Shown here piece after piece: positions 1-64,000 of a stretch of 64,000 bases of DNA. The notes below the pieces were generated by a model, which was not told where the DNA came from, did no database searches, and saw only the letters and a program-made list of their open reading frames with translations. Numbering within the stretch: the first letter of the stretch is position 1; each line of letters starts with the position of its first letter. This stretch comes from Escherichia phage ESCO13, in the sequence record NC_047770.1; one strand, written 5' to 3'. A program made the translations under genes and the position numbers.

Positions 1-206
1 TTGAGTTAGGTTCTTCAGTAACGAACGATCAAATCAAAGGTGTTATTTATGCAGCACTTGCTTTTGGACGCTTGACTTCTCTTCGTGTTTATGTTAAACT
101 TAATACTGAGGATGACAGTAAATATACAGAGAATAATATAGTTCCTGCTTATAATGTTGTCCCTTCTTTTGACCTTGATAACATTTCTTACGAGTATGGA
201 GTGTAA
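1..206 (+). CDS. 3-prime end of an upstream structural gene (partial; start lies outside the window)
   Basis: Frame 3 is open from the window edge to TAA at 204-206, 2 nt before the next ATG; no in-window start codon. Confidence 0.4.
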   Translation, partial: ELGSSVTNDQIKGVIYAALAFGRLTSLRVYVKLNTEDDSKYTENNIVPAYNVVPSFDLDNISYEYGV

Positions 207-208
207 AA

Positions 209-838
209 ATGGCAGTGAGTGTTGACCATGTAACAACTTGGGCCAGTATCAATGAAGATGTTAAAAACCTTCTGATTGAAGATTTTAAATCTTCTCCTAA
301 CATTGTCAAGCTCCTCTACATCGTATCCAGTGAAAAGCAAAAGATAGATCAGGCAATGATCTATCTTGCTAAACACCGCTTGATCTCTACAGCCACAGGC
401 AAATACCTAGATATTCTAGGGGAAGAAATGGGGATCGAACGTAATGGCTCTGATGATGAAGAGTATAGAACAATATTAAAAATCAGGGCTTACCGCGTAG
501 CCTCATCGGGGACTCGTGGTGACATAATTGATATCTTCGCCCGTTTCACAGGAACAGAGCGTGAAACGCTTAATACTTACGTAGGTTTGAATAAAACCTT
601 TGATGTGTTTTTCTACAACCTGTGTCTTCAATCTGATCAAGCTTTAGAGCAGTTGCTAAGTGTTTTCCCTATTATTAGTAGCTACCGTCTTGGAGCAAAA
701 GCAGGATCAGCTTTTGGTTTTAGTTCTTATTATGCTACCAAACCGCCTCATGGTATTGGTGGTTTAGGTTCCCTGTACATGGAATCTACTGGGGATGAAA
801 CAGGACGCATGTGTACGCTTCTCAAGCAAATAGATTAA
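209..838 (+). CDS. hypothetical tail/baseplate-associated protein
   Basis: 209-aa ORF, co-oriented and tightly packed with the tail-fibre genes. Confidence 0.55.
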   Translation: MAVSVDHVTTWASINEDVKNLLIEDFKSSPNIVKLLYIVSSEKQKIDQAMIYLAKHRLISTATGKYLDILGEEMGIERNGSDDEEYRTILKIRAYRVASSGTRGDIIDIFARFTGTERETLNTYVGLNKTFDVFFYNLCLQSDQALEQLLSVFPIISSYRLGAKAGSAFGFSSYYATKPPHGIGGLGSLYMESTGDETGRMCTLLKQID

Positions 839-847
839 GGAGTTTAA

Positions 848-1909
848 ATGGCGAAGCCAATATATTATCCTGACTGGGCTACACAAACTGTAACGCTCCC
901 AGGAACTTTAAACACAAACAAAATTAGACCTAAAGAAACCATCCGCACAGTTGGTATGGATTATGGTCAAATCATGACTTGCGAAGAAATGAACTGGATT
1001 CTTAATAATATCGGTTTATGGATTCGCTATTTGGTGGATGACTTTCTTCCAACTTTACCTAATACCTACTTGCCTTTAGTGGGAACTAAGATTACAATGG
1101 CAGGTGATGCTACTGGTGAGGCTACTTGGAACGGTAACAAAGAAGTTACTTTATCTATCCAGGTTCAAGATAACAGTCATAATCACTTGTCGGCAAACAT
1201 TACGGATGCCACTAGTTCAACAGTAACACCAAACGTGTTGGTAAAACGTGATGCGGGTGGTGCTATTTATGGTGGTGATGTTTATGTTAACGGTACTTCC
1301 ACAACAGATCCTGCAACACTGTTCTTCAAAAACTTTGCAGGACAAACAAATGGTGAGATTTCTGCCGAGTATCAAAGCGGAGGTCAGCTTTACATCTATC
1401 GTAGAAATCCTAGCACAGGCAGTGTATCGGCAGGTGTTCGTTTATATGATGCAGGTTATGTTCTAATAGATAATCCAAGATCAAACAGTGGACAAGACAC
1501 TTCTAACGGAAATGCTTTAGTTCGTTTAGATTATCTGAACTCTCGTTTGACTTCCCTTCAGAACACATTGCAGACGAATATTAACACTGTTCAAAACAAC
1601 TTGAATAATGTTAACAACAACCTCTCTTCTCGTATAAACAATGTAGAAAGTAATCATCAAAGTCAGATTACAAATAACTACAACTATGCTAACGGAACCT
1701 TTGTAAGAGATATTCGTTATACTAGCCAAGGTGTGTATTATCCACCAGGGAACGAGGTTTCTTGGACTTATATCTGTTCTTCTGGTTATGTTCTTTCTGG
1801 TATTATCGTACAGGAAACAGGACGTAGCTCTGCGGATAACATCGGTGGGGTTTACTTCAAACGCCTCCAGCGCAACGTTAACGGAAACTGGTACGATATT
1901 GGAGGCTAA
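848..1909 (+). CDS. tail fibre protein (short, coiled-coil shaft)
   Basis: 353 aa; Asn/Gln-rich heptad-like stretch LNSRLTSLQNTLQTNINTVQNNLNNVNNNL; directly followed by a Tfa-like chaperone gene. Confidence 0.6.
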   Translation: MAKPIYYPDWATQTVTLPGTLNTNKIRPKETIRTVGMDYGQIMTCEEMNWILNNIGLWIRYLVDDFLPTLPNTYLPLVGTKITMAGDATGEATWNGNKEVTLSIQVQDNSHNHLSANITDATSSTVTPNVLVKRDAGGAIYGGDVYVNGTSTTDPATLFFKNFAGQTNGEISAEYQSGGQLYIYRRNPSTGSVSAGVRLYDAGYVLIDNPRSNSGQDTSNGNALVRLDYLNSRLTSLQNTLQTNINTVQNNLNNVNNNLSSRINNVESNHQSQITNNYNYANGTFVRDIRYTSQGVYYPPGNEVSWTYICSSGYVLSGIIVQETGRSSADNIGGVYFKRLQRNVNGNWYDIGG

Positions 1910-2455
1910 ATGATATTTACAAACTTTAAAAAATATATTCCTGAAGACCCTGAACTAAAAGAATTGGTAGAAGCAGAGAACATTCTTTTTCTTCGTTGCG
2001 ATCAAGGTTACGACTGGTATGATTTACGTAGCACAGAATTCAATAACGATAAAATGAAAGTCGTTTTTGATGATCAAAATCGTATTGTGTTTTGGAATAC
2101 TGATCCTACACTACTTTGCCCTGAAGATCTTTCTATAGCACAAGTAGACTTTAATATAGATACTTTTGAGGATATTAGGAACAAGGTTCTGGATTTAGAA
2201 ACCTTAACTCTTAAAGATAAAGAGTATTCCCGTGAAGAGTTGATGACACAAGCTAGTGCAAAAATTCGCTCTTTACAAGAAACAGCGGTAGCACTTATAA
2301 CACCTTTACAGTATGCTAAAGATTTAGAAATGGCTACTGAAGACGAATTAGCTTATCTTAAAAATCTTCAAGTTTATGTAGTTAAACTAAATCGTGTTCC
2401 GCTTCAAAAAGACTATCCTTACGCTATAGATTGGCCTACATTACCGACAGAATAA
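1910..2455 (+). CDS. tfa: tail fibre assembly chaperone (lambda Tfa-like)
   Basis: C-terminal ITPLQYAKDLEMATEDELAYLKNLQVYVVKLNRV...IDWPTLP matches the conserved Tfa C-terminal signature (recalled from memory); TAAATG overlap with the upstream fibre gene. Confidence 0.7.
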   Translation: MIFTNFKKYIPEDPELKELVEAENILFLRCDQGYDWYDLRSTEFNNDKMKVVFDDQNRIVFWNTDPTLLCPEDLSIAQVDFNIDTFEDIRNKVLDLETLTLKDKEYSREELMTQASAKIRSLQETAVALITPLQYAKDLEMATEDELAYLKNLQVYVVKLNRVPLQKDYPYAIDWPTLPTE

Positions 2456-2464
2456 GGGATCACT

Positions 2465-2800
2465 ATGGAATTTCAAGAAGCATGGGGACTTGCAAAGGAT
2501 GCAATAATCCCTTTAATCGGAGTCATCTGGTTCTTTTTCAAACAAAAAATGGATAAATTCGGCTCTGATCTTGAGGAAATGGAGGAGAAAAGTCGAGAGC
2601 TAGAGAAGAAGTTGGTCTTTGTTGAATCAACTTATGCAACTAAAGCCGAACTTACCCAGATGCTAAATCAAATTAACTCTACATTAATGGCAAATAATAA
2701 CACCCTTGAGCAAAAAATTGAAAAGATTATGGACCTCAAGAATGCGACTATCCAAATGATGCTAGATGACATAGTTAAACGTACACAGAATAAGGGGTAA
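2465..2800 (+). CDS. membrane-anchored coiled-coil protein (function unknown)
   Basis: 111 aa; N-terminal hydrophobic helix IIPLIGVIWFFF followed by a charged coiled coil; RBS AAGGGA. Confidence 0.5.
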   Translation: MEFQEAWGLAKDAIIPLIGVIWFFFKQKMDKFGSDLEEMEEKSRELEKKLVFVESTYATKAELTQMLNQINSTLMANNNTLEQKIEKIMDLKNATIQMMLDDIVKRTQNKG

Positions 2801-2803
2801 TTA

Positions 2804-5800
2804 ATGGCAACATTCCCAACATATCCAGCAACGTCTCTCGAACAGGGCGTAGACCTGGTTATTTTCTCATCTAACCAACTCCATGATGTTATTAATGGAA
2901 GTGCTACAGAGAGTATTGAAACAGAATCAGGGTTGATACCAACCCTGAGAAAAGCCCTTGTTGACAACTTTTTCTTTAAAAGCCCATTGGATTGGGCGCA
3001 AGGCACAAACGAAACAGTTTTTAACCAACTACGTTATTTTCAGAATGGGGTATTGAGCGGTTATTATTATGCTCCTAATGCTACACTGGTAAACCCAATT
3101 CCTATGCAAGGGACTCCAGTAGGAGATAACAACTGGGTATTGTGGGGACTGAAGACAGAACAACTAGCAACAGAAGTCACCCCGTGGGTATACTCTGGTG
3201 CAACGGGTTATGAAACAGTAATTAGTCCTCCTTACATCTTTGATAGTGCTATTGTTACGATCAATGGTGTTATTCAGGTTCTGGGGGAAGCTTTCCGTAT
3301 AGAAGATAGTAAGATCATCTTATCTGAACCTTTGGGACACGATCCTGCAACAGGACTACCAAACAAGCTTTTTGCTTATATTGGTAAAATCGTAGCTTCA
3401 GCAGATACAGATCCTAATCTAGAGAACCGTCTTGTTAGTTTAGAAACAAAAACGGAAGAACTAACAGAAAGCATGGATAAAGTCCCTCTGCAAACTATTG
3501 CTCGTAAATATGGTTTGTTAGATGACGAGGTGGCTTACGCAACAGCAGGTCAATCGTTAACAGGGATTAAAGCTCTGTATGATCCAGTAGCACAGTCTTC
3601 CTACACATTACCTCCTAACATCACAGGAACTTTAACATCCTTGTCTGTTTCTGGAGTAATGACTTATTCTGGGGGGTCTGTAGATCTTTCTGCACTAGCT
3701 GTTGAACGTGGACAGTTTGTTCATTTGCCTACAAGCTTTGGTAATAACGTAACTCTGACAGCTAAAAATCAGACGATTGGACGTGGTGCTGGTCGTTATC
3801 GTTGGGCTGGAAGTTTACCAAAAAGTATTTTGGCCTCCGATACATTGGAGACAAGCGGTGGATTAGGTCCAAATGCATGGGTTCTGACCAATACAGAAGG
3901 ACTGTTAACCCCTCGTGGTGGAACATACAACGATTTATTCGATGTTGTCTACTTGTCAGAATTTGCTAACAACACAACAACATATACCACACCAGAAGCA
4001 GCTTTCCAAGCGGCACTGTTAGCAGCAAAAGCTTCGAAAAGCAAGATTCTCGATGCTTACGGTTGCGATATGACTTTCACGACAAGCTCTTTTGATATTC
4101 AAGGTATCACTTTGCGTGGGGGTGTGTTCCGTGGTCAACGCGACTATCGTGTGCAAAATGCTACAGTAGAAGGCACAACTTTCCGTAACTCTCGTGTTAT
4201 GTATTGGGGTGGTGCTGTGCGCATGTTCGATTGTTTGTGGGACGGTGCTCCTCGCGCAGGTCAAGTTGGTAGCTTGGTATTCCAAGGCAACCCAATATCA
4301 GGTACTTTTGAAATTGATAACTGTACTTTTAAAAACGGGTTGTATGGCATCCTTCAACAAGGAACAGGGGAACCAGTAACACATGGTGTCTTCCGTAACC
4401 TTACCTTCATGGACATGCAAGGTGATGCAATAGAACTGAACGTCATCAATAAACATTATGACGATGGTTGTGTGATTGAGAATATTTACCTGTCTAATAT
4501 CGATGGGACTAACGCTCCTATTCCTCTGTCCAACTGGGGTATCGGTATCGGTGTAGCTGGTAAAGGACCATATGGTTACGGAATACCTGATGATCAATAT
4601 TGCAAGAATATTACAATTCGTAACGTTTTTGCAAAACGTTGTCGTCAGATTGTCCACGTAGAAGTTGGTCGTAATATCTCTATCGAAAACATTCATGGCG
4701 ATCCAGACCAAACTGTATCTGTTGGGACAGGTTTGGCAACTGGCGCAGTTGTAATGTATGGAAGTAAAGACTTTACGATTGATGGTGTTTATGGAGAGCC
4801 TAAAACAGACGGTAGCACACTTGCAAGTAATATCCGTATGATTTATTTGGAGTGGGGAACTAACGCAGTTCTGGACGAAGAGGGTAATCCGGTAGTTCCG
4901 GCACAGGGTAGACCTTCAAATCCATGCTTTAACTATTCTGTTCGTAACATTCACACCAAAACTGGGCGTGTTTTTGCGGGAGTTTCCGCTGGGCCAGGTT
5001 ATGAAAACAGAGTTAGCTTTGAAAATATTCGTTGCGCCGCATTGCAGTTGTTCGGTATAGCTTCTTGGCTTTCAATGTCTAACATCACCTGTAATATCTT
5101 CGATTGTGTTGGTCAACCTGAATCTGGTCCAGGGACATTTTATGATGGATTCTTCCGTAGAGAAAAATCTGTTCTTGAAATGGTTAACGTAAACTGTTAC
5201 CCAGATGGCAAGACGATGGTTACTGGTCGTCCACAGTGGAGCCGTTGCCGTTACTCGGATATTCATCGTGTCAACTGTAATGTTGAAGCTAATATGTATA
5301 CCAATATCGCAGGTGGTATTGGAGCTATTGTAGGGACAACGGGCAAAGTTTATTACTTAGAGCCTAATCCTAGTCGAAACATTGATGGAATGCATTTCCC
5401 AACGGGGAAAGAGTTTGACAAAGGGGATATGATAGTCAAGGCGGATAATACGTTCTTCCTTGTAACAACAAGTGGGGCATATATTCCAGATATCCCAGCT
5501 TTCGGTATTCGAGCTACACAGGCAGGAGATACCTTCCTGACACAGAACTTGACTCCTAACGGGACAGCAACAAATGCTTCTTGGTTGTATCATTACCCTC
5601 TGTCAGCAGGGACACGTATCCGTATTCCTGGTGCTGGTGTAGGTGGAGCAGATTTGGACACAGTTATTACTCGTGCACCTTATCAAGATAATGATACGTG
5701 GACTAACCCAGTTAAAATAGACATTGCAGATCCAATTGTAACGCCTACAAGTGCTGGAGTTAGAATTAAAACCATACCTAATGATTCCAGTAATGTTTCT

Positions 5801-5857
5801 GTAGGTAATACTGCGGTTATTCGCCCAACGCCAGTAGTAGATGTGCCAACAACCTAA
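2804..5857 (+). CDS. large tail fibre / tailspike protein
   Basis: 1017 aa, Gly/Thr/Asn-rich beta-type composition, inside the fibre gene block. Confidence 0.65.
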   Translation: MATFPTYPATSLEQGVDLVIFSSNQLHDVINGSATESIETESGLIPTLRKALVDNFFFKSPLDWAQGTNETVFNQLRYFQNGVLSGYYYAPNATLVNPIPMQGTPVGDNNWVLWGLKTEQLATEVTPWVYSGATGYETVISPPYIFDSAIVTINGVIQVLGEAFRIEDSKIILSEPLGHDPATGLPNKLFAYIGKIVASADTDPNLENRLVSLETKTEELTESMDKVPLQTIARKYGLLDDEVAYATAGQSLTGIKALYDPVAQSSYTLPPNITGTLTSLSVSGVMTYSGGSVDLSALAVERGQFVHLPTSFGNNVTLTAKNQTIGRGAGRYRWAGSLPKSILASDTLETSGGLGPNAWVLTNTEGLLTPRGGTYNDLFDVVYLSEFANNTTTYTTPEAAFQAALLAAKASKSKILDAYGCDMTFTTSSFDIQGITLRGGVFRGQRDYRVQNATVEGTTFRNSRVMYWGGAVRMFDCLWDGAPRAGQVGSLVFQGNPISGTFEIDNCTFKNGLYGILQQGTGEPVTHGVFRNLTFMDMQGDAIELNVINKHYDDGCVIENIYLSNIDGTNAPIPLSNWGIGIGVAGKGPYGYGIPDDQYCKNITIRNVFAKRCRQIVHVEVGRNISIENIHGDPDQTVSVGTGLATGAVVMYGSKDFTIDGVYGEPKTDGSTLASNIRMIYLEWGTNAVLDEEGNPVVPAQGRPSNPCFNYSVRNIHTKTGRVFAGVSAGPGYENRVSFENIRCAALQLFGIASWLSMSNITCNIFDCVGQPESGPGTFYDGFFRREKSVLEMVNVNCYPDGKTMVTGRPQWSRCRYSDIHRVNCNVEANMYTNIAGGIGAIVGTTGKVYYLEPNPSRNIDGMHFPTGKEFDKGDMIVKADNTFFLVTTSGAYIPDIPAFGIRATQAGDTFLTQNLTPNGTATNASWLYHYPLSAGTRIRIPGAGVGGADLDTVITRAPYQDNDTWTNPVKIDIADPIVTPTSAGVRIKTIPNDSSNVSVGNTAVIRPTPVVDVPTT

Positions 5858-5863
5858 TGGAAT

Positions 5864-5885
5864 AGAGGGGGGGATTCCCCCTCTT
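5864..5885 (+). other. G-rich hairpin AGAGGGGGGGATTCCCCCTCT between fibre genes
   Basis: 9-bp inverted repeat immediately after the stop at 5855-5857; no clear U-tract. Confidence 0.35.
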
Positions 5886-5920
5886 CTTCCAATAGAATGG
5901 TCTAATGATAGGAGAGATAA

Positions 5921-7945
5921 ATGAATTTAACAAGACCTAATAGTGCGATAGCCGATCTGGTAGAAGCTACTTATCGAAAACGTCGCAGCTTTGAGGCAGG
6001 TTTTACATTACGTAATTCCCGTGAAGTTTTGCTGTTAGCAGCAGAAGGGAATTATTACCAATGGAAAGGAACTTTTCCTAAAGTAGTTCCAGCAAACTCT
6101 ACGCCAGCCACCACAGGTGGTATTTCTTCCCTTGCATGGCAAAATGTTGGGACCGCTGATGATATAGCAATTATCAATGCCAAGTTTACGGCAGTGCAAC
6201 AACAGATTAATGATTTGTCAGAAGCAATACCTGAAGCTGGTAAATCGGCTTATCAGATCGCACTTGATAATGGTTTTGTTGGAACAGAAGCCCAGTGGCT
6301 TGCTTCTTTGAAAGGAGATACTGGTGCTCAACTTAATATTAAGGGATCATTAGCAAGCACTAGTGAACTACCATCTACAGGTAACATCGCAGGAGATGGT
6401 TATATCGTAGGTGATGTGATTTACGCTTGGGATGGTTCTGTTTGGAAACTTATTTCTTCTCTTGGACCAGAAGGGAAATCAGCTTATGAGGTATGGTTGG
6501 CAGATGGTAATACAGGATCTGTTTATGACTTTCTTACCTCTATAAAAGGTGATAAAGGTGATGTTGGTCCTACAGGGCCACAGGGAGCACCTGGTGTTAA
6601 CGCCAACGGTTTTGATTATCGTGGGGATTTACCTTCTACAAGTAACTTACCACAACCTAACTCTGAAAACGTAAGCCAAGCTTATTCTATCAATGGTAAT
6701 CTTTATGTCTCTAATGGGACAGCTTGGGTCAACATGGGTAATATTGTTGGTCCTCAAGGTCCACAAGGTGAGGCAGGTAAAGACGGTCTTGATGGAACAG
6801 ATGGAGATGAAGGGAAATCTGCATATCAAAGTTGGCTGGATGCTGGTAATGAAGGGACAGAAGTAGATTTTATTGCCTCACTTAAAGGTCCAAAAGGAGA
6901 CAAGGGTGATCAAGGAGAGCGAGGTCCACAAGGTGAACTAGGTCCACAAGGACCAGTGGGTGCAACAGGATCAGGCTTAGAGATTATCGGGGTTCTGAAC
7001 AGTGAAGCTGAACTTCCTCCTACTGGAGAAGTAGGTGACGCATATAAAATTAATAATGATTTATATGTTTGGGTCCAAGATGCTACGGAATGGATGAATG
7101 TTGGCAGTCTTGGAGGAACATCAATTACAGCTAAAGGTCATGTTCCGAACAGTGAAGCTCTCCCTGTTTACAATAACTATGGTGATGCTTACTTAACTGA
7201 AGACACTAGTAATCTTTACATCTATACCTACGATCAAGACACCAATTCCGCATCTTTTGTTGACATGGGAAGTATTAAAGGCGACAAAGGTGAAAAAGGG
7301 GATAAAGGAGATAAGGGTGATCCTGGAACAAACGGAACCAACGGTACTGATGGGACCAACGGTAAGGATGGCGCACAGTGGTTTGTAGCAACAACTAATC
7401 CAGTCACAGGAGACGGTGTTATCAATGATTACGCCTTCAATACTACCACTGGAGCAGTGTTTAAGAAAACAGATTCTTCTACGTGGACGCTTATAGGCAC
7501 TCTTCCTAGTATACCAGAAGCCCCTCAAGACGGCTTGACGTATGGTCGGTCTGATGGAAACTGGATCGAAATATCAGGATCAGATCCTACGGAAGCTATA
7601 ACACCAACTAGAGTTACAGCAGGTTTCATGGAACTTGAAACAACTACTGCCAACTCTGGAGCATCTTGGACTCCTTCTGGAACTTCCAATATGTATGTTG
7701 TTACAGTAACTGATGCTCTGACAGTTGGAGCATGGCCTGGTGTCACTGGCTCTACAAAACCTAAAGCATTTTCAGCAATGATTTATTTGATTCAAGATAC
7801 AACGGGACACACGGTTACACTAGATGCGTCTTATGGAGCACTAAATGATACAGAAATAGCAACTACTGCTAACGCAGTAACAATTTTGCAATTAACGTAT
7901 CCTGGTGTGGGTGATATCGTGGACATGGTTGTTGTAACACGATAA
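5921..7945 (+). CDS. tail fibre protein with collagen-like Gly-X-Y repeats
   Basis: 674 aa; four Gly-X-Y runs, e.g. GDKGDVGPTGPQGAPG, GPKGDKGDQGERGPQGELGPQGPVGATG, GDKGEKGDKGDKGDPGTNGTNGTDGTNGKDG. Confidence 0.7.
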   Translation: MNLTRPNSAIADLVEATYRKRRSFEAGFTLRNSREVLLLAAEGNYYQWKGTFPKVVPANSTPATTGGISSLAWQNVGTADDIAIINAKFTAVQQQINDLSEAIPEAGKSAYQIALDNGFVGTEAQWLASLKGDTGAQLNIKGSLASTSELPSTGNIAGDGYIVGDVIYAWDGSVWKLISSLGPEGKSAYEVWLADGNTGSVYDFLTSIKGDKGDVGPTGPQGAPGVNANGFDYRGDLPSTSNLPQPNSENVSQAYSINGNLYVSNGTAWVNMGNIVGPQGPQGEAGKDGLDGTDGDEGKSAYQSWLDAGNEGTEVDFIASLKGPKGDKGDQGERGPQGELGPQGPVGATGSGLEIIGVLNSEAELPPTGEVGDAYKINNDLYVWVQDATEWMNVGSLGGTSITAKGHVPNSEALPVYNNYGDAYLTEDTSNLYIYTYDQDTNSASFVDMGSIKGDKGEKGDKGDKGDPGTNGTNGTDGTNGKDGAQWFVATTNPVTGDGVINDYAFNTTTGAVFKKTDSSTWTLIGTLPSIPEAPQDGLTYGRSDGNWIEISGSDPTEAITPTRVTAGFMELETTTANSGASWTPSGTSNMYVVTVTDALTVGAWPGVTGSTKPKAFSAMIYLIQDTTGHTVTLDASYGALNDTEIATTANAVTILQLTYPGVGDIVDMVVVTR

Positions 7946-7949
7946 CAGA

Positions 7950-7976
7950 AGCCCCGAAAGGGGCTTTCTTTTTATG
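7950..7976 (+). terminator. rho-independent terminator
   Basis: AGCCCC-GAAA-GGGGCT stem-loop followed by TTTCTTTTTAT. Confidence 0.6.
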
Positions 7977-7986
7977 GAGGGTTTAA

Positions 7987-10662
7987 ATGTTTCCAATTCC
8001 AATATTTACTATTATGACCAGCACTGGTGTCGTTCCTCTGCCAGCAGGTATTGTTAAAAAAGTAATCACTTTAGATTACCCAGATAACGCTGGTAATTCT
8101 AACAGCAGTTTAGCAATTTTGCTTAATGATGGTAGATTGTTTACTCAAGGCGCAAACCTCTTTGGTGAGATTGCAGATGGAACTCGTAGTGCACGATTCA
8201 ATAATTTCCACTTAGCTTCTACTGTAGTAGCGGATGTGTTTACCGCAGATCGTTGTTTTGTTATTAAAACTAACAGTGGGGGATGGCAATATTCAGGATT
8301 GACAGCAGGGTTGGTAGGATCTATAGCAGCAGGTGGTACGGATGCATGTGTAACTACCTGGACCAGCTTTCCATCTGTAATAACAGGGACTATTTCTTTA
8401 GCCAATCTTAAAGAGGTTAAAGGAGGGTATAACAATACTCTCTGGTTAATGAATAGTGGTGTTCTTTATGGATCGGGTCAAAACACAGTAGGTAGTTTAG
8501 GTGCAAGCACTACTAACGAAGTTTCTACTCCTCGTCAGATAACAAGCGCAGCAGTTGCTTTTGATGCAGGTTACAACCAATGCTCTTATGTCAACAATGT
8601 GGGAACCTTGCGTGTTTGTGGAGCTAGTAAAGGTTTAGCAGGTAATAATAACACAACAACAGCTTTTGTCAATGCCACAATATCCACTACTGAAACAGTG
8701 TATGTCAAAGATTACATCAATACAGTTTCCCAGACAATAGTTGTAGGAGATACCTCCGGTGGCACGGGTACAGTAAACTACTTATATGTTAGATCTAATA
8801 CAGAAACAACCTACACTAAACTGGATACCTTTGCAGCAGGTTTCTCAACATGGAAGTTTCCACCAAGCCGCCACTCTTTTTTCGTTGGGATCAATAATTC
8901 CTTGTGGGCTATTGGTAAGAACTACACTGCAAACTTAGGTTTGGGGTATGATTCTGCGAGCGGAGATCCACTCCAAGTGGGAAAACCAGTTAAACCTGAA
9001 GGAGTGGGTTCTTGGGATATAAACAAGCTCACAAGCGTTCATACGCTGAATATGGATGTTACTAACCAATTAGGTTATCAAGGAACCTTTTTCGTTTATA
9101 ATGGAGATATGTATTATTCCGGTATTTGGAAAGATGGGAAAGCCTCGTATCTGTTCAATAGTGGTCTAAACTATAATAAATTCACACCAATAGCAAGCTC
9201 CGTGATTACGGGCGATATTCTGGCAACAGGCTTAACTACAGATTCTTTAGGAATTTGTATTGTAGGTGGAACTAAACAGTTGACACATTCTGTTAGCCCA
9301 GAAGGAGGCAAACTTTTCAATATTAAATACACTTCTTCTGCCCCTGCAAACATGACAATATCATCTACTGGTTTAATGACTTTCCATGCAGAAGGTGGTT
9401 TTGATGCAGGTATGACAGCCTTAAACGCTGAAGGAACAACTTTATCAGATACCTCTGGAGGATATGCTTCAACATTGAGTGTTTACACCCCTAGCTTATC
9501 TGCGATGGATGTAGGAACAACACAAACAATGGTAGCAGAAATAACGCCAACAGGAGCAGCAAGCTTACCTGGTATGGTTGTTGAGTATTTCTCTAATGAC
9601 CCTACGGTAGCAACAGTTGACCCCGTTACAGGCGTTATTACAGCGGTTGCTGATGGAGGTTGTCGTATCGGTTGTAGAGCAACTTATCAAGGTGTGGTAA
9701 CTGCCGAAGATAGTTCTTATCTCACAGTGAATGCTGTGGTGATTGTGATGGATTATGATTTGACGCAAGAAACTATTCCGGCGGATGTAAAGGTCAACAG
9801 GAGTAACCGTTATGCCAGGGCTTCTGGAGATATCCTTGTACCTACAGAGAGTTCTGCTCCCGTAGCACCTTTAGAATATGTTGGTACAACTCCACAAGGT
9901 AGACGTGTTGTAGCAGCCAACCGTACACATATCTTTATCAACAATAACTTGACAACAGCTTCCCCGTGGTTGAAGACGAACTTGACAGTCACGGCATCAA
10001 CAATCAACTCTCCGGTTGGAACTACAGCTAACACTTACAAGTTAACACCTTCTACAACTTCAGGACAACATATTTTATCAGCAGTGAATACAGCTTCTGA
10101 TATTACAGCAGGTAAGCACTGGGCGGCATCCGTATTCTTGAAGCCAGACGGGATCACTAAAGTGAAACTCAAATTGACTTCAGGAGATGAGATTAACGAA
10201 GGGACTTATGATCTTGTAGCTGGAACATTTACAGGTGCAGATGCAAACATAATCGATATGGGGAATGGTTGGTATCGTGTAATTCTACACAAAGTGACAG
10301 TTGCCAAACAAGCATCTATAACCTATGAGATTATAGCTTTGAATGCAAGTGGATCAGACACTTTCGCAGGAGATGGTACGGCAGGTCTTATTGCTTGGGT
10401 TCCACAGCTTGAGATGGGTGATATGACAAATCCAGTTTGGGCTGGGACACCATTTGTTTGTTCTTATGCACGAGACACTACCAGTGCTGTTACCTTCACT
10501 ATTCCTAAGAATGGACATACTGGCGTGGACATTTACCACACTGATGGTACTGTGCAACGAGAGGTCTTCACTGGTACAGCTACAACTTGGATGTTGACGT
10601 TCACCGCCGCAAGTGCGGATTGGGGATCGAAGTTCATTACAGGTTTGAAATATTACGACTAA
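7987..10662 (+). CDS. tail fibre protein with Ig-like (Big_2-type) domain
   Basis: 891 aa; Ig-like segment VGTTQTMVAEITPTGAASLPGMVVEYFSNDPTVATVDPVTGVITAVADGG; last gene of the plus-strand late block. Confidence 0.65.
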   Translation: MFPIPIFTIMTSTGVVPLPAGIVKKVITLDYPDNAGNSNSSLAILLNDGRLFTQGANLFGEIADGTRSARFNNFHLASTVVADVFTADRCFVIKTNSGGWQYSGLTAGLVGSIAAGGTDACVTTWTSFPSVITGTISLANLKEVKGGYNNTLWLMNSGVLYGSGQNTVGSLGASTTNEVSTPRQITSAAVAFDAGYNQCSYVNNVGTLRVCGASKGLAGNNNTTTAFVNATISTTETVYVKDYINTVSQTIVVGDTSGGTGTVNYLYVRSNTETTYTKLDTFAAGFSTWKFPPSRHSFFVGINNSLWAIGKNYTANLGLGYDSASGDPLQVGKPVKPEGVGSWDINKLTSVHTLNMDVTNQLGYQGTFFVYNGDMYYSGIWKDGKASYLFNSGLNYNKFTPIASSVITGDILATGLTTDSLGICIVGGTKQLTHSVSPEGGKLFNIKYTSSAPANMTISSTGLMTFHAEGGFDAGMTALNAEGTTLSDTSGGYASTLSVYTPSLSAMDVGTTQTMVAEITPTGAASLPGMVVEYFSNDPTVATVDPVTGVITAVADGGCRIGCRATYQGVVTAEDSSYLTVNAVVIVMDYDLTQETIPADVKVNRSNRYARASGDILVPTESSAPVAPLEYVGTTPQGRRVVAANRTHIFINNNLTTASPWLKTNLTVTASTINSPVGTTANTYKLTPSTTSGQHILSAVNTASDITAGKHWAASVFLKPDGITKVKLKLTSGDEINEGTYDLVAGTFTGADANIIDMGNGWYRVILHKVTVAKQASITYEIIALNASGSDTFAGDGTAGLIAWVPQLEMGDMTNPVWAGTPFVCSYARDTTSAVTFTIPKNGHTGVDIYHTDGTVQREVFTGTATTWMLTFTAASADWGSKFITGLKYYD

Positions 10663-10663
10663 T

Positions 10664-10698
10664 AAAAAAGGGAACCCGCAAAGGTTCCCTTTTCTTTT
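10664..10698. terminator. bidirectional rho-independent terminator between convergent late and early blocks
   Basis: AAAAAA-GGGAACC-CGCAAA-GGTTCCC-TTTTCTTTT; A-run upstream and T-run downstream of a 7-bp stem. Confidence 0.6.
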
Positions 10699-10725
10699 AT
10701 AAAAACTCTTTATAAATCAATAAGA

Positions 10726-11613
10726 TCAGAACGGAATATCATCATCGAAGTCCATTGGAGGTTCTTCTTGATTGCTTGGAGTTGGTTCTGGTTGTGGTTC
10801 AGGTTTCTTAACTTCTTTCTTCTCTTCTTTCTTAGGTTGTTCTGCGGAACCACGAATGGCAGCAGCAACTTTATCAGACAGAGCTAGAACTTTACGAGCA
10901 GAGTCAATCAGATCTTCTACAGATACAGTCTTAATGGTATGGTCTTTACAAGCATTGAGAATAGCGTGACCAACAGATGCCCCAAGATCATAATCATTAA
11001 TATCAACGCCACGAGATTCAGCAATTTCCGATTTCAGCGTGACAGTTGCAGATTGAACAACCCCAGCGATATCGAAAGCATCACCTTTAACACCATTACG
11101 AATCAGTTCCAGTGCACCATTTACTGCGTGACCAGTTTCCAGACCTACAGTATCACGTTTTTTATAGGACTGCTTAGGAGCAGCATCGTTGGAACCTTTA
11201 TTGCCAGAAGATTTGTTAGACTTCTGAACACCATCGGTAGACAATACTGTAATACGAGATTTTTTAGTATTGTAGTAAGTTTTACCGCCTTTATTATCAA
11301 CGCGATCAATATCAATACTTACTTCTACACCTTTTTCAATAGTGATCCAATTATCACCTTCTTTGACTTGCAGGTTTTCATAACCTTCTTTCAGTTCAAT
11401 GTCACCAAGAGAAATCCAAACACCTTTCTCATCTGGTTTAGCACCTTTCTCTTTCAGAACAAGAGAGGCTCGGTGAGTTGAAACAATCGTTTTTCCTTCC
11501 CAATGAAAAGTTTTAGGTTCAGCGAATTTATCCAGTTTAACGTAGTCTACGATACCAGTTGCATAAGTTACGGTTTTGCCTTTACGATCAGTTTCAGTAT
11601 TAATTACGGACAT
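10726..11613 (-). CDS. ssb: single-stranded DNA-binding protein
   Basis: 295 aa; C-terminal acidic tail PPMDFDDDIPF is the same as the E. coli SSB C-terminal tail (from memory); Gly/Lys-rich linker. Confidence 0.8.
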   Translation of the reverse strand: MSVINTETDRKGKTVTYATGIVDYVKLDKFAEPKTFHWEGKTIVSTHRASLVLKEKGAKPDEKGVWISLGDIELKEGYENLQVKEGDNWITIEKGVEVSIDIDRVDNKGGKTYYNTKKSRITVLSTDGVQKSNKSSGNKGSNDAAPKQSYKKRDTVGLETGHAVNGALELIRNGVKGDAFDIAGVVQSATVTLKSEIAESRGVDINDYDLGASVGHAILNACKDHTIKTVSVEDLIDSARKVLALSDKVAAAIRGSAEQPKKEEKKEVKKPEPQPEPTPSNQEEPPMDFDDDIPF

Positions 11614-11629
11614 TATTATCTCCTCTACA

Positions 11630-12022
11630 TTACATTAATTTTGCACAGAAAGAGCGGAGTCTTTCCATATCATCTTGCTCTAACAGGTATTTACCTTTAC
11701 CTATTCCAACTCCAATTTCACCATTAGGAAAATGAACTATTTGCACTGGGAAACCTCCGAGTTTAATTGTGGCAGCTTTGCCTTCTTCGTCTATAACGTT
11801 TCGGATTGTATCTTGCAGTGAAATGAATTCTTTGTTTGTAACAGTGGTTTCAATTATTTCAGATGTTTCGACACGAGCAGTTAGCTTCTTGTTTCCACCT
11901 TGAATAACCAAAATTTGAAAATAAAAAGAGTTGTCAAGACCTACAACATTTTTCTCAACTAGTGTCAAACTGGTGTAGTTTCCATAAACAGTTTCAACAG
12001 CTATCTTAGAACGTTCAGTCAT
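11630..12022 (-). CDS. hypothetical protein
   Basis: 130-aa ORF in the packed early operon. Confidence 0.5.
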   Translation of the reverse strand: MTERSKIAVETVYGNYTSLTLVEKNVVGLDNSFYFQILVIQGGNKKLTARVETSEIIETTVTNKEFISLQDTIRNVIDEEGKAATIKLGGFPVQIVHFPNGEIGVGIGKGKYLLEQDDMERLRSFCAKLM

Positions 12023-12067
12023 TGAATGCTATCCTATCATAAAATGTTTAATATTGTCAAGCTTTAA

Positions 12068-12661
12068 TTACCAAGGAATATCATCTTCTTCCAATCTGGT
12101 ATCTACTTGAGGTGGACGTGGAACCTTAACCTCTTTCACAAAACGAAGATATGGGAAACGTGTAGCAATTTTAATAACGTGTTTGGCATCTTCTCTAACA
12201 TCTTTGTGCAAGAAGCAGATCCCTGTTTCCAAAGTTGTTTCAAAATCTTTAGAGTAATAACAATCCTTCCCATCAAATGCAGCCTGGCAGATGGACAGAT
12301 CAAACTCATTTAGAAAGGTTGTCATTACGCTTGGTTCCATAATCATAAGGTTGCAAAGCTGACCATCACGTTCAAACTCAAAAACGTGTTTAAGACCAGT
12401 AACACCCTCGTAGTTATCCGAAGCTTCTTTGTTTCCTAATTTACGAACATTAGTTCCCATCAAAGCAGATGCAATCAATTCTTGTATTTGCTCTTCTGAT
12501 CGATGTGCAGGAAGAGACGTGTAAAAATCCAGATCACGTCCAGCAATATCAAGAATACGCCAATCACGAACAGCGCCGCCAGCCAAGACAGAATTAGGAT
12601 CAGCAATCTTTAATACGGTAAGAATTTCTTTGGCAATATTGATTTGTTTTGATTTAGTCAT
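12068..12661 (-). CDS. Pol-beta superfamily nucleotidyltransferase (CCA-adding-enzyme head-like)
   Basis: 197 aa; LAGGAVRDWRILDIAGRDLDFY carries the GGAVRD ... DxD nucleotidyltransferase motif; C-terminus EEDDIPW resembles the SSB tail. Confidence 0.6.
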   Translation of the reverse strand: MTKSKQINIAKEILTVLKIADPNSVLAGGAVRDWRILDIAGRDLDFYTSLPAHRSEEQIQELIASALMGTNVRKLGNKEASDNYEGVTGLKHVFEFERDGQLCNLMIMEPSVMTTFLNEFDLSICQAAFDGKDCYYSKDFETTLETGICFLHKDVREDAKHVIKIATRFPYLRFVKEVKVPRPPQVDTRLEEDDIPW

Positions 12662-12872
12662 GGATACGCTCCACAGTTACTTTTACAACATCGTCCATAT
12701 TAATCTCATCCCCCAAGACCTCAATAACACCTTCCTCATAAAGTCGAGCACATTCTTCCCACACTTCAGCTTCCGTCATTCCGCCTGCAATCTTATTTGC
12801 AAGACCTTTAATAACATCTTCATTTTGTTCATCAACAAGAATTGAAACATTAAAGCTCACTAATTTACGCAT
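12654..12872 (-). CDS. hypothetical protein
   Basis: 72-aa ORF; RBS AAGGAG upstream. Confidence 0.5.
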   Translation of the reverse strand: MRKLVSFNVSILVDEQNEDVIKGLANKIAGGMTEAEVWEECARLYEEGVIEVLGDEINMDDVVKVTVERIHD

Positions 12873-12882
12873 TGTTTTCTCC

Positions 12883-13050
12883 TTATACTTCTAAACGGAA
12901 AGTTTCTTTAGATACAAAATCGTATCCACCTTTTTCAAGCCAGTCATTGTAAACCTCATCGGCTTGAGACTCTATCATAAAATACCGAGTGATAACTTCG
13001 TCTCCGACAATACGCACAATTTTATAGCAAATCATGATACCATTTCCCAT
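12883..13050 (-). CDS. small hypothetical protein (below the ORF-track length cutoff)
   Basis: 55-aa ORF MGNGIMICYK...; start overlaps the upstream stop (TAATG) and its stop lies just before the RBS of the next gene. Confidence 0.35.
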   Translation of the reverse strand: MGNGIMICYKIVRIVGDEVITRYFMIESQADEVYNDWLEKGGYDFVSKETFRLEV

Positions 13051-13241
13051 TAATCTTCCTCCAGATCAATTTCATTATAACAATGTATGCAGAAACCATC
13101 ATTGTGCATATGTTGTTCATAGGACATATCTTTACCACAAGACCAACAACGGATATCCCCATCGTCCCATTCACGTTCTTCTTCACCTTCAAATTCATCT
13201 GGTAGGTAAGGCATACCAAGACAATCTAAATCGTAATGCAT
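13050..13241 (-). CDS. small Cys-rich (zinc-binding) protein
   Basis: 63 aa with CWSC ... CIHC pairs. Confidence 0.5.
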   Translation of the reverse strand: MHYDLDCLGMPYLPDEFEGEEEREWDDGDIRCWSCGKDMSYEQHMHNDGFCIHCYNEIDLEED

Positions 13242-13289
13242 ATCTCCTCCTATAAAGGGGCAGAAGCCCCTTATAAAACAATGAGTTAA

Positions 13290-15887
13290 CTAGTGACAGG
13301 ACGCCCAGGAGTTACCCACATCATATCCGGCAGTAAGCTGAACATTAAGATTGTAAAATTCTCCAGCCTTAGTAACAGCTAAAGCAGCAAGTTCACCTGC
13401 CCGACTATAGGCTGTAAACCATCCACCTTTGGGAGATTCATGAATGTTAGCCCAAATTTGCCCTGTCTCTTTTTCCTTATTATGCTTCCATTCTTCAACT
13501 TTAGCAAGGCATTCTTTATCAATTTTCTTTTGTTCTTCAGGATCGTCTACTTTCTTCCAACCTAATGATTCAGGTGAAAACCATTTGAATTCTACAAGGT
13601 TACGAGAAACTTCAAGCTGGGCTTCATCGTGATATGCAATCATTTGTTGCACGAAGTCTTTATTCTTCCAGTCATCTTTAAAGAAGTCAACACTTAGCCC
13701 TTCTTCTTCGATCATGTCGTCATAAATAACCATTGCACGTTTAGCACAGATAACCCCACCACTTTGGAACAGAGAGTTAAGAATCGCGTGAGCAGAACGA
13801 GTAGGAACCTTACGACCGTCAATACCCAAAACATACTGTTTACCAGTCTTAACCCAGAAATCGTTTAAACGTTCTTTAAGACGCGCCAGTGGGAATGCAG
13901 CTTCCCAGAAAGCATCGAACACCAGTTGCCCTGTGTATTTATCGCTACCAATTGTTTTAGCAACCTTGTCTGCTTGTGCACCATAAGTGATCCCGTATTT
14001 AACAGATTTCGCCGGACTACGTTCAAACTTACGCCCAATAGTATCTGTAATACGTTTTGCCATCATGGTATGAACATCGTTAGGCTTCTCTAACAAGAGA
14101 GCGTTACAGTATTCATGAGGCTCCGGTTCGTAGCGCCAACAATAATGCGACTCAATCTTTGCTTCCAAAGAGTCGAAGTCATAACCGATCTGGAAGTATT
14201 TAGGAACTTCTACACCAAACAAGTTACGCATCTCCCATCCAAACAAAGATGTGACACGAGGGATATTGGCTACAGACCTATGCTTCATACGAGAGGTTGC
14301 AGCATCACATGTAGCGGCTGGTGTAGGAATACGCCCATCCGCCCTTACTGCGGCTAAGAAACCTTTATCGTATTCTTGATCTTCTTCATCTTCTTCCCAA
14401 TCAGCACCGCCACCTAAAATAGAGTTCCTACGATGCTTATACGTTAAGTATTCTACAATCTGAGTAGCATAAGGAAATTTCTCACCCAAAGCTTGCAGGT
14501 TAGGACAGATTTCTTTTTCCTGACCTTTGGTAAAACATGGGTTAGTCAATACTTTAAGACCGCGACCTTTACCTTTTGCTATACGCTCTTGAATCTTCCT
14601 TTCCAAGGTTTCCGGTGTGCACTCCAGATGATCACAACGATCCTGACAAAAATTAGAAGATAGAGTTTGCTCAACGTAAGCTCGAATACCTTTCTGAAGT
14701 TCTTCCTCGCTCTTTTTAATCTTGGTGCCAGATTTAAGAGTCAAGTCTTTATCTTTATATTCAGACGGTACCCAACCTAATCCTACAAGCCAGTTTTTAA
14801 TATGGGTTGTATCGTTCAATGTTGCAGGGATGTTAGGATCACATAGAGGTTCATCTGCTGCAACTGGCAGTTTCCACTCTTTCCCCAACATAACTAACCA
14901 CCAATCGCCATCCCTCTCTTCCAAATGACCATCATGCTTCTTAGCAAAATTGATCATATGGTTAGTTGGCTCTAAGTTCTTTTTAATTTGCAACTTAGGT
15001 GGAATAAAAGCCTTAAGATAGCCTTTTGTTGCTGGTTTAGGTGGCAAAATAGGCTCAACGAGTAAACGAAGACGCTCCATTTCTGCATCCAAAAAAGCAA
15101 GGTTCTCTTCTGCTTGCTTCATGTTAAAAGCAAACCCACGGTGTTCCTGGCGTGTGATAATGTCTGCTACACGTTGTTCAAGTTCAAATGGACCTTCCCA
15201 TTTATCATAATCACCCCATTCTTCCATAAGGTAGTTATATACGCTCGTATTGGCTTTGTTGTCATAGATACAGTAATAAAGCATATCCGCAGCAAAAGTC
15301 TTAAATCGATCTTCTTCTGGAATCTCTTTACGGAAATCTATTTTTACATCACCACCTGCTTTTCGAGAAAGTGCTGCCAAGCTATGTCCTGATTTGCCCT
15401 CAATCTTTCGATCTGGGTTTAACACTTTACTCAAAATCAAGGAGTCAATAAGTTTTACCTTATTTTTGCCCCACGTATTATATTTAACACTGTAATCTAA
15501 TCCATAAAACAGTTTTGTAGCCAACCAGTCGTAGTTGATACCGTTGTGAGCCACAGCCATTTCAACCAGATATTCAGGCTTGTCTTTAAAATAACCTTCA
15601 TGATTAATAAAGTCTGGGAAATCTTTTAGTTGAAAATGCGTGTAATCTTGCGCCACATACTCTTTAAGAACATATGTGTATTTACCATCTGACTCTTCAT
15701 AAGGACGCCCATCAAAGATGTATTTAGGGCCATCGTGGAAAGCTACTATTTCTCCTGTTTCATGGTTCTCTAAGACAATACAGTGCATTTGAAATGTGTC
15801 TTTGAGACGATAAGGACTAGCTAAATAATCAATAGTGTCATTATTCAACAATCCGTTTGCTTCAATATCCCATGTAAACTTACTCAC
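13290..15887 (-). CDS. DNA polymerase, family A, with 3-prime to 5-prime exonuclease domain
   Basis: 865 aa; Exo I WDIEANGL; motif B RSPAKSVKYGITYG (R..AK..YG); motif C HDEAQLEV. Confidence 0.9.
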   Translation of the reverse strand: MSKFTWDIEANGLLNNDTIDYLASPYRLKDTFQMHCIVLENHETGEIVAFHDGPKYIFDGRPYEESDGKYTYVLKEYVAQDYTHFQLKDFPDFINHEGYFKDKPEYLVEMAVAHNGINYDWLATKLFYGLDYSVKYNTWGKNKVKLIDSLILSKVLNPDRKIEGKSGHSLAALSRKAGGDVKIDFRKEIPEEDRFKTFAADMLYYCIYDNKANTSVYNYLMEEWGDYDKWEGPFELEQRVADIITRQEHRGFAFNMKQAEENLAFLDAEMERLRLLVEPILPPKPATKGYLKAFIPPKLQIKKNLEPTNHMINFAKKHDGHLEERDGDWWLVMLGKEWKLPVAADEPLCDPNIPATLNDTTHIKNWLVGLGWVPSEYKDKDLTLKSGTKIKKSEEELQKGIRAYVEQTLSSNFCQDRCDHLECTPETLERKIQERIAKGKGRGLKVLTNPCFTKGQEKEICPNLQALGEKFPYATQIVEYLTYKHRRNSILGGGADWEEDEEDQEYDKGFLAAVRADGRIPTPAATCDAATSRMKHRSVANIPRVTSLFGWEMRNLFGVEVPKYFQIGYDFDSLEAKIESHYCWRYEPEPHEYCNALLLEKPNDVHTMMAKRITDTIGRKFERSPAKSVKYGITYGAQADKVAKTIGSDKYTGQLVFDAFWEAAFPLARLKERLNDFWVKTGKQYVLGIDGRKVPTRSAHAILNSLFQSGGVICAKRAMVIYDDMIEEEGLSVDFFKDDWKNKDFVQQMIAYHDEAQLEVSRNLVEFKWFSPESLGWKKVDDPEEQKKIDKECLAKVEEWKHNKEKETGQIWANIHESPKGGWFTAYSRAGELAALAVTKAGEFYNLNVQLTAGYDVGNSWASCH

Positions 15888-16681
15888 TATTCCTCCTTTC
15901 TAATGTTCTCCAGAACCCACTGAAGTTCTTTTAAACTTAAACTTCTTACTCCCGCAGTTTTACTAGCTTCAGCTTTAAGTAACGGGTAAGCCTCAATGAT
16001 ACGCGTTTTAAGATCAGAAGTCAAGGCTTTTAAAAAATAGGTAGATGCTTCAGATAAAGAATCTTCTTCTGATAACACTTTACCTGCACTTGCTCCCGCT
16101 CTCCTAACGGCTATATCGTAGTCTTTACTGTTACCTAATACGAATAGTCGATTCTCTCCTAAAACAACGGGAGAACGCTTCTCGTTGCGTTTAATCCATA
16201 TCTGGAATACACAAGGAACATCCCAAGGTTCTCCATGAAGAATAAAAGATCCTTTTGGACATTCTTCTTCGTAAAGAAGATGCATGTGGGGATTTAGTTT
16301 GTGTGCAAAAAAGATTTTTTGAAATGTGCGAGGCAAGATAAAACAAATACCACCTTCGTTATCCAACATTTCAGCACAATGGTTAAAGAACTTAATGGCA
16401 AGACTAGCATTTTTTCCAAACGGAGGATTACCGACAAAAGCAGTTACACTACCAACAGACTCTACAGATTGAGCTAAAAAATCTGCCTCAATACAATCTT
16501 CAAACTTAGGATCAATATCAAAAGAAGTTATGTTTTTAAAACAAGAAGAGAAAGCTCCTTCTCCCGCAGATGGTTCTACGTAGTTAGCTTCCTCTCCAAA
16601 AATTTCTTTGATCTTATCACATAAGAACCCCGCATAAGCGGGGTTAGTGTAATATTGATCAAGTGTGTTCAACTTGCTCAA
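15887..16681 (-). CDS. DNA N6-adenine/N4-cytosine methyltransferase (amino-methyltransferase class)
   Basis: 264 aa; SAM motif VEPSAGEGAF followed by catalytic FVGNPPF (NPPF). Confidence 0.75.
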   Translation of the reverse strand: MSKLNTLDQYYTNPAYAGFLCDKIKEIFGEEANYVEPSAGEGAFSSCFKNITSFDIDPKFEDCIEADFLAQSVESVGSVTAFVGNPPFGKNASLAIKFFNHCAEMLDNEGGICFILPRTFQKIFFAHKLNPHMHLLYEEECPKGSFILHGEPWDVPCVFQIWIKRNEKRSPVVLGENRLFVLGNSKDYDIAVRRAGASAGKVLSEEDSLSEASTYFLKALTSDLKTRIIEAYPLLKAEASKTAGVRSLSLKELQWVLENIRKEE

Positions 16682-16690
16682 TAGTCCTCC

Positions 16691-17122
16691 TTAGTTGTTA
16701 GCGAACTCAATAGTGAGGTCAACTTTACCATCGTCAGAAATAACCATGTTTTTGGTATTTTTAAAGATGATATCTACTTTACCTTCACTTACACGACAGA
16801 ATGCAACACCATCTGCAACTTTATCGATATAATATTTGTAAGAAAGAATACCCACTTTACTACGACCAGCACCTTTTGTGAAAGAAGGGCTTACATCGAA
16901 ACGGAAACCTTTAGAAGAAACAACACGGTAAGAACGTCCAGTTGGAAGATGTTCAATAACAGAGACATTGTTCTCAACAACTTTTACAGCAAACTCTTCA
17001 GGATGATCCTCAACAATCATATGTGGGATGGCAAATGCCAACGCTTGTTTGTGTTTAATAACACCAGCACCCAGAGCACCAGCAGCTTTAACTTTTGCAT
17101 TCAGATCGATTGTCATACGCAT
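16691..17122 (-). CDS. hypothetical protein
   Basis: 143-aa ORF; RBS AGAGGAG; downstream of a consensus sigma70 promoter. Confidence 0.55.
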   Translation of the reverse strand: MRMTIDLNAKVKAAGALGAGVIKHKQALAFAIPHMIVEDHPEEFAVKVVENNVSVIEHLPTGRSYRVVSSKGFRFDVSPSFTKGAGRSKVGILSYKYYIDKVADGVAFCRVSEGKVDIIFKNTKNMVISDDGKVDLTIEFANN

Positions 17123-17155
17123 TTTTACTTCTCCTCTTGTTTGGTTGATGAGACA

Positions 17156-17184
17156 AGTATAAGTCCCTTCCGCAAAGTTGTCAA
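17156..17184 (-). promoter_or_regulatory. sigma70-type promoter TTGACA-N17-TATACT
   Basis: Minus-strand -35 at 17184-17179 and -10 at 17161-17156; drives the 16691 gene and likely the methyltransferase and polymerase. Confidence 0.5.
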
Positions 17185-17198
17185 CAGGTATTTTTAAT

Positions 17199-17214
17199 AA
17201 AAGGGCCGAAGCCC
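17199..17214 (-). terminator. hairpin / putative terminator after the primase-helicase gene
   Basis: Minus-strand AAGGGC-TTCG-GCCCTT followed by TTTATTAAAAA. Confidence 0.4.
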
Positions 17215-18993
17215 TTAGTAGTTGCTATCCGTAGGCAAATTAGCAGGATTGTTGAAATACTGCTCTTTGTCATGCAGAGTTGCAGTTCTAATGTCATAGT
17301 AAAACTGCCCTGCCGGACCAGTTTCCGAGAACTCACGGTTTTTTAGGATAAAGCAATGAGTCGTATTGCGTTCTACAGGGTCTTCAGCGGCTTTATCTCG
17401 TTCCAAAGCCAAGGTAATACCAGCACCTTTAGCCAAGAAACTACTACCCATTGCATCGTCCTCTGTTAAGTGTTCATTGCCACCATTAGCCGATTTCTTA
17501 ACGTGTGAGATGACGATAATAGTTATAGCATACTCTTTCATGATGCGCTTCAACCATGTTGCTAACTCTTCCTGGGCTTGAACATCCATACCAGAAAGCA
17601 AATCAGAATAAGGGTCGATAACAAGAATTGTTACTCCAAAATAGATGATCATCTCCAAAACTTTTTCTTTGATAGACTCCACATCTGCTCCACGATCATC
17701 ACACACATAAAAACGTGGTGATCCATCTTCTCTTTCGTAAAAATCTAGGATTTTTTCTTTATTCTCTTCCAAGATTTGAAATTTCTCTTCCGGTGTTTTC
17801 CTGTGTAGAGGAATATGCAGGAACGAGGACAACAGGTTACGAGAATACTTCTTATAAGTTGCTTCCAAGGACAGAATGCCTAGGGTATGTTCTGGGTGCG
17901 CAACAATGATATGTTTGGTGATCTCGTTCACCATCAAAGTTTTACCGATACTGGTCTTTGCCAGGATGACTGTAATCTCTTCCTCTACTAAACCACCACC
18001 CAGCATATTTGCAGCAACACGCATAAAAGGAGGCAAGGTAATCATCTTGGATTCCAAGCATTCTAATGCAGCTTCATACAAGACATTAGAAGCATAAACA
18101 CCTGCTGGGGTGTATAGACGAGCACTCCAAAAAGCTTTTACGAAATCTTTTGCACGACCTTCTTCCAGATATTGATTGGCATCCTTAAGATCCATCTGCA
18201 TACGGTAGACTTTGTTACGAGGCAGCACCTTAACAATATTTTCAAATGCCTCATTACCTGCTTTGTCATTATCCATGCAAACAATAATCTTCTTAAATTT
18301 TTCAAAGAAAGGGTATTGTGCCTGAACTTGTTTATACATACTGGTTTCACCAGTTGTGCCACTTACTACGGCTGGAAGCTCATATTTACTGTCCAAGTTT
18401 TCAGATAGCATTTGATAAGCTGCCAGAGCATCGTGTTCACCACCTGTAATTACAACAGTATGAGAACGGTCTGCAAAACGAATTTGTCCAAAAAGATCTA
18501 CATCTTTACCTACTTGACCAATAGGTTTACTGAAATCTTTAGGATGAATACGACGCTTAAAACCAACCAATTCTTTACCGATGGTAGTCGGATATAAACA
18601 ACTTTCTACTACCATCTGATCTCCTTCCTGACGGTATTCATAACGAACACCATAGAAAGATGAAACTTTTTCTTTAATGCCTCGATAACCACGTGGGTTG
18701 GTTGATGTTTCTTGAACAATTTTACGATGAATCTGTTTATTAAATTCCGAACCCACAATCTCCTCCTCTTCTTCTAAAACTTCACCATTTTCTCGTAACC
18801 ATTCTACGCTAGGAATAGTGTATTCACACGCAAAGCACTTAGCACCTTTATGCTCTCCATTAGAATCTAATCCGTAAACCATCAGGTTATTACGAGAGCG
18901 ATCCTTGCCATTTTTCATGCAGCGCGGACAACCTGTATGTCCTTCCTTGCTAAGATCAACATCAAATCCATATTTAGTTATAATGTGCGACAC
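17215..18993 (-). CDS. primase-helicase (T7 gp4-like)
   Basis: 592 aa; N-terminal zinc ribbon CPRC...CFAC, TOPRIM-like middle, DnaB-type Walker A AKTSIGKT. Confidence 0.85.
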   Translation of the reverse strand: MSHIITKYGFDVDLSKEGHTGCPRCMKNGKDRSRNNLMVYGLDSNGEHKGAKCFACEYTIPSVEWLRENGEVLEEEEEIVGSEFNKQIHRKIVQETSTNPRGYRGIKEKVSSFYGVRYEYRQEGDQMVVESCLYPTTIGKELVGFKRRIHPKDFSKPIGQVGKDVDLFGQIRFADRSHTVVITGGEHDALAAYQMLSENLDSKYELPAVVSGTTGETSMYKQVQAQYPFFEKFKKIIVCMDNDKAGNEAFENIVKVLPRNKVYRMQMDLKDANQYLEEGRAKDFVKAFWSARLYTPAGVYASNVLYEAALECLESKMITLPPFMRVAANMLGGGLVEEEITVILAKTSIGKTLMVNEITKHIIVAHPEHTLGILSLEATYKKYSRNLLSSFLHIPLHRKTPEEKFQILEENKEKILDFYEREDGSPRFYVCDDRGADVESIKEKVLEMIIYFGVTILVIDPYSDLLSGMDVQAQEELATWLKRIMKEYAITIIVISHVKKSANGGNEHLTEDDAMGSSFLAKGAGITLALERDKAAEDPVERNTTHCFILKNREFSETGPAGQFYYDIRTATLHDKEQYFNNPANLPTDSNY

Positions 18994-19005
18994 TTTGTTC
19001 TCCTG

Positions 19006-19284
19006 TTAAAATGGTTCGTTAGTCTCCATCATATATTCTGCTTCTAGTTCTTCCATGTGCTTTCTAAATTGGAAAGCAATTTCTGCTACAGTTACATTTA
19101 AATCTTTTTCAAAAACTTCTGTAGATCCTTCATAAAAACGAATACCGTCAATTAAAAGCCCTCCGTGGTAATCCCAATCGCTTTCACGAGAAAGTGGATT
19201 AGGTTCTTCATAATAGTAATCCACCTCCACGACCAAGGCTTTCCCGTTACGAGTGGTGTATTCAAAATCAAAAGTGTTAATCAT
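19006..19284 (-). CDS. hypothetical protein
   Basis: 92-aa ORF; ATGA-type overlap with the downstream gene. Confidence 0.5.
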   Translation of the reverse strand: MINTFDFEYTTRNGKALVVEVDYYYEEPNPLSRESDWDYHGGLLIDGIRFYEGSTEVFEKDLNVTVAEIAFQFRKHMEELEAEYMMETNEPF

Positions 19285-20228
19285 TATAGCTCCTCAAATA
19301 AAAGTCTACGACGCTCATTCAACACATCAATGTGATAATGAGTCCTGACATACTTAGCTAATGCTAATCCTTTCTCCATGCAAACATCGGGAGCACTTAA
19401 TAAGTATTCCGTAATATCTTTCCACTCGGAAGGTGTTTCAGCAAAGAATAACAAATCTTTAAACTCTTGTGTATGATAATTCTCACGAGGAGAGCAGATT
19501 AAAGGTAAACCCTTAGCACCTGCCTCAAGAATTTTAAGATTGCTTTTTGCATTATTAAACACGTTATCGACCAATGGTGCAAGACTGATTTGATGACCAT
19601 CGTAAGATTCCATGTAGTTGGCATATGGTCTTACACCTTCATAAACACTAGTTGGTGCTACATTTTCTCTAATTACAGACCATTCACGACTACTTAAAAC
19701 TTCAGAATCCCTACGAAAACCACATATTGTAAGATCTTTACCAAAATCGGGCAAGATAGCCAAATCTTGTTTATGTGTTTCACTTCCAGCCCAGACTAAT
19801 GGAGTTTTGGAGTAGCGATCACGGGTCAACACAAATTGACCTTCATCGTAAGGAAGTCCATTAGGGATTATGTGCACATTATCATTGTATTGTGAAAGTT
19901 CAACTTGCAAAGCAGGTGTCGTAGTTGTAACAAGATCACTGTGCTCTAAAAACCATTTTAAATGTTCACGAATACCTGATTCAAAAATACCTTCTAACAT
20001 GTGTCCTTTTGGAATAACTAAAGAGTCATCCAAATCCATAACCATTTTAAAGCCCAGGTTTTTAAGGGCTAAAAAGCCCTCTTTACCTTTTGTTGGCACT
20101 CCGTTAAAAACGAAAACGTTGTATTTAGGTTGTGAAGAGAACTGCCTTGAGTAAGGCAGCACTACCCTATGGAAATCGCAGACACTATAATTGATTCCGT
20201 TACGATTGTCAAGAATTATTTGTCCCAT
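19284..20228 (-). CDS. putative glycosyltransferase (paralog 1)
   Basis: 314 aa; shares CD(F/Y)HR(V/I)V(L/I)P(Y/F) and NLKILEAGAKG(L/I)P(L/I)(I/V)CS with the next gene; E-x7-E-like region typical of GT-B enzymes. Confidence 0.55.
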   Translation of the reverse strand: MGQIILDNRNGINYSVCDFHRVVLPYSRQFSSQPKYNVFVFNGVPTKGKEGFLALKNLGFKMVMDLDDSLVIPKGHMLEGIFESGIREHLKWFLEHSDLVTTTTPALQVELSQYNDNVHIIPNGLPYDEGQFVLTRDRYSKTPLVWAGSETHKQDLAILPDFGKDLTICGFRRDSEVLSSREWSVIRENVAPTSVYEGVRPYANYMESYDGHQISLAPLVDNVFNNAKSNLKILEAGAKGLPLICSPRENYHTQEFKDLLFFAETPSEWKDITEYLLSAPDVCMEKGLALAKYVRTHYHIDVLNERRRLLFEEL

Positions 20229-20235
20229 ACTTCAC

Positions 20236-21183
20236 CTACAAACTTTCAATAACCTGGCGTCGCAATTCGTTTGCATCTGCCAGATTATAATGTGTTCGAA
20301 CATGTTCCGCTAAGAACAAGCCACGATCTTCCCGATAGTTCGGATTGCGAAGAAGCTTAACAATTTCGTAATGCCATTCTGCTTTATTCTCTGCGTAAGC
20401 AACAGCGCGAGCATCTACAGGGTTAAAATAAGGTAATATCTTAGAACAAACAATTGGAATACCTTTTGCCCCAGCTTCCAAGATTTTGAGATTACTTTTA
20501 CAATTATTAAAATCGTTATCTACCAGAGGAGCTATAGCAATAGCATGACCCTCGTAAACACTCATGTAATTATCTAAATCTTTTACAGCGGCTTTATATT
20601 TAGCATTTGGTAAATTTCTGCGAATCTTAATCCACTCTTGTCCCGTGATGCTCTGTGATGCCTCATATCCCGCAATAGTAAGAAGTTCATCGTCGAAAGT
20701 ATTAGAGACTAGTCGTAAGTCGGGTTCGTGACTAGCACCGCCAGCCCATACGACAGGGGTACCGGATGAACGATCATTTGACAAAGTGAATTGTCCGCTA
20801 TCAAAAGGAAGTGCATTTCGGATCACAACAACATTCCTATTTAAGTGACGGATCTTATATGCCAAGTATTCCGTAGTCACAATGACCACATCAGCAAGCT
20901 TAACCATAGCTACAATAGAATGGGTGTTTGACTCGTATAGACTTGCTAAATAATGTTCTGGATTAAGTTGGTAGAAATCATCTAAATCTACAACAATCTT
21001 AACACCTTGACGTTTCAGGGACAGAACATATTCTGCCCCTTTAGAATGAATACGGTTAAACACGACAACATCTTTCTTAGGCTGAAAATTATTGTTGTTA
21101 AATGGTATAACAATACGATGATAATCACAACCACTGTGAGGTTTTGCATCAATTTTCAGTTTAGTCCATTTTTTATTTGACAT
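20236..21183 (-). CDS. putative glycosyltransferase (paralog 2)
   Basis: Start moved to the ATG at 21183 (MSNKKWTK; RBS GAGGAGG upstream; 315 aa, matching the 314-aa paralog). Confidence 0.55.
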   Translation of the reverse strand: MSNKKWTKLKIDAKPHSGCDYHRIVIPFNNNNFQPKKDVVVFNRIHSKGAEYVLSLKRQGVKIVVDLDDFYQLNPEHYLASLYESNTHSIVAMVKLADVVIVTTEYLAYKIRHLNRNVVVIRNALPFDSGQFTLSNDRSSGTPVVWAGGASHEPDLRLVSNTFDDELLTIAGYEASQSITGQEWIKIRRNLPNAKYKAAVKDLDNYMSVYEGHAIAIAPLVDNDFNNCKSNLKILEAGAKGIPIVCSKILPYFNPVDARAVAYAENKAEWHYEIVKLLRNPNYREDRGLFLAEHVRTHYNLADANELRRQVIESL

Positions 21184-21856
21184 GTGCCAGTGCCTCCTCA
21201 TAAGAAATTCGGATTTTCCCATTTTTAATATCTTCTAAAGACGCTTTATATTCTTCCCAGTTAATGCCAATAGCAGCTTCTTTCTCTTCTTTTGTCAGAT
21301 TAGCAAAAGGCATAGGATTGTTTCCAAAAACATCGTCTGGGTGGATATAAGCCATGATACGAAGTGGACAAGGTATTGCCTGAATGCCCTGATTCAAACC
21401 AGCAGCTTTCAAACGGTGTACCCATTCAGCATCTTCAAAACCATAGCCGTGAGTGTAAGGGCGGAAATAACCCATCTTCTCAACAACGGCACGAGAATAC
21501 ATTGCAAATTGACACATTGCAAGTTCCCAGAGAATAACTTCTCCTTTACTCCCAACAACTTTATCTTTGAAATACTCCGGCATACCAAAGAAATCCCATC
21601 CTCCAGAGACAGCTTGATCTACAAAATATGTTTCCCATCCCTCCATGATTGGGTAGCAATCGTCGTCAAAAATAAACCAATAATCATAACCTTCTTCATA
21701 AAACTGGTGCATAAGTTCATTCCTGGCGTAAGCTACACCTTTACGATCTGGATCGTTGAATACTCGAAAATCTGCATGTGGATCTGTTACAAGATAGTCT
21801 TTAAGTGGACGGACACCTACAGTGATAACACCCACTCCGATTTTAATATTTTCCAT
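21173..21856 (-). CDS. GT-A fold glycosyltransferase (DxD type)
   Basis: 227 aa; WFIFDDDCYP (DxD) and GYGFEDAEW motifs. Confidence 0.55.
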   Translation of the reverse strand: MENIKIGVGVITVGVRPLKDYLVTDPHADFRVFNDPDRKGVAYARNELMHQFYEEGYDYWFIFDDDCYPIMEGWETYFVDQAVSGGWDFFGMPEYFKDKVVGSKGEVILWELAMCQFAMYSRAVVEKMGYFRPYTHGYGFEDAEWVHRLKAAGLNQGIQAIPCPLRIMAYIHPDDVFGNNPMPFANLTKEEKEAAIGINWEEYKASLEDIKNGKIRISYEEALAHVK

Positions 21857-21864
21857 TTTCTCTC

Positions 21865-22428
21865 CTAGATAGTTTTACTGTGATCGTGACAGTGTAATAA
21901 ATGATGTATAGACCGTTGAGGATTTGTTTGACCTAATCTGTAAATGTGAAACAGATACATTCCCCGCATCAATCCTAACCTTTTTCCTTTTTCATGTAAA
22001 GTGCGAGAGAAAATTAGGTCGAATTGGATAGATTTTTCTTCGAAAGGAATTTCATTCCACAATGATTTTCTAAAAAGCAAAAAGAAACCTGCCAGAGGTG
22101 TTCCGAAAGGAACTTCTTCAACACTCACTTTATGATATTCTCTTGCAATCTTAGCATATTCTATATGGTTTAGAATATTTGGATCATCGTTAATTTGGTT
22201 AGAGAAAAGCTGATAACCACTACCTAACCTGTTACAAGTTGCACCTATTACATCAAAAGGCGGGTTTGACATAATAAGCTCTTCAAGCATAGATGGTTGA
22301 TCAGGCAGGAGGAACATTGTATCGGTATCTCTTAAGCACACCCAACTATCATCTGGAAGAACGGCAATAGCTTCATTGATAGCCTTGCCGATATTTCCTG
22401 TCAGATAGGGAGTAATATAATAAATCAT
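21865..22428 (-). CDS. putative glycosyltransferase-like protein
   Basis: 187 aa; LRDTDTMF DxD-like motif; fourth member of the tandem block. Confidence 0.4.
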   Translation of the reverse strand: MIYYITPYLTGNIGKAINEAIAVLPDDSWVCLRDTDTMFLLPDQPSMLEELIMSNPPFDVIGATCNRLGSGYQLFSNQINDDPNILNHIEYAKIAREYHKVSVEEVPFGTPLAGFFLLFRKSLWNEIPFEEKSIQFDLIFSRTLHEKGKRLGLMRGMYLFHIYRLGQTNPQRSIHHLLHCHDHSKTI

Positions 22429-22445
22429 TCTCCCCCTCCGTTATA

Positions 22446-22637
22446 TTAACTGTCAGCTACAATCCCACGTTTAATCATTTCTTGTTGGATTTGGATGACA
22501 CGATCTCGTGCTTCCATATATTCTTTAAAAGATTCTTGGAGATGGTCACGAGCTACATCCCGTAGTTTAATCAGCTTGTCGTTTGTCACTTCTTGAAGAG
22601 AGATCTCGCCAGTTTCATTGGTCCCAAGCGTTTTCAT
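22446..22637 (-). CDS. hypothetical protein
   Basis: 63-aa ORF. Confidence 0.45.
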   Translation of the reverse strand: MKTLGTNETGEISLQEVTNDKLIKLRDVARDHLQESFKEYMEARDRVIQIQQEMIKRGIVADS

Positions 22638-22845
22638 TTACAACCTCCTTAATAGCTACTGCACAGTTCTTACAAATACATTGACCTTTGTTCTTAGAAA
22701 TTTCAATGTAAGGTTCATTTTCGTTTTCTCCGCGTCGTGAATCGTATATTACAGTATTGAAGCAGACAACGCAAATGTTTTTAATAACAACATATTTTTG
22801 CACTTTTTGTTTAGTGCGAAAATTTACTTCAATGACTTCTCCCAT
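22615..22845 (-). CDS. small Cys-rich protein
   Basis: Start moved to MGEVIEV (ATG at 22845, TGATG overlap with the upstream stop, RBS GGGGAG); CVVC...CKNC. Confidence 0.45.
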   Translation of the reverse strand: MGEVIEVNFRTKQKVQKYVVIKNICVVCFNTVIYDSRRGENENEPYIEISKNKGQCICKNCAVAIKEVVNENAWDQ

Positions 22846-23129
22846 CAGTGAATCTCCCCTAAAATGTTGTTTTGAGACATTACTGCGGAGCATTCTACAG
22901 CATCATGAGTCCTTGCAAAACGCTCCCACAGCACAGCATCTACTTTAAGAACCATACAAGGATAAATACTGTCGTTGATCATATCAATGCTATATTTATC
23001 TACATCCTTTTCATCTTCCATAAACAAAGTAGCGTATGCTTCCAAATGTTTACGGGTGTAGTATACGTCCTCTTCGGTAAGACCGACAACCAGGTAACTT
23101 GCTACAACAACAGTATTATCTTCTTGCAT
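22845..23129 (-). CDS. hypothetical protein
   Basis: Start moved to MQEDNTVVV (ATG at 23129) to remove the overlap with the upstream hydrolase gene. Confidence 0.45.
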   Translation of the reverse strand: MQEDNTVVVASYLVVGLTEEDVYYTRKHLEAYATLFMEDEKDVDKYSIDMINDSIYPCMVLKVDAVLWERFARTHDAVECSAVMSQNNILGEIH

Positions 23130-23130
23130 T

Positions 23131-23652
23131 TTAACTCCCCTTTGGTAGATAGAAACCATGCACTTTATCTCGATAAACAAGACGCATATCACGCTCCCAG
23201 TGTGTCCTTATATTCCGTTTCTTGAAGTATAGAGCACCTTTAGTAACATCTAAAACAGACCGCAATTCAGGAAAATGTTTCTCTAAATAAAGTAAACGCT
23301 CCGCTATTGCTTTTGCTTCCTGCCACTTATCTTTCTCTGTCACGTTAAAAGTTTTCGCATATGAGAATTGCCCTTTCTGGAACAAGACTCCCTTGACTGT
23401 GTTAGGGAAGTAGGCATCATTTCTTCTGTTGATTACCACATTCCCAACGGCATTCATTCCTTTTTTACCCAGACCGCGACCTTCTGCGTAAATTGCACAA
23501 GCTAATAGAATTTTATCATTATATTGCTTTGTACATTTGTGAACTACTTTAGCGGTTTTTACGTTTGCAGCTTCGGCTTTCGCCACAACAGGTGTAAATG
23601 TAAAAGCAGTTAAGGATAGTAACGCAACTGTTACAAAGTTTTTTATCAGCAA
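23131..23652 (-). CDS. secreted cell-wall hydrolase (SleB/Hydrolase_2-like)
   Basis: 173 aa; signal peptide MLIKNFVTVALLSLTAFTFTPVVAKA; AIYAEGRGLG...GMNAVGNVVINR motif; TTG start after RBS AAGGAGG. Confidence 0.65.
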   Translation of the reverse strand: MLIKNFVTVALLSLTAFTFTPVVAKAEAANVKTAKVVHKCTKQYNDKILLACAIYAEGRGLGKKGMNAVGNVVINRRNDAYFPNTVKGVLFQKGQFSYAKTFNVTEKDKWQEAKAIAERLLYLEKHFPELRSVLDVTKGALYFKKRNIRTHWERDMRLVYRDKVHGFYLPKGS

Positions 23653-23684
23653 ATTTTGCCTCCTTTTTAAGTTAACGAACTTCT

Positions 23685-23713
23685 AGTATAACACGATAGA
23701 GGCTTTATTGCAA
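23685..23713 (-). promoter_or_regulatory. sigma70-type promoter TTGCAA-N17-TATACT
   Basis: Minus-strand promoter just downstream of the TerD stop; adjacent G-rich hairpin GAGGGGG-ACTTCTC-CCCCCTC at 23714-23734. Confidence 0.45.
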
Positions 23714-23752
23714 GAGGGGGACTTCTCCCCCCTCAAAATCATTTGTTAATTA

Positions 23753-24355
23753 TTATGGACATTCATACCATTCTTTTTTACCACCGAAGGCCATCACCAC
23801 ATCGCAAATATCCAGACCAGCTTTACCTACACCATATGCTTTCAGCTTCCATTCTCCATCTTCACGAACCAGGGAAGCCACGTGGCAGATTGTGTTGCCA
23901 GCTACTTCAGGAGCCAGGAAGTCAAAATCCAGAATTTCCACATTGCGCTCGGAGTCGAAGATTTTAAGCATACCTTCAGAAGCATGACCAAAACGTTTCA
24001 GACCTGTATCATCATCAATGGTCAGAACAAAGGCAATCTCTTGTGCATCAGGAGAGATTTTAGCCAGAGTAATATCAATCTGCTCCATGCTGCCAGTTCC
24101 ATCACGAACATCGTCACCAGCGAAGGTAGAACGTTCAGGATCAAACTTGTTAGCATAGCAAACCAGATGACGTGCAGATAGCATTTCAGGATTGCCAGCG
24201 GCATTGTGACGACAAACCAGTGCACTTACATCCAGATCCAGTTTAGAATCAGATTTCCAAGAGAATTCCAGACGCAGTTCTTTCAGAGCCGGAGCAACTT
24301 TCTTCAGGGAAATTTTTTCGCTAGAACCTTTTTTCAGGGAAATTTTATCAGTCAT
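23753..24355 (-). CDS. terD: TerD-family stress protein
   Basis: 200 aa; N-terminal doubled ISLKK motif, DLDVSA, GDDVRDGTG, FVLTIDD and GEWKLKAYG segments follow the TerD domain pattern. Confidence 0.75.
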   Translation of the reverse strand: MTDKISLKKGSSEKISLKKVAPALKELRLEFSWKSDSKLDLDVSALVCRHNAAGNPEMLSARHLVCYANKFDPERSTFAGDDVRDGTGSMEQIDITLAKISPDAQEIAFVLTIDDDTGLKRFGHASEGMLKIFDSERNVEILDFDFLAPEVAGNTICHVASLVREDGEWKLKAYGVGKAGLDICDVVMAFGGKKEWYECP

Positions 24356-24370
24356 CTTTTGTCTCCTCTA

Positions 24371-24640
24371 TTATTTAAGTGTAATACCAGTTACAGTCAA
24401 TTCTACTTCCAAAAGCTTAGATGTGTTTTGGATTGATACTAATTGTGCATGATGGTTTAGTTCTACAGCAGAATAATCATTTTCCCCATCATCTACTTTT
24501 AAATAAACAATGATTTCACTAAGGTCTAAACCATTTTCGTCAAATGCATTTTCATAGACGAAAGTATCTCCTACATCCAAATCTTTAATGGTAAGGCATC
24601 GTTTATTTACTTTTTGCTCATCAATTTCGAAGTTTAACAC
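24371..24640 (-). CDS. hypothetical protein (paralog of 25662-25940)
   Basis: 89 aa; shares DLDVGxTF.Y..A..E.GLD and (V/L)E(V/L)TVTGITLK-type C-terminus with the paralog. Confidence 0.5.
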   Translation of the reverse strand: MLNFEIDEQKVNKRCLTIKDLDVGDTFVYENAFDENGLDLSEIIVYLKVDDGENDYSAVELNHHAQLVSIQNTSKLLEVELTVTGITLK

Positions 24641-24869
24641 TTCTTCCTCCTAATGTTATCTCCGGTTTGTATATACGAAGAATTATAGCATTTTCATTTT
24701 CTTTGTCAACCCATTCTTCATAATCAGGCCATACATGAATCTCTACTCTACTTACAATATCTTCCATTCGCACAGTCCCAATGAAATACTCTTTGAGACT
24801 GCGCATAATGAAAGCTTCTCTCTCGCGCCAATAATTTTCTATGACTTGAGAGGCAAGCTCGTCGATCAT
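24621..24869 (-). CDS. hypothetical protein
   Basis: 82-aa ORF; ATGA-type overlap with the upstream gene. Confidence 0.5.
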   Translation of the reverse strand: MIDELASQVIENYWREREAFIMRSLKEYFIGTVRMEDIVSRVEIHVWPDYEEWVDKENENAIILRIYKPEITLGGRSVKLRN

Positions 24870-25660
24870 TTTTTAGCACCTACTTTAACAACCCACTCTC
24901 CGAACTCTTCAGATAAGAGTTTGTCATAAAGCTCTGAATCTGTCAAGTCTAAATCTTTAATGCCAATAAAACCAACATTATCATAAGCATTTGCCAGTTC
25001 TTTCAGGAAGCCAAACTTCTCATTACCAACGCCAACCATGAACCAATAAATAGGTTTATTCTTATTCTCTTCAATAAGACGACGAACAGCACTAGGATCA
25101 CCATTCTCACCATCCGTCTGGAAGAATACAACACCAGGGGTAACGTCAGCACCTGGTTCAGACACAGCTACAACCTTTTCACGCTCTACAGATACTGTTT
25201 CAGTTTTACCAAGCAGACGATTAAAGAAGCCTTTCTTTGGAGCCTCCTCTTGTACCACTTGTTTAGTGGTAATATATTTGGTAACAGTGCCAAAATACTC
25301 ATCGTAGATATCTGCCATTACAGGGGCGTAATTTGTTCCACCTCCGATACGAACATTACGCATACATTTACCAACATAGTCATCGTAAACGTCTGCTGTT
25401 GCTGGAGTAAGCTCTTGGGAACTCGTATTGAAGGCCCACATATCAATTTGTTGATTATCGTCGAACAGCATACCAAAAGGAAGCAGTTTACCTACAAAAT
25501 CACTCACTACCCCACTAGAATATAGACCATGCATACTACCAGAAATATCTAGAGCACATGCTACACGAAGAACAATCTTACCTTCATTCAGGTTCTTATT
25601 CTTTTTCAGAGAGAAAGCAAGGTTTTCTTGACGTTTTTTCAGGCTGATTTTCTCGGACAT
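24866..25660 (-). CDS. vWA-domain protein (TerY-like)
   Basis: 264 aa; MIDAS motif ALDISGSM; N-terminus MSEKISLKK echoes the TerD N-terminus. Confidence 0.65.
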   Translation of the reverse strand: MSEKISLKKRQENLAFSLKKNKNLNEGKIVLRVACALDISGSMHGLYSSGVVSDFVGKLLPFGMLFDDNQQIDMWAFNTSSQELTPATADVYDDYVGKCMRNVRIGGGTNYAPVMADIYDEYFGTVTKYITTKQVVQEEAPKKGFFNRLLGKTETVSVEREKVVAVSEPGADVTPGVVFFQTDGENGDPSAVRRLIEENKNKPIYWFMVGVGNEKFGFLKELANAYDNVGFIGIKDLDLTDSELYDKLLSEEFGEWVVKVGAKK

Positions 25661-25661
25661 A

Positions 25662-25940
25662 TTATTTCTCCTTCTTAAGTGTAATATTGGTAACTTCTAA
25701 ATCTACTTCCACCATATTTGTATCTGGTGGGATGCAATGAGTATAGCCTCGTTGTGCTAGTGATCCATTAATACAAATCGCACTGTTTGTGGAATTTTTA
25801 ATGAACACCAAGTTACGGTAGGTATCCAACCCTGCGTCTTCATAGGCATCATAATACATGAATGTGGCCCCTACGTCAAGATCTTCGAAAGCAATAGGTA
25901 AATCCTGACTTTTTTCTTCTTGAATATTGAATCTAAACAC
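25662..25940 (-). CDS. hypothetical protein (paralog of 24371-24640)
   Basis: Probable GTG start at 25940 after RBS GAGGAGG; the track ATG at 26006 would overlap the upstream gene by 74 nt. Confidence 0.45.
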   Translation of the reverse strand: MFRFNIQEEKSQDLPIAFEDLDVGATFMYYDAYEDAGLDTYRNLVFIKNSTNSAICINGSLAQRGYTHCIPPDTNMVEVDLEVTNITLKKEK

Positions 25941-26496
25941 GCATACCTCCTCTACCAATTTTGAAGCCCAAATCGTAAGCTTCCTTAGTGATCTTTTGTA
26001 ACTCACTTATAGGAAGTGTTACAAGAGGATCATCTTCTTCAATTTCCATCTTGTCATCTTCTGTTTCAATGAGAGTATTATGCACTTTGTGATAAGGGTT
26101 GTCAACACGTTTAAACTTATTCTTTTCTGTGCTGAAAAAACAATCTGGATCTTCTTCGCCATCACCCCAACCTTGGTTAGGATCTCCGTCAGATTGTTCT
26201 GTAGGGATTTCACCTGTAAAATACTCTTCCAGCACCATAGCGATACCATCCCTTGGATTCGAGGAATGCATTAAATCACAAACCTTACCCCAATCCATAG
26301 CCCATTCGAACCGTTCACGAACGCCATTTTCATCCTCCTTTCCAGAGAAAACACAACCATAACTATCATAGTTGCCATACATCTCTTCAATAACAACACC
26401 GTCCTTCAAAAGAAAGAGATAACAAGGTGATCCGTCGAAAGAAGTAGAAAGGGCAGCTTTGCCCGATTCTTTGCACAAAAAGCTAAAACAACCCAT
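25933..26496 (-). CDS. hypothetical acidic protein
   Basis: 187-aa ORF. Confidence 0.5.
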   Translation of the reverse strand: MGCFSFLCKESGKAALSTSFDGSPCYLFLLKDGVVIEEMYGNYDSYGCVFSGKEDENGVRERFEWAMDWGKVCDLMHSSNPRDGIAMVLEEYFTGEIPTEQSDGDPNQGWGDGEEDPDCFFSTEKNKFKRVDNPYHKVHNTLIETEDDKMEIEEDDPLVTLPISELQKITKEAYDLGFKIGRGGMRV

Positions 26497-26699
26497 TACA
26501 AACCCTCCTTCAGATTATCAAGAGCTACAGTGGTTTCACAAAATTCTCCATAAGCTTTATGATGTTCCAGAAAAGCTTCGGGTCCACCCCAATCATTGTC
26601 TTGTGTATTCCAGCCATCAATAAAAGCATCTTCAATGATTGTGATCAGTTCTTGTCGGGTTAACTGGATAATATTAGGGTCGTTATCGTAGTTAAACAT
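26496..26699 (-). CDS. hypothetical protein
   Basis: 67-aa ORF. Confidence 0.5.
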   Translation of the reverse strand: MFNYDNDPNIIQLTRQELITIIEDAFIDGWNTQDNDWGGPEAFLEHHKAYGEFCETTVALDNLKEGL

Positions 26700-26865
26700 C
26701 CTCTTCCTCCTCTAAAATATGGAACCCGTAATTACAATAGTCCTGAAAGGTTTCGTGTGCAAGATCTTCTATATCCTCTTGAGACATATCATCTTCAATT
26801 TCGATATCCACAACCTCATTGCATCCACACCAAGCAGTTTCAATATTCACTCGTAATATTTTCAT
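26692..26865 (-). CDS. small hypothetical protein (below the ORF-track cutoff)
   Basis: 57-aa ORF MKILRVNIETAWCGCNEVV...; TAATG overlap with the upstream stop, RBS GAGGAG, 8-nt overlap with the next gene. Confidence 0.35.
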   Translation of the reverse strand: MKILRVNIETAWCGCNEVVDIEIEDDMSQEDIEDLAHETFQDYCNYGFHILEEEEDV

Positions 26866-27065
26866 TACTCCTCCTCCTCCTCATTGAAGTCAATATCTGC
26901 AAGGAGTTCGAATTTACGGAAGTTACGACAACCTTCATAAATATAACAATCACGACAAACTGCTAGAACACTTGGGGGATATATGCCTCCCATCGGCGCG
27001 AATCGTTTTTCGTCATCATAACGGACACCAATGTCCTCATCAATTATATAGATACGGATTCTCAT
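26865..27065 (-). CDS. hypothetical protein
   Basis: 66 aa; ATGA overlap with the TelA-like gene. Confidence 0.5.
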   Translation of the reverse strand: MRIRIYIIDEDIGVRYDDEKRFAPMGGIYPPSVLAVCRDCYIYEGCRNFRKFELLADIDFNEEEEE

Positions 27066-28174
27066 TTACCAAGCCCTCGTTTCACAGCAGCTACCATCCC
27101 GTCTTCCAAAGATTGAACTTCATTAATATAATCAACACGAGCAGCACGGGCTTCCGTATTGATGCGGTTAGTTTCTTCCAACATCTTAACCAAGTTTTCC
27201 TGATCGTGACGCAGAGTTTCAATATCCAACACTTGACGGTTAGCCAGTGCTGCTGCTTCGATCTGATTCTGTGTGGCAAGATCGCTACCCAGTTTAATTG
27301 CCAGGTTAAATTCATCAAGAACGTTATTCTGCGTCTCTGCTGCTTTCATTTGACGTAAGCTCTCGATATACATTGAGAAGTTAGCAGAGTAAGCAGGAAT
27401 AACATTATTTACTATGTTACGCGCAGATCGCATTAAGCTTGCAGAAACTTTTTGCATACCTTGTACACGCGGTCCCATTTGGACACACAGTAGGCGCAAT
27501 GCTTTTAAATCTGCAATACGAATCTCCAGAAGATCCAAAGTATCTCGGATCACTTGTCGCTGTTCTACTGCATCTTCTGGAAGAGCAGCCAAAGCTTGTT
27601 CTTCTTTTTCATAGGTTGCTGTTAGAAGCTGCATATCTCGGTTCAAACTTGCAGCATATTGTCCAATAGCTTGATGTAGCTTTTCAAGATATACCAAGGA
27701 ATCTTCTTCTTTGCGAATATCCATTTGAAGGTTTTTTACCAACTCTTCAATACGGTTATTAACATTATCAAACTCCCCAAACAGATCTTCTTTCATACCC
27801 ATAACTTTTTTAATGAGTTTAGTAATACCCTTGCTTTGTTTAATAGAGTTTGGATCAAGTTGTTTTGCCTGTTTAATCAAAGCTGTGAGTCGTTCACTCA
27901 TCTGATCGCCTTGATTACTACGTTGATGTTTTAATACCTCGGCATTCAAGGAACGCAAGGTTGTTCCTGCCTCTGCCCCAATCTCTTCGATCTCTTGTCG
28001 GGTCATAGAAGGCAAAACTGGAACTTCTTGCGGTGCCGCTGGTGCATAAACAGGACTGGCATCTAACACGCTTGGAGCGAATACAGATTTACTTGCATCT
28101 GTTGTTGCAGCAAATACGCTCATTTCAGGCTTCTTCTGACCGCCAGTAGCTGCTTTTAAAAATGGACTTGTCAT
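27062..28174 (-). CDS. telA: TelA-like (toxic anion resistance family) protein
   Basis: 370 aa, all-helical, coiled-coil-rich; size and composition fit TelA/KlaA; sits next to the TerD, vWA and TerC genes. Assignment by context, not a verified domain hit. Confidence 0.45.
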   Translation of the reverse strand: MTSPFLKAATGGQKKPEMSVFAATTDASKSVFAPSVLDASPVYAPAAPQEVPVLPSMTRQEIEEIGAEAGTTLRSLNAEVLKHQRSNQGDQMSERLTALIKQAKQLDPNSIKQSKGITKLIKKVMGMKEDLFGEFDNVNNRIEELVKNLQMDIRKEEDSLVYLEKLHQAIGQYAASLNRDMQLLTATYEKEEQALAALPEDAVEQRQVIRDTLDLLEIRIADLKALRLLCVQMGPRVQGMQKVSASLMRSARNIVNNVIPAYSANFSMYIESLRQMKAAETQNNVLDEFNLAIKLGSDLATQNQIEAAALANRQVLDIETLRHDQENLVKMLEETNRINTEARAARVDYINEVQSLEDGMVAAVKRGLGK

Positions 28175-28761
28175 TCTTCATTCTCCTCTTCTGCATCTCT
28201 TATATATGGTGAAACACCGTACTCTTTAGCTACTTTAACCCAATCGTCCCATTTATACAACCATAATTTTCCTTCGGTCCCTTCTTTATCTGATTTCAAC
28301 CACATATTAGGTTGCTTACCTGGGTACATGCGATTAGGTTTACGATTATAACCTCTAACACATCTTGTCGCAAACCTATCTACCAGAACAAGAACATATT
28401 TATATTCGTGGTTCAACGGCTCTTTGGAAGTGGCTTTAGGATTAGCCCCTAACTCTGCTGCCAGTTTTTGCCAATGAGCACCGTGTCTACTAAACTTACC
28501 CATACAACCATCAATAGCATGAGCAATTTCGTGCTTCATTGTATCCACGATCATATCTCTTGTAGAGTTCTTATGCAAGTGCCAATTTACAACAACAATT
28601 TTATCTCGGTAGTTGCACCAACCGAAAGAGTTATTCACTTTGTTTCTAACACAAGCTTTATATCCTGCTTCACGTAACATGTTGTAGTAAACAGGAAAAT
28701 CTTCTTTTATTTCCTGCATCACTTCCCACCACAAGAGTTGCAAGTCTCTCTCGGTATACAT
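28171..28761 (-). CDS. SprT-like zinc metallopeptidase
   Basis: 196 aa; HExxH motif MKHEIAHAI plus downstream His/Cys. Confidence 0.5.
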   Translation of the reverse strand: MYTERDLQLLWWEVMQEIKEDFPVYYNMLREAGYKACVRNKVNNSFGWCNYRDKIVVVNWHLHKNSTRDMIVDTMKHEIAHAIDGCMGKFSRHGAHWQKLAAELGANPKATSKEPLNHEYKYVLVLVDRFATRCVRGYNRKPNRMYPGKQPNMWLKSDKEGTEGKLWLYKWDDWVKVAKEYGVSPYIRDAEEENEE

Positions 28762-28764
28762 AAC

Positions 28765-29358
28765 TTACACCTTAAAAGTGAAATGCGTGGTCGTGGTTTC
28801 AAAATCAGGACCAGATAAACGTGCACTGAAATCTGAAATATTTGTAATTAAAAAGCTTTTATGCATACCTAACACAGCTACGCTTTCAATATCTTCTACT
28901 AACATTTCAACCATGTTAGAAACATGGCTGAACGTAGAGTTTTGTTTTTTGATGGTGTAGAAAGAAAGATTCCCACCTGCTGTATAAGATACCTCTTCAA
29001 AATCTTTAATCGTATATTGTGTGCCATCAGTAAAGAAAATGGTAGCTTTATTAGTAGCACGTTTCTTGTTTTTTGGTCCTTTTTTACGTTTACTGCGAGT
29101 AGGCAAACCGTTTGGGAACACCATAGCTACAAATTCTTCAGCAGAAACCTCCTTACCGAAATCATAACCATAAGAAACAGCGTCTATAAACTCGTCATCT
29201 TCATTTTTAAAATAATGGAAATAGGGCCAATTTGAAAGATTATCAAGCATCTTATGCTCGTCCACAGCAGAGAATGTATCCCTCAAAGCGCGTGTGATTT
29301 GCAAAGCATTAGGCAACCTTTTAACACCTACGATGGAAGTACGAATAGAAATTGTCAT
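28765..29358 (-). CDS. hypothetical protein
   Basis: 197-aa ORF. Confidence 0.5.
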   Translation of the reverse strand: MTISIRTSIVGVKRLPNALQITRALRDTFSAVDEHKMLDNLSNWPYFHYFKNEDDEFIDAVSYGYDFGKEVSAEEFVAMVFPNGLPTRSKRKKGPKNKKRATNKATIFFTDGTQYTIKDFEEVSYTAGGNLSFYTIKKQNSTFSHVSNMVEMLVEDIESVAVLGMHKSFLITNISDFSARLSGPDFETTTTHFTFKV

Positions 29359-29372
29359 TGTTTTTCTCCTTA

Positions 29373-29810
29373 TTAACGTCGCTTGCTACGAGATGAACTC
29401 TTTTTACTTAAAGGGCTATTGTAAGATTTACGAGTTGTATAGCTACTATTTGTTTTAAAAGTTTGTCTCGGCTTTTCATAAGTTTTTATCTCTTGTTTAG
29501 GCTTACTATAAAAATTAGTTTTCGGTTTAGGTGTATTATAATGCTTATTAATAATCGTTCTGTTATCGTTATAATCCCCACTGCTACGATTACTACCGCC
29601 ACTCATCATATGCCCTAACAACATACCTGTAGCAAACTCACCAACACCGCTACTACTAGAACCGCCACCATTGTTGATAATAGTTGTATCTCCGTCAGAT
29701 CCTTGTTGAGCGTATTGTTGAGGAGGTTGTTGGTATTGTGCAGGATTTGTTTCATCCTCGCAAGCTGTTAAAAAGATACAACCAATTAAAATCAGGGCTA
29801 GTTTTTTCAT
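29373..29810 (-). CDS. lipoprotein with Gly-zipper segment
   Basis: Start moved to MKKLALILIGCIFLTAC (lipobox LTAC; RBS GAGGA); GMLLGHMMSGG glycine zipper; basic C-terminus. Confidence 0.55.
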   Translation of the reverse strand: MKKLALILIGCIFLTACEDETNPAQYQQPPQQYAQQGSDGDTTIINNGGGSSSSGVGEFATGMLLGHMMSGGSNRSSGDYNDNRTIINKHYNTPKPKTNFYSKPKQEIKTYEKPRQTFKTNSSYTTRKSYNSPLSKKSSSRSKRR

Positions 29811-29997
29811 ATTTGCTTTCCTCGTTTTGGCTATTAATACATCTGTGTTTGAAATCTCCAGAGAAGCAATAAAGTTGCTCTCCATCTCGGTATAAACTCA
29901 CTTTACTGCCGTTGATTACGCTTGTCAATACAAAAATTACAACAAACAACCCTATTGCAAAACAAATATTTTCAAACACAACCAACAAGTATTTCAT
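29752..29997 (-). CDS. small membrane protein
   Basis: 81 aa; N-terminal TM helix; ATGA overlap with the upstream gene; 3-prime end overlaps the lipoprotein start. Confidence 0.4.
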   Translation of the reverse strand: MKYLLVVFENICFAIGLFVVIFVLTSVINGSKVSLYRDGEQLYCFSGDFKHRCINSQNEESKYEKTSPDFNWLYLFNSLRG

Positions 29998-30344
29998 TTT
30001 AAAAATACCTCATCATCAGTTTCATTATCCCAGAAGAACAAGTCCCAACCATTCGGATCATTCCATTTAGCTGCTGGAGAAGTCCATATTTGCTCGATAT
30101 CAATATTCAAAACTTCACCGTTTCGTTTTGAAACAGCTTTAGTTAATTCCCAACGGGATACAGGCTCCACTTCCCCTGAACCACTCCCACAACAAGCTAC
30201 CACATTAGGAGGCAAATTAATTGGATCTTTGGTCACGATCATAACGCTTACCCCAGGGTAAACTTTTGAAAGATAATCTAAAACGTAATCCACATCACCA
30301 GATAAATCCCAAACAAGTTCTTGAATTTCATCAAAATTACTCAT
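29994..30344 (-). CDS. hypothetical protein
   Basis: 116-aa ORF. Confidence 0.5.
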   Translation of the reverse strand: MSNFDEIQELVWDLSGDVDYVLDYLSKVYPGVSVMIVTKDPINLPPNVVACCGSGSGEVEPVSRWELTKAVSKRNGEVLNIDIEQIWTSPAAKWNDPNGWDLFFWDNETDDEVFLK

Positions 30345-30386
30345 AAGTCTCTCCTATAAAATAGCCTCCCGAAGGAGGCTCATTTA

Positions 30387-31361
30387 TTAAACAGTAGCTT
30401 CTTCTTTTTCAGGGAAGATAAAGCTTGCAATAACACCAAGAGATAATGTGCCTAGAACAATCATCAGACTTACGTTAGGGGAAATATCATGCGGGAGGAA
30501 TGACCACTTGGCATGAAGTGTTTCACCGAACGGGTGATACATAAGTTTAGCACCAACAAACACCAGAACCACAGCAACAGCTTTCTCTAAGTGAACCAGA
30601 TATTTCACAGCTACACTTAACACAAAGAAAAGTGCACGTAAACCAAGAACAGCCATCAGCATTGCAGAATAAACTAGCAGAGGTTCTTGTGTCACACCGA
30701 TCACAGCCGGAACTGAATCAAAAGAGAAGACAATATCTGTAAGCTCAATAACAAACACACAAAGAAGAGCAGGAGTTGCATATTTAATACCATTCTTAAT
30801 GGTGATGAACTTTTCACCATCCAGTGCATTGTGCACAGGCAGAACTTTACCTACTAAACGAACAGCCCAATGTTTAGAGTAATCAATATCCTCTTCTTCG
30901 TCACCACCTTTGATGATAGCCACGGCAGACCAAGCTACAATCAAACCGAACAACACTTGGACCGACCAATGAAGGTTAAACAAAGCGGTCCCTGCTGCAA
31001 CAAAAATACCTCGGAAGACAATGGCTCCTGCAATCCCCCAAAGTAGAATCTTATGTTGGAGATGTGTGCTCTTAATTCCAAAGCTTGCAAAAATTGCCAT
31101 GAACACCATTAGGTTATCTACAGAAAGACTCTTTTCCAACACATAGCCACTTAGGAAAAGCGCGGCAAACTCTTTACCATGTTCTACCCAAATGAATGCG
31201 TAATACCCTAAAGCTAAAGCAATCCAAAAAACAGACCAAAGCAAAGCAGATTTAATTCCAATTTCTTTATTCTCTTTATGACCAAAGAAATCGATACCAA
31301 TAGACAATGCTAAAATACCAACTAAAACAACTACATCAATAATTGGGAAACCGAGTTGCAT
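30387..31361 (-). CDS. terC: TerC-family integral membrane protein
   Basis: 324 aa, multi-TM; hallmark segments LEKSLSVDNL and ELTDIVFSFDSVPAV. Confidence 0.85.
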   Translation of the reverse strand: MQLGFPIIDVVVLVGILALSIGIDFFGHKENKEIGIKSALLWSVFWIALALGYYAFIWVEHGKEFAALFLSGYVLEKSLSVDNLMVFMAIFASFGIKSTHLQHKILLWGIAGAIVFRGIFVAAGTALFNLHWSVQVLFGLIVAWSAVAIIKGGDEEEDIDYSKHWAVRLVGKVLPVHNALDGEKFITIKNGIKYATPALLCVFVIELTDIVFSFDSVPAVIGVTQEPLLVYSAMLMAVLGLRALFFVLSVAVKYLVHLEKAVAVVLVFVGAKLMYHPFGETLHAKWSFLPHDISPNVSLMIVLGTLSLGVIASFIFPEKEEATV

Positions 31362-31378
31362 TCTTTTCTCCTCTCTTT

Positions 31379-31437
31379 GCGGGGAACTATTCCCCGCTTC
31401 ATGTGATATATCTTACTCTTTTTAAGAACTATGTCAA
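31379..31437 (-). promoter_or_regulatory. promoter plus 5-prime hairpin cassette upstream of terC (minus strand)
   Basis: Minus strand reads TTGACA-N16-TAAGAT-ATATCACATGAA-GCGGGGAACTATTCCCCGC then RBS GAGAGGAG and ATG; same architecture as the plus-strand cassettes at 53-63 kb. Confidence 0.55.
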
Positions 31438-31440
31438 CAC

Positions 31441-31662
31441 TTATTTTGTTGAATGAGAGGAAAAGATTCCTCGTAATACCGCCAAAATAAACGAAACACA
31501 AACCACGGTCCAGAAGGTTACTGGGACAGTGATATCTGCATGACCCATAACTTCAGCAACATAGTTGTAAGCCAGCAACAGTAACCAAGCTGGAATCAAA
31601 CTAAGCATAAAAGCAATAACAAAAAAGCTTACCACTGCAACAATACCTGCAAAAACACCCAT
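31441..31662 (-). CDS. small membrane protein
   Basis: 73 aa, two predicted TM helices. Confidence 0.5.
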   Translation of the reverse strand: MGVFAGIVAVVSFFVIAFMLSLIPAWLLLLAYNYVAEVMGHADITVPVTFWTVVCVSFILAVLRGIFSSHSTK

Positions 31663-31674
31663 ACTAATCTCCTC

Positions 31675-32148
31675 TTAAAGTTTATAAATAGTCACATCGT
31701 GACCTGTTTTTACTAAAGTTTCTTCAATCATCACTTGGATGATAGCCCAATTACCTCCGGCATGTCCCGCTCCAATCATAGGTAAACCGATCTTACATTT
31801 TTGGTCACGGAGAAGCAAATCATTAGCCATAGCTATTAGTGCATCGTAAAGTGCATCATAGTCCAACTGACGACCTTTAGCATTGTATCCGTAACGGTAT
31901 TGCCCGTATAGATTATATACCAAAGGGTCTGATTGTTCGTCTGGCACCCCTAAACTAAAAGAACCTAACTTACTTTGATCACCAGCCATTGTGTCTAAAT
32001 CTGCCGCATATGCATAAGGGAATGCTCGTTTAATTTGCGGAGCAATTCCTGCTCCCATATTACACATACAATTGCAACAATGAGCAATAACAGTTACTTC
32101 ACCTGCTTTAGCGGCATCAATAAGATTACCTGTTTTCATTTTAAGCAT
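31675..32148 (-). CDS. macro-domain protein (ADP-ribose binding/processing)
   Basis: Start moved to the ATG at 32148 (RBS AAGGAG); GNLIDAAKAGEVTVIAHCCNCMCNMGAGIAPQIKRAFP matches the macro-domain N-terminal signature. Confidence 0.7.
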   Translation of the reverse strand: MLKMKTGNLIDAAKAGEVTVIAHCCNCMCNMGAGIAPQIKRAFPYAYAADLDTMAGDQSKLGSFSLGVPDEQSDPLVYNLYGQYRYGYNAKGRQLDYDALYDALIAMANDLLLRDQKCKIGLPMIGAGHAGGNWAIIQVMIEETLVKTGHDVTIYKL

Positions 32149-32161
32149 TTTTAGCTCCTTA

Positions 32162-32989
32162 TTACAGAATGTGTTGTTTTGTGTAACGATCCAAGAATTC
32201 AAAGTTTTCAGCATACTTTGAAATTCGGTTGTAACCTTCTCCCAAACATCCGAAGAAAAGTTGCTCTACATAGTAGTGTGGCAATTGGCTAAGAATGATT
32301 TTGAAGTCTTCGTGATTTTGGCCCATAAGATACTTAATAGGACGAACAAGACACTGTGCATCACGTTCTTCATTAATCATTTTAACAAACGCTTCTGGTG
32401 TATTGATGTAGTTAAAATTCAGTTTAGCTTCAGTATCTGCTTGATTACCTTCATATTTTGCAAAATACAAGAAGTAAACATCATTTTTAACTTGATTTTC
32501 ATCAAGAATCTCAATCAGTTTGTCTTCATGAGTTCCGGTGATATTTACATCATCAATGAACACAAGCTTCTTATCACCCCAGAATTCTTTGTTGCAGTAG
32601 AATGTATCCCCATCAATAAGTTTCTTACGACTAGCTTTATCCAAGAAACCATAATCGTTGATATAGCTAACTTTACGATGAATAATATCCAGTTCTGCTG
32701 AACGACCTTGATCATATTGTGCTTGCAACATATTAAAGTAATTAATAAAATGATCTGTCATCATTGTTGCAGCATTGTGCACATGGTTATAAGGAGAAGG
32801 GATGATAACAAATTGTTCCCCAATATGTTTCATTGCCACTTGAGCAAAAAACTGAAGTGCCAATTCTTTACCCATACGACGCGCAGCTTGGTTACTACCA
32901 AATTTCAATTTTGAATAGTCTTTGATATCAAAAGTAGCAGTTTCCAGGTCATCAAATTTATTTGCAAAAATTTGAGTTTGATTACGCAT
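32162..32989 (-). CDS. phosphoribosyltransferase-like protein
   Basis: 275 aa; PRPP-binding-like motif KKLVFIDDVNITGTHEDKL. Confidence 0.5.
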   Translation of the reverse strand: MRNQTQIFANKFDDLETATFDIKDYSKLKFGSNQAARRMGKELALQFFAQVAMKHIGEQFVIIPSPYNHVHNAATMMTDHFINYFNMLQAQYDQGRSAELDIIHRKVSYINDYGFLDKASRKKLIDGDTFYCNKEFWGDKKLVFIDDVNITGTHEDKLIEILDENQVKNDVYFLYFAKYEGNQADTEAKLNFNYINTPEAFVKMINEERDAQCLVRPIKYLMGQNHEDFKIILSQLPHYYVEQLFFGCLGEGYNRISKYAENFEFLDRYTKQHIL

Positions 32990-33638
32990 TTACAATTTCT
33001 CCTCTTTTAAGTTTCTCTAGTAAATCGTTAGGGTTCTTAATATGACAGAAGTTAATCCCTATGTCAACACATTTACCATCAAATTCTTCGCTGTCCCCAA
33101 CATGTAAAATCTCTTCAGCCTTCAAAGGAATGCTTGAATATGTGGCGGTCCTAACAAAGAATCTAGGATCTGGTTTACATAACAGATGTTCGTCTGAAAA
33201 ATGCATAAATTCAAAACAATTCCAACTGTCGAACATACAAGCACGACGCAAAATATCCCCAGATATAAAATTAGTATTGCTTTTAATACTAAGATCATAT
33301 TTACCAGACAAGTATAGCAAACAAACTGGCAAATCTAAAGCGATATGTGGAGGAAATTTAAGAAACCATTGCTCACACTCAAAACGCATTTGTGCAGATT
33401 CTACAGGGGTTAAACCTATCTTTCTTCCCAACATATTCCATGCATATGCTACACCTTCTGCACACCCATTTAGTGCAGCATTATCCATAATTTCTTTGGC
33501 ATCTTTATATGCTTCTTTTGCCGCACGTTCAGACATTCTACCATATGTAGCAATAGTGTGCGTACGTGCATCTGCATAGTTTTGATTGGCAGAAATAAGA
33601 GTATTCCATACATCAAAAGAAATATGTTTTATTGTCAT
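32982..33638 (-). CDS. HAD-superfamily hydrolase
   Basis: Start moved to MTIKHISFDVWNTL; motifs FDVWNT, KPDPRFF and GDSEEFD. Confidence 0.6.
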   Translation of the reverse strand: MTIKHISFDVWNTLISANQNYADARTHTIATYGRMSERAAKEAYKDAKEIMDNAALNGCAEGVAYAWNMLGRKIGLTPVESAQMRFECEQWFLKFPPHIALDLPVCLLYLSGKYDLSIKSNTNFISGDILRRACMFDSWNCFEFMHFSDEHLLCKPDPRFFVRTATYSSIPLKAEEILHVGDSEEFDGKCVDIGINFCHIKNPNDLLEKLKRGEIVNA

Positions 33639-33639
33639 A

Positions 33640-34245
33640 CTAGGCCCACCACGCATCAAGATTTAAGTTACTGTCTACCACAACTTGTTCTATGTGGTAG
33701 CCTTTTATCTGTATCCCACTGTTCAAGAGCATATCATACGCTTCATTGAAACGCAACTTATCTTCTGCGGAATATAAGCGAGCATTATAAAATCGGTAAT
33801 CAATTTCTTCAGCATTAGAAGAAATACGGAAGAAGTTTGTTTCTACTTCGGGATCACTTGCTGAAGTCTTAATGTGAACTTCTCCATAATTTTCTTTACT
33901 TAGATCCATGAAAAGAACACAGGCAACATGTTTAAACATTCGTTCCAGTTTGTAACGAACAACATTGAAACCTGCATTCTCAAGTTTTTCTACACACTGC
34001 AACATTAAAGTAGTGTCGAGATCGCTTTGATACTTTGTTAACATACGATCACGTTGAGACTTTGTATCCCGATGTAAATCAATTGTTGTGCATTTGGCAC
34101 CAATAATCTTAGCTGCTTTCATCAACTCTTCAGAACTAACGTTAGATAAAGTAAGATGAAAATGGGCTTTCCACACTTTTTTAGCAGGGACACCAAAAGA
34201 TTTATCCCCACTATTCGGCATGTTGACTACTACACTATGTTGCAT
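33640..34245 (-). CDS. hypothetical protein (weak 2H-phosphoesterase-like H-x-T motif)
   Basis: 201 aa; AHFHLT motif; function not assignable by eye. Confidence 0.45.
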   Translation of the reverse strand: MQHSVVVNMPNSGDKSFGVPAKKVWKAHFHLTLSNVSSEELMKAAKIIGAKCTTIDLHRDTKSQRDRMLTKYQSDLDTTLMLQCVEKLENAGFNVVRYKLERMFKHVACVLFMDLSKENYGEVHIKTSASDPEVETNFFRISSNAEEIDYRFYNARLYSAEDKLRFNEAYDMLLNSGIQIKGYHIEQVVVDSNLNLDAWWA

Positions 34246-34260
34246 TACTTATCTCCTCAC

Positions 34261-34452
34261 TTAAAATGGAAGTCTTTGAAGTTCATCTCCTCCGATATCA
34301 AGTAATTTAGCAACATCTCGATCAGAAAGCAACTCTTTTCTTTGTAAAATATCCACAAGGGTTGCAAGAATGTCCTTAACGTCCCGATCACTGTTCTTCA
34401 AAAGTTCTCCTGCCGTCCCTACCCTATCTCCTACAGCAAAATATGTAACCAT
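34261..34452 (-). CDS. hypothetical protein
   Basis: Start moved to MVTYFAVGDR (ATG at 34452, RBS GGAGG, 14 nt after the nrdG stop). Confidence 0.45.
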   Translation of the reverse strand: MVTYFAVGDRVGTAGELLKNSDRDVKDILATLVDILQRKELLSDRDVAKLLDIGGDELQRLPF

Positions 34453-34465
34453 AAAACCTCCTACG

Positions 34466-34936
34466 CTAATCTGATTGCCAACCACTCGCCGTTTTGGTCC
34501 ATAATCTTTGATTATCTGACCCTCTGAAAGGTTTTGTGGTTGGATTGTTTATTTCATACTTTCCGTCTACAATAATGTCAACAAGATTTTTAATATACAA
34601 AGGCACTTCCTCAAAAGTATATCCTGTATACACCATTATATCTTTGCTTGACCCATAAACGTCTCTAACCTTTTCTATAAGGTTTTTAACATTGTAAATA
34701 TTCTGCGGATCTAATGGTTCTCCTCCTAAAATTGTTAAACCTTTTACAAACGGTCTTGACAAATCTTTTAAAACTTGCTCTACATTTTCGTTAGTGAACG
34801 GTTTCCCATAAGAATAAGACCAGGCTTTCTGGTTAAAACAGCCACGACAACCGTGGCTACAACCACTAACCCAGAGGGAGCACCTAACTCCCTCACCATT
34901 AATAAGATCTACAGGTTCATATCCTGCAAAATTCAA
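34466..34936 (-). CDS. nrdG: anaerobic ribonucleotide reductase activating protein (radical SAM)
   Basis: 156 aa; CxxxCxxC cluster GCSHGCRGC; ATGA overlap with nrdD. Confidence 0.85.
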   Translation of the reverse strand: MNFAGYEPVDLINGEGVRCSLWVSGCSHGCRGCFNQKAWSYSYGKPFTNENVEQVLKDLSRPFVKGLTILGGEPLDPQNIYNVKNLIEKVRDVYGSSKDIMVYTGYTFEEVPLYIKNLVDIIVDGKYEINNPTTKPFRGSDNQRLWTKTASGWQSD

Positions 34937-36747
34937 AGATGTTTCTCCCTTTGCAAAACTTCCTGCATTTTACCTTTGTTATAAGGCCGTGAATTAGGGG
35001 CAGAAAGATACCCTGATACACGTCTAACTACAGAAATAGTTTCTTCTTCATGGTTGCCACAATTAGGACACTCAAACCCTTTAGCCGTTGCCTTAAATTC
35101 TCCATGAAAACCACACTTAAAGCATTGATCCACGGGCTGATTAATACCAAAATAGTGAATATGTTCATAAGCGTAGTCTACTAAAGTCTCCAAAGCTTCT
35201 AAGTTATTCTTTAAGTTTGGTGTTTCGACATAACTTATGTTACCACCATTGCTAATCTGTGCAAAACCTGCTTCATAATCCCATTTTTCAAAAGGATTTG
35301 TTACCAACCATACAGGTTGATGAAAAGAATTAGTAAGATAGTCTCTTTCTACCAGACCTGGATATTTTTCATTTAAAGCTGTTGCAAATTTATAGCACAA
35401 GGATTCTGCTGGAGTTCCATAAAGACTAAATGCCAACTTAGATCGTTCTTTAAACACAGCACACACATCTTTCATATGTTGCAGAATGTTTTTACCTAGT
35501 TCCTTTTTATCTTTTTCCTCTGGATAAAGGATTTCCAAAGCTTCGGCAAGACCTACATAACCAATACTAATAGAAGCATAACCACCTTCAAACAAAGCAC
35601 CAATTTCATCGTTGGCATTTAAACGCGCTAAAGCCCCTTCCATGAAAAGAATAGGGTTTTCAGATGCTTTGGTATGTCTGATACGGTTTACACGTAGCAT
35701 GTGAGCATCGTAGGCTATCTCCATATGTTTATTAAGAAGATCGGTGAAAGATTCTCCTTTACTTCTCGCTTCCGCAGCAATCAGAGGCAAGTTGATAGAA
35801 ACTACTCCAAGGTTGAATCGTCCATCATATTTTTCTCCTTGTTCGGTGGCATAGTACGACAAAAAGGAACGACAACCCATACTCGTAACGGTACCATCTG
35901 CTGATCCCGTAACTTCTTTGTTCAAAGGAACAGAAATAAAATCTGGATAAATACGATCAGCACAACATGCCAAAGCTTGTTGCTTAAGGTCGTAGTTAGG
36001 ATCACTAGGTTTCATGTTAACACCTTCTTGTAAAAAGAAAATAACTTTAGGGAATACAGGCGTTACATGATCTTTACCTAGACCGTTACTATGCACTTTA
36101 AGATAGTTAGCTGTGATCATTCTGCCAAAAACAGAGGTATCCAGACCCATACTGATTGTAATAAAAGGAGATTGTCCATTAACACTCATTAAAGTGTTAA
36201 CCTGATACAAAAGAGTTTGCATAGCGTCATATACATCTTGTTCGGTCATTTCTAGGGCTTCTTTCCTTGCATAACAACCGTAGCGACGTTTGGTTATCTC
36301 CATGTTTTTAAGGAAACTGGCTTCAACATAAGGACTAAGACCTTTATCAATGTGCGCACACGTCTGACCTCCATACTGACTGGAGGCAACAGCTTGGATG
36401 ATTTGAGTTAGCACTGTAGTAGCTACTCCAATAGATTTTGGTTTTTCTATCTGTGCAGCACCGATCTTAAAACCATTCTCTAACATATCTTGATAATTAA
36501 CAAGACAACAGTTTGTAAGAGGAGAGAGCAGATAATCCAAGTCGTGAATATGTCCAAAACCTTCTGTATGCCATTCTGACAAGTTTTTTGGCAGTATCTG
36601 TGTCATTGCCATATGTTTGCTTAAAATCCCCGCCAAGAGATCCCTGTGCGTGTTAACAAGGTGGGAAGGTTTGTTTGCATTCTCTCTAGTGTATGTTTCT
36701 GAAGTGCGATCTAAAAAAGAAAAAACATCTTGGTACAAATCTTTCAT
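34933..36747 (-). CDS. nrdD: anaerobic ribonucleoside-triphosphate reductase (class III)
   Basis: 604 aa; C-terminal zinc ribbon CFKCG...CPNCG and glycyl-radical-type motif RRVSGYLSAPNSRPYNKGK. Confidence 0.85.
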   Translation of the reverse strand: MKDLYQDVFSFLDRTSETYTRENANKPSHLVNTHRDLLAGILSKHMAMTQILPKNLSEWHTEGFGHIHDLDYLLSPLTNCCLVNYQDMLENGFKIGAAQIEKPKSIGVATTVLTQIIQAVASSQYGGQTCAHIDKGLSPYVEASFLKNMEITKRRYGCYARKEALEMTEQDVYDAMQTLLYQVNTLMSVNGQSPFITISMGLDTSVFGRMITANYLKVHSNGLGKDHVTPVFPKVIFFLQEGVNMKPSDPNYDLKQQALACCADRIYPDFISVPLNKEVTGSADGTVTSMGCRSFLSYYATEQGEKYDGRFNLGVVSINLPLIAAEARSKGESFTDLLNKHMEIAYDAHMLRVNRIRHTKASENPILFMEGALARLNANDEIGALFEGGYASISIGYVGLAEALEILYPEEKDKKELGKNILQHMKDVCAVFKERSKLAFSLYGTPAESLCYKFATALNEKYPGLVERDYLTNSFHQPVWLVTNPFEKWDYEAGFAQISNGGNISYVETPNLKNNLEALETLVDYAYEHIHYFGINQPVDQCFKCGFHGEFKATAKGFECPNCGNHEEETISVVRRVSGYLSAPNSRPYNKGKMQEVLQREKHL

Positions 36748-36823
36748 TATTAATCCTTATTTTGTGAGTAGAACTATTATTCTACCTCTTTCAACCGAAA
36801 AAAGCTTTGAGGGAAATCAAAAA

Positions 36824-36843
36824 AGGCGCAAAGTGCGCCTTTA
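36824..36843 (-). terminator. rho-independent terminator
   Basis: Minus strand AAAGGCGCAC-TTTG-CGCCTTTTTT after the 36851 gene. Confidence 0.5.
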
Positions 36844-36850
36844 AGTTTTA

Positions 36851-38236
36851 TCATTTGGAGAGGAATTGTCTTCCCATGATCTTACCGTTCTTCACAGCGG
36901 TCCCATCGTGTCCATTGTAATCCCAGGTTCCATCGATATTACGCAAGAAGCTATCACGAACAGTATAGGCTTTACCGTTCTCTACTTTACTTTCTTCCAC
37001 AATGATTGCCATAACAAGCTTATTTTCAATTTCGGTAGTAACCGATTCTTTGATACCCTCTGTAACTTCACGATCATATTGGATATAAACTCGCTCCTCG
37101 GTTACTTGCACGTCTACCACATTTTTAAATGTGTAGGTCTGTTGCGTAGTGTAGAGGACACGAACGACACTCTTCTTACCTACCGGAGGCTTCTTACGAG
37201 GCTTACGGTAACGTGGTTTAGGGTTGTTAGTTGGAAGCCAACCAACAATATCCCGATCATATCCAACATGACCCCAAGTGAAATGCGTAGCCGATCCACT
37301 ATCCGTAGTTCCGTCACGAAAGAGAACTTCTACGTGACCACCACAAGGGCGGTGTCCACCATTATTATAGTTGTATTTTGCCGTGCGCGGGAGAATGAAG
37401 TATTCTTTAATCGCCCACTCTTCCAGATTGTCGATATTCCAAGTGAATACTGTTCCCTTAGCAACATCTGTTTGACCATTGTTGAAGCGAACCTGCACGA
37501 AATCTTCCGAAGGCATAACACCTGTGTTCGGCAGATATTCAAATGCAGTATCTTCCGCTACAAACTGTTCTTCCTCTTGCTCCTCAATACTTGGCACAGG
37601 CGCAGCTTCATCGTATTTCGCAGCAAACATATTTTTAAATTCTTGAGCCGTGACTTCTACAAGGCCGCGATCACCAGTAGCAGCAGAGTGTGGGCGTGGT
37701 AAATCCCCAACTTCAATATGCATTGCATCTAAGCCTGCTTGACGATCAAAGAAGATAACCTTGCGGAATTGTTTATCTTTATATTGTGGCAGTTCATACA
37801 TACTTGGATCGATTGTCTTCAAACGTTCAGCATCTTCTGGCTTCCAGAAGCTTTTACCTGTTGCAAATCTAAAGTCTACCAGTAGTTTAACAACATCTCC
37901 TAATGATAAACTATCTGCATCTACGAAAACGTCTTCGATTCCCAATAACCCTGATTTCTTAAGAATCAAATCTAACATGTAACCTCCTGTGGTTTGTTCT
38001 GCGTCTGGATAACGATCAACACTGGTGCTGGTTACACCGTTTATTTCACCAGTGGAGGCATTGTAGGAAATATATGGGAAGGTCATATCGTTCATTGCAA
38101 AATCACCTGAACAGGTTGGATCATCTTCTCCCTCCCAGCCATACACCTTCACAATACCTTCACACAATTTGTCATACACACCAGCGCGACGTGCTGCTTC
38201 AGCAACTTCCTGTTTACGGGCAAATTTATTAATCAT
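36851..38236 (-). CDS. hypothetical protein (461 aa)
   Basis: Start moved to MINKFARKQ (RBS AGGAGG); no recognisable motif. Confidence 0.55.
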   Translation of the reverse strand: MINKFARKQEVAEAARRAGVYDKLCEGIVKVYGWEGEDDPTCSGDFAMNDMTFPYISYNASTGEINGVTSTSVDRYPDAEQTTGGYMLDLILKKSGLLGIEDVFVDADSLSLGDVVKLLVDFRFATGKSFWKPEDAERLKTIDPSMYELPQYKDKQFRKVIFFDRQAGLDAMHIEVGDLPRPHSAATGDRGLVEVTAQEFKNMFAAKYDEAAPVPSIEEQEEEQFVAEDTAFEYLPNTGVMPSEDFVQVRFNNGQTDVAKGTVFTWNIDNLEEWAIKEYFILPRTAKYNYNNGGHRPCGGHVEVLFRDGTTDSGSATHFTWGHVGYDRDIVGWLPTNNPKPRYRKPRKKPPVGKKSVVRVLYTTQQTYTFKNVVDVQVTEERVYIQYDREVTEGIKESVTTEIENKLVMAIIVEESKVENGKAYTVRDSFLRNIDGTWDYNGHDGTAVKNGKIMGRQFLSK

Positions 38237-38786
38237 GATTCCTCCTGTTAATTGCCATAGATGCACGAGGTTCGGCTATGGCTGTTGCATAAATATATGG
38301 ATGACCTTGTGGGGACAATCTTGTTCCGAATGACCCTAATTCTAAACCATTCATGTCTTCCACGTCAAGCCCTATTTCTGTTTCTACAATTCTTGTTTGG
38401 ACTTTGTAGTAGGTCCAGAAGAAGTATCGCATTTCTTCGGCATACTCTTTCACTTCACCAAAGCTGGGATAGAACTCAATCAACTCCAGCTTCAAGAAGA
38501 TGTTGAAGTGAGAATCATCCAACACTTCCTCTGTGCGGTAACATGGTGTCAGGGCCATGTAGGGATGACCAGCGATAAACTCGTAGCCATCCTTTTCCAT
38601 TTGCAAGAATGATTGCTCGGCACTGGCAACATAAAACTTCCCATTAGGATGCCCCAAAGGAGCATCTTCTTTGCCAGGTGGCAGTGTGAATGCCAAAATA
38701 TCTGCATCCACTAAATAAGGAACATCTAACATTTCAGCAAAGCGTCCATAACTCTGGATGGCTTCGGCAATCACACCTGTGTTCAT
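38229..38786 (-). CDS. hypothetical protein
   Basis: 185-aa ORF. Confidence 0.5.
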   Translation of the reverse strand: MNTGVIAEAIQSYGRFAEMLDVPYLVDADILAFTLPPGKEDAPLGHPNGKFYVASAEQSFLQMEKDGYEFIAGHPYMALTPCYRTEEVLDDSHFNIFLKLELIEFYPSFGEVKEYAEEMRYFFWTYYKVQTRIVETEIGLDVEDMNGLELGSFGTRLSPQGHPYIYATAIAEPRASMAINRRNHD

Positions 38787-39034
38787 GACCTTCCTCCTGT
38801 GCGGAAAGCGCGTTTAGTAATGTTGGACATAATGATTAAATCTTGTAAAGTCATATCTGGGAACTGTTGTTCTAAAACTCCCTCGACAGCCCCTATAATA
38901 TCTGACAATTCAACAAGTTGCATTATTTTGCAATCCTGCTCAACAGCATCAAAAAGTTCTTCTACTTCCTCTTTAATCTTTTCTATGCTGCCATAAGGTT
39001 GTTTCTTAATGTCTGTTATGTGATACCCTGCCAT
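38783..39034 (-). CDS. small acidic protein, possibly MazG-like pyrophosphohydrolase
   Basis: 83 aa; IKEEVEELFDAVEQD resembles the MazG EExxE motif; weak. Confidence 0.35.
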   Translation of the reverse strand: MAGYHITDIKKQPYGSIEKIKEEVEELFDAVEQDCKIMQLVELSDIIGAVEGVLEQQFPDMTLQDLIIMSNITKRAFRTGGRS

Positions 39035-40627
39035 TTAACGATCCTCTCTGATTTGATTAATCTTACGAGCAAGGGCAGCTATAAGCTTATCTTCTTCAGA
39101 TACAGGAGCCGTGCTCTTACCTAAACGATGCATGTCTAAAATCTCTTGAACAGTTCGGTTCCATTGCAGACATTTAATACAACGTGTATGTGCAACATAC
39201 AGAAGATTTCGTTCTGATTCTTCAAGACCTACCCACTCACCCTTCTTATCGTAATTAGAAGGGAAGTCATTTGCAACAATAACCTGATCCCATTCCAAAC
39301 CTTTTGATTTGTGGGCTGTAGTTAAAGTAACTTTAGCCGTTGGAGAGTTACGGTGCATACGTAAAGTGTATGCAATATTATTAGCTTTACCAGAAACAAC
39401 AATGTTTAAAAGTCGTTTTGCATCAGGATCTGATTCTGCACACTCTACAAATTCTTCCCAAGAAGTGTAAGGTAGAACTGTCTCATGCTTAACTTTGTCC
39501 AAATCACCTCTACGTAAAGCATTAACACTATCAACCATAGAAATGAAATCTTTGGTATCTACGTTAATAATAATCTCTTCTCCGTTAGCGATTCGGTCCA
39601 TAGCTTCGAGCAACAGGGTCAAATTCTTACGGAAAATAATGGTGTAAGGTTTACTATAATCTACCACATCAGAATGAAAACTTCCAGTGACAGTATCATA
39701 ACCTTTCCCTACCAGCGGATGCTTCAGAGGTGAGCGATCAGAAAGGATCGCATTAGCAATGTCCGCAACTTTAGGACCAAAGCGAAAACAAGCTGTCAGA
39801 GGCAACTCAACCCCATATGTAGCCGTTTGCTTCATCATGTTCTGGCTTCCACGGAACTGATAAATACTCTGAAACTCATCACCCACAACAACAATACGTT
39901 TAGCCGATTTAGCATTGCGAAGGATAGACAGGAATGCAGGGTTAACATCCTGGAATTCATCTCCAAAAATAATATCGTATCCTAAATCTTCTTTACTCAA
40001 TTCAAAGAGTTTCACATAGGTGTCATGAGTCATAATGGTTTCTGATTTAGGATCAATACGCTCACGCCAAAGTTGCTTCGCATATTTAACAACTTCGTTA
40101 ATAAGTTTTTGTTCGTTGATGTTCTTACGTTTAAGATCTGACATATGCACTTTAGGAAAATGTTTATGTCCAATATGTTCATCGTCAGAAAACTCGTATT
40201 TAGCTAAAGTTTGTTTTACCATTAACCCGATCATTGCACGAGTCAGTAGCACTTTACCATTCTTATCAATCAAGTTCTGAATCTTGAATTTTTTGGCAAT
40301 CTCACTACCAGTTCCAGCTACGTTAACATATTGACCTTCTGGACGAGACAATTTGTGTCGAAGGTTTTGTGGAAGACGCTGGTAACAGATTGAATGTAGC
40401 GTTCGGCACATAACATTAGGCGGCATTTTACGTCGAGCTTCCTCTGCCATACTTTTGTTAAACGCCAAGTATAGAATACTATCATTTGTGCCATTAGCCA
40501 ACATATACAGCGTTGACGTTTTACCTGATCCAGATTTAGCTTGAATTGTAACGAAACGATTTTCTTGATACCCACTTTCAATAGCGTATTGTTCGTCGGT
40601 AGGTGTAAAACTCAACTGTGTAGACAC
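39035..40627 (-). CDS. SF1 DNA helicase (UvrD/Dda-like)
   Basis: 530 aa; Walker A AKSGSGKTS, Walker B IIFGDEFQD, C-terminal helicase motifs. Confidence 0.8.
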   Translation of the reverse strand: MSTQLSFTPTDEQYAIESGYQENRFVTIQAKSGSGKTSTLYMLANGTNDSILYLAFNKSMAEEARRKMPPNVMCRTLHSICYQRLPQNLRHKLSRPEGQYVNVAGTGSEIAKKFKIQNLIDKNGKVLLTRAMIGLMVKQTLAKYEFSDDEHIGHKHFPKVHMSDLKRKNINEQKLINEVVKYAKQLWRERIDPKSETIMTHDTYVKLFELSKEDLGYDIIFGDEFQDVNPAFLSILRNAKSAKRIVVVGDEFQSIYQFRGSQNMMKQTATYGVELPLTACFRFGPKVADIANAILSDRSPLKHPLVGKGYDTVTGSFHSDVVDYSKPYTIIFRKNLTLLLEAMDRIANGEEIIINVDTKDFISMVDSVNALRRGDLDKVKHETVLPYTSWEEFVECAESDPDAKRLLNIVVSGKANNIAYTLRMHRNSPTAKVTLTTAHKSKGLEWDQVIVANDFPSNYDKKGEWVGLEESERNLLYVAHTRCIKCLQWNRTVQEILDMHRLGKSTAPVSEEDKLIAALARKINQIREDR

Positions 40628-40641
40628 GTATTTCTCCTCTC

Positions 40642-41151
40642 TTAATAAAAACTCTTGACAATCCTCATCATTTCCTTAGCTCTGCTGGCATAAGGTTCTT
40701 TTAGATTAGGTGGCAAATGTGCATTAATGTATCCCATTTGTTTTTCCCATGTCCACTTATCTTTAAATCTTGGCATGGTATCTCCTGCTAAACTGTTTTC
40801 TTTTCGTGTTTGAATAATCCAATTACATGGAAAATGCACACCACCTTTACGGAAGGGAATATAATGTCCCAATGTGAATGCCTTATTGTTCTTTAAACGT
40901 CCAGCTAAATTAAGATTAACAATAAGACTACGAAACACATAGTATTGATAAAGATTGTCAACAGTATATACAGAGTAGTATGCTCTAAGTGCATTATCTC
41001 TACTAAGATTACCAACATCCAAACTGCACCAGTTTAAATTACTTGGATCATAGTTGTGATTATCAATCCATTCTTCTCTTTCCTCAAATTCTGCATTAAC
41101 AGCAGATTGCCCTGCTGTAGATACAAAAAGAGAATTTGCATCAAAGAACAT
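40642..41151 (-). CDS. HNH-type endonuclease (putative homing endonuclease)
   Basis: 169 aa; GHYIPFRKGGVHFPCNWIIQTRKEN resembles the His-Me finger H..P..GG....N...N pattern. Confidence 0.45.
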   Translation of the reverse strand: MFFDANSLFVSTAGQSAVNAEFEEREEWIDNHNYDPSNLNWCSLDVGNLSRDNALRAYYSVYTVDNLYQYYVFRSLIVNLNLAGRLKNNKAFTLGHYIPFRKGGVHFPCNWIIQTRKENSLAGDTMPRFKDKWTWEKQMGYINAHLPPNLKEPYASRAKEMMRIVKSFY

Positions 41152-41161
41152 ACTCCCTCCT

Positions 41162-41572
41162 TTAGTTTACATCGTTTAGAGCATTACCAATCTTTAAGAT
41201 AATAACATCGTTAAGGGCTTCTTCTCCATTAAGGCCAGAGAAAGCAGGAGTAACGAAAGTTACCATATAATAATGGTCTTCTTGTAGGATTGCGATAACG
41301 CCGTCTAGTTTAACATCTCCTGTGAAACGAAAAACTTTCAACTTTTGTTCTAAAGGAAGATCTCCTTCAACATTTAAAACCATATCTCCAACACCAAACT
41401 TTTCTGCCCCGATGTAGATGTAAGCTTGGTCCTCTTTTTTATGATAATACAGTGTTGCTTGTTTGTCTTGTAGTGTTGTGATACCAAACACATCTACATC
41501 AATAATATTTTTCAAAAATTCTCCTCCCAAATCCAATAATTGTCTACATAAGTAGGATGCCTTTTGTCCCAC
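41162..41572 (-). CDS. hypothetical protein (start uncertain)
   Basis: 136-aa track ORF overlaps the upstream gene by 61 nt, so the true start is probably internal. Confidence 0.4.
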   Translation of the reverse strand: MGQKASYLCRQLLDLGGEFLKNIIDVDVFGITTLQDKQATLYYHKKEDQAYIYIGAEKFGVGDMVLNVEGDLPLEQKLKVFRFTGDVKLDGVIAILQEDHYYMVTFVTPAFSGLNGEEALNDVIILKIGNALNDVN

Positions 41573-41880
41573 TCTTTTCTAGCCCAAGCCACGGCTGCTA
41601 TCAATACATCTCCATGACAAGGTTGAGGGGAGCAGAAGCAAACTAAATCTTTCCCTTCTAGCTCTAATAAATCTTCAAGAGTGATCTTACCACAACGAAT
41701 TTGCTCCCACAACCACTCTTTATACCTTTGTATAGTTGATCCTCGTGGTTCATCATCTTTTAACTTAAAAGGGTTTGCAAACTTGGAGGCTTTTAGTCCC
41801 ATGTGTGGCATTGCTCTACCAATATAAACAGCACCTTCTGGGATTGTTTTGCCTAAATGGTAAAAGTTTAATACCTTCAT
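41512..41880 (-). CDS. DUF4326-like protein
   Basis: 122 aa; conserved GKDLVCFCSPQPCHGDVL segment. Confidence 0.5.
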   Translation of the reverse strand: MKVLNFYHLGKTIPEGAVYIGRAMPHMGLKASKFANPFKLKDDEPRGSTIQRYKEWLWEQIRCGKITLEDLLELEGKDLVCFCSPQPCHGDVLIAAVAWARKEWDKRHPTYVDNYWIWEENF

Positions 41881-41881
41881 A

Positions 41882-42244
41882 TTAACCTAAACACATACGT
41901 GCGATCAGACCTTGAATTAGTTTATCTGCTTCTTCTCGATCATAGTCGGTATCTTCTATACCACCATCTTCGTCACGATAAACTTTACCTTCCAGGTACC
42001 CAGCATCGATCAAACCAATAATCAAATCGAACTGCCAACAAGAATTACCGAAAGGACGTTTTCCACTGAAACTGTCTTCTTCTTCCCAAAGTGTAGAGAG
42101 CAGTCGTCTGAAATATTCACGCACAGTAACAGTGCCAAGATCATCGTCTTCAAAAACAACATCTAAAGCATCTGGTTCAGCTTTATCTACAACAGGCACA
42201 TAACGTTGACCATTAATAACAACATCTACAATCGTTTCTCTCAT
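41882..42244 (-). CDS. hypothetical protein
   Basis: 120-aa ORF. Confidence 0.5.
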   Translation of the reverse strand: MRETIVDVVINGQRYVPVVDKAEPDALDVVFEDDDLGTVTVREYFRRLLSTLWEEEDSFSGKRPFGNSCWQFDLIIGLIDAGYLEGKVYRDEDGGIEDTDYDREEADKLIQGLIARMCLG

Positions 42245-42603
42245 TTTTCCTCCTTCTTGTATTCTAAGAACATGTCAACTTCATAAGCTGCCCGTTCATT
42301 AAATTTACTAGGATCTACTAAAATAAAAAGTTGTTTATTTATATCTTGAAACTCTTTTACTACAATGTAAAGGTGTTTCTTACAAGAGAAGCCTGTTGCT
42401 TGATAAGCATCGCCCCAATCATCCACACCTTTTAATGTTTCTACATACTTACATTTTATTTTATCTTTACCGTCTTGGTAAAGTGCTTCACCTCCGAACC
42501 ATGTGAAGAATTTAGTGCGATCTGCCCCAACCTTAAAGCCGTCACGAGCAAAAACACCAGTAGAGGCTAATAACAGCAAGGCAAACAGCACTTTTCTCAT
42601 CAC
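42241..42603 (-). CDS. secreted hypothetical protein
   Basis: 120 aa; signal peptide MMRKVLFALLLLASTGVFA. Confidence 0.5.
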   Translation of the reverse strand: MMRKVLFALLLLASTGVFARDGFKVGADRTKFFTWFGGEALYQDGKDKIKCKYVETLKGVDDWGDAYQATGFSCKKHLYIVVKEFQDINKQLFILVDPSKFNERAAYEVDMFLEYKKEEK

Positions 42604-42911
42604 ATCTCCTCGTCGGACTTCAAGGCTTTAGAGAATACTACATTAAACATTTCACCGCAACCATTATTAACATAATACATGATGTAATTATCATCTTCGT
42701 CTACAGGCGCACGATACTCCAATTCATAACTATACAGATTAGAATTACTTGTGCAACCTTGTGGATACCAAAAGTAAAGTTCACCACAAGATTCTACCCA
42801 TTTAAGACCAGTCCGATCTTCAAACACCAATGTAGAAGGGTTTTCTGAATCTTTCACAGCTTCTTCATACTGTTGATGTACCATAACTGCTAATGATAAT
42901 GTACTCATCAC
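42600..42911 (-). CDS. hypothetical protein
   Basis: 103-aa ORF; ATGA overlap. Confidence 0.5.
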   Translation of the reverse strand: MMSTLSLAVMVHQQYEEAVKDSENPSTLVFEDRTGLKWVESCGELYFWYPQGCTSNSNLYSYELEYRAPVDEDDNYIMYYVNNGCGEMFNVVFSKALKSDEEM

Positions 42912-43124
42912 GCCTCCAAATAGTGTTTACAAATGACAAAACGCCATGTTTGTTTATAATAGTCTCTTTTTTCAAGAGCCTCTTTGTAAGAGGGTATACG
43001 TTGCGACAGAAGCATCCATTCACAATCTGCACCCATTCTTCCATAAAGCGCGTAACGGATGTTACTTTGTTTATCTCCCATAAATGCCTCCTTAATCTTG
43101 TTTACAAGTATACCCTCTAATTAG

Positions 43125-43322
43125 TTACACTTTTTCCCAAGTACCAAAAGCACAGGAAGGGTAGATTCCAACTTGAGGGTTTCCGTTATCATCTTTGAAA
43201 GTAAAACTGTTGTTGTCTTTATCAAGAACTGTAGAATAAATCTTACCAACAGTAACGCAGTTGGAAGCTTGACCCAGTTCAGTAAGAGTAAGACATTTCA
43301 TTTTCTGTTTCTTTGTAGCCAT
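43125..43322 (-). CDS. hypothetical protein
   Basis: 65-aa ORF. Confidence 0.45.
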   Translation of the reverse strand: MATKKQKMKCLTLTELGQASNCVTVGKIYSTVLDKDNNSFTFKDDNGNPQVGIYPSCAFGTWEKV

Positions 43323-43404
43323 TTATAAAGTCTCCTTAGTAAGTGAATCTTTATTCTACACAAAGAGCTTTGCACATGTCAAGTAACTCTTTGTGAGATT
43401 AATC

Positions 43405-43674
43405 TTAATGATTGATGATGTTGATGACGATCTTAGTTTCAACCTTAGCCCAACAGGAATCTGCTTCATTAAAACGACTATTTGCAATGTATTCTCCTGC
43501 ACGAGAACCTGTTAAGCAAACTGCACCTGTATCTGTAGCTAAGTAGTAGTCCCGTTCTTGTTCATTTACTTCTGAGTTGTAGTAATAGAAAACAGACATA
43601 GGTTCAATTTCAGATAAACGGTATAACTTTGGAACAGGGGATTTCTCGATAAACTCAACAGAAGTTTTACTCAT
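43405..43674 (-). CDS. hypothetical protein
   Basis: 89-aa ORF. Confidence 0.5.
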   Translation of the reverse strand: MSKTSVEFIEKSPVPKLYRLSEIEPMSVFYYYNSEVNEQERDYYLATDTGAVCLTGSRAGEYIANSRFNEADSCWAKVETKIVINIINH

Positions 43675-43907
43675 TTGTTTTCTCCTAGATCTAAACTAAT
43701 TAAGAAGTCACGAAGGATGATCATTTGTTCTGTAGACAATGATAATACACCTTCTCCATAAATATCACCAGACCATTCAGCAGTTAGATCTAGTGTACCA
43801 GTACCAGGAAACCAATCAATAGTGATCTGATTACCATTAGAGTCAGGTAGTATTTCACTGACTAACATAACACACTCTCCTATTATTGTTCTTGATCTTA
43901 CGATCAT
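43671..43907 (-). CDS. hypothetical protein
   Basis: 78-aa ORF; ATGA overlap. Confidence 0.5.
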   Translation of the reverse strand: MIVRSRTIIGECVMLVSEILPDSNGNQITIDWFPGTGTLDLTAEWSGDIYGEGVLSLSTEQMIILRDFLISLDLGENK

Positions 43908-44037
43908 CTACCGATAAGAACAAGTACTTAAATCTCTGTTCTTCGAACATCTAACGATAGAGATTAATCTATTACATAATCTATACTCGCTATCGCTCGA
44001 CCCTTCGGGGTTAGGGTAGCATATTTTTTGAAAAAAG

Positions 44038-44394
44038 TCAACACTTATTTTTGGTAAGTAGATAAATCAATTGTTCACCTGCTTCTGGTGCATATAGTGC
44101 TTTAGTATCGAAGTCAAAGAAGTGAGTGACTCCTGTTACTTTGGATGCCTGAATAGATAATCGTGCAAGCTTAAGCAGATTATCCATTTCTGCAATCTTT
44201 GCACGAAACACTGCACGTGTAGCGTCAAAAGCTGCATGTGGCATGTATTTACGATTTAGACTACTACGTTTAAATTTACGATAATCTGCAATGATCTTGT
44301 TACGTTCTTTGTTCAAGTGCTTTACCAGTGCAGTGTATACATGTGGTTCTTTGTTAGCCATTGTTAATCTCCTCTTCATATGTTGGTAGTGCAT
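44038..44394 (-). CDS. hypothetical basic protein
   Basis: 118-aa ORF. Confidence 0.5.
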   Translation of the reverse strand: MHYQHMKRRLTMANKEPHVYTALVKHLNKERNKIIADYRKFKRSSLNRKYMPHAAFDATRAVFRAKIAEMDNLLKLARLSIQASKVTGVTHFFDFDTKALYAPEAGEQLIYLLTKNKC

Positions 44395-44566
44395 GGTATG
44401 CGATCACAGGTGCCAAGTCAAAATAAAAATGACCATTGATAACAGCTATCGTGCCATTGCGTGTTTTGTTAACTTCACAGAATCCCTTCTTGCCGTTTGC
44501 CATGATTACAAGCCACTCTCCGATAGGAACATCCTCGGTACCAGATACTTTAATCCATCCACTCAC
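44354..44566 (-). CDS. hypothetical protein
   Basis: 70-aa ORF. Confidence 0.45.
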   Translation of the reverse strand: MSGWIKVSGTEDVPIGEWLVIMANGKKGFCEVNKTRNGTIAVINGHFYFDLAPVIAYHALPTYEEEINNG

Positions 44567-44820
44567 TTTACTTCCCCTTTGTAATCGGACACTATACCAG
44601 GTCTTACTTTTGCCTTAAGATGTTTCAACTCTACCATAGGAGTTGCCACTTGTATAGGGCTAACTTCAACCTTGTAGATAGTATATTCATAAGTCGCATA
44701 TTTACCGATGGAATGCAAATACTTAATTGCGTGTTCAGGGGAATCTGCTTCAACATACCCTAAATCTTTCGTAGTACGACCTTCGGTATCGCCTTCAGTG
44801 GTTACGTGATAAAGTGTCAT
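44563..44820 (-). CDS. hypothetical protein
   Basis: 85-aa ORF; ATGA overlap. Confidence 0.5.
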   Translation of the reverse strand: MTLYHVTTEGDTEGRTTKDLGYVEADSPEHAIKYLHSIGKYATYEYTIYKVEVSPIQVATPMVELKHLKAKVRPGIVSDYKGEVK

Positions 44821-45140
44821 AAAACCTCCTTCTGGTTGGCTGCTTCAATCATAACGTTAAGAGTCTCCATACCGCTTTCAACTGCTTGAGCAATCTCTTG
44901 GAACACTGTTTTCTTAAAGATGTATAAAGATCCTGCCTGTAAGCGTTGCACACAGCATAAGAGGGTTTGGTGATCCATAACAAAGTCTCCATAAGCACAA
45001 TCAATTTTCCCTGTGATTGGGTTGTCTCGTGAGCGAGGATCGTATTCTAATGTGATATGCGTTACACCAGGTAAAGTAACAAACTGACAACGGATGTTGA
45101 CACGTGGTGCAATTGACACGCTAAACAAACTGTTTGACAT
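44817..45140 (-). CDS. hypothetical protein
   Basis: 107-aa ORF. Confidence 0.5.
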   Translation of the reverse strand: MSNSLFSVSIAPRVNIRCQFVTLPGVTHITLEYDPRSRDNPITGKIDCAYGDFVMDHQTLLCCVQRLQAGSLYIFKKTVFQEIAQAVESGMETLNVMIEAANQKEVL

Positions 45141-45287
45141 TTAAACCTCCTCGTAGTAAGGCAAAGCTTTGATCAGCTGTTCTGAAGTGCCATTCTCTGT
45201 CCATGTAACCCCGTTGTCAAGAGAAACATACCCTTTCTTATCGATAAATTTACGGAGACAACCAGTGAACTTGTTTTTGTAGATCAT
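45141..45287 (-). CDS. small hypothetical protein (below the ORF-track cutoff)
   Basis: 48-aa ORF MIYKNKFTGCLRKFIDKKGYVSLDNGVTWTENG...; ATGA overlap with the upstream stop; fills the gap exactly. Confidence 0.35.
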   Translation of the reverse strand: MIYKNKFTGCLRKFIDKKGYVSLDNGVTWTENGTSEQLIKALPYYEEV

Positions 45288-45718
45288 TTCTTCTTTCCTT
45301 TCTTTAATTTGTTGTGACCTTTACCCTTATAAAGCTTGTGATTACGAGCAGATGGGTTATTTTGGTTCTCCAGTCGGCTAACAGGTGTATTCCAAAGATT
45401 TCCTGCTACAAAAGATGCTGCCACAAGTTCTTCCAGGTATACAAAATCCAAAGCAGGTATCTTTGTTTCCCTCATCTTGCGTTCTACATTAGACAACACG
45501 CCTTCTTCCTTACTGTCTTCTTTTTCAATTACAGACCAACCCTCTTCCTGCCAAGCTTCCCCTCTGAACCAAGTTTCCATGTTATAACCTTGTTCGTCGA
45601 GAATAACACCATCTCGCATCTCAAACCATTCACCACCGCAAAAATAACTGTGCTCAACACGTCTACCTTCCTTCATTGCTTCTTTAGCTTCGGTCCAAGT
45701 CAGTTTGATGTTTTGCAT
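45284..45718 (-). CDS. hypothetical protein
   Basis: 144 aa; first gene of the minus-strand block; RBS AAGAGGAG. Confidence 0.55.
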   Translation of the reverse strand: MQNIKLTWTEAKEAMKEGRRVEHSYFCGGEWFEMRDGVILDEQGYNMETWFRGEAWQEEGWSVIEKEDSKEEGVLSNVERKMRETKIPALDFVYLEELVAASFVAGNLWNTPVSRLENQNNPSARNHKLYKGKGHNKLKKGKKK

Positions 45719-45748
45719 TTGTTTTCTCCTCTTGTTTTGTATGAGTTG

Positions 45749-45776
45749 ATCTTAACAGGACTAAAAAGCATGTCAA
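45749..45776 (-). promoter_or_regulatory. sigma70-type promoter TTGACA-N16-TAAGAT (minus strand)
   Basis: -35 at 45776-45771, -10 at 45754-45749; divergent from the plus-strand block. Confidence 0.5.
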
Positions 45777-45779
45777 TAC

Positions 45780-45808
45780 TTGATCTGAAATTATTTTCAG
45801 GTATCATA
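45780..45808 (+). promoter_or_regulatory. sigma70-like promoter TTGATC-N16-TATCAT (plus strand)
   Basis: Upstream of the 45836 gene in the divergent intergenic region. Confidence 0.4.
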
Positions 45809-45835
45809 TATGAACATTAACAAGAGAGGTAGATG

Positions 45836-46126
45836 ATGAACATTACTTTAGCAACTAAGAATATTTCTGAGACAATTAACGGTTTTGGTGTCATTGTAGC
45901 CTTACACGGTAACAACGAGAAATGGTTGGCTTCTTTTGAAGAGGATCGTCAGCACAACATTATTTTAGATGCTCCTATAAAAGTTATGCATATCGTTGGT
46001 GAAAGCAAAGTGCTCACTTCCTCCCGTTCAAAAGAACAAATTACAAATGAATTAGTAAAACTGCTTGACAATGTTCTTAACATGTTTGATAATGCACCCA
46101 TCGATACAAAACGTGTCTTAATGTGA
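45836..46126 (+). CDS. hypothetical protein
   Basis: Second ATG chosen for RBS spacing (GAGAGG plus 6 nt). Confidence 0.5.
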   Translation: MNITLATKNISETINGFGVIVALHGNNEKWLASFEEDRQHNIILDAPIKVMHIVGESKVLTSSRSKEQITNELVKLLDNVLNMFDNAPIDTKRVLM

Positions 46127-46138
46127 GAGGAGAACCAA

Positions 46139-46426
46139 ATGTATTATTCACAAAATGAAGTAGCAAACATTAAACTGGCAGTTGGCGATCTTATTGTGTC
46201 ACCTAACTACCATTGGGATAACACAGACTTGGTTGAAGTAGTAACTCATGTTGGGTTTGAGGGTGTTGTGCTCTACACCCTGGGTGGAGGTGTTGTTGGG
46301 GAAATGGAACGTTATACAACGACCAAGAAACTGGTAAGTTCTTATCGTATGTTCTTGCATCAAGGCTCAGAAGAGTATGCAACCTTCTTGTTGAAATTGG
46401 ACGCAGATCGGGAGAAGGCACGATGA
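46139..46426 (+). CDS. hypothetical protein
   Basis: 95 aa; RBS GAGAGGAG. Confidence 0.5.
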   Translation: MYYSQNEVANIKLAVGDLIVSPNYHWDNTDLVEVVTHVGFEGVVLYTLGGGVVGEMERYTTTKKLVSSYRMFLHQGSEEYATFLLKLDADREKAR

Positions 46427-46779
46427 AAATTGTACACGATGAAATTCAAATAGAAGAAAGTGACCTGATGGATTTGGATGCAGCTTTGGGGAAGGTAATC
46501 TATGCAGGAATTAAAGCCTTCCGTGAGAAGGCAAACAATAGCACGTTTGTCATGATCCCCACTAAACTGATGCGTGTTTTGTATCCAAATAGAAGTGCGC
46601 CGTATACAGATGAAGAAGAGGAGACAGGTAGAAGAGAGTGGTTAAATATTTTAGAAAAGATGGAGAATGCTTTTATTGATAGTGGTAATCCAGAAATCGT
46701 GTATGCTGAAGATCAAAGGAAGGCACGGTTAGAGGGCCGTCTTTTATTCGCTAGTTATTTTGATAATCTTTGGAGCTAA
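46423..46779 (+). CDS. hypothetical protein
   Basis: 118 aa; ATGA overlap. Confidence 0.5.
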   Translation: MKIVHDEIQIEESDLMDLDAALGKVIYAGIKAFREKANNSTFVMIPTKLMRVLYPNRSAPYTDEEEETGRREWLNILEKMENAFIDSGNPEIVYAEDQRKARLEGRLLFASYFDNLWS

Positions 46780-46781
46780 AT

Positions 46782-46958
46782 ATGTCTGAATTCTTCACAA
46801 TGGCTTTCTTAGGGATCTATCTGATTATTAGTGCTGTTGGCTTAATCATGTCTCTAATAGAGGAAATGGGAATTAAGTGGAATTGTGCATTCGGTATAGC
46901 TCTTATGCTCACTCCGGTTTGGATCTACATCTGCAAAGCAGTTGAACTCATTGGTTAA
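46782..46958 (+). CDS. small membrane protein
   Basis: Start at MSEFFTMAFLG; two hydrophobic helices. Confidence 0.45.
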   Translation: MSEFFTMAFLGIYLIISAVGLIMSLIEEMGIKWNCAFGIALMLTPVWIYICKAVELIG

Positions 46959-46968
46959 TGGAGGTAAT

Positions 46969-47307
46969 ATGTTTAGTAAAGAAATGAGAGAGGTGATCGC
47001 TACTCTGGTAGTAGATCATAGTGTTGAAGTTGAGCGTCACGTTTGGAAAGATGAGCCTCCTTTCTTTGATTTGGCATCACGGGCTAAAAGTCACATGTAT
47101 CTCCTTGAAGATGATAAGGATTTTATTCTGCGTATGCGTTATGATCGAGAGTTTAGAATTCCTCTTGACACAGATCCTGATGATGTAGTATTGTGGTTGG
47201 CAGAGCATTTCGCATTTAACGCTCTACATGGAAGAAGTTTTGGTAATGAACGTTGGGATACCATTTGTCGTAAACATAATATTGAACCAGAATACGGGAG
47301 TATGTAA
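46969..47307 (+). CDS. hypothetical protein
   Basis: Start at MFSKEMREV after RBS GGAGG. Confidence 0.5.
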   Translation: MFSKEMREVIATLVVDHSVEVERHVWKDEPPFFDLASRAKSHMYLLEDDKDFILRMRYDREFRIPLDTDPDDVVLWLAEHFAFNALHGRSFGNERWDTICRKHNIEPEYGSM

Positions 47308-47558
47308 TGTTAAGTATCAAACCTAAAATGATTACTGAAGATCAAAAAGATTACATTTATAAATGTGGTCGGGTGTGGAAAGAATACACTAAAGGTAATG
47401 AAGTTATTGTAGTTACGGAACATGCTATTTCTTTATCAGATCTTTTTGGTGATTATTTGCAAGTCATTAAAATTGGTATTGACAGAGGTTTGGTGCAGGT
47501 GTTAACATTATCCCAAGTTGAAGCAGAACACTTAGACAAAATCATTGTCGAGTTCTAA
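47307..47558 (+). CDS. hypothetical protein
   Basis: 83 aa; TAATG overlap. Confidence 0.5.
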   Translation: MLSIKPKMITEDQKDYIYKCGRVWKEYTKGNEVIVVTEHAISLSDLFGDYLQVIKIGIDRGLVQVLTLSQVEAEHLDKIIVEF

Positions 47559-47571
47559 GAGGAGAAAGAAT

Positions 47572-47736
47572 ATGATCTCTTTAGAATCAATAGCTTTTAA
47601 GAAGGGGTATACCGCAGGGTTCAAGTTTGGTATGTTTAATAAAGTAAATCCATATTGTCCAATGACACACAAAAAGGAATTCGAAGAATGGGAAGATGGA
47701 TTTTCTAAAGGCTATCAGGCAAAAGGTTGGTTGTAA
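47572..47736 (+). CDS. hypothetical protein
   Basis: Start at MISLESIAF after RBS AAGAGGAG. Confidence 0.45.
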   Translation: MISLESIAFKKGYTAGFKFGMFNKVNPYCPMTHKKEFEEWEDGFSKGYQAKGWL

Positions 47737-47745
47737 GGAGAGAAT

Positions 47746-47910
47746 ATGATTTTAAACTTCATCATCAACTTGTGTTTGACATTGGGGTTACTCTGTGCAA
47801 TAGTATCCCCTTTGGTTGGTGAATATTGTTCTGAACTGGCGATGTTTATAGTTCTTGGTGCGGCTATTGCTAATATGTTTGTCGCTGCGATTTGTATGTT
47901 GTGGGAATAG
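47746..47910 (+). CDS. small membrane protein (below the ORF-track cutoff)
   Basis: 54-aa ORF MILNFIINLCLTLGLLCAIVSPLVGEYCSELAMFIVLGAAIANMFVAAICMLWE; RBS AAGGAGAG. Confidence 0.4.
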   Translation: MILNFIINLCLTLGLLCAIVSPLVGEYCSELAMFIVLGAAIANMFVAAICMLWE

Positions 47911-47921
47911 GAGGGAAGTTT

Positions 47922-48278
47922 ATGAAAAAACTAATCTTAGCCACATTGCTGGCTACCGTAAGCTTCACCACTTACGCTCAAAAATTTGTAGCAGTTAAAA
48001 CAGATATTGGTAAAGATGTTGTGATCACAGGCAACAAGTTTTACTATACACCTGGGAATGGTGTTCTAGAAGAGTGTAAAGATGTTGAGGCATATACGGG
48101 AAAAGAAGATAACACGGAACGTCCTTTTTATTCGATTATAGCTACTTGCAAAAATGAAATAGTAGCTATTAAACAATACAAAGATGCCCCTGGAGGAGAA
48201 TACTTATTAGTCAAGAATATTAAGAGTGAAAAAACTGCAAAGTTTACAGTAATTATTTTAAAAGGAGAAACGTTCTAA
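47922..48278 (+). CDS. secreted protein
   Basis: Start at MKKLILATLLATVSFTTYA (signal peptide) after RBS GGAGGGAAG. Confidence 0.55.
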   Translation: MKKLILATLLATVSFTTYAQKFVAVKTDIGKDVVITGNKFYYTPGNGVLEECKDVEAYTGKEDNTERPFYSIIATCKNEIVAIKQYKDAPGGEYLLVKNIKSEKTAKFTVIILKGETF

Positions 48279-49417
48279 TGAAATACACTATTTTTGGAGA
48301 TGTAGCTGTTGTAAATAAGGAATATGGCGTTGAAGCTAATAAACTTCCTGCTGGAGTTTGGGTTGTCAACTGCGATCCGCACGGTAACTACTCTTTAGTG
48401 CGTGGTGAAAGTTTCTCTCTTCCGAACACTCTTTATGGGGAAACTAAAGATCGCGCCGCACATGTTATTAAAACATTTGCTCGTCGTAGTAAAGAAGGTA
48501 AAAATACTGGGGTGTTACTGACAGGGACAAAAGGCAGTGGTAAGACGATGTTAGCTAAACTAATTAGCATGTCTCTAATGTCCACAGAAGGTTTAGGTAT
48601 TCCAACCATTTTGGTTACACAGCCTTACACAGATGCTGGATTCTTAGAATTTATGAGTAAAATTACAGATCGTGCTGTTGTTTTATTTGACGAGTTTGAT
48701 AAAGTGTACGCTAAGAAAGAAGATCAGGAAGCACTGTTGACCTTGTTGGATGGAACAGGAAGTGGAAATAAACTTTACATCCTCACTAAAAATAGTGGCT
48801 ATATCTCGGAATATTTTGTAAACCGTCCTAGTCGTATCTACTACAGTTTCAATTACGATAAACTGTCTAGTGAAACTATGTTAGATTACTTGGATAAGAA
48901 CTTGGTAAATAAAAAGCACGTAGATAACTTCCAACGTTTATGGGATGTTAGCACAGAGTTGTCTTTCGATGTTATTCAAGGCATTGTAGAAGAATTGAAT
49001 TTCTATCCAAAAATGACTTTTAAAGAATGTCTTGAAATGATGGGTATTTCTTTAGGGAACGATGCTAAATGGAATGTGGCTTCTATCGTAGCTAATGGCA
49101 AAACCTTGAAGGTGAATTGGATCAATAACTGGCACGACTTCACCCCTACTAAGTTTTTGTCGGGTGCTTGTTCCCTGAACATCTATCTACAAAGTTTGAA
49201 AGATGATGAAGTGGAAGCAATGGAAACCAACAGTTATGTTATCCTGGATGAAGATGGTGATCCACATATTGATCTATGTGCAACGGCTGATGGTCTAACT
49301 TGTGATCTGATTGAAGGTGGTAAGATTCTGGTTATGAGCACTACACCAGGAAACACTTTGCGAGTGGTGCTGGAGCCTGTAACACAACGTTCCACTACAC
49401 TTGGTAGCGTGTTCTAA
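48278..49417 (+). CDS. AAA+ ATPase
   Basis: 379 aa; Walker A GTKGSGKT, Walker B VVLFDEFD. Confidence 0.7.
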   Translation: MKYTIFGDVAVVNKEYGVEANKLPAGVWVVNCDPHGNYSLVRGESFSLPNTLYGETKDRAAHVIKTFARRSKEGKNTGVLLTGTKGSGKTMLAKLISMSLMSTEGLGIPTILVTQPYTDAGFLEFMSKITDRAVVLFDEFDKVYAKKEDQEALLTLLDGTGSGNKLYILTKNSGYISEYFVNRPSRIYYSFNYDKLSSETMLDYLDKNLVNKKHVDNFQRLWDVSTELSFDVIQGIVEELNFYPKMTFKECLEMMGISLGNDAKWNVASIVANGKTLKVNWINNWHDFTPTKFLSGACSLNIYLQSLKDDEVEAMETNSYVILDEDGDPHIDLCATADGLTCDLIEGGKILVMSTTPGNTLRVVLEPVTQRSTTLGSVF

Positions 49418-49422
49418 TAAAG

Positions 49423-49446
49423 ATGCCCCGCAAGGGGCATTTGTTA
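49423..49446 (+). terminator. rho-independent terminator
   Basis: ATGCCCC-GCAA-GGGGCAT followed by TTGTT. Confidence 0.5.
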
Positions 49447-49505
49447 TGGAGGGATTTTAGTTATTCTTTTGTTGTAGGCTCGCACTAATAGCTAAAGGGG
49501 GAGGT

Positions 49506-50966
49506 GTGCCAAAAATAGTCACTTGGGAACAATATAAAACAGATATAAAACAAGCTTATCAAGGTAAGTCTTGGATTGTTGTAGATTATATTGAGCCGTG
49601 GAACGGCAATAAAACTAAACTTAGATGCATCTGTGCTCTGCATGGAGAATGGAAAACAACAAGCATAAATACCGCTAAACTAGGGAGGGGTTGTCCAGAA
49701 TGCGGTAGGGAGATTATAAGTAAAGCAGTATCTATAAACAAATCAAAAACCTGGGAGCAATATAAAGAAGAAGTGCAAACCACTTACAATCAGGCAGGTA
49801 AGTTTTGGACTGTTACAGGATGGCACGGAGAATGGAAAGGATGGAATACTAAACTGGTTTGTTGTTGTGCTTTACATGGGGAGTGGAGGTCTACTTCTAT
49901 ATCTTCTGCGAAAAACGGGAGTGGATGCAGGAAGTGTATGGGAGAAGCAAACAGAGAAAGAACATCGATTGCATGGGAGAAACATAAAGAAGAAGTAGAA
50001 GAAGCTTATAAAGAAAAACCCTGGATTGTTAGAGGCTATGTGGAACCGTGGAACGGTTCCCGCACTAAGTTGATTTGTGAGTGTAAGGTTCATGGTCAAT
50101 GGTGCACTACCACTGTAAACAGTGCTAAACAAGGGACTGGATGCTACAGTTGTCAAAGAGAAATGACGAAACAAAGGAATACAATGGAGGATAAACAACA
50201 TGTTGAAGATTTTATAAAAGCTTGTCCTGATAATGTAGAGCGTAAATATTATCGTAGCGATAGAGTAGATAGATTAGGTCGTCAGGTTTACTGGATTGTA
50301 GAATGTCCTATATGTGCAGAGGATGATTATTGTAAAGAAGGCTTATGCGATAATAAATTTGAGATGAAGATGAGTCATTTGAAAAGGGGTGGCCTTCCTT
50401 GCCGTTGTTCTAAATATTATCATTACACTCCTGAACAATGGGCCTACCGTATGACCAAAGCTTGCCAGGAACGAGGGGATCAATTTATAGGATTCATTGA
50501 TAAGGTAAGCAATAACAGCAAGTTTAAATATCTATGTAGGGAGCATGGAGAGCAAACGATCACACCTACCGATTATCTCAATGGGAAAGGTTGTCCAGGC
50601 TGTAAGAACAGAAATATGCAAGAATTTTACATCAATATTATTCTTGATGAGTACGGAGAAGACACGGGAGCTTACAAGTTGGGGATTGCAAAGGACAGTG
50701 ATATCAGGATCAAAGGGCAGAATGCAAACAACAATTACTCTATGCGCCGTATAGCATTGTTCGATCTGCCGTCCTACCAAGCTTGCAGGGCGTTAGAGAG
50801 TAAGCTAAAGTCTAAGACTGATCAGATTCTACCGTCTATTGGCTGTGTAGAACGCTTGCACATGAAAGATGGTCATAGTGAAACCTTCCTGCGCGAGGAT
50901 TTGGCTATCGTCTTAAGTGCTATCAACCAAGCAGGTGGAATAATGAGAGAGGAGGAAACATGTTAG
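49506..50966 (+). CDS. protein with tandem zinc-ribbon repeats and a C-terminal GIY-YIG/T5orf172-like domain
   Basis: 486 aa; GTG start after RBS GGGGGAGG; at least three ~48-aa repeats of the pattern W(T/I)V.G(Y/W).EPWNG..TKL.C.C..HGEW..T(S/T)(I/V)..AK.G.GC..C; C-terminal YKLGIAKDSDIRIKGQ resembles the T5orf172/GIY-YIG core. Confidence 0.6.
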   Translation: MPKIVTWEQYKTDIKQAYQGKSWIVVDYIEPWNGNKTKLRCICALHGEWKTTSINTAKLGRGCPECGREIISKAVSINKSKTWEQYKEEVQTTYNQAGKFWTVTGWHGEWKGWNTKLVCCCALHGEWRSTSISSAKNGSGCRKCMGEANRERTSIAWEKHKEEVEEAYKEKPWIVRGYVEPWNGSRTKLICECKVHGQWCTTTVNSAKQGTGCYSCQREMTKQRNTMEDKQHVEDFIKACPDNVERKYYRSDRVDRLGRQVYWIVECPICAEDDYCKEGLCDNKFEMKMSHLKRGGLPCRCSKYYHYTPEQWAYRMTKACQERGDQFIGFIDKVSNNSKFKYLCREHGEQTITPTDYLNGKGCPGCKNRNMQEFYINIILDEYGEDTGAYKLGIAKDSDIRIKGQNANNNYSMRRIALFDLPSYQACRALESKLKSKTDQILPSIGCVERLHMKDGHSETFLREDLAIVLSAINQAGGIMREEETC

Positions 50967-51325
50967 TTGACGTTCAAATTATGCGCAACGAAAGAATGGA
51001 CTTCTTTGAAGCAGTAGAGAAACATCTGATCAGATGGGACTATGAATTTGTTCCTGCTGGATGTGGACCAGTAGAGCATTTAGCGGAAGACGACGATGTA
51101 TACATGATCATTCGTCAAGTGTACCAGACAGACCAGTGTGAAGAAACTCCCGAACTGATTTTGTTTGAGTGTAAAGATCTTGCAAAATATTTTGACTATG
51201 GCGGAAAAGAGGGTCATAATCTCTCCAGATACAATAAACGTCTACTTATCTTAGACTACATGCGGAACAACAAACACAAACTCATCGACGCAGACGCAGT
51301 TTATGGCTACTGGTGGATGGACTAA
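50960..51325 (+). CDS. hypothetical protein
   Basis: 121 aa; RBS GAGGAGG. Confidence 0.5.
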   Translation: MLVDVQIMRNERMDFFEAVEKHLIRWDYEFVPAGCGPVEHLAEDDDVYMIIRQVYQTDQCEETPELILFECKDLAKYFDYGGKEGHNLSRYNKRLLILDYMRNNKHKLIDADAVYGYWWMD

Positions 51326-51338
51326 CAAAGGAGAAACT

Positions 51339-51518
51339 ATGGCACGTTTAGCAGATCATGAAATCTTTAAACCTATTCTGAACCACTATGATGAACTTAA
51401 AGCAGTGTTGGATTGTTATAGAGAGGATGAAGAACGTTTGGAAGTCAATCTTAAGATAGTTCTGATGAAAGCTTTTCAAGACGGGCAAGCTAAAGTTTTA
51501 GAAGGCATGAAAAAATGA
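51339..51518 (+). CDS. hypothetical protein
   Basis: Start at MARLADHE after RBS AAAGGAG. Confidence 0.45.
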   Translation: MARLADHEIFKPILNHYDELKAVLDCYREDEERLEVNLKIVLMKAFQDGQAKVLEGMKK

Positions 51519-52057
51519 GAATAACTGATGAATATGTATTCTTCTTTTCACATAAAGATGTGTTTAGTAATTGGTATATTGCACCCTTTACAGAAACTGA
51601 ACCAGGTTACAATGAGACTTTCTGTTGTGTTGAGCAATATATGATGTGGCGTAAGGCTTTGCTGTTCAAGGATCATGCGATTGCAGCAGCTATCCTTGAT
51701 CACTCAACTATACGTGACAACGAGAGGAAACAAGCATACTACAAACGTATGGGTCGAGCGGTATCTGGTTTTAATAATGATATGTGGGAAGAGAACCGTG
51801 AGCGTATTGTTATGCGAGGCTTATGCTTGAAATATGTACAGAATCCAGATTTGTATGCAGACTTACACCTTTACCAATACAAAACGTTTGTTGAAGCAAG
51901 TCCTTACGATAAGGTTTACGGTATTGGAATGGGAATGTATGAACCAGGGGTGCTAAACCCTGCTACCTGGAAAGGGCAGAATCTTTTAGGAAAATATCAT
52001 AATAAACTGATCGAAATACTTTTCCCAGACAAAATACCGCAAAGACGATATTTGTGA
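51515..52057 (+). CDS. NADAR/YbiA-like (DUF1768) domain protein
   Basis: 180 aa; FFFSHKDVFSNWY ... CVEQYMMWRKALLF ... YGIGMG pattern characteristic of the NADAR family. Confidence 0.65.
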   Translation: MRITDEYVFFFSHKDVFSNWYIAPFTETEPGYNETFCCVEQYMMWRKALLFKDHAIAAAILDHSTIRDNERKQAYYKRMGRAVSGFNNDMWEENRERIVMRGLCLKYVQNPDLYADLHLYQYKTFVEASPYDKVYGIGMGMYEPGVLNPATWKGQNLLGKYHNKLIEILFPDKIPQRRYL

Positions 52058-52113
52058 TATTTTAACTTTTTTCATTTTTAGAACAAAGGTGTCACTTTGT
52101 AGCACAGAAATAA

Positions 52114-52148
52114 GGCTCCTACAGCACCGTAGAGAGCCTGTTATTTTG
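52114..52148 (+). terminator. rho-independent terminator ending the plus-strand block
   Basis: GGCTCCTAC-AGCACC-GTAGAGAGCC followed by TGTTATTTTGT. Confidence 0.5.
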
Positions 52149-52296
52149 TCCTATACAAACCCTTGTCTTTTTCAGTTTGCATCACTAGGATTCGATCTGA
52201 GTGGGTTCCTGAAGGTTTACCAATAAGATTAAAGGTTATATCAAATTCCCACTACCTATTATCTCAAAAATCCCTCAAATTATTTAAACTTTTTAA

Positions 52297-52480
52297 GAAT
52301 TTACAAAAGTGAAAGTTGAAAACCAAAATTTAAAGTTTAGGAAAATTATCTTAAAATGTCAGATACAAAACAAAACTCAAAAGTCAAGGAAAATTTTAAA
52401 AATTTTGCGCGCCCACAGTATTTAAAGTTTTTTTGCTTTTACAAAAATGAAAGTACAAAAGCAAAATTTAAAGTTTACAA
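52297..52480. repeat. AT-rich iteron-like repeat zone
   Basis: About seven copies of (G/T)AAAGT(T/C/A) with A-tracts; two ~40-bp imperfect direct repeats (TACAAAAGTGAAAGTTGAAAACCAAAATTTAAAGTTTAG and TACAAAAATGAAAGTACAAAAGCAAAATTTAAAGTTTAC). Confidence 0.45.
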
Positions 52481-52497
52481 AAATTTTTATGCAGGTG

Positions 52498-52606
52498 AGA
52501 ATGAGAAGAGTTCTCATATGGAAATGCAAATGATAATGATTCGCATTTAAGTTTATAAATGAGATTGATTCTTATTTAATAAGGTAAATGATAATCATTC
52601 TCATTT
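52498..52606. promoter_or_regulatory. array of four phased 21-bp Fur-box-like palindromes
   Basis: Boxes start at 52498, 52528, 52557, 52586 (29-30 bp period): gAATGAgAagagTTCTCATat, AAATGATAATGATTCGCATTT, AAATGAGATTGATTCTTATTT, AAATGATAATCATTCTCATTT; the last contains AATGATAATCATT, the core of the Fur consensus GATAATGATAATCATTATC. Confidence 0.45.
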
Positions 52607-52865
52607 AGAGAATGACGCGCAGGGGCGGTGTTTGTCTCGCGCTCCCGTGTCCCCTCGCCATGTAATAAGAATAACAGATCCAGCCAGGAAAGCAAGCGAT
52701 TATTTTATCTTTACATTTCTTTACAAATATAGAGCGCCCAGCCTACCGGCGATCAACCTTCCAACCAGTGCCCCCTGGTATGTTAGCCCCGCCTTTACGC
52801 CGTGGGGTGGCGCTTCCTCTTCTGTATGTAAAACAGTATAAGCCCGATCCCTGGGCTTGTCAAGA

Positions 52866-53132
52866 TTATTTTTTGTTTTCTTGCCAGGATAGGACACCTA
52901 ACCAAAAATACATATCGCCCCGCGCCCCTGGTGGTATCTTGCTTTCCCCGCCGCCACTGCAAGCCCATAGATAACCATTTGCGAACGTATCAAAATGATC
53001 TATCTCTTCCACCTTATGATCGCCCAGGTTGAGAACGGTTTCAACCTTTAAGCCCGTTGCGCTTGCTACCTGGTGCACCGTGCCGCCTTGCCAGCCCAAT
53101 GAGTGCATAAGGTGTAATGTAGTATTTGTCAT
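52866..53132 (-). CDS. hypothetical protein in the GC-richer island
   Basis: 88 aa; preceded on the minus strand by its own promoter, 5-prime hairpin and RBS. Confidence 0.5.
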   Translation of the reverse strand: MTNTTLHLMHSLGWQGGTVHQVASATGLKVETVLNLGDHKVEEIDHFDTFANGYLWACSGGGESKIPPGARGDMYFWLGVLSWQENKK

Positions 53133-53154
53133 GGTATCGCCCTTTCTTTGATGT

Positions 53155-53207
53155 GCGCCCTGGTTGGCGCGGTAGAAAGATGATAGCCCTTTCTTTTATA
53201 TATAGCA
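53155..53207 (-). promoter_or_regulatory. minus-strand promoter TTGCTA-N17-TATCAT plus 5-prime hairpin
   Basis: -35 at 53207-53202, -10 at 53184-53179, hairpin GCGCC-AACCAG-GGCGC (53170-53155), then RBS AAAGGG and ATG at 53132; divergent from the first plus-strand cassette. Confidence 0.45.
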
Positions 53208-53241
53208 AGCAAAAAGAAAATAAAAAAGATTGAAAAAGTGA

Positions 53242-53299
53242 TTGACGTTCGCCAGGTGGCGGCATAATATTTACCACGTAGGGCGGCAATGGTGCCGCT
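53242..53299 (+). promoter_or_regulatory. promoter-hairpin cassette 1
   Basis: TTGACG-N17-TAATAT-TTACCACG-TAGGGCGGCAATGGTGCCGCT. Confidence 0.6.
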
Positions 53300-53319
53300 C
53301 ATTATTTGGAGTTAAAATC

Positions 53320-53517
53320 ATGGCAACATTGCACATTGTGGCGAAAGCTGGACAAATAAACGTGGTAGTAAACGGTTTTACTGAGTTCAGTCATCCCCAG
53401 GATGATCATGAAACGGTTTTATCTTTCATTGATTCACTGTTAGAAATGGGAGTAATTACAGAAGACCAGCACGGTACAAAATGCAAGCGCGTTAATCAAA
53501 TTGCAGGAATAGAATAA
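53320..53517 (+). CDS. small hypothetical protein
   Basis: 65 aa MATLHIVAKAGQ...; ATG after RBS GGAG, not the upstream TTG of the track ORF. Confidence 0.55.
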   Translation: MATLHIVAKAGQINVVVNGFTEFSHPQDDHETVLSFIDSLLEMGVITEDQHGTKCKRVNQIAGIE

Positions 53518-53523
53518 AAACTA

Positions 53524-53582
53524 TTGACAACAAACAACAACCTGATAAGATGTATCACATAGGGCGGGAAGTGGTTTCCCGC
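53524..53582 (+). promoter_or_regulatory. promoter-hairpin cassette 2
   Basis: TTGACA-N16-TAAGAT-GTATCACA-TAGGGCGGGAAGTGGTTTCCCGC. Confidence 0.6.
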
Positions 53583-53607
53583 TCGTAACAGAAGAGAGAT
53601 TATCATC

Positions 53608-53880
53608 ATGGCATCATATAGCGCAACAATGATCGTAGCTGGCACAACTGGTAAACCTATGAGCGGTGGCGGATCTTTCGCTAATATCAATATTGACGGG
53701 CGTTTATCCCTGGACGCAGCGATCGCTATTGCACGGGAAACATTTAAGAAAGAATGTAATTTCAACAAGCAAGATTATCTCGGTTTCGCTATTGAAAAAA
53801 CCGCGCGCTTTGTTGATTATAAAAGCCCGAAAATGGTTGATACTACACTAAAAGCGCAAGATGTAGCGTTTTTGCTTTAA
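53608..53880 (+). CDS. small hypothetical protein
   Basis: 90 aa; RBS AGAAGAGAG. Confidence 0.55.
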   Translation: MASYSATMIVAGTTGKPMSGGGSFANINIDGRLSLDAAIAIARETFKKECNFNKQDYLGFAIEKTARFVDYKSPKMVDTTLKAQDVAFLL

Positions 53881-53883
53881 GGC

Positions 53884-53939
53884 TTGACATTAACGAATAA
53901 TTTGTTAATATGTTACATAAAGCGGGAATAGTTCCCGCT
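53884..53939 (+). promoter_or_regulatory. promoter-hairpin cassette 3
   Basis: TTGACA-N16-TAATAT-GTTACATA-AAGCGGGAATAGTTCCCGCT. Confidence 0.6.
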
Positions 53940-53956
53940 ATTTGTAAGGTGGTAGA

Positions 53957-54214
53957 ATGTTTTACATCAAATTAAAAGGTCACGTGATCGCGTTCAAAGA
54001 TAACGCTTTTTACAGATTAGCAAAATATGCGTTAATACATCCCCACTATGTTTATATAAGGAGGCGTGATGAAATAAATATCTTTGATCAAACAACATGC
54101 GAGAACATCGAGATCCGCAAGGTTGGCGTACGTGATTATCGTACATCTTTCTACCCTTGCAAGGATTCAGCAAGTCTTTTTAAAGTATGCCAATTGTTGA
54201 AAAAAGGTGGTTAA
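53957..54214 (+). CDS. small hypothetical protein
   Basis: 85 aa; RBS AAGGTGG. Confidence 0.55.
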   Translation: MFYIKLKGHVIAFKDNAFYRLAKYALIHPHYVYIRRRDEINIFDQTTCENIEIRKVGVRDYRTSFYPCKDSASLFKVCQLLKKGG

Positions 54215-54215
54215 T

Positions 54216-54773
54216 ATGGGCCGCGAATATGTGATCCAGTCTTGGGTAAAACATGAAGCAGATGATCCGCGCATCATTCCCGATCATCTTATCGATGAAT
54301 CCACGGGATATAGCGGTGAGCAAATAGGTAACAGATTAGCACGTAGTAACGGCAACGTAAAAGCGCGTTATGTGCGCCCTGGCTGGCTGGCAAATGGTAA
54401 CGCTGATTTATCCAGTGCGGAAGATGCGAGCGACGGCGCGAAAGATAATCCTTTGTACAAAGTTGATCCGGCTTTTCGTGTCCTGGATGAATACCCCAGC
54501 AAGATAGCGGCGCTCGATCAGGCCCTGGAAAGTAAGCGCATCACCTGGACCGCTTACAACATGGCAAAAAACGTACTTGATGGTAAATTGATTCAAGCTG
54601 AAAGAAAATTAGCCAAAATTGCAGCCATAGCCCAGGAGGAAGACGAGGAGACAACGGAAGAGGAAGAGTACGAAGAGATCCCGCCGTTGTTGTGTGTTGA
54701 TGCTTTTCCTGATTATCAGCCGACAGAGGAAGAAAAAAGGATCGCACTAGAAAACTTTGAAAATAGTCTTTGA
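54216..54773 (+). CDS. hypothetical protein with acidic C-terminal region
   Basis: 185 aa from the ATG at 54216 (RBS AAAGGTGG); second cistron of cassette 3; EEDEETTEEEEYEE stretch. Confidence 0.55.
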   Translation: MGREYVIQSWVKHEADDPRIIPDHLIDESTGYSGEQIGNRLARSNGNVKARYVRPGWLANGNADLSSAEDASDGAKDNPLYKVDPAFRVLDEYPSKIAALDQALESKRITWTAYNMAKNVLDGKLIQAERKLAKIAAIAQEEDEETTEEEEYEEIPPLLCVDAFPDYQPTEEEKRIALENFENSL

Positions 54774-54827
54774 CATATCGCCGCCACTGGCATAATATTT
54801 ACCACGTAGGGCGGCAATGGTGCCGCT
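54770..54827 (+). promoter_or_regulatory. promoter-hairpin cassette 4
   Basis: TTGACA (overlapping the upstream stop)-N17-TAATAT-TTACCACG-TAGGGCGGCAATGGTGCCGCT; near-identical to cassette 1. Confidence 0.6.
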
Positions 54828-54855
54828 CATAGTGAAATTATGCAAGAGGCTTACA

Positions 54856-54951
54856 ATGATTAATAAAGAAAATAGCTTGACGGTTGGAACGATTAACGCT
54901 ATCATTCTAGCCGTTCCATTTTGGATTGTAGTAGCGGCTATTATTTTCTAA
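54856..54951 (+). CDS. hydrophobic micro-protein (31 aa)
   Basis: MINKENSLTVGTINAIILAVPFWIVVAAIIF; RBS AGAGG 6 nt upstream. Confidence 0.4.
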   Translation: MINKENSLTVGTINAIILAVPFWIVVAAIIF

Positions 54952-54959
54952 AAATATTC

Positions 54960-55020
54960 TTGACAACGTTTTTTAATCTGATAAGATGTATCACATAGGG
55001 CGGCGGAATACTTCCCCGCC
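54960..55020 (+). promoter_or_regulatory. promoter-hairpin cassette 5
   Basis: TTGACA-N16-TAAGAT-GTATCACA-TAGGGCGGCGGAATACTTCCCCGCC. Confidence 0.6.
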
Positions 55021-55041
55021 AAAACAAAAAAGGGTAACACA

Positions 55042-55404
55042 ATGAGCAAGCAAATCAATACTATCATGTTAAACCTGGTATCCTTCCGCGATGATATGAA
55101 AAATTTACCACGTGAAACGGTTGATATTCATGTTTCAGCTTATCGCGCCCTTATTGACATGTTACCGCTAAAACGTGATCAACATGCCGCTAACATGATG
55201 CTTAATGCTATGCTTAAAAAGATGATTCAAACGGATCTCATCCTGGCGTATGAGTATCAAGGGCGCTTATATGCTACTTACAACAAGGCGGTACCTGGTC
55301 TGGGAAGTACCGAAGAGTTGCACGGCTTAAACCTGGATCAGAACACTTGGGATAGTATGCGCCGCGTTATGGTATGGGCCGAAAGCGGTAAAATTTACGA
55401 ATAA
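55042..55404 (+). CDS. hypothetical protein
   Basis: 120 aa. Confidence 0.55.
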   Translation: MSKQINTIMLNLVSFRDDMKNLPRETVDIHVSAYRALIDMLPLKRDQHAANMMLNAMLKKMIQTDLILAYEYQGRLYATYNKAVPGLGSTEELHGLNLDQNTWDSMRRVMVWAESGKIYE

Positions 55405-55409
55405 AACGG

Positions 55410-55466
55410 TTGACACTGTTTAAAATTCTGGTATAGTTTATCACGTAGGGCGGCAATGGTGCCGCC
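55410..55466 (+). promoter_or_regulatory. promoter-hairpin cassette 6
   Basis: TTGACA-N16-TATAGT-TTATCACG-TAGGGCGGCAATGGTGCCGCC. Confidence 0.6.
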
Positions 55467-55486
55467 AACAATAAAAGGTTAACATC

Positions 55487-55666
55487 ATGACTATCATTGC
55501 AAAAACTGAGATTATAGGTTTAGATTCGATCCTCCTGGCTTATGAGGAAACTTTAAAAATGTATGTAGTGACCTATGGTGATTATGTGCGTGAATACGAA
55601 TACATTGATCTTGCTTTCGAATGTTACATTCGCCAGGTCAATAAAGCCTATAACGATTATCGTTAA
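55487..55666 (+). CDS. small hypothetical protein (59 aa)
   Basis: MTIIAKTEIIGLDSILLAYEETLKMYVVTYGDY...; below the track cutoff. Confidence 0.45.
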   Translation: MTIIAKTEIIGLDSILLAYEETLKMYVVTYGDYVREYEYIDLAFECYIRQVNKAYNDYR

Positions 55667-55685
55667 AAGTTTTAGTCTTATACTA

Positions 55686-55738
55686 TTGACAATGAGTGAT
55701 AGTATAAGCATAATAACTTTTATCGGGAATACTTCCCA
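55686..55738 (+). promoter_or_regulatory. promoter-hairpin cassette 7 (variant)
   Basis: TTGACA-N17-CATAAT ... CGGGAATACTTCCC. Confidence 0.5.
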
Positions 55739-55763
55739 CTAACCAAAAAAAGAGAGTAATATC

Positions 55764-56129
55764 ATGGCTATTAATATCAATGTTTCCTCTTATGCTACCC
55801 TGGCTGACACGGCTAAAATTGAATTATCCAGCATTGAGGCGGTGCATATTAGCGCCCGTCGTTGGTTTCAACAGTCCTACGGTAACACATATTTTTCTTT
55901 AATGGTTGACGTTGAGATCGGCGGTAAACTGATCGAGGTGGTTAACGTTCCGTTTCAATATGGTTATGGTGATCATTTTGATACCGTCGCCCTGGAAGAA
56001 TTTAGCAAGGTTATTAATATGGAAGGTAAAGAGTTTTCACGCGGCGCGTATCTTTCCCGTTTTTGCCGTGACAATGGGATCACTGTATACAGTCATGCAA
56101 GCGATGTTAAACGTAAAAAAGATTTATAA
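55764..56129 (+). CDS. hypothetical protein
   Basis: 121 aa; RBS AGAGAG. Confidence 0.55.
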   Translation: MAININVSSYATLADTAKIELSSIEAVHISARRWFQQSYGNTYFSLMVDVEIGGKLIEVVNVPFQYGYGDHFDTVALEEFSKVINMEGKEFSRGAYLSRFCRDNGITVYSHASDVKRKKDL

Positions 56130-56135
56130 AAAGCA

Positions 56136-56194
56136 TTGACAGCACGAATAAAAAGAGTAAACTGTATTACATAGAGAGCGGGAACACTTCCCGC
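56136..56194 (+). promoter_or_regulatory. promoter-hairpin cassette 8
   Basis: TTGACA-N16-TAAACT-GTATTACA-TAGAGAGCGGGAACACTTCCCGC. Confidence 0.55.
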
Positions 56195-56218
56195 CTCACT
56201 GAAAAAGAGATTAACATC

Positions 56219-56458
56219 ATGGCTAAATCAAAAATGTTCTTAGGTCACAAAAATAAAACTCATTGGAATGTAAGCCTTTGGATTAATAACGACGAATCAT
56301 TATATCGGTTGGCGAAAGAATTTATCGCCGCTAATACTAATCGTAATGATGCTGCCCGTGATATGATGTTATTCCTGGAACAAACTGGACAAGATAAAAC
56401 TCCAGACGGTTTCAAGTATAGTAAAACTGCAATCCGTGCCGCGATGGTTGGAATGTAA
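56219..56458 (+). CDS. small hypothetical protein
   Basis: 79 aa. Confidence 0.55.
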   Translation: MAKSKMFLGHKNKTHWNVSLWINNDESLYRLAKEFIAANTNRNDAARDMMLFLEQTGQDKTPDGFKYSKTAIRAAMVGM

Positions 56459-56467
56459 TAAAAACAG

Positions 56468-56526
56468 TTGACAACGTTTAAAATTAGTGTAAGATGTATC
56501 ACATAGGGCGGGAAATGGTTTCCCGC
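56468..56526 (+). promoter_or_regulatory. promoter-hairpin cassette 9
   Basis: TTGACA-N16-TAAGAT-GTATCACA-TAGGGCGGGAAATGGTTTCCCGC. Confidence 0.6.
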
Positions 56527-56549
56527 TCACAACAGAGAGATTAAAGATT

Positions 56550-56777
56550 ATGGCTATCAATATTGTTCGCGTATCCGGCACCGTTGGCTATTCCCAGGTT
56601 GTAGCAGTTGTAACAAACAAAAAGATTAATGATGTATGTGAGATCTTGAATAAGTGGGCTATTGCTAATTTTGGAGAATATGCAAGCGTCGAGTACATCG
56701 AATCCTACCAGGTGCCGACCATCAGCCTAACCGATCTCAACGTTGATCGCCTGTTATGCCTGGATGAATTAAACTAA
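56550..56777 (+). CDS. small hypothetical protein
   Basis: 75 aa. Confidence 0.55.
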   Translation: MAINIVRVSGTVGYSQVVAVVTNKKINDVCEILNKWAIANFGEYASVEYIESYQVPTISLTDLNVDRLLCLDELN

Positions 56778-56784
56778 AATAATA

Positions 56785-56841
56785 TTGACAAGATAACTAA
56801 AATCAGTAAAATGTAATGCATAGGGCGGCAATAGTGCCGCT
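56785..56841 (+). promoter_or_regulatory. promoter-hairpin cassette 10
   Basis: TTGACA-N16-TAAAAT-GTAATGCA-TAGGGCGGCAATAGTGCCGCT. Confidence 0.6.
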
Positions 56842-56863
56842 CATAGTAAGAGGGATTATCAAA

Positions 56864-57079
56864 ATGGCTAATATCCGCACACTGTTAAAAAATGCAAGTC
56901 AAGTTTTATTTTCAGATGACGAGTATTTCAATAAAGACATTACAGGCGTGAAAAATTTAAAAGACGTTAAGGATGTAATAGGTATTCGAGGATCTTTACG
57001 TAAAGGTGACTACTACGGCAATAAAGTACAATATAAATTAAATCAGTCTTATGATTTTACTTTGACAATTATTTCATAA
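56864..57079 (+). CDS. small hypothetical protein
   Basis: 71 aa from MANIRTLLK (RBS AAGAGGGA). Confidence 0.55.
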   Translation: MANIRTLLKNASQVLFSDDEYFNKDITGVKNLKDVKDVIGIRGSLRKGDYYGNKVQYKLNQSYDFTLTIIS

Positions 57080-57085
57080 AACCGC

Positions 57086-57147
57086 TTGCAATCTTAATAA
57101 AATAAAGTAAACTGTATTACATCAAGGCGGCGGAATGGTCCACCGCC
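57086..57147 (+). promoter_or_regulatory. promoter-hairpin cassette 11
   Basis: TTGCAA-N16-TAAACT-GTATTACA-TCAAGGCGGCGGAATGGTCCACCGCC. Confidence 0.55.
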
Positions 57148-57171
57148 TAACAAAGAGAAGAGGAAAACATC

Positions 57172-57339
57172 ATGATCACTTTCGCTACCCGTGAAGCCGC
57201 TCGCAACGTTGCCCGTAAAGTTAACGCCGCCAACCTGGGCGCTACGCTTAAAGCCCCTGTAAAAGATGAATCAGGAAAATGGATCTTCCCTGGTCTGCGT
57301 CATGCTGACAAGTTAGGTACTTTAAGCCTTAAAAAATAA
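57172..57339 (+). CDS. small basic protein (55 aa)
   Basis: MITFATREAARNVARKVNAANLGATLKAPVKDESGKWIFPGLRHADKLGTLSLKK; below the track cutoff. Confidence 0.45.
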   Translation: MITFATREAARNVARKVNAANLGATLKAPVKDESGKWIFPGLRHADKLGTLSLKK

Positions 57340-57342
57340 TCG

Positions 57343-57380
57343 TTGACTTTTCGTTATAGCGCCTTATAATGGGCGCTATA
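57343..57380 (+). promoter_or_regulatory. consensus promoter TTGACT-N16-TATAAT inside a 9-bp inverted repeat
   Basis: TATAGCGCC-TTATAATG-GGCGCTATA (57355-57380) brackets the -10 hexamer; operator-like. Confidence 0.5.
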
Positions 57381-57413
57381 GAGAAGAGAAACCACTACTA
57401 ACAAGGAAACATC

Positions 57414-57635
57414 ATGATCACTTTCGCTATTGTCGCCGTTGTCGCTGGTCAGGTTTACATAAACGATACATTCACCACAGAAGACAAGGCCGCAGGAGAC
57501 ATAACCGCCGTTTACAATGAGTGCAAGGCAGTAGAAAGGATGTTAGCGCCTTGTATGCTAATGAGTGAACGCCAGGACGGGATAACAGTATTTACTAACA
57601 TTGAAACAGGGTACCAAATGGTAGTAACAAAATAA
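57414..57635 (+). CDS. small hypothetical protein
   Basis: 73 aa; shares the MITFA N-terminus with the preceding ORF. Confidence 0.55.
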   Translation: MITFAIVAVVAGQVYINDTFTTEDKAAGDITAVYNECKAVERMLAPCMLMSERQDGITVFTNIETGYQMVVTK

Positions 57636-57638
57636 AGC

Positions 57639-57695
57639 TTGACACGGATTTAATTTTTAGTAAACTGTTACACGTAGGGCGGGAATAGTTCCCGC
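57639..57695 (+). promoter_or_regulatory. promoter-hairpin cassette 13
   Basis: TTGACA-N16-TAAACT-GTTACACG-TAGGGCGGGAATAGTTCCCGC. Confidence 0.6.
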
Positions 57696-57714
57696 TCAAA
57701 AAGAGAGAAAGACC

Positions 57715-58068
57715 ATGAAAGCACAAAATGCAATTAAAGAGTACATCCTTGCCGCTATCGATTTTAATGATTACGGTATTACAACCGAAAAAGAGAAGAT
57801 CGCGGAATTGATGCGCCGTTTTAATTCCGAGTACTGGTACCCTGATAACCAATCACGTTTTAATTATAGTATTGTTAAAGCACTTGCATCATGGTTACAA
57901 GGCTTGCCATCAGATATCAATATCGCTTTCGAATATTGGGAAATTGATCGCCTGTTAACATCCTGGGGATACATTAAAGAGAATAGCAGCGATGATAAAA
58001 TCCAACGAGAAAGGGAAAATTATTGGCTTTATATTGCAGGCGTGATCCTTGCTTGCTCTTATGAATGA
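57715..58068 (+). CDS. hypothetical protein
   Basis: 117 aa. Confidence 0.55.
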   Translation: MKAQNAIKEYILAAIDFNDYGITTEKEKIAELMRRFNSEYWYPDNQSRFNYSIVKALASWLQGLPSDINIAFEYWEIDRLLTSWGYIKENSSDDKIQRERENYWLYIAGVILACSYE

Positions 58069-58074
58069 TAAACC

Positions 58075-58128
58075 TTGACAATTTTACAAAACAGTTTAAA
58101 TTAACAATATAGCGGCAATGGTGCCGCT
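58075..58128 (+). promoter_or_regulatory. promoter-hairpin cassette 14
   Basis: TTGACA-N16-TAAATT-AACAATAT-AGCGGCAATGGTGCCGCT. Confidence 0.55.
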
Positions 58129-58147
58129 CATATGAAGAGGAAACAAA

Positions 58148-58294
58148 ATGAATACATCTAATCGCGCAGAAAAAATTCAATCTTCCAAGATCCGCAAGGC
58201 CTGGAACGAGGAAGTGATCCGCAAAGGCGACAAGCGCAATAAAACAAAGCGCGGGAAGAGTGACAAATATAATTGGATGGATTTAGAGGATTAA
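58148..58294 (+). CDS. small basic protein (48 aa)
   Basis: MNTSNRAEKIQSSKIRKAWNEEVIRKGDKRNKTKRGKSDKYNWMDLED; RBS GAAGAGGAA. Confidence 0.45.
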   Translation: MNTSNRAEKIQSSKIRKAWNEEVIRKGDKRNKTKRGKSDKYNWMDLED

Positions 58295-58303
58295 CATAAC
58301 AAG

Positions 58304-58329
58304 GGGCGCACCAAGCGCCCTTTCTTTTT
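58304..58329 (+). terminator. rho-independent terminator
   Basis: GGGCGC-ACCAA-GCGCCC followed by TTTCTTTTT. Confidence 0.6.
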
Positions 58330-58350
58330 ACATGTAGAGGATAAACAAAG

Positions 58351-58536
58351 ATGACTTTAAGCGAGCTTAAAACAGCCTACAACGCAACGTTAAAAATAGC
58401 CGTGCGTTACCGTGACGAATACGGTTTTATTGCGCAGGGCGTGATCCTGGGCTTTTCTGACGATGGTTTGATCTATGTTGATGCACATCACAATAAGGTT
58501 AAACCTGAAAACGTCATTAGCATAAAATATCTTTAA
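58351..58536 (+). CDS. small hypothetical protein
   Basis: 61 aa; RBS GAGGA; no own promoter seen (read-through?). Confidence 0.5.
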   Translation: MTLSELKTAYNATLKIAVRYRDEYGFIAQGVILGFSDDGLIYVDAHHNKVKPENVISIKYL

Positions 58537-58542
58537 AAGTGG

Positions 58543-58600
58543 TTGACACCATAACCGGACCTGTTAAACTGTATTACATCAGGCGGGGAATAGTTCCCAC
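58543..58600 (+). promoter_or_regulatory. promoter-hairpin cassette 15
   Basis: TTGACA-N16-TAAACT-GTATTACA-TCAGGCGGGGAATAGTTCCCACC. Confidence 0.55.
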
Positions 58601-58620
58601 CATACAAAAAGGTAAATATT

Positions 58621-58827
58621 ATGATCACCGCAAAACAAGAAAAAATCATTATCGACGTTGCAGCCGTTGCCGCTATTGCTATTATTGGATCTTATTATGA
58701 CACCGCGCGTCCTTCCTCCTTGCATGAGGTCGCCGCCGTTGCATCAGTTGGCGTACTGTTTTACGTTGGTAAACGCTATTTATCACCAATGATTAACAAG
58801 CTGACACCGTGGAAAAATAAAGGTTGA
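58621..58827 (+). CDS. small membrane protein
   Basis: 68 aa; hydrophobic stretches IIIDVAAVAAIAIIGSYY and VAAVASVGVLFYV. Confidence 0.55.
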   Translation: MITAKQEKIIIDVAAVAAIAIIGSYYDTARPSSLHEVAAVASVGVLFYVGKRYLSPMINKLTPWKNKG

Positions 58828-58883
58828 TCCTGTTTTATATTGTGTTATAGTTATCGTGTAGGGCGGCAATGGTGCCGCGCCCT
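58824..58883 (+). promoter_or_regulatory. promoter-hairpin cassette 16
   Basis: TTGATC (overlapping the upstream stop)-N16-TATAGT-TATCGTG-TAGGGCGGCAATGGTGCCGCGCCC. Confidence 0.55.
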
Positions 58884-58898
58884 TTTGAGGATGCAATC

Positions 58899-59183
58899 AT
58901 GAGTAAAGCTAACACCGTGCTAATGTTTTCCCTGATTAATGATTCCGCTTACTTGTCCAACATGACGCAGGAGGGTAACACATTAACGGCAACATTCACC
59001 AATAAGCTTGACCGGGTGATCATCGTCTCACTGAAAACAGTTAGTAAAGGCTTTTACTCGTTAGCTTATCATTGGATCACCGATACCGATGAGACAAGCC
59101 AGGACTATAGCACCCCTTTCCCTGAATCAATGGCACGGGAGGTCATCGCCGCCGTTGTAAATGATGGTTTGTTTACTGCATAA
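58899..59183 (+). CDS. hypothetical protein
   Basis: 94 aa from MSKANTVLMFSL. Confidence 0.55.
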   Translation: MSKANTVLMFSLINDSAYLSNMTQEGNTLTATFTNKLDRVIIVSLKTVSKGFYSLAYHWITDTDETSQDYSTPFPESMAREVIAAVVNDGLFTA

Positions 59184-59201
59184 AATAATTTAGAAAAAGG
59201 C

Positions 59202-59258
59202 TTGCAATCATTTTGAGATAGTGTATATTTAATTCATAGGGCGGCGGGAATAGTTCCC
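59202..59258 (+). promoter_or_regulatory. promoter-hairpin cassette 17
   Basis: TTGCAA-N16-TATATT-TAATTCA-TAGGGCGGCGGGAATAGTTCCC. Confidence 0.55.
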
Positions 59259-59281
59259 AAAGCAAACGAGAGGATTACACG

Positions 59282-59401
59282 ATGAGCAAGTACACAGTAG
59301 AATACACGGTAGAAAATCCGGCAGTATCCGAAGGTAAAAAGATGACATTTGCCATCAGTATAATCGCTTTCGTTATCACTATCTTATCAATCATCTTATA
59401 A
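59282..59401 (+). CDS. micro-protein with C-terminal TM helix (39 aa)
   Basis: MSKYTVEYTVENPAVSEGKKMTFAISIIAFVITILSIIL; RBS GAGAGG. Confidence 0.4.
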   Translation: MSKYTVEYTVENPAVSEGKKMTFAISIIAFVITILSIIL

Positions 59402-59411
59402 GGTGCGTACT

Positions 59412-59573
59412 ATGAAAACAACAGACATTATCAAAGAGATCGCCCTTGCCGCTGACGTTGAGATCGAGGAAGTGATCGCGCTCAACCTTACAGAAAACGA
59501 TCTGCGCAACTATGAAGCGGAAAGCGTGAAAGCAAGCGGCGCGGTCCTGGCATATAATCCGGCTAACAAGTAA
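59412..59573 (+). CDS. small acidic protein (53 aa)
   Basis: MKTTDIIKEIALAADVEIEEVIALNLTENDLRNYEAESVKASGAVLAYNPANK; RBS AAGGTG. Confidence 0.4.
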   Translation: MKTTDIIKEIALAADVEIEEVIALNLTENDLRNYEAESVKASGAVLAYNPANK

Positions 59574-59582
59574 GGGGATAAC

Positions 59583-59693
59583 ATGAATCCGAAAGATATG
59601 CAAGCATGGAAAGGGTACGACGATCTAAGCGCCTTGCGCAATAAGTCAAGCCGTAACCTTAGACGGTTGGAAGCAAAGAAAAAGAAAAAATAG
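59583..59693 (+). CDS. small basic protein (36 aa)
   Basis: MNPKDMQAWKGYDDLSALRNKSSRNLRRLEAKKKKK; RBS AAGGGGA. Confidence 0.35.
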   Translation: MNPKDMQAWKGYDDLSALRNKSSRNLRRLEAKKKKK

Positions 59694-59694
59694 T

Positions 59695-59751
59695 TTGACA
59701 AGTCCGCCTAGTCTGATAATATGTATCTTGTAGGGCGGCAATGGTGCCGCT
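59695..59751 (+). promoter_or_regulatory. promoter-hairpin cassette 18
   Basis: TTGACA-N16-TAATAT-GTATCTTG-TAGGGCGGCAATGGTGCCGCT. Confidence 0.6.
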
Positions 59752-59771
59752 CACAAGAAGAGAGAAAAATC

Positions 59772-60056
59772 ATGAAAATCACAAAAAGCCTAACTAATTA
59801 TGCAGCACGTCGCGGATTATGTTTAACCGTTGAAAACTTAGGGAAAGAAGACTTTTTGTGTTTTTGGGAGCTTGAAAATGATTGCGAGTGGATGTTTTCT
59901 TATTCTATCTGCGAAGATCAAAACGGTTGTTTGTTAACCTGGCGCGGTAATATCTATTTACCGGAAGAAATTAAAGAAGAGTTACCAGGTACGATCATGA
60001 CAGAGAGACAGCTTAAGGAAGTGATCAATTTTGTAGGGCAAAACATTAAAAAATAA
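59772..60056 (+). CDS. Cys-rich hypothetical protein
   Basis: 94 aa from MKITKSLTNYAARRG; several Cys. Confidence 0.55.
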   Translation: MKITKSLTNYAARRGLCLTVENLGKEDFLCFWELENDCEWMFSYSICEDQNGCLLTWRGNIYLPEEIKEELPGTIMTERQLKEVINFVGQNIKK

Positions 60057-60057
60057 T

Positions 60058-60119
60058 TTGACAGTAGGCAAACAACGTAGTAAAGTTTATTACATAGAGC
60101 GGCGGAATGGTCCACCGCT
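60058..60119 (+). promoter_or_regulatory. promoter-hairpin cassette 19
   Basis: TTGACA-N17-TAAAGT-TTATTACA-TAGAGCGGCGGAATGGTCCACCGCT. Confidence 0.55.
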
Positions 60120-60141
60120 CACAACAGAAGAGAAACAAATC

Positions 60142-60312
60142 ATGATCCCGACTATGTTTTATGTATCGCGCAAAGGTCACAATATTTTTTGGTCTGAAGA
60201 TTTAAATGAAGCTATGACGTTTGCCCGTGATCGTGTTGCTATCGGTGGCGTTAATATCACCGTGACCGATGAAAACGGCATTGAATACTATAACGGCGAT
60301 GATGAAGAGTAA
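60142..60312 (+). CDS. small hypothetical protein (56 aa)
   Basis: MIPTMFYVSRKGHNIFWSEDLNEAMTFARDRVAIGGVNITVTDENGIEYYNGDDEE. Confidence 0.5.
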   Translation: MIPTMFYVSRKGHNIFWSEDLNEAMTFARDRVAIGGVNITVTDENGIEYYNGDDEE

Positions 60313-60318
60313 TCAACA

Positions 60319-60338
60319 AGGCGGGATTAATCCCGCCT
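60319..60338 (+). other. perfect 20-bp palindrome AGGCGGGATTAATCCCGCCT (promoter-less intercistronic hairpin)
   Basis: Preceded by TAATCAACAA; no -35/-10 pair and no U-tract. Confidence 0.5.
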
Positions 60339-60356
60339 ATATTAAAGGGTAATACA

Positions 60357-60494
60357 ATGAAAACTTTCAACGCAACAGCCTCGACAATTGGTTATATTAT
60401 TACAGTGCAAGCCGTGGATCTGGTAGCAGCAGCAAACAAGATTAAAAAGATGATCCCGCCAGGTAGTGAATTTTCCGTTTGGGAAGTAAAATAA
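60357..60494 (+). CDS. small hypothetical protein (45 aa)
   Basis: MKTFNATASTIGYIITVQAVDLVAAANKIKKMIPPGSEFSVWEVK; RBS AAAGGG. Confidence 0.4.
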   Translation: MKTFNATASTIGYIITVQAVDLVAAANKIKKMIPPGSEFSVWEVK

Positions 60495-60497
60495 ACC

Positions 60498-60559
60498 TTG
60501 ACAATAATTTGTTATCTGATAAAGTGTATTACGTAGGGCGGGGCAATGGTGCAACGCCC
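60498..60559 (+). promoter_or_regulatory. promoter-hairpin cassette 21
   Basis: TTGACA-N16-TAAAGT-GTATTACG-TAGGGCGGGGCAATGGTGCAACGCCC. Confidence 0.55.
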
Positions 60560-60577
60560 ATTAATGAGGGTAGAATC

Positions 60578-60682
60578 ATGTTAGAGAAAATTTTCACGGT
60601 TGTAATAGTGGGCCTGGCGTTATCGGTTGGAGTGGTTGCAACTATGGCTAACATGATCCTATCTTCCCACGGTATCGGTTAA
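60578..60682 (+). CDS. hydrophobic micro-protein (34 aa)
   Basis: MLEKIFTVVIVGLALSVGVVATMANMILSSHGIG; RBS GAGGG. Confidence 0.4.
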   Translation: MLEKIFTVVIVGLALSVGVVATMANMILSSHGIG

Positions 60683-60692
60683 GGTGAAACAA

Positions 60693-60908
60693 ATGATCAC
60701 GAACAAAACAGGCAAAACGGAATTTTTACGCGGCTTACAAGTTGGTAAGCCTGAGATCTGGCATTGCACGAAGTCCGCGCATAATGAAATGAAAGATTTC
60801 ACCGCTACTTTACAACGTGTTAAAATATCTATTACGCAGAAAAAAGCCTTATTAGTAGTAGAAAACGAGATCCCGCAAACCATTATTATTGTCGAGCGTA
60901 CAGCATGA
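60693..60908 (+). CDS. small hypothetical protein
   Basis: 71 aa from MITNKTGKTE (RBS AAGGTGA). Confidence 0.5.
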   Translation: MITNKTGKTEFLRGLQVGKPEIWHCTKSAHNEMKDFTATLQRVKISITQKKALLVVENEIPQTIIIVERTA

Positions 60909-61291
60909 AAACAGAAATCATTAACGAAATCATCAACGGCTATAAAGAAGCCTTTATTTTTGCTGAATCAGCAAGGGATCATGAAGGTAATTTTATAGAT
61001 GACATGACTGATTATGATTTTTCAGATCAAGCCCATCAACGGATCGCCCAGGATGTAACAGCCTTTATTAATGCTAATCTTGCCGCTATCTCTGAGGCAA
61101 TGAGCGACGGCGCAACAGCCAACCAGATCGGGAATGATTTACATTTTACCCGTAACGGTCACGGCGTAGGATTTTGGGATCGCCCTGAAATATACACCAC
61201 TAACACGGCGAACCGCCTAACAAATGCAGCTAAGTTTATGCCGAACGTGTCGGCTTACATTGGTGAAGATAATTTGATTTATATTGAATAA
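60905..61291 (+). CDS. hypothetical protein
   Basis: 128 aa; ATGA overlap. Confidence 0.55.
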   Translation: MKTEIINEIINGYKEAFIFAESARDHEGNFIDDMTDYDFSDQAHQRIAQDVTAFINANLAAISEAMSDGATANQIGNDLHFTRNGHGVGFWDRPEIYTTNTANRLTNAAKFMPNVSAYIGEDNLIYIE

Positions 61292-61297
61292 AAAGTA

Positions 61298-61354
61298 TTG
61301 ACACAGATCGCCAGTGTGCTAATATTTACCACGTAGGGCGGCAATGGTGCCGCC
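61298..61354 (+). promoter_or_regulatory. promoter-hairpin cassette 22
   Basis: TTGACA-N16-TAATAT-TTACCACG-TAGGGCGGCAATGGTGCCGCC. Confidence 0.6.
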
Positions 61355-61372
61355 GATAATGAGGAAAATAAA

Positions 61373-61672
61373 ATGGAAACTATCGCTATTGTTACCGTAG
61401 AAAAACTGGTTGTTGGTGATGTGTTCGCGTTAATGGTGCCTAACAGCAGCAAACTGGGCGCTTATGAAGTGATGGACCATAAAAATGAATCATTTGGCGA
61501 CGGTTGCACAATGGCGGTAAAATCCTTAAAGGATGGAATCATCCGCCAGGCTAACTGGCACAAAGGGAATCAAGTCGGTTTAATATCAGCTAATTTCTTG
61601 CCAGAAGAGCAAACGTTAGACCAACTATCAGGCGGTAAGACGTTAGCCGAACTACTGGAAACAGCGATCTAA
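61373..61672 (+). CDS. hypothetical protein
   Basis: 99 aa; RBS GAGGAAAA. Confidence 0.55.
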   Translation: METIAIVTVEKLVVGDVFALMVPNSSKLGAYEVMDHKNESFGDGCTMAVKSLKDGIIRQANWHKGNQVGLISANFLPEEQTLDQLSGGKTLAELLETAI

Positions 61673-61680
61673 TCAACAAA

Positions 61681-61696
61681 GGGGCGGCAACGCCCC
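61681..61696 (+). other. promoter-less intercistronic hairpin GGGGCG-GCAA-CGCCCC
   Basis: Preceded by TAATCAACAAA; no U-tract. Confidence 0.45.
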
Positions 61697-61716
61697 ACAT
61701 CAGAAAGGAAAAGATT

Positions 61717-61953
61717 ATGAGTATTGCAACAGTATTAAACGCCGTTAAAACCGCTGAATCATCCGGCTTGCATGTTGAGCTTATAGATCAACCAGGTGGC
61801 GATCTCCTTGTCCAGGTTTACCCGCCGAAAGTAGGGGATGATTATTATTGGGCTTATTCTGATACGTTCGAACAAGTAGACACGAAAGCGATCACGGCTT
61901 TTATTTTAAAAGCTATTGAAGAAAATAACTTTCATCATAACATCAATCAATAA
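61717..61953 (+). CDS. small hypothetical protein
   Basis: 78 aa. Confidence 0.55.
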   Translation: MSIATVLNAVKTAESSGLHVELIDQPGGDLLVQVYPPKVGDDYYWAYSDTFEQVDTKAITAFILKAIEENNFHHNINQ

Positions 61954-61962
61954 ACCATAAGC

Positions 61963-61978
61963 GGGGCGGTAACGCCCC
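61963..61978 (+). other. promoter-less intercistronic hairpin GGGGCG-GTAA-CGCCCC
   Basis: Same hairpin family as 61681-61696. Confidence 0.45.
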
Positions 61979-62007
61979 ATTAAACGCAATAGGAAGAGGA
62001 TAGACGC

Positions 62008-62292
62008 ATGAAAAACATGATCGCAGTAGTTGCCCTAGTTGTTGGTATTAACGCGCCTGTACTGGCTAATGAGTTGCCAGAATCCATCACGTTAACCGAT
62101 ATCAACGCAGTGAACCGGATCGGTGTTAATTATCGCCTATGCCTTGCCGCTAAAACTTTCCAGGATGGCACAACAGAGTACTACGGATTCGAGGGTATCC
62201 GGTGCGGTGAGCTTGCACGCGACCTTAAGGAAGATCCAGACCTTGAGGCCATACCGATGACCGTAAACGGTAAAGCTTACGTAAGCCGCTAA
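62008..62292 (+). CDS. secreted/periplasmic small protein
   Basis: 94 aa; signal peptide MKNMIAVVALVVGINAPVLA. Confidence 0.55.
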   Translation: MKNMIAVVALVVGINAPVLANELPESITLTDINAVNRIGVNYRLCLAAKTFQDGTTEYYGFEGIRCGELARDLKEDPDLEAIPMTVNGKAYVSR

Positions 62293-62294
62293 CC

Positions 62295-62429
62295 ATGAGA
62301 AAGGTAATCATCACAATGGGGATCGTAGTAGCAACGCTGGCGCTTATTCCCTTCATGGTTGAACATGTGCTGATCAATGTTGTCCTGGTAGTCAGCGACC
62401 TATTAGAAACGGTTGGCAACTGGTTTTAA
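62295..62429 (+). CDS. hydrophobic micro-protein (44 aa)
   Basis: MRKVIITMGIVVATLALIPFMVEHVLINVVLVVSDLLETVGNWF; starts 2 nt after the upstream stop. Confidence 0.4.
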   Translation: MRKVIITMGIVVATLALIPFMVEHVLINVVLVVSDLLETVGNWF

Positions 62430-62438
62430 GATAAATAA

Positions 62439-62468
62439 ACAGGGCTTGCAATAGTCCTGTTTTTTGTT
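62439..62468 (+). terminator. rho-independent terminator
   Basis: ACAGGGC-TTGCAATA-GTCCTGT followed by TTTTTTGTT. Confidence 0.55.
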
Positions 62469-62606
62469 ATACTTATTGAACGGGCGGCACCTGGGAGCAG
62501 GGGAAGATAATCACCGGAAGACCCCGCTATATATATTGATAGCTAACACCTATCAAACAACAAAACATCAAAGAGATAAACTATCAAATCTTTACAATCC
62601 CACCTA

Positions 62607-62664
62607 TTGACACCGGATCACGCTTACATTATTATTTATCACGTAGGGCGGGAATGTTTCCCAC
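62607..62664 (+). promoter_or_regulatory. promoter-hairpin cassette 24
   Basis: TTGACA-N17-TATTAT-TTATCACG-TAGGGCGGGAATGTTTCCCAC. Confidence 0.55.
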
Positions 62665-62683
62665 CTGATTTAGGAGTCATATC

Positions 62684-62917
62684 ATGATCGAACAAATTAA
62701 AAGCACTACACCAAATGTTAACGGTAATGTTTCTCACTTTATCGGGGATAATGAAAGAGGTACACCGTACGCCGCCGTAACCGTTCAACCTAACGGGGAT
62801 TATTGGTTTACCGTGTACGGATCTTACTCTTTTGGACGTTCGGCACATGATAAGATCTTGCAAGTGGTTAAGCCTACTGGGAAGAATATCACAGCAGAAA
62901 AATTTTATAAAAAATAA
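62684..62917 (+). CDS. small hypothetical protein
   Basis: 77 aa; RBS AGGAG. Confidence 0.55.
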   Translation: MIEQIKSTTPNVNGNVSHFIGDNERGTPYAAVTVQPNGDYWFTVYGSYSFGRSAHDKILQVVKPTGKNITAEKFYKK

Positions 62918-62918
62918 C

Positions 62919-62978
62919 TTGCTTTATAGCTCCTGTTAACTTATAGTTATTGCGTAGGGCGAGCAATACAGCAAGCCC
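62919..62978 (+). promoter_or_regulatory. promoter-hairpin cassette 25 (degenerate)
   Basis: TTGCTT-N17-TATAGT-TATTGCG-TAGGGCGAGCAATACAGCAAGCCC. Confidence 0.45.
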
Positions 62979-62995
62979 ACAAAGAGGAAAATAAA

Positions 62996-63364
62996 ATGAG
63001 CAAATCAGCAATTAAAGCACTTGAAAAAGCACAAGAAGTGATCGCAACGTCAACCACTGGCGCAAAGGTTAATCTCGTTGGTTATCTGACAGATGAAACT
63101 ATCCGTAAAAATTGGCGTAATGCTGATTTACTGGCTTGCTTATTGATTAATAGTGTCGCTAATGCTTTCCAGTGTGAAACAGCCGAGAGCCTGGAGGAAA
63201 ACTTGTTTGATAATATGGATCAAGCCATTGAAACCTATATTCAATCAAATTTAGATAGCTGGAACAGTAAAACATGGCCCGACAATTTACGCGATACAAC
63301 TGATCAACTGATCCGCCTTGCCCTGATGGTTGAACGCGATAACGTTCACAACCGCACAAAGTAA
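62996..63364 (+). CDS. hypothetical protein
   Basis: 122 aa; RBS AAGAGGAAA. Confidence 0.55.
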   Translation: MSKSAIKALEKAQEVIATSTTGAKVNLVGYLTDETIRKNWRNADLLACLLINSVANAFQCETAESLEENLFDNMDQAIETYIQSNLDSWNSKTWPDNLRDTTDQLIRLALMVERDNVHNRTK

Positions 63365-63375
63365 GATTATACAAG

Positions 63376-63395
63376 GGGCGCACTAAGCGCCCTTT
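63376..63395 (+). terminator. hairpin / weak terminator
   Basis: GGGCGC-ACTAA-GCGCCC followed by a short TTT; same hairpin family as 58304 and 63940. Confidence 0.4.
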
Positions 63396-63422
63396 AACGT
63401 AAAGAAATGTAAATAATGCGCT

Positions 63423-63459
63423 ATCCCCTATTGACAGGGGATCGGCGTTATATTATATT
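63423..63459 (+). promoter_or_regulatory. sigma70 promoter TTGACA-N17-TATATT with an inverted repeat over the -35
   Basis: ATCCCCT-ATTGAC-AGGGGAT (63423-63442) flanks the -35; no 5-prime hairpin. Confidence 0.5.
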
Positions 63460-63504
63460 TAACTCACTGGCAGCAAACAACGAAACGAAACAAAGGATAA
63501 CACT

Positions 63505-63924
63505 ATGAACATTAAATCAAATAATCCAGCTTACTCCTTCGATAACGCTTTTTGTCACGGTAGCGCCGCCAAAGGCTTCGAAATCGATGGTAAATTGGTT
63601 ATCGTGAACGTTGACGGGGAAGAGGTTGCAGTGTATCCGGTAAACGATGTTAAAAGCCGTTTACAATGCCGCATGGATGTTACCGCATATCAGCTTGATC
63701 CGGTCCGTGTAGTTGCCCTGGTGTTAGAGGAAGAGATCAAAGCAATGCATCACAGTAATAAGTTTATTGGTGACGCGCAGGATAATATGAACGTTTGCCG
63801 CCATAAAGTTAATGAAGCATTGAAAGAATGCGGTTTTAAGGATCTGATGATTAAACGTGATGAAAAATTCCGCTTTCGTAATGACCTGGCAAACCGGATC
63901 TACTCAATCTATGAAGCGTTATAA
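63505..63924 (+). CDS. hypothetical protein
   Basis: 139 aa; RBS AAAGGA. Confidence 0.55.
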   Translation: MNIKSNNPAYSFDNAFCHGSAAKGFEIDGKLVIVNVDGEEVAVYPVNDVKSRLQCRMDVTAYQLDPVRVVALVLEEEIKAMHHSNKFIGDAQDNMNVCRHKVNEALKECGFKDLMIKRDEKFRFRNDLANRIYSIYEAL

Positions 63925-63939
63925 TTGACAACAAAACAA

Positions 63940-63965
63940 GGGCGCACCAAGCGCCCTTTCTTTTT
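63940..63965 (+). terminator. rho-independent terminator
   Basis: GGGCGC-ACCAA-GCGCCC followed by TTTCTTTTT; near-identical to the terminator at 58304. Confidence 0.6.
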
Positions 63966-64000
63966 GCCCGAACAATGTTGATAGCTTTCGCCTATGAAAA

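What the first reader, a model, noticed from the sequence alone, without database searches (positions are those of the whole stretch)
23753..31437. Phage-borne Ter-like stress cluster: TerD, vWA (TerY-like), TelA-like and TerC, with paralogous companions
Within about 8 kb of one operon-like block lie a TerD-domain protein (doubled ISLKK motif), a vWA protein with MIDAS motif DISGSM and a TerD-like N-terminus, a 370-aa helical TelA-like protein and a TerC membrane protein (LEKSLSVDNL, TDIVFSFDSVPAV). They are interleaved with a SprT-like HExxH peptidase, a secreted SleB-like wall hydrolase, a lipoprotein and two paralogous small proteins. In bacteria, ter genes form stress-response and phage-resistance-associated systems whose mechanism is unresolved. 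A virulent phage carrying its own set suggests it is manipulating membrane, metal or Ca2+ stress, or mimicking or countering a host Ter-based defence.
Basis: partly seen in the sequence, partly recalled or inferred. Interest (0 to 1): 0.75.

Follow-up and report, generated by a model that had tools for sequence, protein, structure and literature searches.

The report
Known Ter stress module in phage
The flagged genes really are a TerC–TelA–vWA(TerF-type)–TerD "tellurite-resistance-like" membrane and metal stress module carried by a phAPEC8-like virulent E. coli phage, but the module is already annotated in GenBank and discussed in the phage literature, and what it does for the phage has never been tested.

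Summary
Pfam places four minus-strand genes in Ter families: TerD (23753-24355, E 3e-28), vWA-TerF-like (24866-25660, 2e-37), TelA (27062-28174, 3e-33) and TerC (30387-31361, 3e-40). The SprT-like peptidase, SleB-like hydrolase, lipoprotein and two small paralogs are also real.

The window is a Phapecoctavirus, 99.6% identical to vB_EcoM-Ro121lw. Several GenBank records already name these genes TerC, TelA-like, TerD or VWA. Phage-borne Ter systems were described by Iyer et al. 2021 and noted in phiKp34, PhiPsa374 and phi92.

- The module extends upstream to a Ter-associated PRTase_3 plus HAD pair (32162-33638).
- The vWA protein is TerF-type, not TerY-type.
- TerC belongs to the Alx subfamily and keeps all five residues needed for Mn2+ export in E. 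coli Alx. It has its own host-type promoter and terminator and no riboswitch.
- Near-consensus sigma70 promoters precede the two small-paralog/vWA and small-paralog/TerD pairs.
- The four-part core recurs in at least three unrelated phage lineages, with three different TerC subtypes.
- TerB, extra TerD paralogs and the TerY-P kinase and phosphatase are absent.

Most likely role (inferred, not shown): a membrane complex made early in infection that handles cations and protects the infected cell against superinfecting phages, colicins or membrane damage. Novelty: already known. Interest: modest.

The parts
30387..31361 (-). TerC, Alx-subfamily integral membrane protein (324 aa)
   Evidence: Pfam TerC E 3e-40. 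NCBIfam TIGR03718 TerC/Alx scores 318.6 bits against a cut-off of 246.4. It is 51-56% identical to bacterial Alx proteins. E. coli Alx residues E86, D92, E213, D216 and D222 are all invariant in the alignment; their role in Mn2+ export comes from PMC10197570.
31410..31437 (-). sigma70-type promoter of terC (TTGACA-16-TAAGAT)
   Evidence: The promoter scan gives 10 of 12 matches. The same site is annotated as a 'putative host dependent promoter' in phAPEC8. The sequence was read.
31379..31397 (-). 8-bp perfect hairpin in the terC 5' UTR (GCGGGGAA-TAG-TTCCCCGC); there is no riboswitch
   Evidence: The hairpin was read directly from the sequence. Rfam at gathering thresholds finds no family anywhere in the window.
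30363..30380 (-). intrinsic terminator immediately after the terC stop codon
   Evidence: A 7-bp stem with 5 G-C pairs followed by a T-rich tail.
27062..28174 (-). TelA-family protein (370 aa, helical, with a low-complexity N-terminus)
   Evidence: Pfam TelA E 3e-33, covering residues 59-361. tblastn finds relatives in 221 phage records. No solved relative is found by sequence.
24866..25660 (-). standalone vWA protein of the TerF C-terminal type, with an intact MIDAS motif and a TerD-like N-terminal ISLxK...SLxK segment
   Evidence: Pfam vWA-TerF-like E 1.6e-37. D38, S40, S42, T109, D183 and the N-terminal segment are conserved in 9 phage and prophage homologs. There is no PADLOC TerY-P hit.
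23753..24355 (-). TerD-domain protein (200 aa); the only TerD domain in the genome
   Evidence: Pfam TerD E 3e-28. It aligns to 2KXT and 3IBZ. Its Ca2+ loop is a variant, GDDVRDGTGxxE, against the canonical GDNRTGEGDGDDE. It is single copy.
25662..25940 (-). small paralog B (92 aa, GTG start), directly upstream of the vWA gene
24371..24640 (-). small paralog A (89 aa, GTG start), directly upstream of terD
   Evidence: phrog_11278. It is 34% identical to paralog B over its full length. The family is tiny: 6 representatives among 1.8 billion proteins.
24682..24709 (-). perfect sigma70 consensus promoter (TTGACA-16-TGcTATAAT) upstream of small paralog A and terD
   Evidence: 12 of 12 matches with an extended -10 TG. 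A 12/12 site occurs in 1.7% of dinucleotide shuffles.
26077..26105 (-). near-consensus sigma70 promoter (11 of 12) upstream of small paralog B and the vWA gene
   Evidence: three sites with at least 11 of 12 matches lie on the coding strand and none on the other strand. Shuffles give a mean of 0.42, and 0.7% of shuffles reach three or more.
32162..32989 (-). PRTase_3 (ComF-like phosphoribosyltransferase), the Ter-associated 'nucleoside-like metabolite' enzyme
   Evidence: Pfam PF15610 E 6e-42. The PRPP loop VFIDDVNITGT is visible in the sequence. It sits beside a HAD gene in nearly all annotated rows listed among 155 phage records. It stays near the Ter genes even after a rearrangement (L009). 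Its role in Ter systems is described in PMC7824862.
32982..33638 (-). HAD-superfamily hydrolase paired with PRTase_3; motif I is FDVWNTL, with Trp replacing the usual Asp at the +2 position
   Evidence: NCBIfam HAD-IA subfamily hits and a weak Pfam Hydrolase hit. D9, W11, T13, K155, D182 and D187 are invariant in four lineage members.
31675..32148 (-). TARG1/DarG-class macrodomain between PRTase_3 and terC (membership in the module is uncertain)
   Evidence: Pfam Macro 22.8 bits. PADLOC DarG 2.6e-10. PDB hits 5e3b (1e-12), 5m31 DarG and OARD1. It is conserved in phi92, where it directly follows the PRTase_3 gene (gp185 after gp186).
28171..28761 (-). SprT-like HExxH metallopeptidase (variable companion, absent from phi92)
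   Evidence: Pfam SprT-like E 4e-9. There is no homolog in the phi92, L009 or L011 loci.
29373..29810 (-). lipoprotein (145 aa, lipobox LTAC) (variable companion)
   Evidence: The sequence MKKLALILIGCIFLTAC is read. The start follows the EF1-1 annotation. It is weakly conserved in phi92 (36% identity).
25933..26496 (-). orf187: N-terminal ~135 aa is a very highly conserved and widespread phage domain of unknown function (not Ter-specific)
23131..23652 (-). secreted SleB-like cell-wall hydrolase that follows terD in every relative examined
   Evidence: Pfam Hydrolase_2 E 2e-17. It lies downstream of TerD in the window, phi92, L009 and L011, directly or after one gene. It is an accessory gene in 877 phage records. 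The genome has a separate lysozyme and spanin.

Best explanation
Shown: this is the Ter module of a phAPEC8-like (Phapecoctavirus, Stephanstirmvirinae) virulent E. coli phage. Its conserved core is four proteins: an Alx-type TerC inner-membrane cation transporter, a TelA helical protein, a standalone TerF-type vWA protein with an intact MIDAS metal site, and one TerD-domain protein. A Ter-associated PRTase_3 and HAD enzyme pair lies nearby. The core genes sit in the replication and nucleotide-metabolism arm of the genome, behind host sigma70-type promoters. terC is its own unit, with a promoter, a 5' hairpin and a terminator, and it lacks the Mn2+ riboswitch that controls bacterial alx.

Inferred: host RNA polymerase expresses these proteins soon after infection. 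They assemble at the cytoplasmic face of the inner membrane, with TerC in the membrane and TerD, vWA and TelA beneath it. There they change divalent-cation flux (Mn2+, Zn2+ or Ca2+) and envelope properties. The result would mirror what bacterial ter operons do for cells: the infected cell becomes refractory to superinfecting phages, pore-forming colicins and other membrane insults until the phage is ready to lyse it. The PRTase_3/HAD pair may make or modify a nucleoside-like ligand for the system. The SprT-like peptidase, the lipoprotein, the small SH3-like paralogs and orf187 are lineage-specific companions and not core parts.
For: Family assignments. Phage identity and prior annotation.

The four-part core recurs in unrelated phage lineages. 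It forms a tight TelA-vWA-TerC-TerD cassette in Caulobacter and Brevundimonas Dolichocephalovirinae, and a TelA-x-vWA-TerC-TerD cassette in Pseudomonas Otagovirus. The TerC slot is filled by three different subtypes: Alx, DUF475 and short TerC. This argues for selection on the ensemble.

Within the lineage, the order TerC..TelA..vWA-TerD is kept even when vWA identity falls to 46-51%, while the genes in between are swapped.

The TerC transport residues are intact and the MIDAS motif is intact.

Host-type promoters and a terminator are present and are significant against shuffles.

Bacterial precedent: insertions in terC, terD or terZ abolish phage inhibition and colicin resistance, TerC-TerD is the minimal functional unit, and a K. 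pneumoniae terC deletion loses Zn, Mn and phage resistance (PMC12054061). Superinfection exclusion has been proposed for phage Ter systems (PMC7824862).

Small membrane proteins and a lipoprotein sit in the same block, as is typical of exclusion loci.
Against: No experiment on any phage Ter gene was found. The authors of the PhiPsa374 paper state that the function is unknown and that tellurite resistance is unlikely.

TerB and the TerZ, TerA and TerE paralogs needed for full bacterial phenotypes are absent. The TerD Ca2+ loop is a shortened variant that has lost two Asp residues. PADLOC recognises no defence system here.

TerC is far more conserved than its partners (86% identity against 29-53% for the others in L009). 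This would also fit a stand-alone metal-export role.

Early expression is predicted from promoter motifs only. The HAD enzyme lacks the Asp+2 acid/base residue of typical phosphatases, so the proposed nucleotide-to-nucleoside step is uncertain.
Confidence: 0.5

Rival explanations
1. Metal-homeostasis auxiliary function. The phage TerC/Alx exports Mn2+ (or Zn2+ or Ca2+), or metalates exported proteins, and so tunes the ionic milieu for phage enzymes during infection. TerD, vWA and TelA would act as cytoplasmic metal sensors or regulators of the transporter. Exclusion of other phages would not be the selected function.
For: TerC scores above the curated cut-off of the Alx subfamily. All five residues required for Mn2+ export in E. 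coli Alx are invariant. TerC is the most conserved gene of the module (86% identity in L009 against 29-53% for the others) and is 51-56% identical to cellular Alx proteins. It has lost the Mn2+/pH riboswitch and gained a constitutive host-type promoter. Bacterial TerC confers Zn and Mn resistance. TerD and the vWA MIDAS site are metal-binding modules.
Against: The TerC subtype is interchangeable between phage lineages while TelA, vWA and TerD stay. That is hard to explain if one particular transport specificity were the point. Some phages keep TelA alone (PBECO4 and RaK2). No metal-dependent phage enzyme is linked to the block.
Confidence: 0.25
2. Counter-defence that protects membrane integrity, a functional analogue of T4 rIIA/rIIB. 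The Ter complex would keep the inner membrane energised when host abortive-infection effectors, or the host's own Ter system, try to depolarise it. This would prevent premature death or lysis of the infected cell.
For: In the sister subfamily Vequintavirinae, the homologous SleB-like hydrolase is followed directly by rIIA and rIIB. In Stephanstirmvirinae the same hydrolase follows the Ter genes. The complete Phapecoctavirus genome has no detectable rIIA or rIIB, and neither does the Ter-bearing Otagovirus phiPsa347. The rIIA query used is sensitive: it finds 2,879 phage records. Bacterial ter confers resistance to pore-forming colicins.
Against: Most phages lack rII anyway (2,879 of 50,697 records), so its absence in two lineages is weak evidence. 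A Caulobacter phage (CcrRogue) carries rIIA, and Ter operons are reported in Caulobacter jumbo phages, so there may be no anticorrelation. The positional parallel could be coincidental synteny. There is no sequence or fold similarity between Ter proteins and rII.
Confidence: 0.12
3. Passenger genes of bacterial origin with no selected role in the lytic cycle (a neutral moron), or genes that give the host classical tellurite resistance.
For: The interleaved genes are highly variable. The ter genes are common cargo of mobile elements and prophage-like islands.
Against: The four genes are kept intact, with their catalytic and metal motifs, in more than 120 Stephanstirmvirinae genomes and in three other phage lineages. 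Their closest relatives are on phage-sized contigs down to about 45% identity, not in the E. coli host (33% identity to E. coli Alx). The phage is virulent, so a host-benefit trait has no time to pay off. The published view is that an incomplete ter set is unlikely to give tellurite resistance.
Confidence: 0.05

Closest known systems
Phage-encoded Ter systems described by Iyer, Anantharaman, Krishnan, Burroughs and Aravind 2021 (Viruses 13:63, PMC7824862): Acinetobacter phage ME3 with PRTase+HAD+Ter, and Caulobacter jumbo phages with TerD/TerC/TerF/TelA
   Same: The component set is the same: TerC, TelA, TerF-type vWA and TerD, plus a PRTase and a HAD. The hosts are also large virulent tailed phages. 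That paper explicitly mentions 'certain other related smaller tailed phages'.
   Different: The present phage is about 150 kb and is not a jumbo phage. Its Ter genes are spread over 8 kb and interleaved with lineage-specific genes, instead of forming a tight cassette (compare L004 and L006). Its TerD has a variant Ca2+ loop.
Ter genes annotated in Stephanstirmvirinae genomes (phi92 gp172/173/178/182; phAPEC8 gp214 'TerC'; EF1-1, DE16 and UP17 records)
   Same: These are orthologous genes in the same order, with 67-81% (phi92) to 100% protein identity.
   Different: The differences are minor. phi92 lacks the SprT-like gene, orf116, orf82, orf201 and the second small paralog.
Ter clusters of Klebsiella phage phiKp34 (PMC8386662) and Pseudomonas phage PhiPsa374 / Otagovirus (PMC9796965)
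   Same: Both have terC, terD, terF-type vWA and telA in a virulent phage, with function stated as unknown.
   Different: They belong to different phage lineages. The Otagovirus TerC is the short 223-aa type. No PRTase_3 hit was found in the complete phiPsa347 genome, which instead has a Prs-like plus NAMPT pair nearby.
Bacterial terZABCDEF operon (IncHI2 R478, E. coli O157, Klebsiella plasmids)
   Same: The TerC and TerD families are shared, and TerF contributes the vWA type found here. TerC-TerD is reported to be the minimal functional unit. The bacterial phenotypes include phage inhibition, colicin resistance and metal resistance.
   Different: The phage has one TerD domain where the bacterial operon has five or six paralogs. 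It has no TerB, TerW, TerX or TerY. Its vWA protein stands alone instead of being fused to a TerD domain. TelA comes from a different bacterial locus type (klaA/telA or yceH). The phage genes are driven by simple host-type promoters.
E. coli Alx (TerC-family Mn2+ exporter under a yybP-ykoY riboswitch) and B. subtilis yceCDEFGH (TerD x3, TerC, TelA)
   Same: The phage TerC meets the Alx subfamily model and keeps E86, D92, E213, D216 and D222. From general knowledge, the B. subtilis operon also combines TerD, TerC and TelA.
   Different: The phage TerC is only 33% identical to E. coli Alx. It has no riboswitch. It has phage-specific partners.

Membership tests
Ter-dependent stress response system (terZABCDEF type, as defined by Anantharaman et al. 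2012 and Iyer et al. 2021) | A TerD-domain protein is present | tested here: met
   PF02342 scores 98.9 bits against a cut-off of 25.3. The protein aligns over its full length to 2KXT.
Ter-dependent stress response system (terZABCDEF type, as defined by Anantharaman et al. 2012 and Iyer et al. 2021) | A TerC-family integral membrane protein is present | tested here: met
   PF03741 scores 138.3 bits. TIGR03718 scores 318.6 bits, above its cut-off.
Ter-dependent stress response system (terZABCDEF type, as defined by Anantharaman et al. 2012 and Iyer et al. 2021) | Several TerD paralogs (TerZ, TerA, TerD, TerE, TerF) | tested here: not met
   There is a single TerD-domain gene in the window and in the complete genome of a 99.5%-identical relative (tblastn). 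The vWA protein keeps only a ~20-aa N-terminal segment resembling TerD.
Ter-dependent stress response system (terZABCDEF type, as defined by Anantharaman et al. 2012 and Iyer et al. 2021) | A TerB-domain protein | tested here: not met
   Pfam scans of every ORF from 23131 to 34245 listed give no TerB hit.
Ter-dependent stress response system (terZABCDEF type, as defined by Anantharaman et al. 2012 and Iyer et al. 2021) | Linked enzymes for a nucleoside-like metabolite (a PRTase plus a HAD phosphoesterase) | tested here: met
   PRTase_3 (PF15610) has E 6e-42 and sits beside a HAD-IA-like protein. The pair is conserved across phages and stays near the Ter genes after a rearrangement. The ATP-grasp and C-C lyase members were not found among the ORFs scanned.
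Ter-dependent stress response system (terZABCDEF type, as defined by Anantharaman et al. 2012 and Iyer et al. 2021) | Canonical bipartite Ca2+-binding loop of TerD (GDN(R/L)TGEGDGDDE) | tested here: inconclusive
   The DLD motif and D82, G86 and E91 are kept, but the loop reads GDDVRDGTGSME, which is shorter and lacks two Asp residues. This variant is conserved across Stephanstirmvirinae, whereas the other phage TerDs aligned keep a loop close to the canonical motif.
Ter-dependent stress response system (terZABCDEF type, as defined by Anantharaman et al. 2012 and Iyer et al. 2021) | Confers tellurite resistance, phage inhibition and colicin resistance | not testable with these tools
   This needs expression and deletion experiments. 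No published test on phage Ter genes was found.
TelA (toxic anion resistance protein, PF05816) | Profile match above the curated threshold over most of the domain | tested here: met
   115.7 bits against a cut-off of 30; residues 59-361 match profile positions 13-327 of 332.
vWA-TerF-like (PF10138) | Profile match plus an intact MIDAS motif (DxSxS...T...D) | tested here: met
   130.1 bits against a cut-off of 29.4. D38, S40, S42, T109 and D183 are invariant in 9 homologs.
TerY-P anti-phage triad (TerY vWA + PP2C phosphatase + Ser/Thr kinase) | All three components are adjacent and match the PADLOC TerY-P models | tested here: not met
   PADLOC gives no hit for the vWA protein or any neighbour. 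No kinase or PP2C phosphatase is found in the block.
Alx subfamily of TerC (Mn2+ exporter) | Subfamily model above its cut-off, and the five acidic transmembrane residues required for Mn2+ export | tested here: met
   TIGR03718 scores 318.6 bits against a cut-off of 246.4. E86, D92, E213, D216 and D222 are invariant; their role is documented in PMC10197570.
Alx subfamily of TerC (Mn2+ exporter) | A yybP-ykoY Mn2+ riboswitch or pH-responsive leader upstream | tested here: not met
   Rfam at gathering thresholds gives 0 matches in the window. The leader is only about 40 nt long and contains a simple hairpin.
Alx subfamily of TerC (Mn2+ exporter) | Mn2+ export activity | not testable with these tools
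   This requires complementation of an mntP mutant or direct metal measurements.

The most novel reading that the evidence does not exclude
The Ter block may be the functional replacement, in Stephanstirmvirinae, for the rIIA/rIIB 'membrane-integrity protectors'. In the sister subfamily Vequintavirinae, rIIA and rIIB lie beside the same SleB-like hydrolase gene. Under this reading, the phage-made TerC/TelA/vWA/TerD complex, possibly tuned by a PRTase_3/HAD-derived nucleoside-like ligand, keeps the infected cell's membrane energised against depolarising abortive-infection effectors, colicins and superinfecting phages. That would give the long-enigmatic Ter system a concrete and testable mechanism in a tractable E. 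coli K-12 phage model.
Probability: 0.12. Interest if true: 0.65.

Novelty: already known. Interest (0 to 1): 0.3.

Why it matters
How Ter systems work has been unresolved for about 30 years. A compact phage version could be a simpler handle on the problem than the large bacterial operons. It has one TerD, one TerC, one vWA protein and one TelA, sits behind simple host-type promoters, and occurs in phages that infect E. coli K-12 (BASEL-collection relatives and phage nieznany). If the module excludes other phages or protects the membrane, that would matter for phage-cocktail design, because Phapecoctavirus phages are popular therapy and biocontrol candidates. It would also clarify what 'tellurite resistance' genes in phage genomes mean for safety assessments. 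As a finding in itself it is not new: the genes are annotated, and their presence in phages has been discussed in print.

Tried and rejected
- **TerB or further TerD paralogs.** Pfam scans of all ORFs between 23131 and 34245, plus tblastn against the window and a whole related genome, found none.
- **TerY-P or any other known defence system.** PADLOC gave no Ter-related hit. It gave only a DarG-like macrodomain and an odd 'AbiEi' model match for orf201.
- **A Mn2+ riboswitch before terC.** Rfam found nothing.
- **A MoxR partner for the vWA protein.** The nearby AAA ATPases of phi92 and nieznany, and the Vequintavirus 'MoxR', give only generic AAA hits, so this idea was dropped.
- **Function of the small paralogs from structure.** They have a generic SH3-like beta-barrel fold with Z no higher than 5. 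A weak sequence match to Ig-like repeats of a 1445-aa protein was not informative.
- **The SleB-like hydrolase as the endolysin, and a lysis-timing model.** This was weakened because the genome has a separate lysozyme and spanin elsewhere and because the hydrolase is an accessory gene in T5-like and rV5-like phages.
- **Ter versus rII complementarity.** rII is absent in two Ter-bearing lineages, but the base rate of rII is low and Caulobacter phages may have both, so this was kept only as a low-probability reading.
- **Primary papers.** Anantharaman et al. 2012 (PMC4104200) and Frampton et al. 2014 (PMC3993152) could not be read. Their content is cited only through papers that were read.
- **TelA structure.** phmmer against PDB sequences found no relative, and no alignment admissible for structure prediction was available.

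Full report
**1. What is there**

All genes between about 10 kb and 46 kb of the window lie on the minus strand.
- TerD, 23753-24355: E 3e-28, 98.9 bits.
- vWA-TerF-like, 24866-25660: E 1.6e-37.
- TelA, 27062-28174: E 3e-33.
- TerC, 30387-31361: E 3e-40.

TerD aligns over its whole length with the solved Klebsiella TerD structure 2KXT. The companion genes are also real:
- A SprT-like HExxH peptidase at 28171-28761.
- A secreted SleB-like Hydrolase_2 protein at 23131-23652, just outside the stated coordinates.
- A lipoprotein with lipobox LTAC, whose likely true start is at 29810.
- Two small paralogs. Both fall in phrog_11278 and align end to end. The second one starts at the GTG at 25940 and is 92 aa long, as phAPEC8's annotators also concluded.

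**2. Where it comes from**

The 7.7-kb block is 99.6% identical to Escherichia phage vB_EcoM-Ro121lw and 98-99.6% identical to dozens of phAPEC8-like phages. These belong to the genus Phapecoctavirus, subfamily Stephanstirmvirinae. Sixty records cover at least 80% of the block.

Several depositors already label these genes 'integral membrane protein TerC', 'TelA-like protein', 'TerD family protein', 'VWA domain-containing protein' or 'tellurite resistance'. The 2012-era phi92 record calls the orthologs 'membrane bound tellurium resistance protein', 'stress / toxic anion resistance protein' and 'stress protein'. No integrase is annotated anywhere in a complete genome that is 99.5% identical in this block, which fits a virulent lifestyle.

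**3. The module is larger than flagged, and its core is smaller**

Upstream of terC lie three more genes:
- A TARG1/DarG-class macrodomain at 31675-32148.
- A PRTase_3 phosphoribosyltransferase at 32162-32989 (PF15610, E 6e-42).
- An overlapping HAD-family hydrolase at 32982-33638.

PRTases and HAD phosphoesterases are the 'nucleoside/nucleotide derivative' arm of Ter systems, as summarised by Iyer et al. 2021 (PMC7824862). The PRTase_3/HAD pair is adjacent in the annotated rows listed among 155 phage records. In a divergent relative (L009) the pair has moved to the other side of the Ter genes but stays within a few kb of them.

The interleaved genes, by contrast, are not conserved partners. 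phi92 lacks the SprT-like gene, orf116, orf82, orf201 and one small paralog. Two metagenomic relatives, with vWA identity of 46-51%, keep the order TerC..TelA..vWA-TerD-(x)-SleB-like hydrolase. They fill the gaps with an RNA ligase or with dTDP-sugar enzymes.

Identities between the window and L009 are uneven: TerC 86%, TerD 53%, HAD 52%, PRTase 49%, vWA 46% and TelA 29%.

**4. The same four parts recur in unrelated phages**

TelA homologs occur in 221 phage records. In the Caulobacter and Brevundimonas giant siphoviruses, TelA-vWA-TerC-TerD forms a tight four-gene cassette. In Pseudomonas Otagovirus the order is TelA-x-vWA-TerC-TerD. A Neobacillus prophage carries TerD-vWA-TerC.

The TerC slot is filled by three different subtypes:
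- Alx-type here and in the Brevundimonas phage.
- DUF475-type in CcrBL9.
- A short 223-aa TerC in Otagovirus.

This kind of non-orthologous replacement within a conserved ensemble argues that the ensemble is the selected unit. The jumbo phages PBECO4 and RaK2 have TelA alone.

**5. State of the individual parts**

*TerC.* It scores above the curated cut-off of the TerC/Alx subfamily (318.6 bits against 246.4). It is 51-56% identical to chromosomal Alx proteins of Pasteurellaceae and other bacteria, but only 33% identical to E. coli Alx. All five acidic residues shown by mutagenesis to be needed for Mn2+ export by E. coli Alx (E86, D92, E213, D216, D222; PMC10197570) are invariant in the phage proteins.

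*vWA protein.* It keeps the full MIDAS motif, and so do all eight homologs aligned with it. All nine share the N-terminal 'ISLxK...SLxK' segment that resembles the first strands of TerD. The protein is TerF-type, not TerY-type: PADLOC's TerY-P models do not match, and there is no kinase or PP2C phosphatase nearby.

*TerD.* It keeps the DLD motif and several loop residues. Its Ca2+ loop, however, is a lineage-specific shortened variant, GDDVRDGTGxxE against the canonical GDNRTGEGDGDDE. Its metal binding is therefore uncertain.

*Absent parts.* No TerB domain and no second TerD domain exist in the block or in the whole genome of a close relative.

*HAD enzyme.* It has the nucleophile Asp but an invariant Trp at the Asp+2 position (FDVWNTL). 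This is atypical for HAD phosphatases.

**6. Expression signals**

terC has its own sigma70-type promoter at 31437-31410, which phAPEC8's authors annotated independently as a host-dependent promoter. Its leader is short, with a perfect 8-bp hairpin. An intrinsic terminator follows 7 nt after the stop codon. Rfam finds no riboswitch, although bacterial alx genes are riboswitch-controlled.

A perfect consensus promoter with an extended -10 element lies at 24709-24682, just upstream of small paralog A and terD. An 11-of-12 site at 26105-26077 lies upstream of small paralog B and the vWA gene.

Three sites with at least 11 of 12 matches fall on the coding strand and none on the other strand. Dinucleotide shuffles give a mean of 0.42 such sites, and 0.7% of shuffles reach three. 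The block is therefore several transcription units, probably read by host RNA polymerase, and not one operon. The timing of expression is inferred from these motifs and has not been shown.

**7. Most likely function**

The following points rest on bacterial experiments reported in the literature:
- Insertions in terC, terD or terZ abolish phage inhibition and colicin resistance.
- TerC-TerD is reported to be the minimal functional unit.
- A K. pneumoniae terC deletion loses Te, Zn, Mn and phage resistance (all from PMC12054061).
- Alx exports Mn2+.

Iyer et al. proposed that phages use Ter systems against superinfecting phages. Putting this together with the anatomy above, my preferred model is as follows. 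The four proteins are made early and form a membrane-associated complex that handles cations. This complex alters ion flux and envelope properties, so that the infected cell resists secondary phages, pore-forming colicins and similar insults. I give this a confidence of about 0.5, and that figure includes the near-certain identity component.

The main rival is a plain metal-homeostasis role centred on TerC (about 0.25). It is favoured by TerC's exceptional conservation and intact transport residues. It does not explain the co-conservation of TelA, vWA and TerD, or the interchangeability of TerC subtypes.

A more novel reading (about 0.12) is that the block is a functional analogue of rIIA/rIIB. 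In Vequintavirus the homologous SleB-like hydrolase is followed by rIIA and rIIB. The complete Phapecoctavirus and Otagovirus genomes have no detectable rII, using a query that detects 2,879 phage records. The base rate of rII is low, however, and Caulobacter phages may carry both systems. This remains a lead and not a result.

A neutral-passenger or tellurite-resistance role is unlikely, given the conservation across lineages and the virulent lifestyle.

**8. Comparison with what is known, and novelty**

The closest known thing is exactly this: the phage-encoded Ter systems catalogued in PMC7824862. Closely related are the Ter clusters noted in phiKp34 (PMC8386662), PhiPsa374 (PMC9796965) and the phi92 and phAPEC8 annotations.

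Relative to the bacterial terZABCDEF operon, the phage set is a reduced version. It has a single TerD, no TerB, a standalone TerF-type vWA protein and an added TelA.

I rate the finding 'already known'. The additions made here are refinements that do not define a new kind of system:
- The extension to PRTase_3, HAD and the macrodomain.
- The Alx subtype of TerC with intact export residues and no riboswitch.
- The promoter and terminator architecture.
- The variant TerD loop.
- The separation of a conserved core from variable companions.
- The TerC subtype swapping between lineages.

Interest is modest (0.3). A specialist would not be surprised by the genes. Even so, the system is a convenient and untested entry point into the long-standing question of how Ter systems work.

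**9. Limits**

Two primary papers could not be read. The afdb50 fold library was unavailable. Promoter calls are consensus matches only. Structure-based searches did not assign functions to orf187 or to the small paralogs.

Noticed in passing
[not shown]
   Followed up: partly
window 31675-32148 (-): A TARG1/DarG/SCO6735-class macrodomain sits between PRTase_3 and terC. It is conserved in phi92 (gp185) and has a 41%-identical homolog in Otagovirus beside a Prs-like plus NAMPT pair. It could remove ADP-ribose from DNA or protein (an anti-DarT role), or it could process an ADP-ribose-like metabolite.
   Followed up: partly
L010 9404-13928; L002 4772-8713; L004 24628-27146: In three unrelated (pro)phages, Ter genes lie near NAD+-salvage or NAD+-reconstitution genes. 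A Neobacillus prophage has TerD-vWA-TerC followed directly by a Prs-like gene and NAMPT. Otagovirus has Prs and NAMPT about 3.3 kb upstream of telA. CcrBL9 has NadM and NAMPT about 6 kb downstream of terD (about 8.6 kb from telA). The Phapecoctavirus genome has neither gene, and has PRTase_3/HAD/macro instead.
   Followed up: partly
L013 7371-12690 compared with window 23131-24355: In Vequintavirus JeffSchatz the SleB-like hydrolase homolog is flanked by an AAA ATPase ('MoxR') and by rIIA and rIIB. In Stephanstirmvirinae the same hydrolase follows TerD. No rIIA or rIIB is detectable in the whole Phapecoctavirus genome or in the Otagovirus genome.
   Followed up: partly
window 33640-34245 (-): orf201 has no Pfam or NCBIfam hit, but it matches two PADLOC 'AbiEi' models over their full length (E 5e-13). 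It contains an HLTL motif reminiscent of 2H phosphoesterases. It is absent from phi92.
   Followed up: no
window 32982-33638 (-): The PRTase-linked HAD enzyme has an invariant Trp instead of Asp at the +2 position of motif I (FDVWNTL) in all four lineage members aligned. This is unusual for a HAD phosphatase and may indicate a different chemistry.
   Followed up: partly
window 19329-22428 (-): Four glycosyltransferase genes lie in a row, immediately downstream of the Ter/SleB region: two GT-B paralogs that are 42% identical, plus two GT-A-like genes, one with a weak TET-associated glycosyltransferase hit. They are conserved in phi92, L009 and L011. Their target (DNA, LPS or protein) is unknown.
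   Followed up: no
window 23131-23652 (-): The SleB-like hydrolase has a cleavable Sec signal peptide and is annotated 'endolysin' in some records. The genome, however, also encodes a separate lysozyme and an Rz-like spanin elsewhere, and homologs of this hydrolase are accessory genes in T5-like and rV5-like phages. It is probably not the main endolysin.
   Followed up: partly
window 31441-31662 and 29752-29997 (-): Two small predicted membrane proteins (73 aa and 81 aa) flank terC and are conserved in phi92 (60% and 49% identity). Their function is unknown.
   Followed up: no

Follow-up and report, generated by a model that had tools for sequence, protein, structure and literature searches.

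A sigma-70-type promoter and predicted leader hairpin in front of terC of Escherichia phage ESCO13, and their relation to a distant small-ORF array

Introduction

Directly upstream of terC, Escherichia phage ESCO13 (NC_047770.1) carries on the minus strand what reads as a promoter followed by a hairpin. The original prediction, made for a 64,000-nucleotide stretch of this genome ("the window", to which coordinates refer unless stated otherwise), held that this is the same cassette as the one repeated in front of an array of small ORFs on the opposite strand, that the cassette is a mobile regulatory unit, and that it places terC in the early regulon of the array. Does the terC copy belong to that family, is it mobile, and what does its hairpin do? 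Promoter and stem-loop elements (PeSLs) are known from T4-like phages, where a sigma-70 early promoter with an AT-rich upstream stretch and an adjacent G/C stem-loop is repeated before ORFans; their stem-loop may precede the promoter, sit inside it or overlap it, or come immediately ahead of the start site, and the elements act as promoters and terminators/attenuators and recombine into mini-circles (PMC2839356; PMC4122927).

Results

Read on the minus strand from 31437 to 31359, the region in front of terC is TTGACA-N16-TAAGAT-ATATCACATGAA-GCGGGGAA/TAG/TTCCCCGC-AAAGAGAGGAGAAAAGA-ATG (Table 1). The predicted succession of promoter, hairpin and start codon is thus present, in the orientation of the gene and directly in front of it, and the gene was correctly named, its product being a TerC-family membrane protein by its Pfam match. 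Two details had to be amended: the loop had been written as CTA, which is the plus-strand reading (TAG on the minus strand), and the 6 nt AAAAGA between the Shine-Dalgarno (SD) region and ATG had been left out. Because the stop codon of the upstream 73-aa ORF (31443-31441) ends 3 nt before the -35 hexamer, the cassette occupies the entire 79-nt intergenic gap. The TAAGAT version of the -10 hexamer also occurs in array copies 53524, 54960 and 56468, and the discriminator, ATATCAC followed by A, compares with GTATCAC-A in the array consensus. In the 22 nt upstream of -35, AT content was 68% for the terC copy and 74% on average for the array (60% for the window); by composition, this stretch resembles an UP element. 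The leader is only about 40 nt long and contains a single hairpin, which would span about +6 to +24 from the predicted start and has a predicted folding energy of about -14.5 kcal/mol (z -4.3); AAAGAG, and no U-tract, follows directly 3′ of it, and in the centroid fold the SD region is unpaired and free of the hairpin. A leaderless upstream ORF of 23 codons (31402-31331, minus strand) is possible, in which the predicted start A opens CAC-AUG-AAG... and which would cross the hairpin and overlap the terC start. As its AUG, kept in phiWec186, is replaced by AUA in alia and in the array consensus, this ORF is probably incidental.

Whether the likeness to the array goes beyond that expected of any two promoters was assessed in several ways. 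A listing by regular expression gave 16 plus-strand sites of the same layout between 53.5 and 62.6 kb; all of them precede a small ORF and have a hairpin of -9 to -16 kcal/mol a few nt past the expected start. The likeness exceeds chance, as the pattern TTGACA-N15-19-TANNNT-N5-25-GCGGGG was seen three times where 0.02 occurrences were expected. Covariance model R1, trained on five array copies only and run with filters off, detected 18 plus-strand copies in the window (53242-62670) and, with 34.1 bits (E about 1e-5), the copy at terC, which was the sole significant match outside the array and on the minus strand of the 64-kb window and, in the one genome scanned as a whole (the 150-kb MH160766.1), again the sole significant match outside the array. 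The terC cassette shares 50/64 positions (78%) with copy 54960 and 49/64 with copy 56468, compared with 32-41/64 for hairpin-less consensus promoters, and it fits the layout of the family: TTGACA, N16-17, TAnnnT, 9-12 nt of discriminator and start region, GC-rich hairpin, purine-rich SD, ATG. Judged by these scores and identities, the terC cassette is a diverged member of the small-ORF array cassette family, and the sameness originally claimed is borne out. The distance of 20 kb given at the time comes to about 22 kb when counted to the nearest array copy, which starts at 53242.

With the broader model R2 (39 training sequences), 20 copies in the window scored at least 43.5 bits and everything else at most 22.6 bits; the score of terC is not independent here, since terC was in the training set. 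In the rest of MH160766.1, outside the window, R2 found one further, diverged solo copy at 40326-40257 (minus strand), TTGACT-N16-TATAAT-N12-TGGGAGGA-GGTGAG-TCCTCCCA-SD-ATG, which heads a 136-aa ORF downstream of thymidylate synthase, so terC is not the sole gene outside the array with the cassette design. Scanning for the apical hexamer flanked by an uninterrupted stem proved too strict and recovered the GCAAUGGUGC subtype only. The motif CUCACAACAGAAGAG recurs just after the hairpin in many copies (examples in Table 1) and is missing from the terC copy; we take it to bear a faint likeness to the boxA of nut/rrn antitermination sites. The array also contains, twice and in near-identical form, a terminator-like bidirectional hairpin, AAGGGGCGCACCAAGCGCCCTT with a T-run (58301-58323 and 63938-63958), which is not of the cassette type.

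Table 1. Positions of the features discussed; coordinates are those of the window unless another phage is named.
Feature	Position	Strand	Basis or remark
-35 hexamer TTGACA, terC promoter	31432..31437	-	sequence
-10 hexamer TAAGAT, 16-nt spacer	31410..31415	-	sequence
Discriminator ATATCAC and predicted start site A (31402)	31402..31409	-	start deduced from spacing
Leader hairpin GCGGGGAA-UAG-UUCCCCGC, perfect 8 bp	31379..31397	-	sequence, fold prediction
Purine-rich SD region GAGAGGAG and 6-nt spacer AAAAGA, then ATG	31362..31375	-	sequence
terC start codon ATG	31361-31359	-	sequence
terC, 324 aa	30387..31361	-	Pfam TerC PF03741, E 3e-40
3′ hairpin AGCCUCC-UUCG-GGAGGCU, then AUUUUAU	30363..30380	-	6 nt after terC stop codon
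HAD-like hydrolase (weak match)	32982-33659	-	terC neighborhood
ComF-like PRTase	32162-32989	-	terC neighborhood
Macro domain	31675-32214	-	terC neighborhood
SprT-like protein	28171-28761	-	terC neighborhood
TelA	27062-28174	-	terC neighborhood
Array, 19 cassette copies, each before a small ORF	53242..62670	+	pattern listing, covariance models
Array starts, first ten	53242, 53524, 53884, 54770, 54960, 55410, 56136, 56468, 56785, 57086	+	
Array starts, last nine	57639, 58075, 58543, 58824, 59695, 60058, 60498, 61298, 62607	+	
Degenerate cassette copy	59202		array region
CUCACAACAGAAGAG examples	53575-53590, 56520-56535, 60110-60125; Paula 8675-8690		
FV3 cassettes	882, 4379, 4654, 6020 of FV3		Vequintavirus
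phAPEC6 cassette	12117 of phAPEC6		jumbo Asteriusvirus; same loop, other stem

The window corresponds to about 84.5-149 kb of the 149.8-kb genome of Escherichia phage vB_EcoM-Ro121lw (MH160766.1), and the two sequences show 100% identity across 4 kb at terC. The terC region is at least 95% identical in about 45 other Phapecoctavirus genomes (phAPEC8-like, Stephanstirmvirinae), and it is syntenic and stable, at least 80% of it being covered in 63/72 records. Sequences upstream of terC were retrieved for ESCO5, tuntematon, phiWec186, alia (Justusliebigvirus), Klebsiella phage phi1_175008 and four IMG/VR contigs, and all retrieved relatives had a consensus-like promoter and a hairpin at a constant distance from ATG. 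The stems themselves differed (GCGGGGAA/TTCCCCGC; GCGGGGA/TCCCCGC; GCGGAGGA/TCCTCCGC; AAGAGGGGG/CTCCCTCTT; AAGGGAGAG/CTCTCCCTT; AAGAGGGAG/CTCCCTCTT), as did the loops (UAG, GUGGU, UUG, AUAGG). In an alignment of eight sequences, which like the other covariation alignment was model-guided, 95.3% of the cells were paired and 5/8 stem pairs had changed on both sides; the covariation score was reached by 0/500 shuffles, and pairing fell to 53-66% when the register was slid. In the N4-like phage GAP52, which also carries terC, nothing comparable was present upstream of the gene. The fixed position in every Stephanstirmvirinae relative examined, together with the compensatory stem changes, argues that the terC copy is old, positionally fixed and under selection for pairing, and not a recent insertion; on this evidence, the cassette has stood before terC since before the phage genera split.

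The array presents a different picture, so that the mobility originally claimed for the cassette applies at most to the family, for which the support is indirect, and not to the terC copy. The array is hyperplastic: at least 80% of the stretch from 53 to 63 kb was covered in only 20/286 matching phage records. Near-identical cassettes head small ORFs in the Justusliebigvirus Paula (up to 72.8 bits) and in the Vequintavirus FV3 (67.4 and 62 bits), and phAPEC6 has one cassette with an unchanged loop on another stem (Table 1). As the small ORFs alongside the FV3 and phAPEC6 cassettes are shared too, with 70-87% nucleotide identity, modules of ORF and cassette appear to have been exchanged between unrelated coliphages. 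When the array of the window was compared with Paula, FV3 and phAPEC6, 28/50 ends of homology blocks were no more than 20 nt away from a cassette (random points: 10.6±2.9), an enrichment that is to be expected under any gene-wise mosaicism because the cassettes fill the intergenic gaps. The single indel relative to Ro121lw comprises 315 bp (window 57394/57407; MH160766.1 142045-142360), MH160766.1 having an extra small ORF between the promoter and the next ORF; in this comparison, the junction lies in the leader and not at repeated cassette sequence, and the indel, which is located in the array, yields no direct sign of a deletion between cassettes. The array thus looks much like the PeSL-rich hyperplastic regions of T4-like phages, with cassette-mediated recombination remaining putative.

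The nature of the hairpin was examined with 41 covariance-model hits, drawn from the window, from Paula and from the terC orthologs; nearly all are cassette copies, and at least one is a hairpin-less promoter. Of the cells, 95.4% were paired, 6/8 pairs were compensatory, and 0/500 shuffles matched the observed covariation. There were 17 G·U/U·G pairs, many of which derive from a single inherited variant (GGGCGG...CCGCUC) and are thus not independent events, versus 3 A·C/C·A. As G·U is tolerated in sense RNA only, this bias favors a transcribed hairpin. Every cassette copy is oriented as its gene. Among 44 copies, about half have a stem whose GC core begins 9-12 nt past the -10 hexamer, which with a standard 7-nt discriminator corresponds to about +3 to +6; in most of the remaining copies, the predicted fold merely lengthens the stem upstream into untranscribed bases. 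Counted from the predicted start, the unpaired 5′ stretch would measure 5 nt in terC and about 3 nt in most of the array copies. None of the copies has a U-tract behind the stem. This absence and the excess of G·U over A·C point to a hairpin formed in the sense RNA, at about +4 to +25. The apical loop A-AUrG-U was found in about 30/44 copies, even with a different lower stem, and the 5′ flank CAyrTAGG was likewise constant where the stem differs.

Two known kinds of element were considered for the terC leader and rejected. An intrinsic (Rho-independent) terminator is not apparent on either strand, since no U-tract follows the stem, which is succeeded by AAAGAGAGG on the sense and by TTCATGTG on the antisense strand; the terminator scan did not list the hairpin 5′ of terC. 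The yybP-ykoY (Mn2+)/PRE riboswitch is found ahead of E. coli alx and of many further genes for TerC proteins, and the terC leader shares with it the position of a structured 5′ leader before a TerC-family gene. Unlike it, this short leader with its lone hairpin has no Rfam match: none of the yybP-ykoY/alx type was obtained between 30800 and 32000 at E up to 10, nor one to yybP-ykoY at gathering score in the whole window, so it is not taken for such a riboswitch.

At its other end, terC is followed by a hairpin with a UUCG tetraloop and a U-rich tail (Table 1), whose arms have undergone compensatory changes among relatives (AAGCCCC..GGGGCUU in alia, AACCUCC..GGAGGUU in phiWec186); it probably acts as a terminator or as a stabilizer of the 3′ end. 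With this conserved terminator-like hairpin after the gene, terC reads as a self-contained transcription unit of promoter, 5′ hairpin, gene and putative terminator, lying within a long run of genes for replication and nucleotide metabolism that all point leftward. The immediate surroundings (27062-34245, minus strand) form a Ter-type gene neighborhood (Table 1), similar to the Ter/TelA stress clusters of bacteria, which include a pathway for a nucleotide-like metabolite. In phage GAP52, terC is linked with TerD-like genes.

Discussion

The cassette is probably, if only by a little, a near-consensus sigma-70-type promoter joined to a leader RNA hairpin and a strong SD, with the hairpin serving as 5′ stabilizer and insulator of the transcript. 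We infer this stabilizing role, and likewise the start site and the early timing. Host sigma-70 RNA polymerase would start at about 31402, and the nascent RNA would at once fold into a stable hairpin beside its 5′ end, the first about 25 nt of the leader being this GC-rich hairpin. The stem-loop would then protect the transcript against 5′-end-dependent decay through RppH/RNase E and would keep sequence upstream of the ribosome-binding site from affecting that site; the outcome would be strong, promoter-autonomous expression. Such a stabilizer is in keeping with a hairpin position that is fixed, a stem that covaries freely, the missing U-tract and the strand bias. In E. coli, 5′ hairpins of the ompA type hinder attack by RppH and by 5′-end-dependent RNase E. 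Emory, Bouvet and Belasco reportedly showed in 1992 that a stem-loop of the ompA 5′ UTR type stabilizes mRNA, and 5 unpaired 5′ nt, the number predicted for terC, is said to sit at the edge of that protection, for which the hairpin should lie about 0-4 unpaired nt from the 5′ end. In common with these stabilizers, the cassette has a stable hairpin, by prediction a few nt from the 5′ end and separate from the ribosome-binding site, whose sequence can change provided that the bases still pair. It differs in that its start is a predicted one and its stabilizing effect an expected one, and in that its loop is more conserved than needed.

This last difference keeps a second model alive. The constancy of the apical loop and the CAyrTAGG flank exceeds what a stabilizer would need, and it fits recognition by a factor or homogenization among copies. 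The hairpin could accordingly be the binding site, as RNA or DNA, of a specific trans-acting phage or host factor that co-regulates all cassette-headed genes, for instance by shut-off of early messages, repression of translation or nut/boxB-like modification of the polymerase; we regard this as unlikely, though worth keeping in mind. Although the lower stem covaries, loop and flank do not change with it, and the copy of the jumbo phage (GGGGAGAA-TAG-TTCTCCCC) is no exception; array hairpins are near-identical across genera, and the CUCACAACAGAAGAG motif recurs after them. The terC orthologs, however, keep a hairpin despite different loops and totally different stems, and since both drift while the hairpin persists, structure rather than sequence appears to be what is maintained there; the identity among array copies is explained equally well by recombination or gene conversion. 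Nor has a candidate binding protein emerged: none of the 10 ORFs between 45.8 and 52.1 kb had an informative PHROG match or resembled a T4 Srd-like or otherwise informative early protein in PHROGs, the matches being to unknown-function families, an ATPase and an HNH endonuclease. In the same rightward early block, a 486-aa ORF (49506-50966, plus strand) matches PHROG endonuclease and HNH endonuclease families and is a possible homing endonuclease. As regards lambda nut/boxB, we take the likeness to lie in a short hairpin with conserved loop just downstream of early promoters; for the cassette, in contrast, no boxA, N-like protein or antitermination need was identified. A bolder form of the factor model, which we consider improbable, makes the hairpin (A-AUrG-U loop, CAyrUAGG flank) the operator of a dedicated RNA-binding regulator and thus a portable "early regulon tag", into which terC would have been wired at the subfamily ancestor. 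If true, such a tag would be common to unrelated coliphage lineages (Stephanstirmvirinae, Vequintavirinae and the jumbo Asteriusvirus).

Just as improbable, in our judgment, is that the cassette is a PeSL in the strict sense (Arbiol et al. 2010), that is, an attenuator of upstream transcription at the level of DNA or termination and a patch of homology for recombination, with the terC copy as an insertion relic. The resemblance is considerable, PeSLs being the known elements that come nearest to the cassette. Both have a near-consensus sigma-70 promoter with AT-rich upstream sequence, a G/C-rich stem-loop, SD and start codon; many copies stand in dense arrays before small ORFans in a hyperplastic region, homology-block ends and module borders cluster at the cassettes, and modules are common to unrelated phages. 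The window even holds PeSL-like subclasses: at 57343-57380 (plus strand), TTGACT-N16-TATAAT with an inverted repeat, ATAGCGCC/GGCGCTAT, spanning the -10, and at 52863-52835 (minus strand), TTGACA-AGCCCAGGGATCGGGCT-TATACT with a hairpin inside the spacer. In the cassettes, however, the stem-loop does not vary in position and is found at one fixed site within the transcribed leader; they lack a U-tract, and their strand bias speaks for sense RNA. The carriers are Stephanstirmvirinae (the window being of a Phapecoctavirus), Vequintavirinae and one Asteriusvirus, not T4-like phages. As for the terC copy, its surroundings are conserved and syntenic and do not belong to the hyperplastic region; the one indel relative to Ro121lw is not bounded by cassette repeats, and the clustering of block ends is confounded by the way cassettes fill intergenic gaps.

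That the hairpin terminates antisense transcription is hardly credible: the Paula record (LR865361.1) does mark several leader hairpins as "terminator" on the strand opposite the genes (e.g., 2400-2424, 2852-2871 and 5723-5746), and the terC hairpin, a perfect palindrome, folds equally well on both strands, but the antisense strand has no U-tract either (TTCATGTGATAT), A·C mismatches would be frequent on it, with each of the 17 sense G·U pairs becoming one, and no antisense promoters are evident. These features of LR865361.1 are likely mis-annotations by an automatic terminator finder.

The terC unit may also be set beside the morons, reportedly described by Juhala and Hendrix in 2000 as autonomous promoter-gene-terminator units inside phage operons. 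Like them, terC has its own promoter and a terminator-like 3′ hairpin inside a co-directional block. Typical descriptions of morons concern temperate phages, and their presence varies, whereas the terC unit belongs to a virulent myovirus and is retained from genus to genus. That terC belongs to the same early regulon as the array, as was originally proposed, is a reasonable inference from the shared sigma-70-type promoter and leader design only.

No description of the cassette was found in the accessible literature, including by a literal search for the hairpin sequences, and for phAPEC8, rV5 and the Stephanstirmvirinae what was found on promoters and stem-loops consists of generic promoter or terminator lists only. 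The promoter table of the rV5 paper does list such promoters and, as it ends 7 nt past the -10 hexamer, misses the hairpin. Taken for itself, the terC cassette is a real and fairly ordinary regulatory element that opens no long-standing question. As a member of its family, it carries the promoter and stem-loop idea beyond the T4-like phages, the only ones for which it had been described, into phAPEC8/phi92-like and rV5-like coliphages, where the hairpin would be part of the message, and it provides a covariation-supported leader hairpin long kept before one auxiliary gene. It would also correct the database annotation of these hairpins as antisense terminators. Strong promoter, 5′ hairpin and SD would together make a compact, standardized expression module, and the cassette may serve as a marker for early genes in these therapeutic phage groups.
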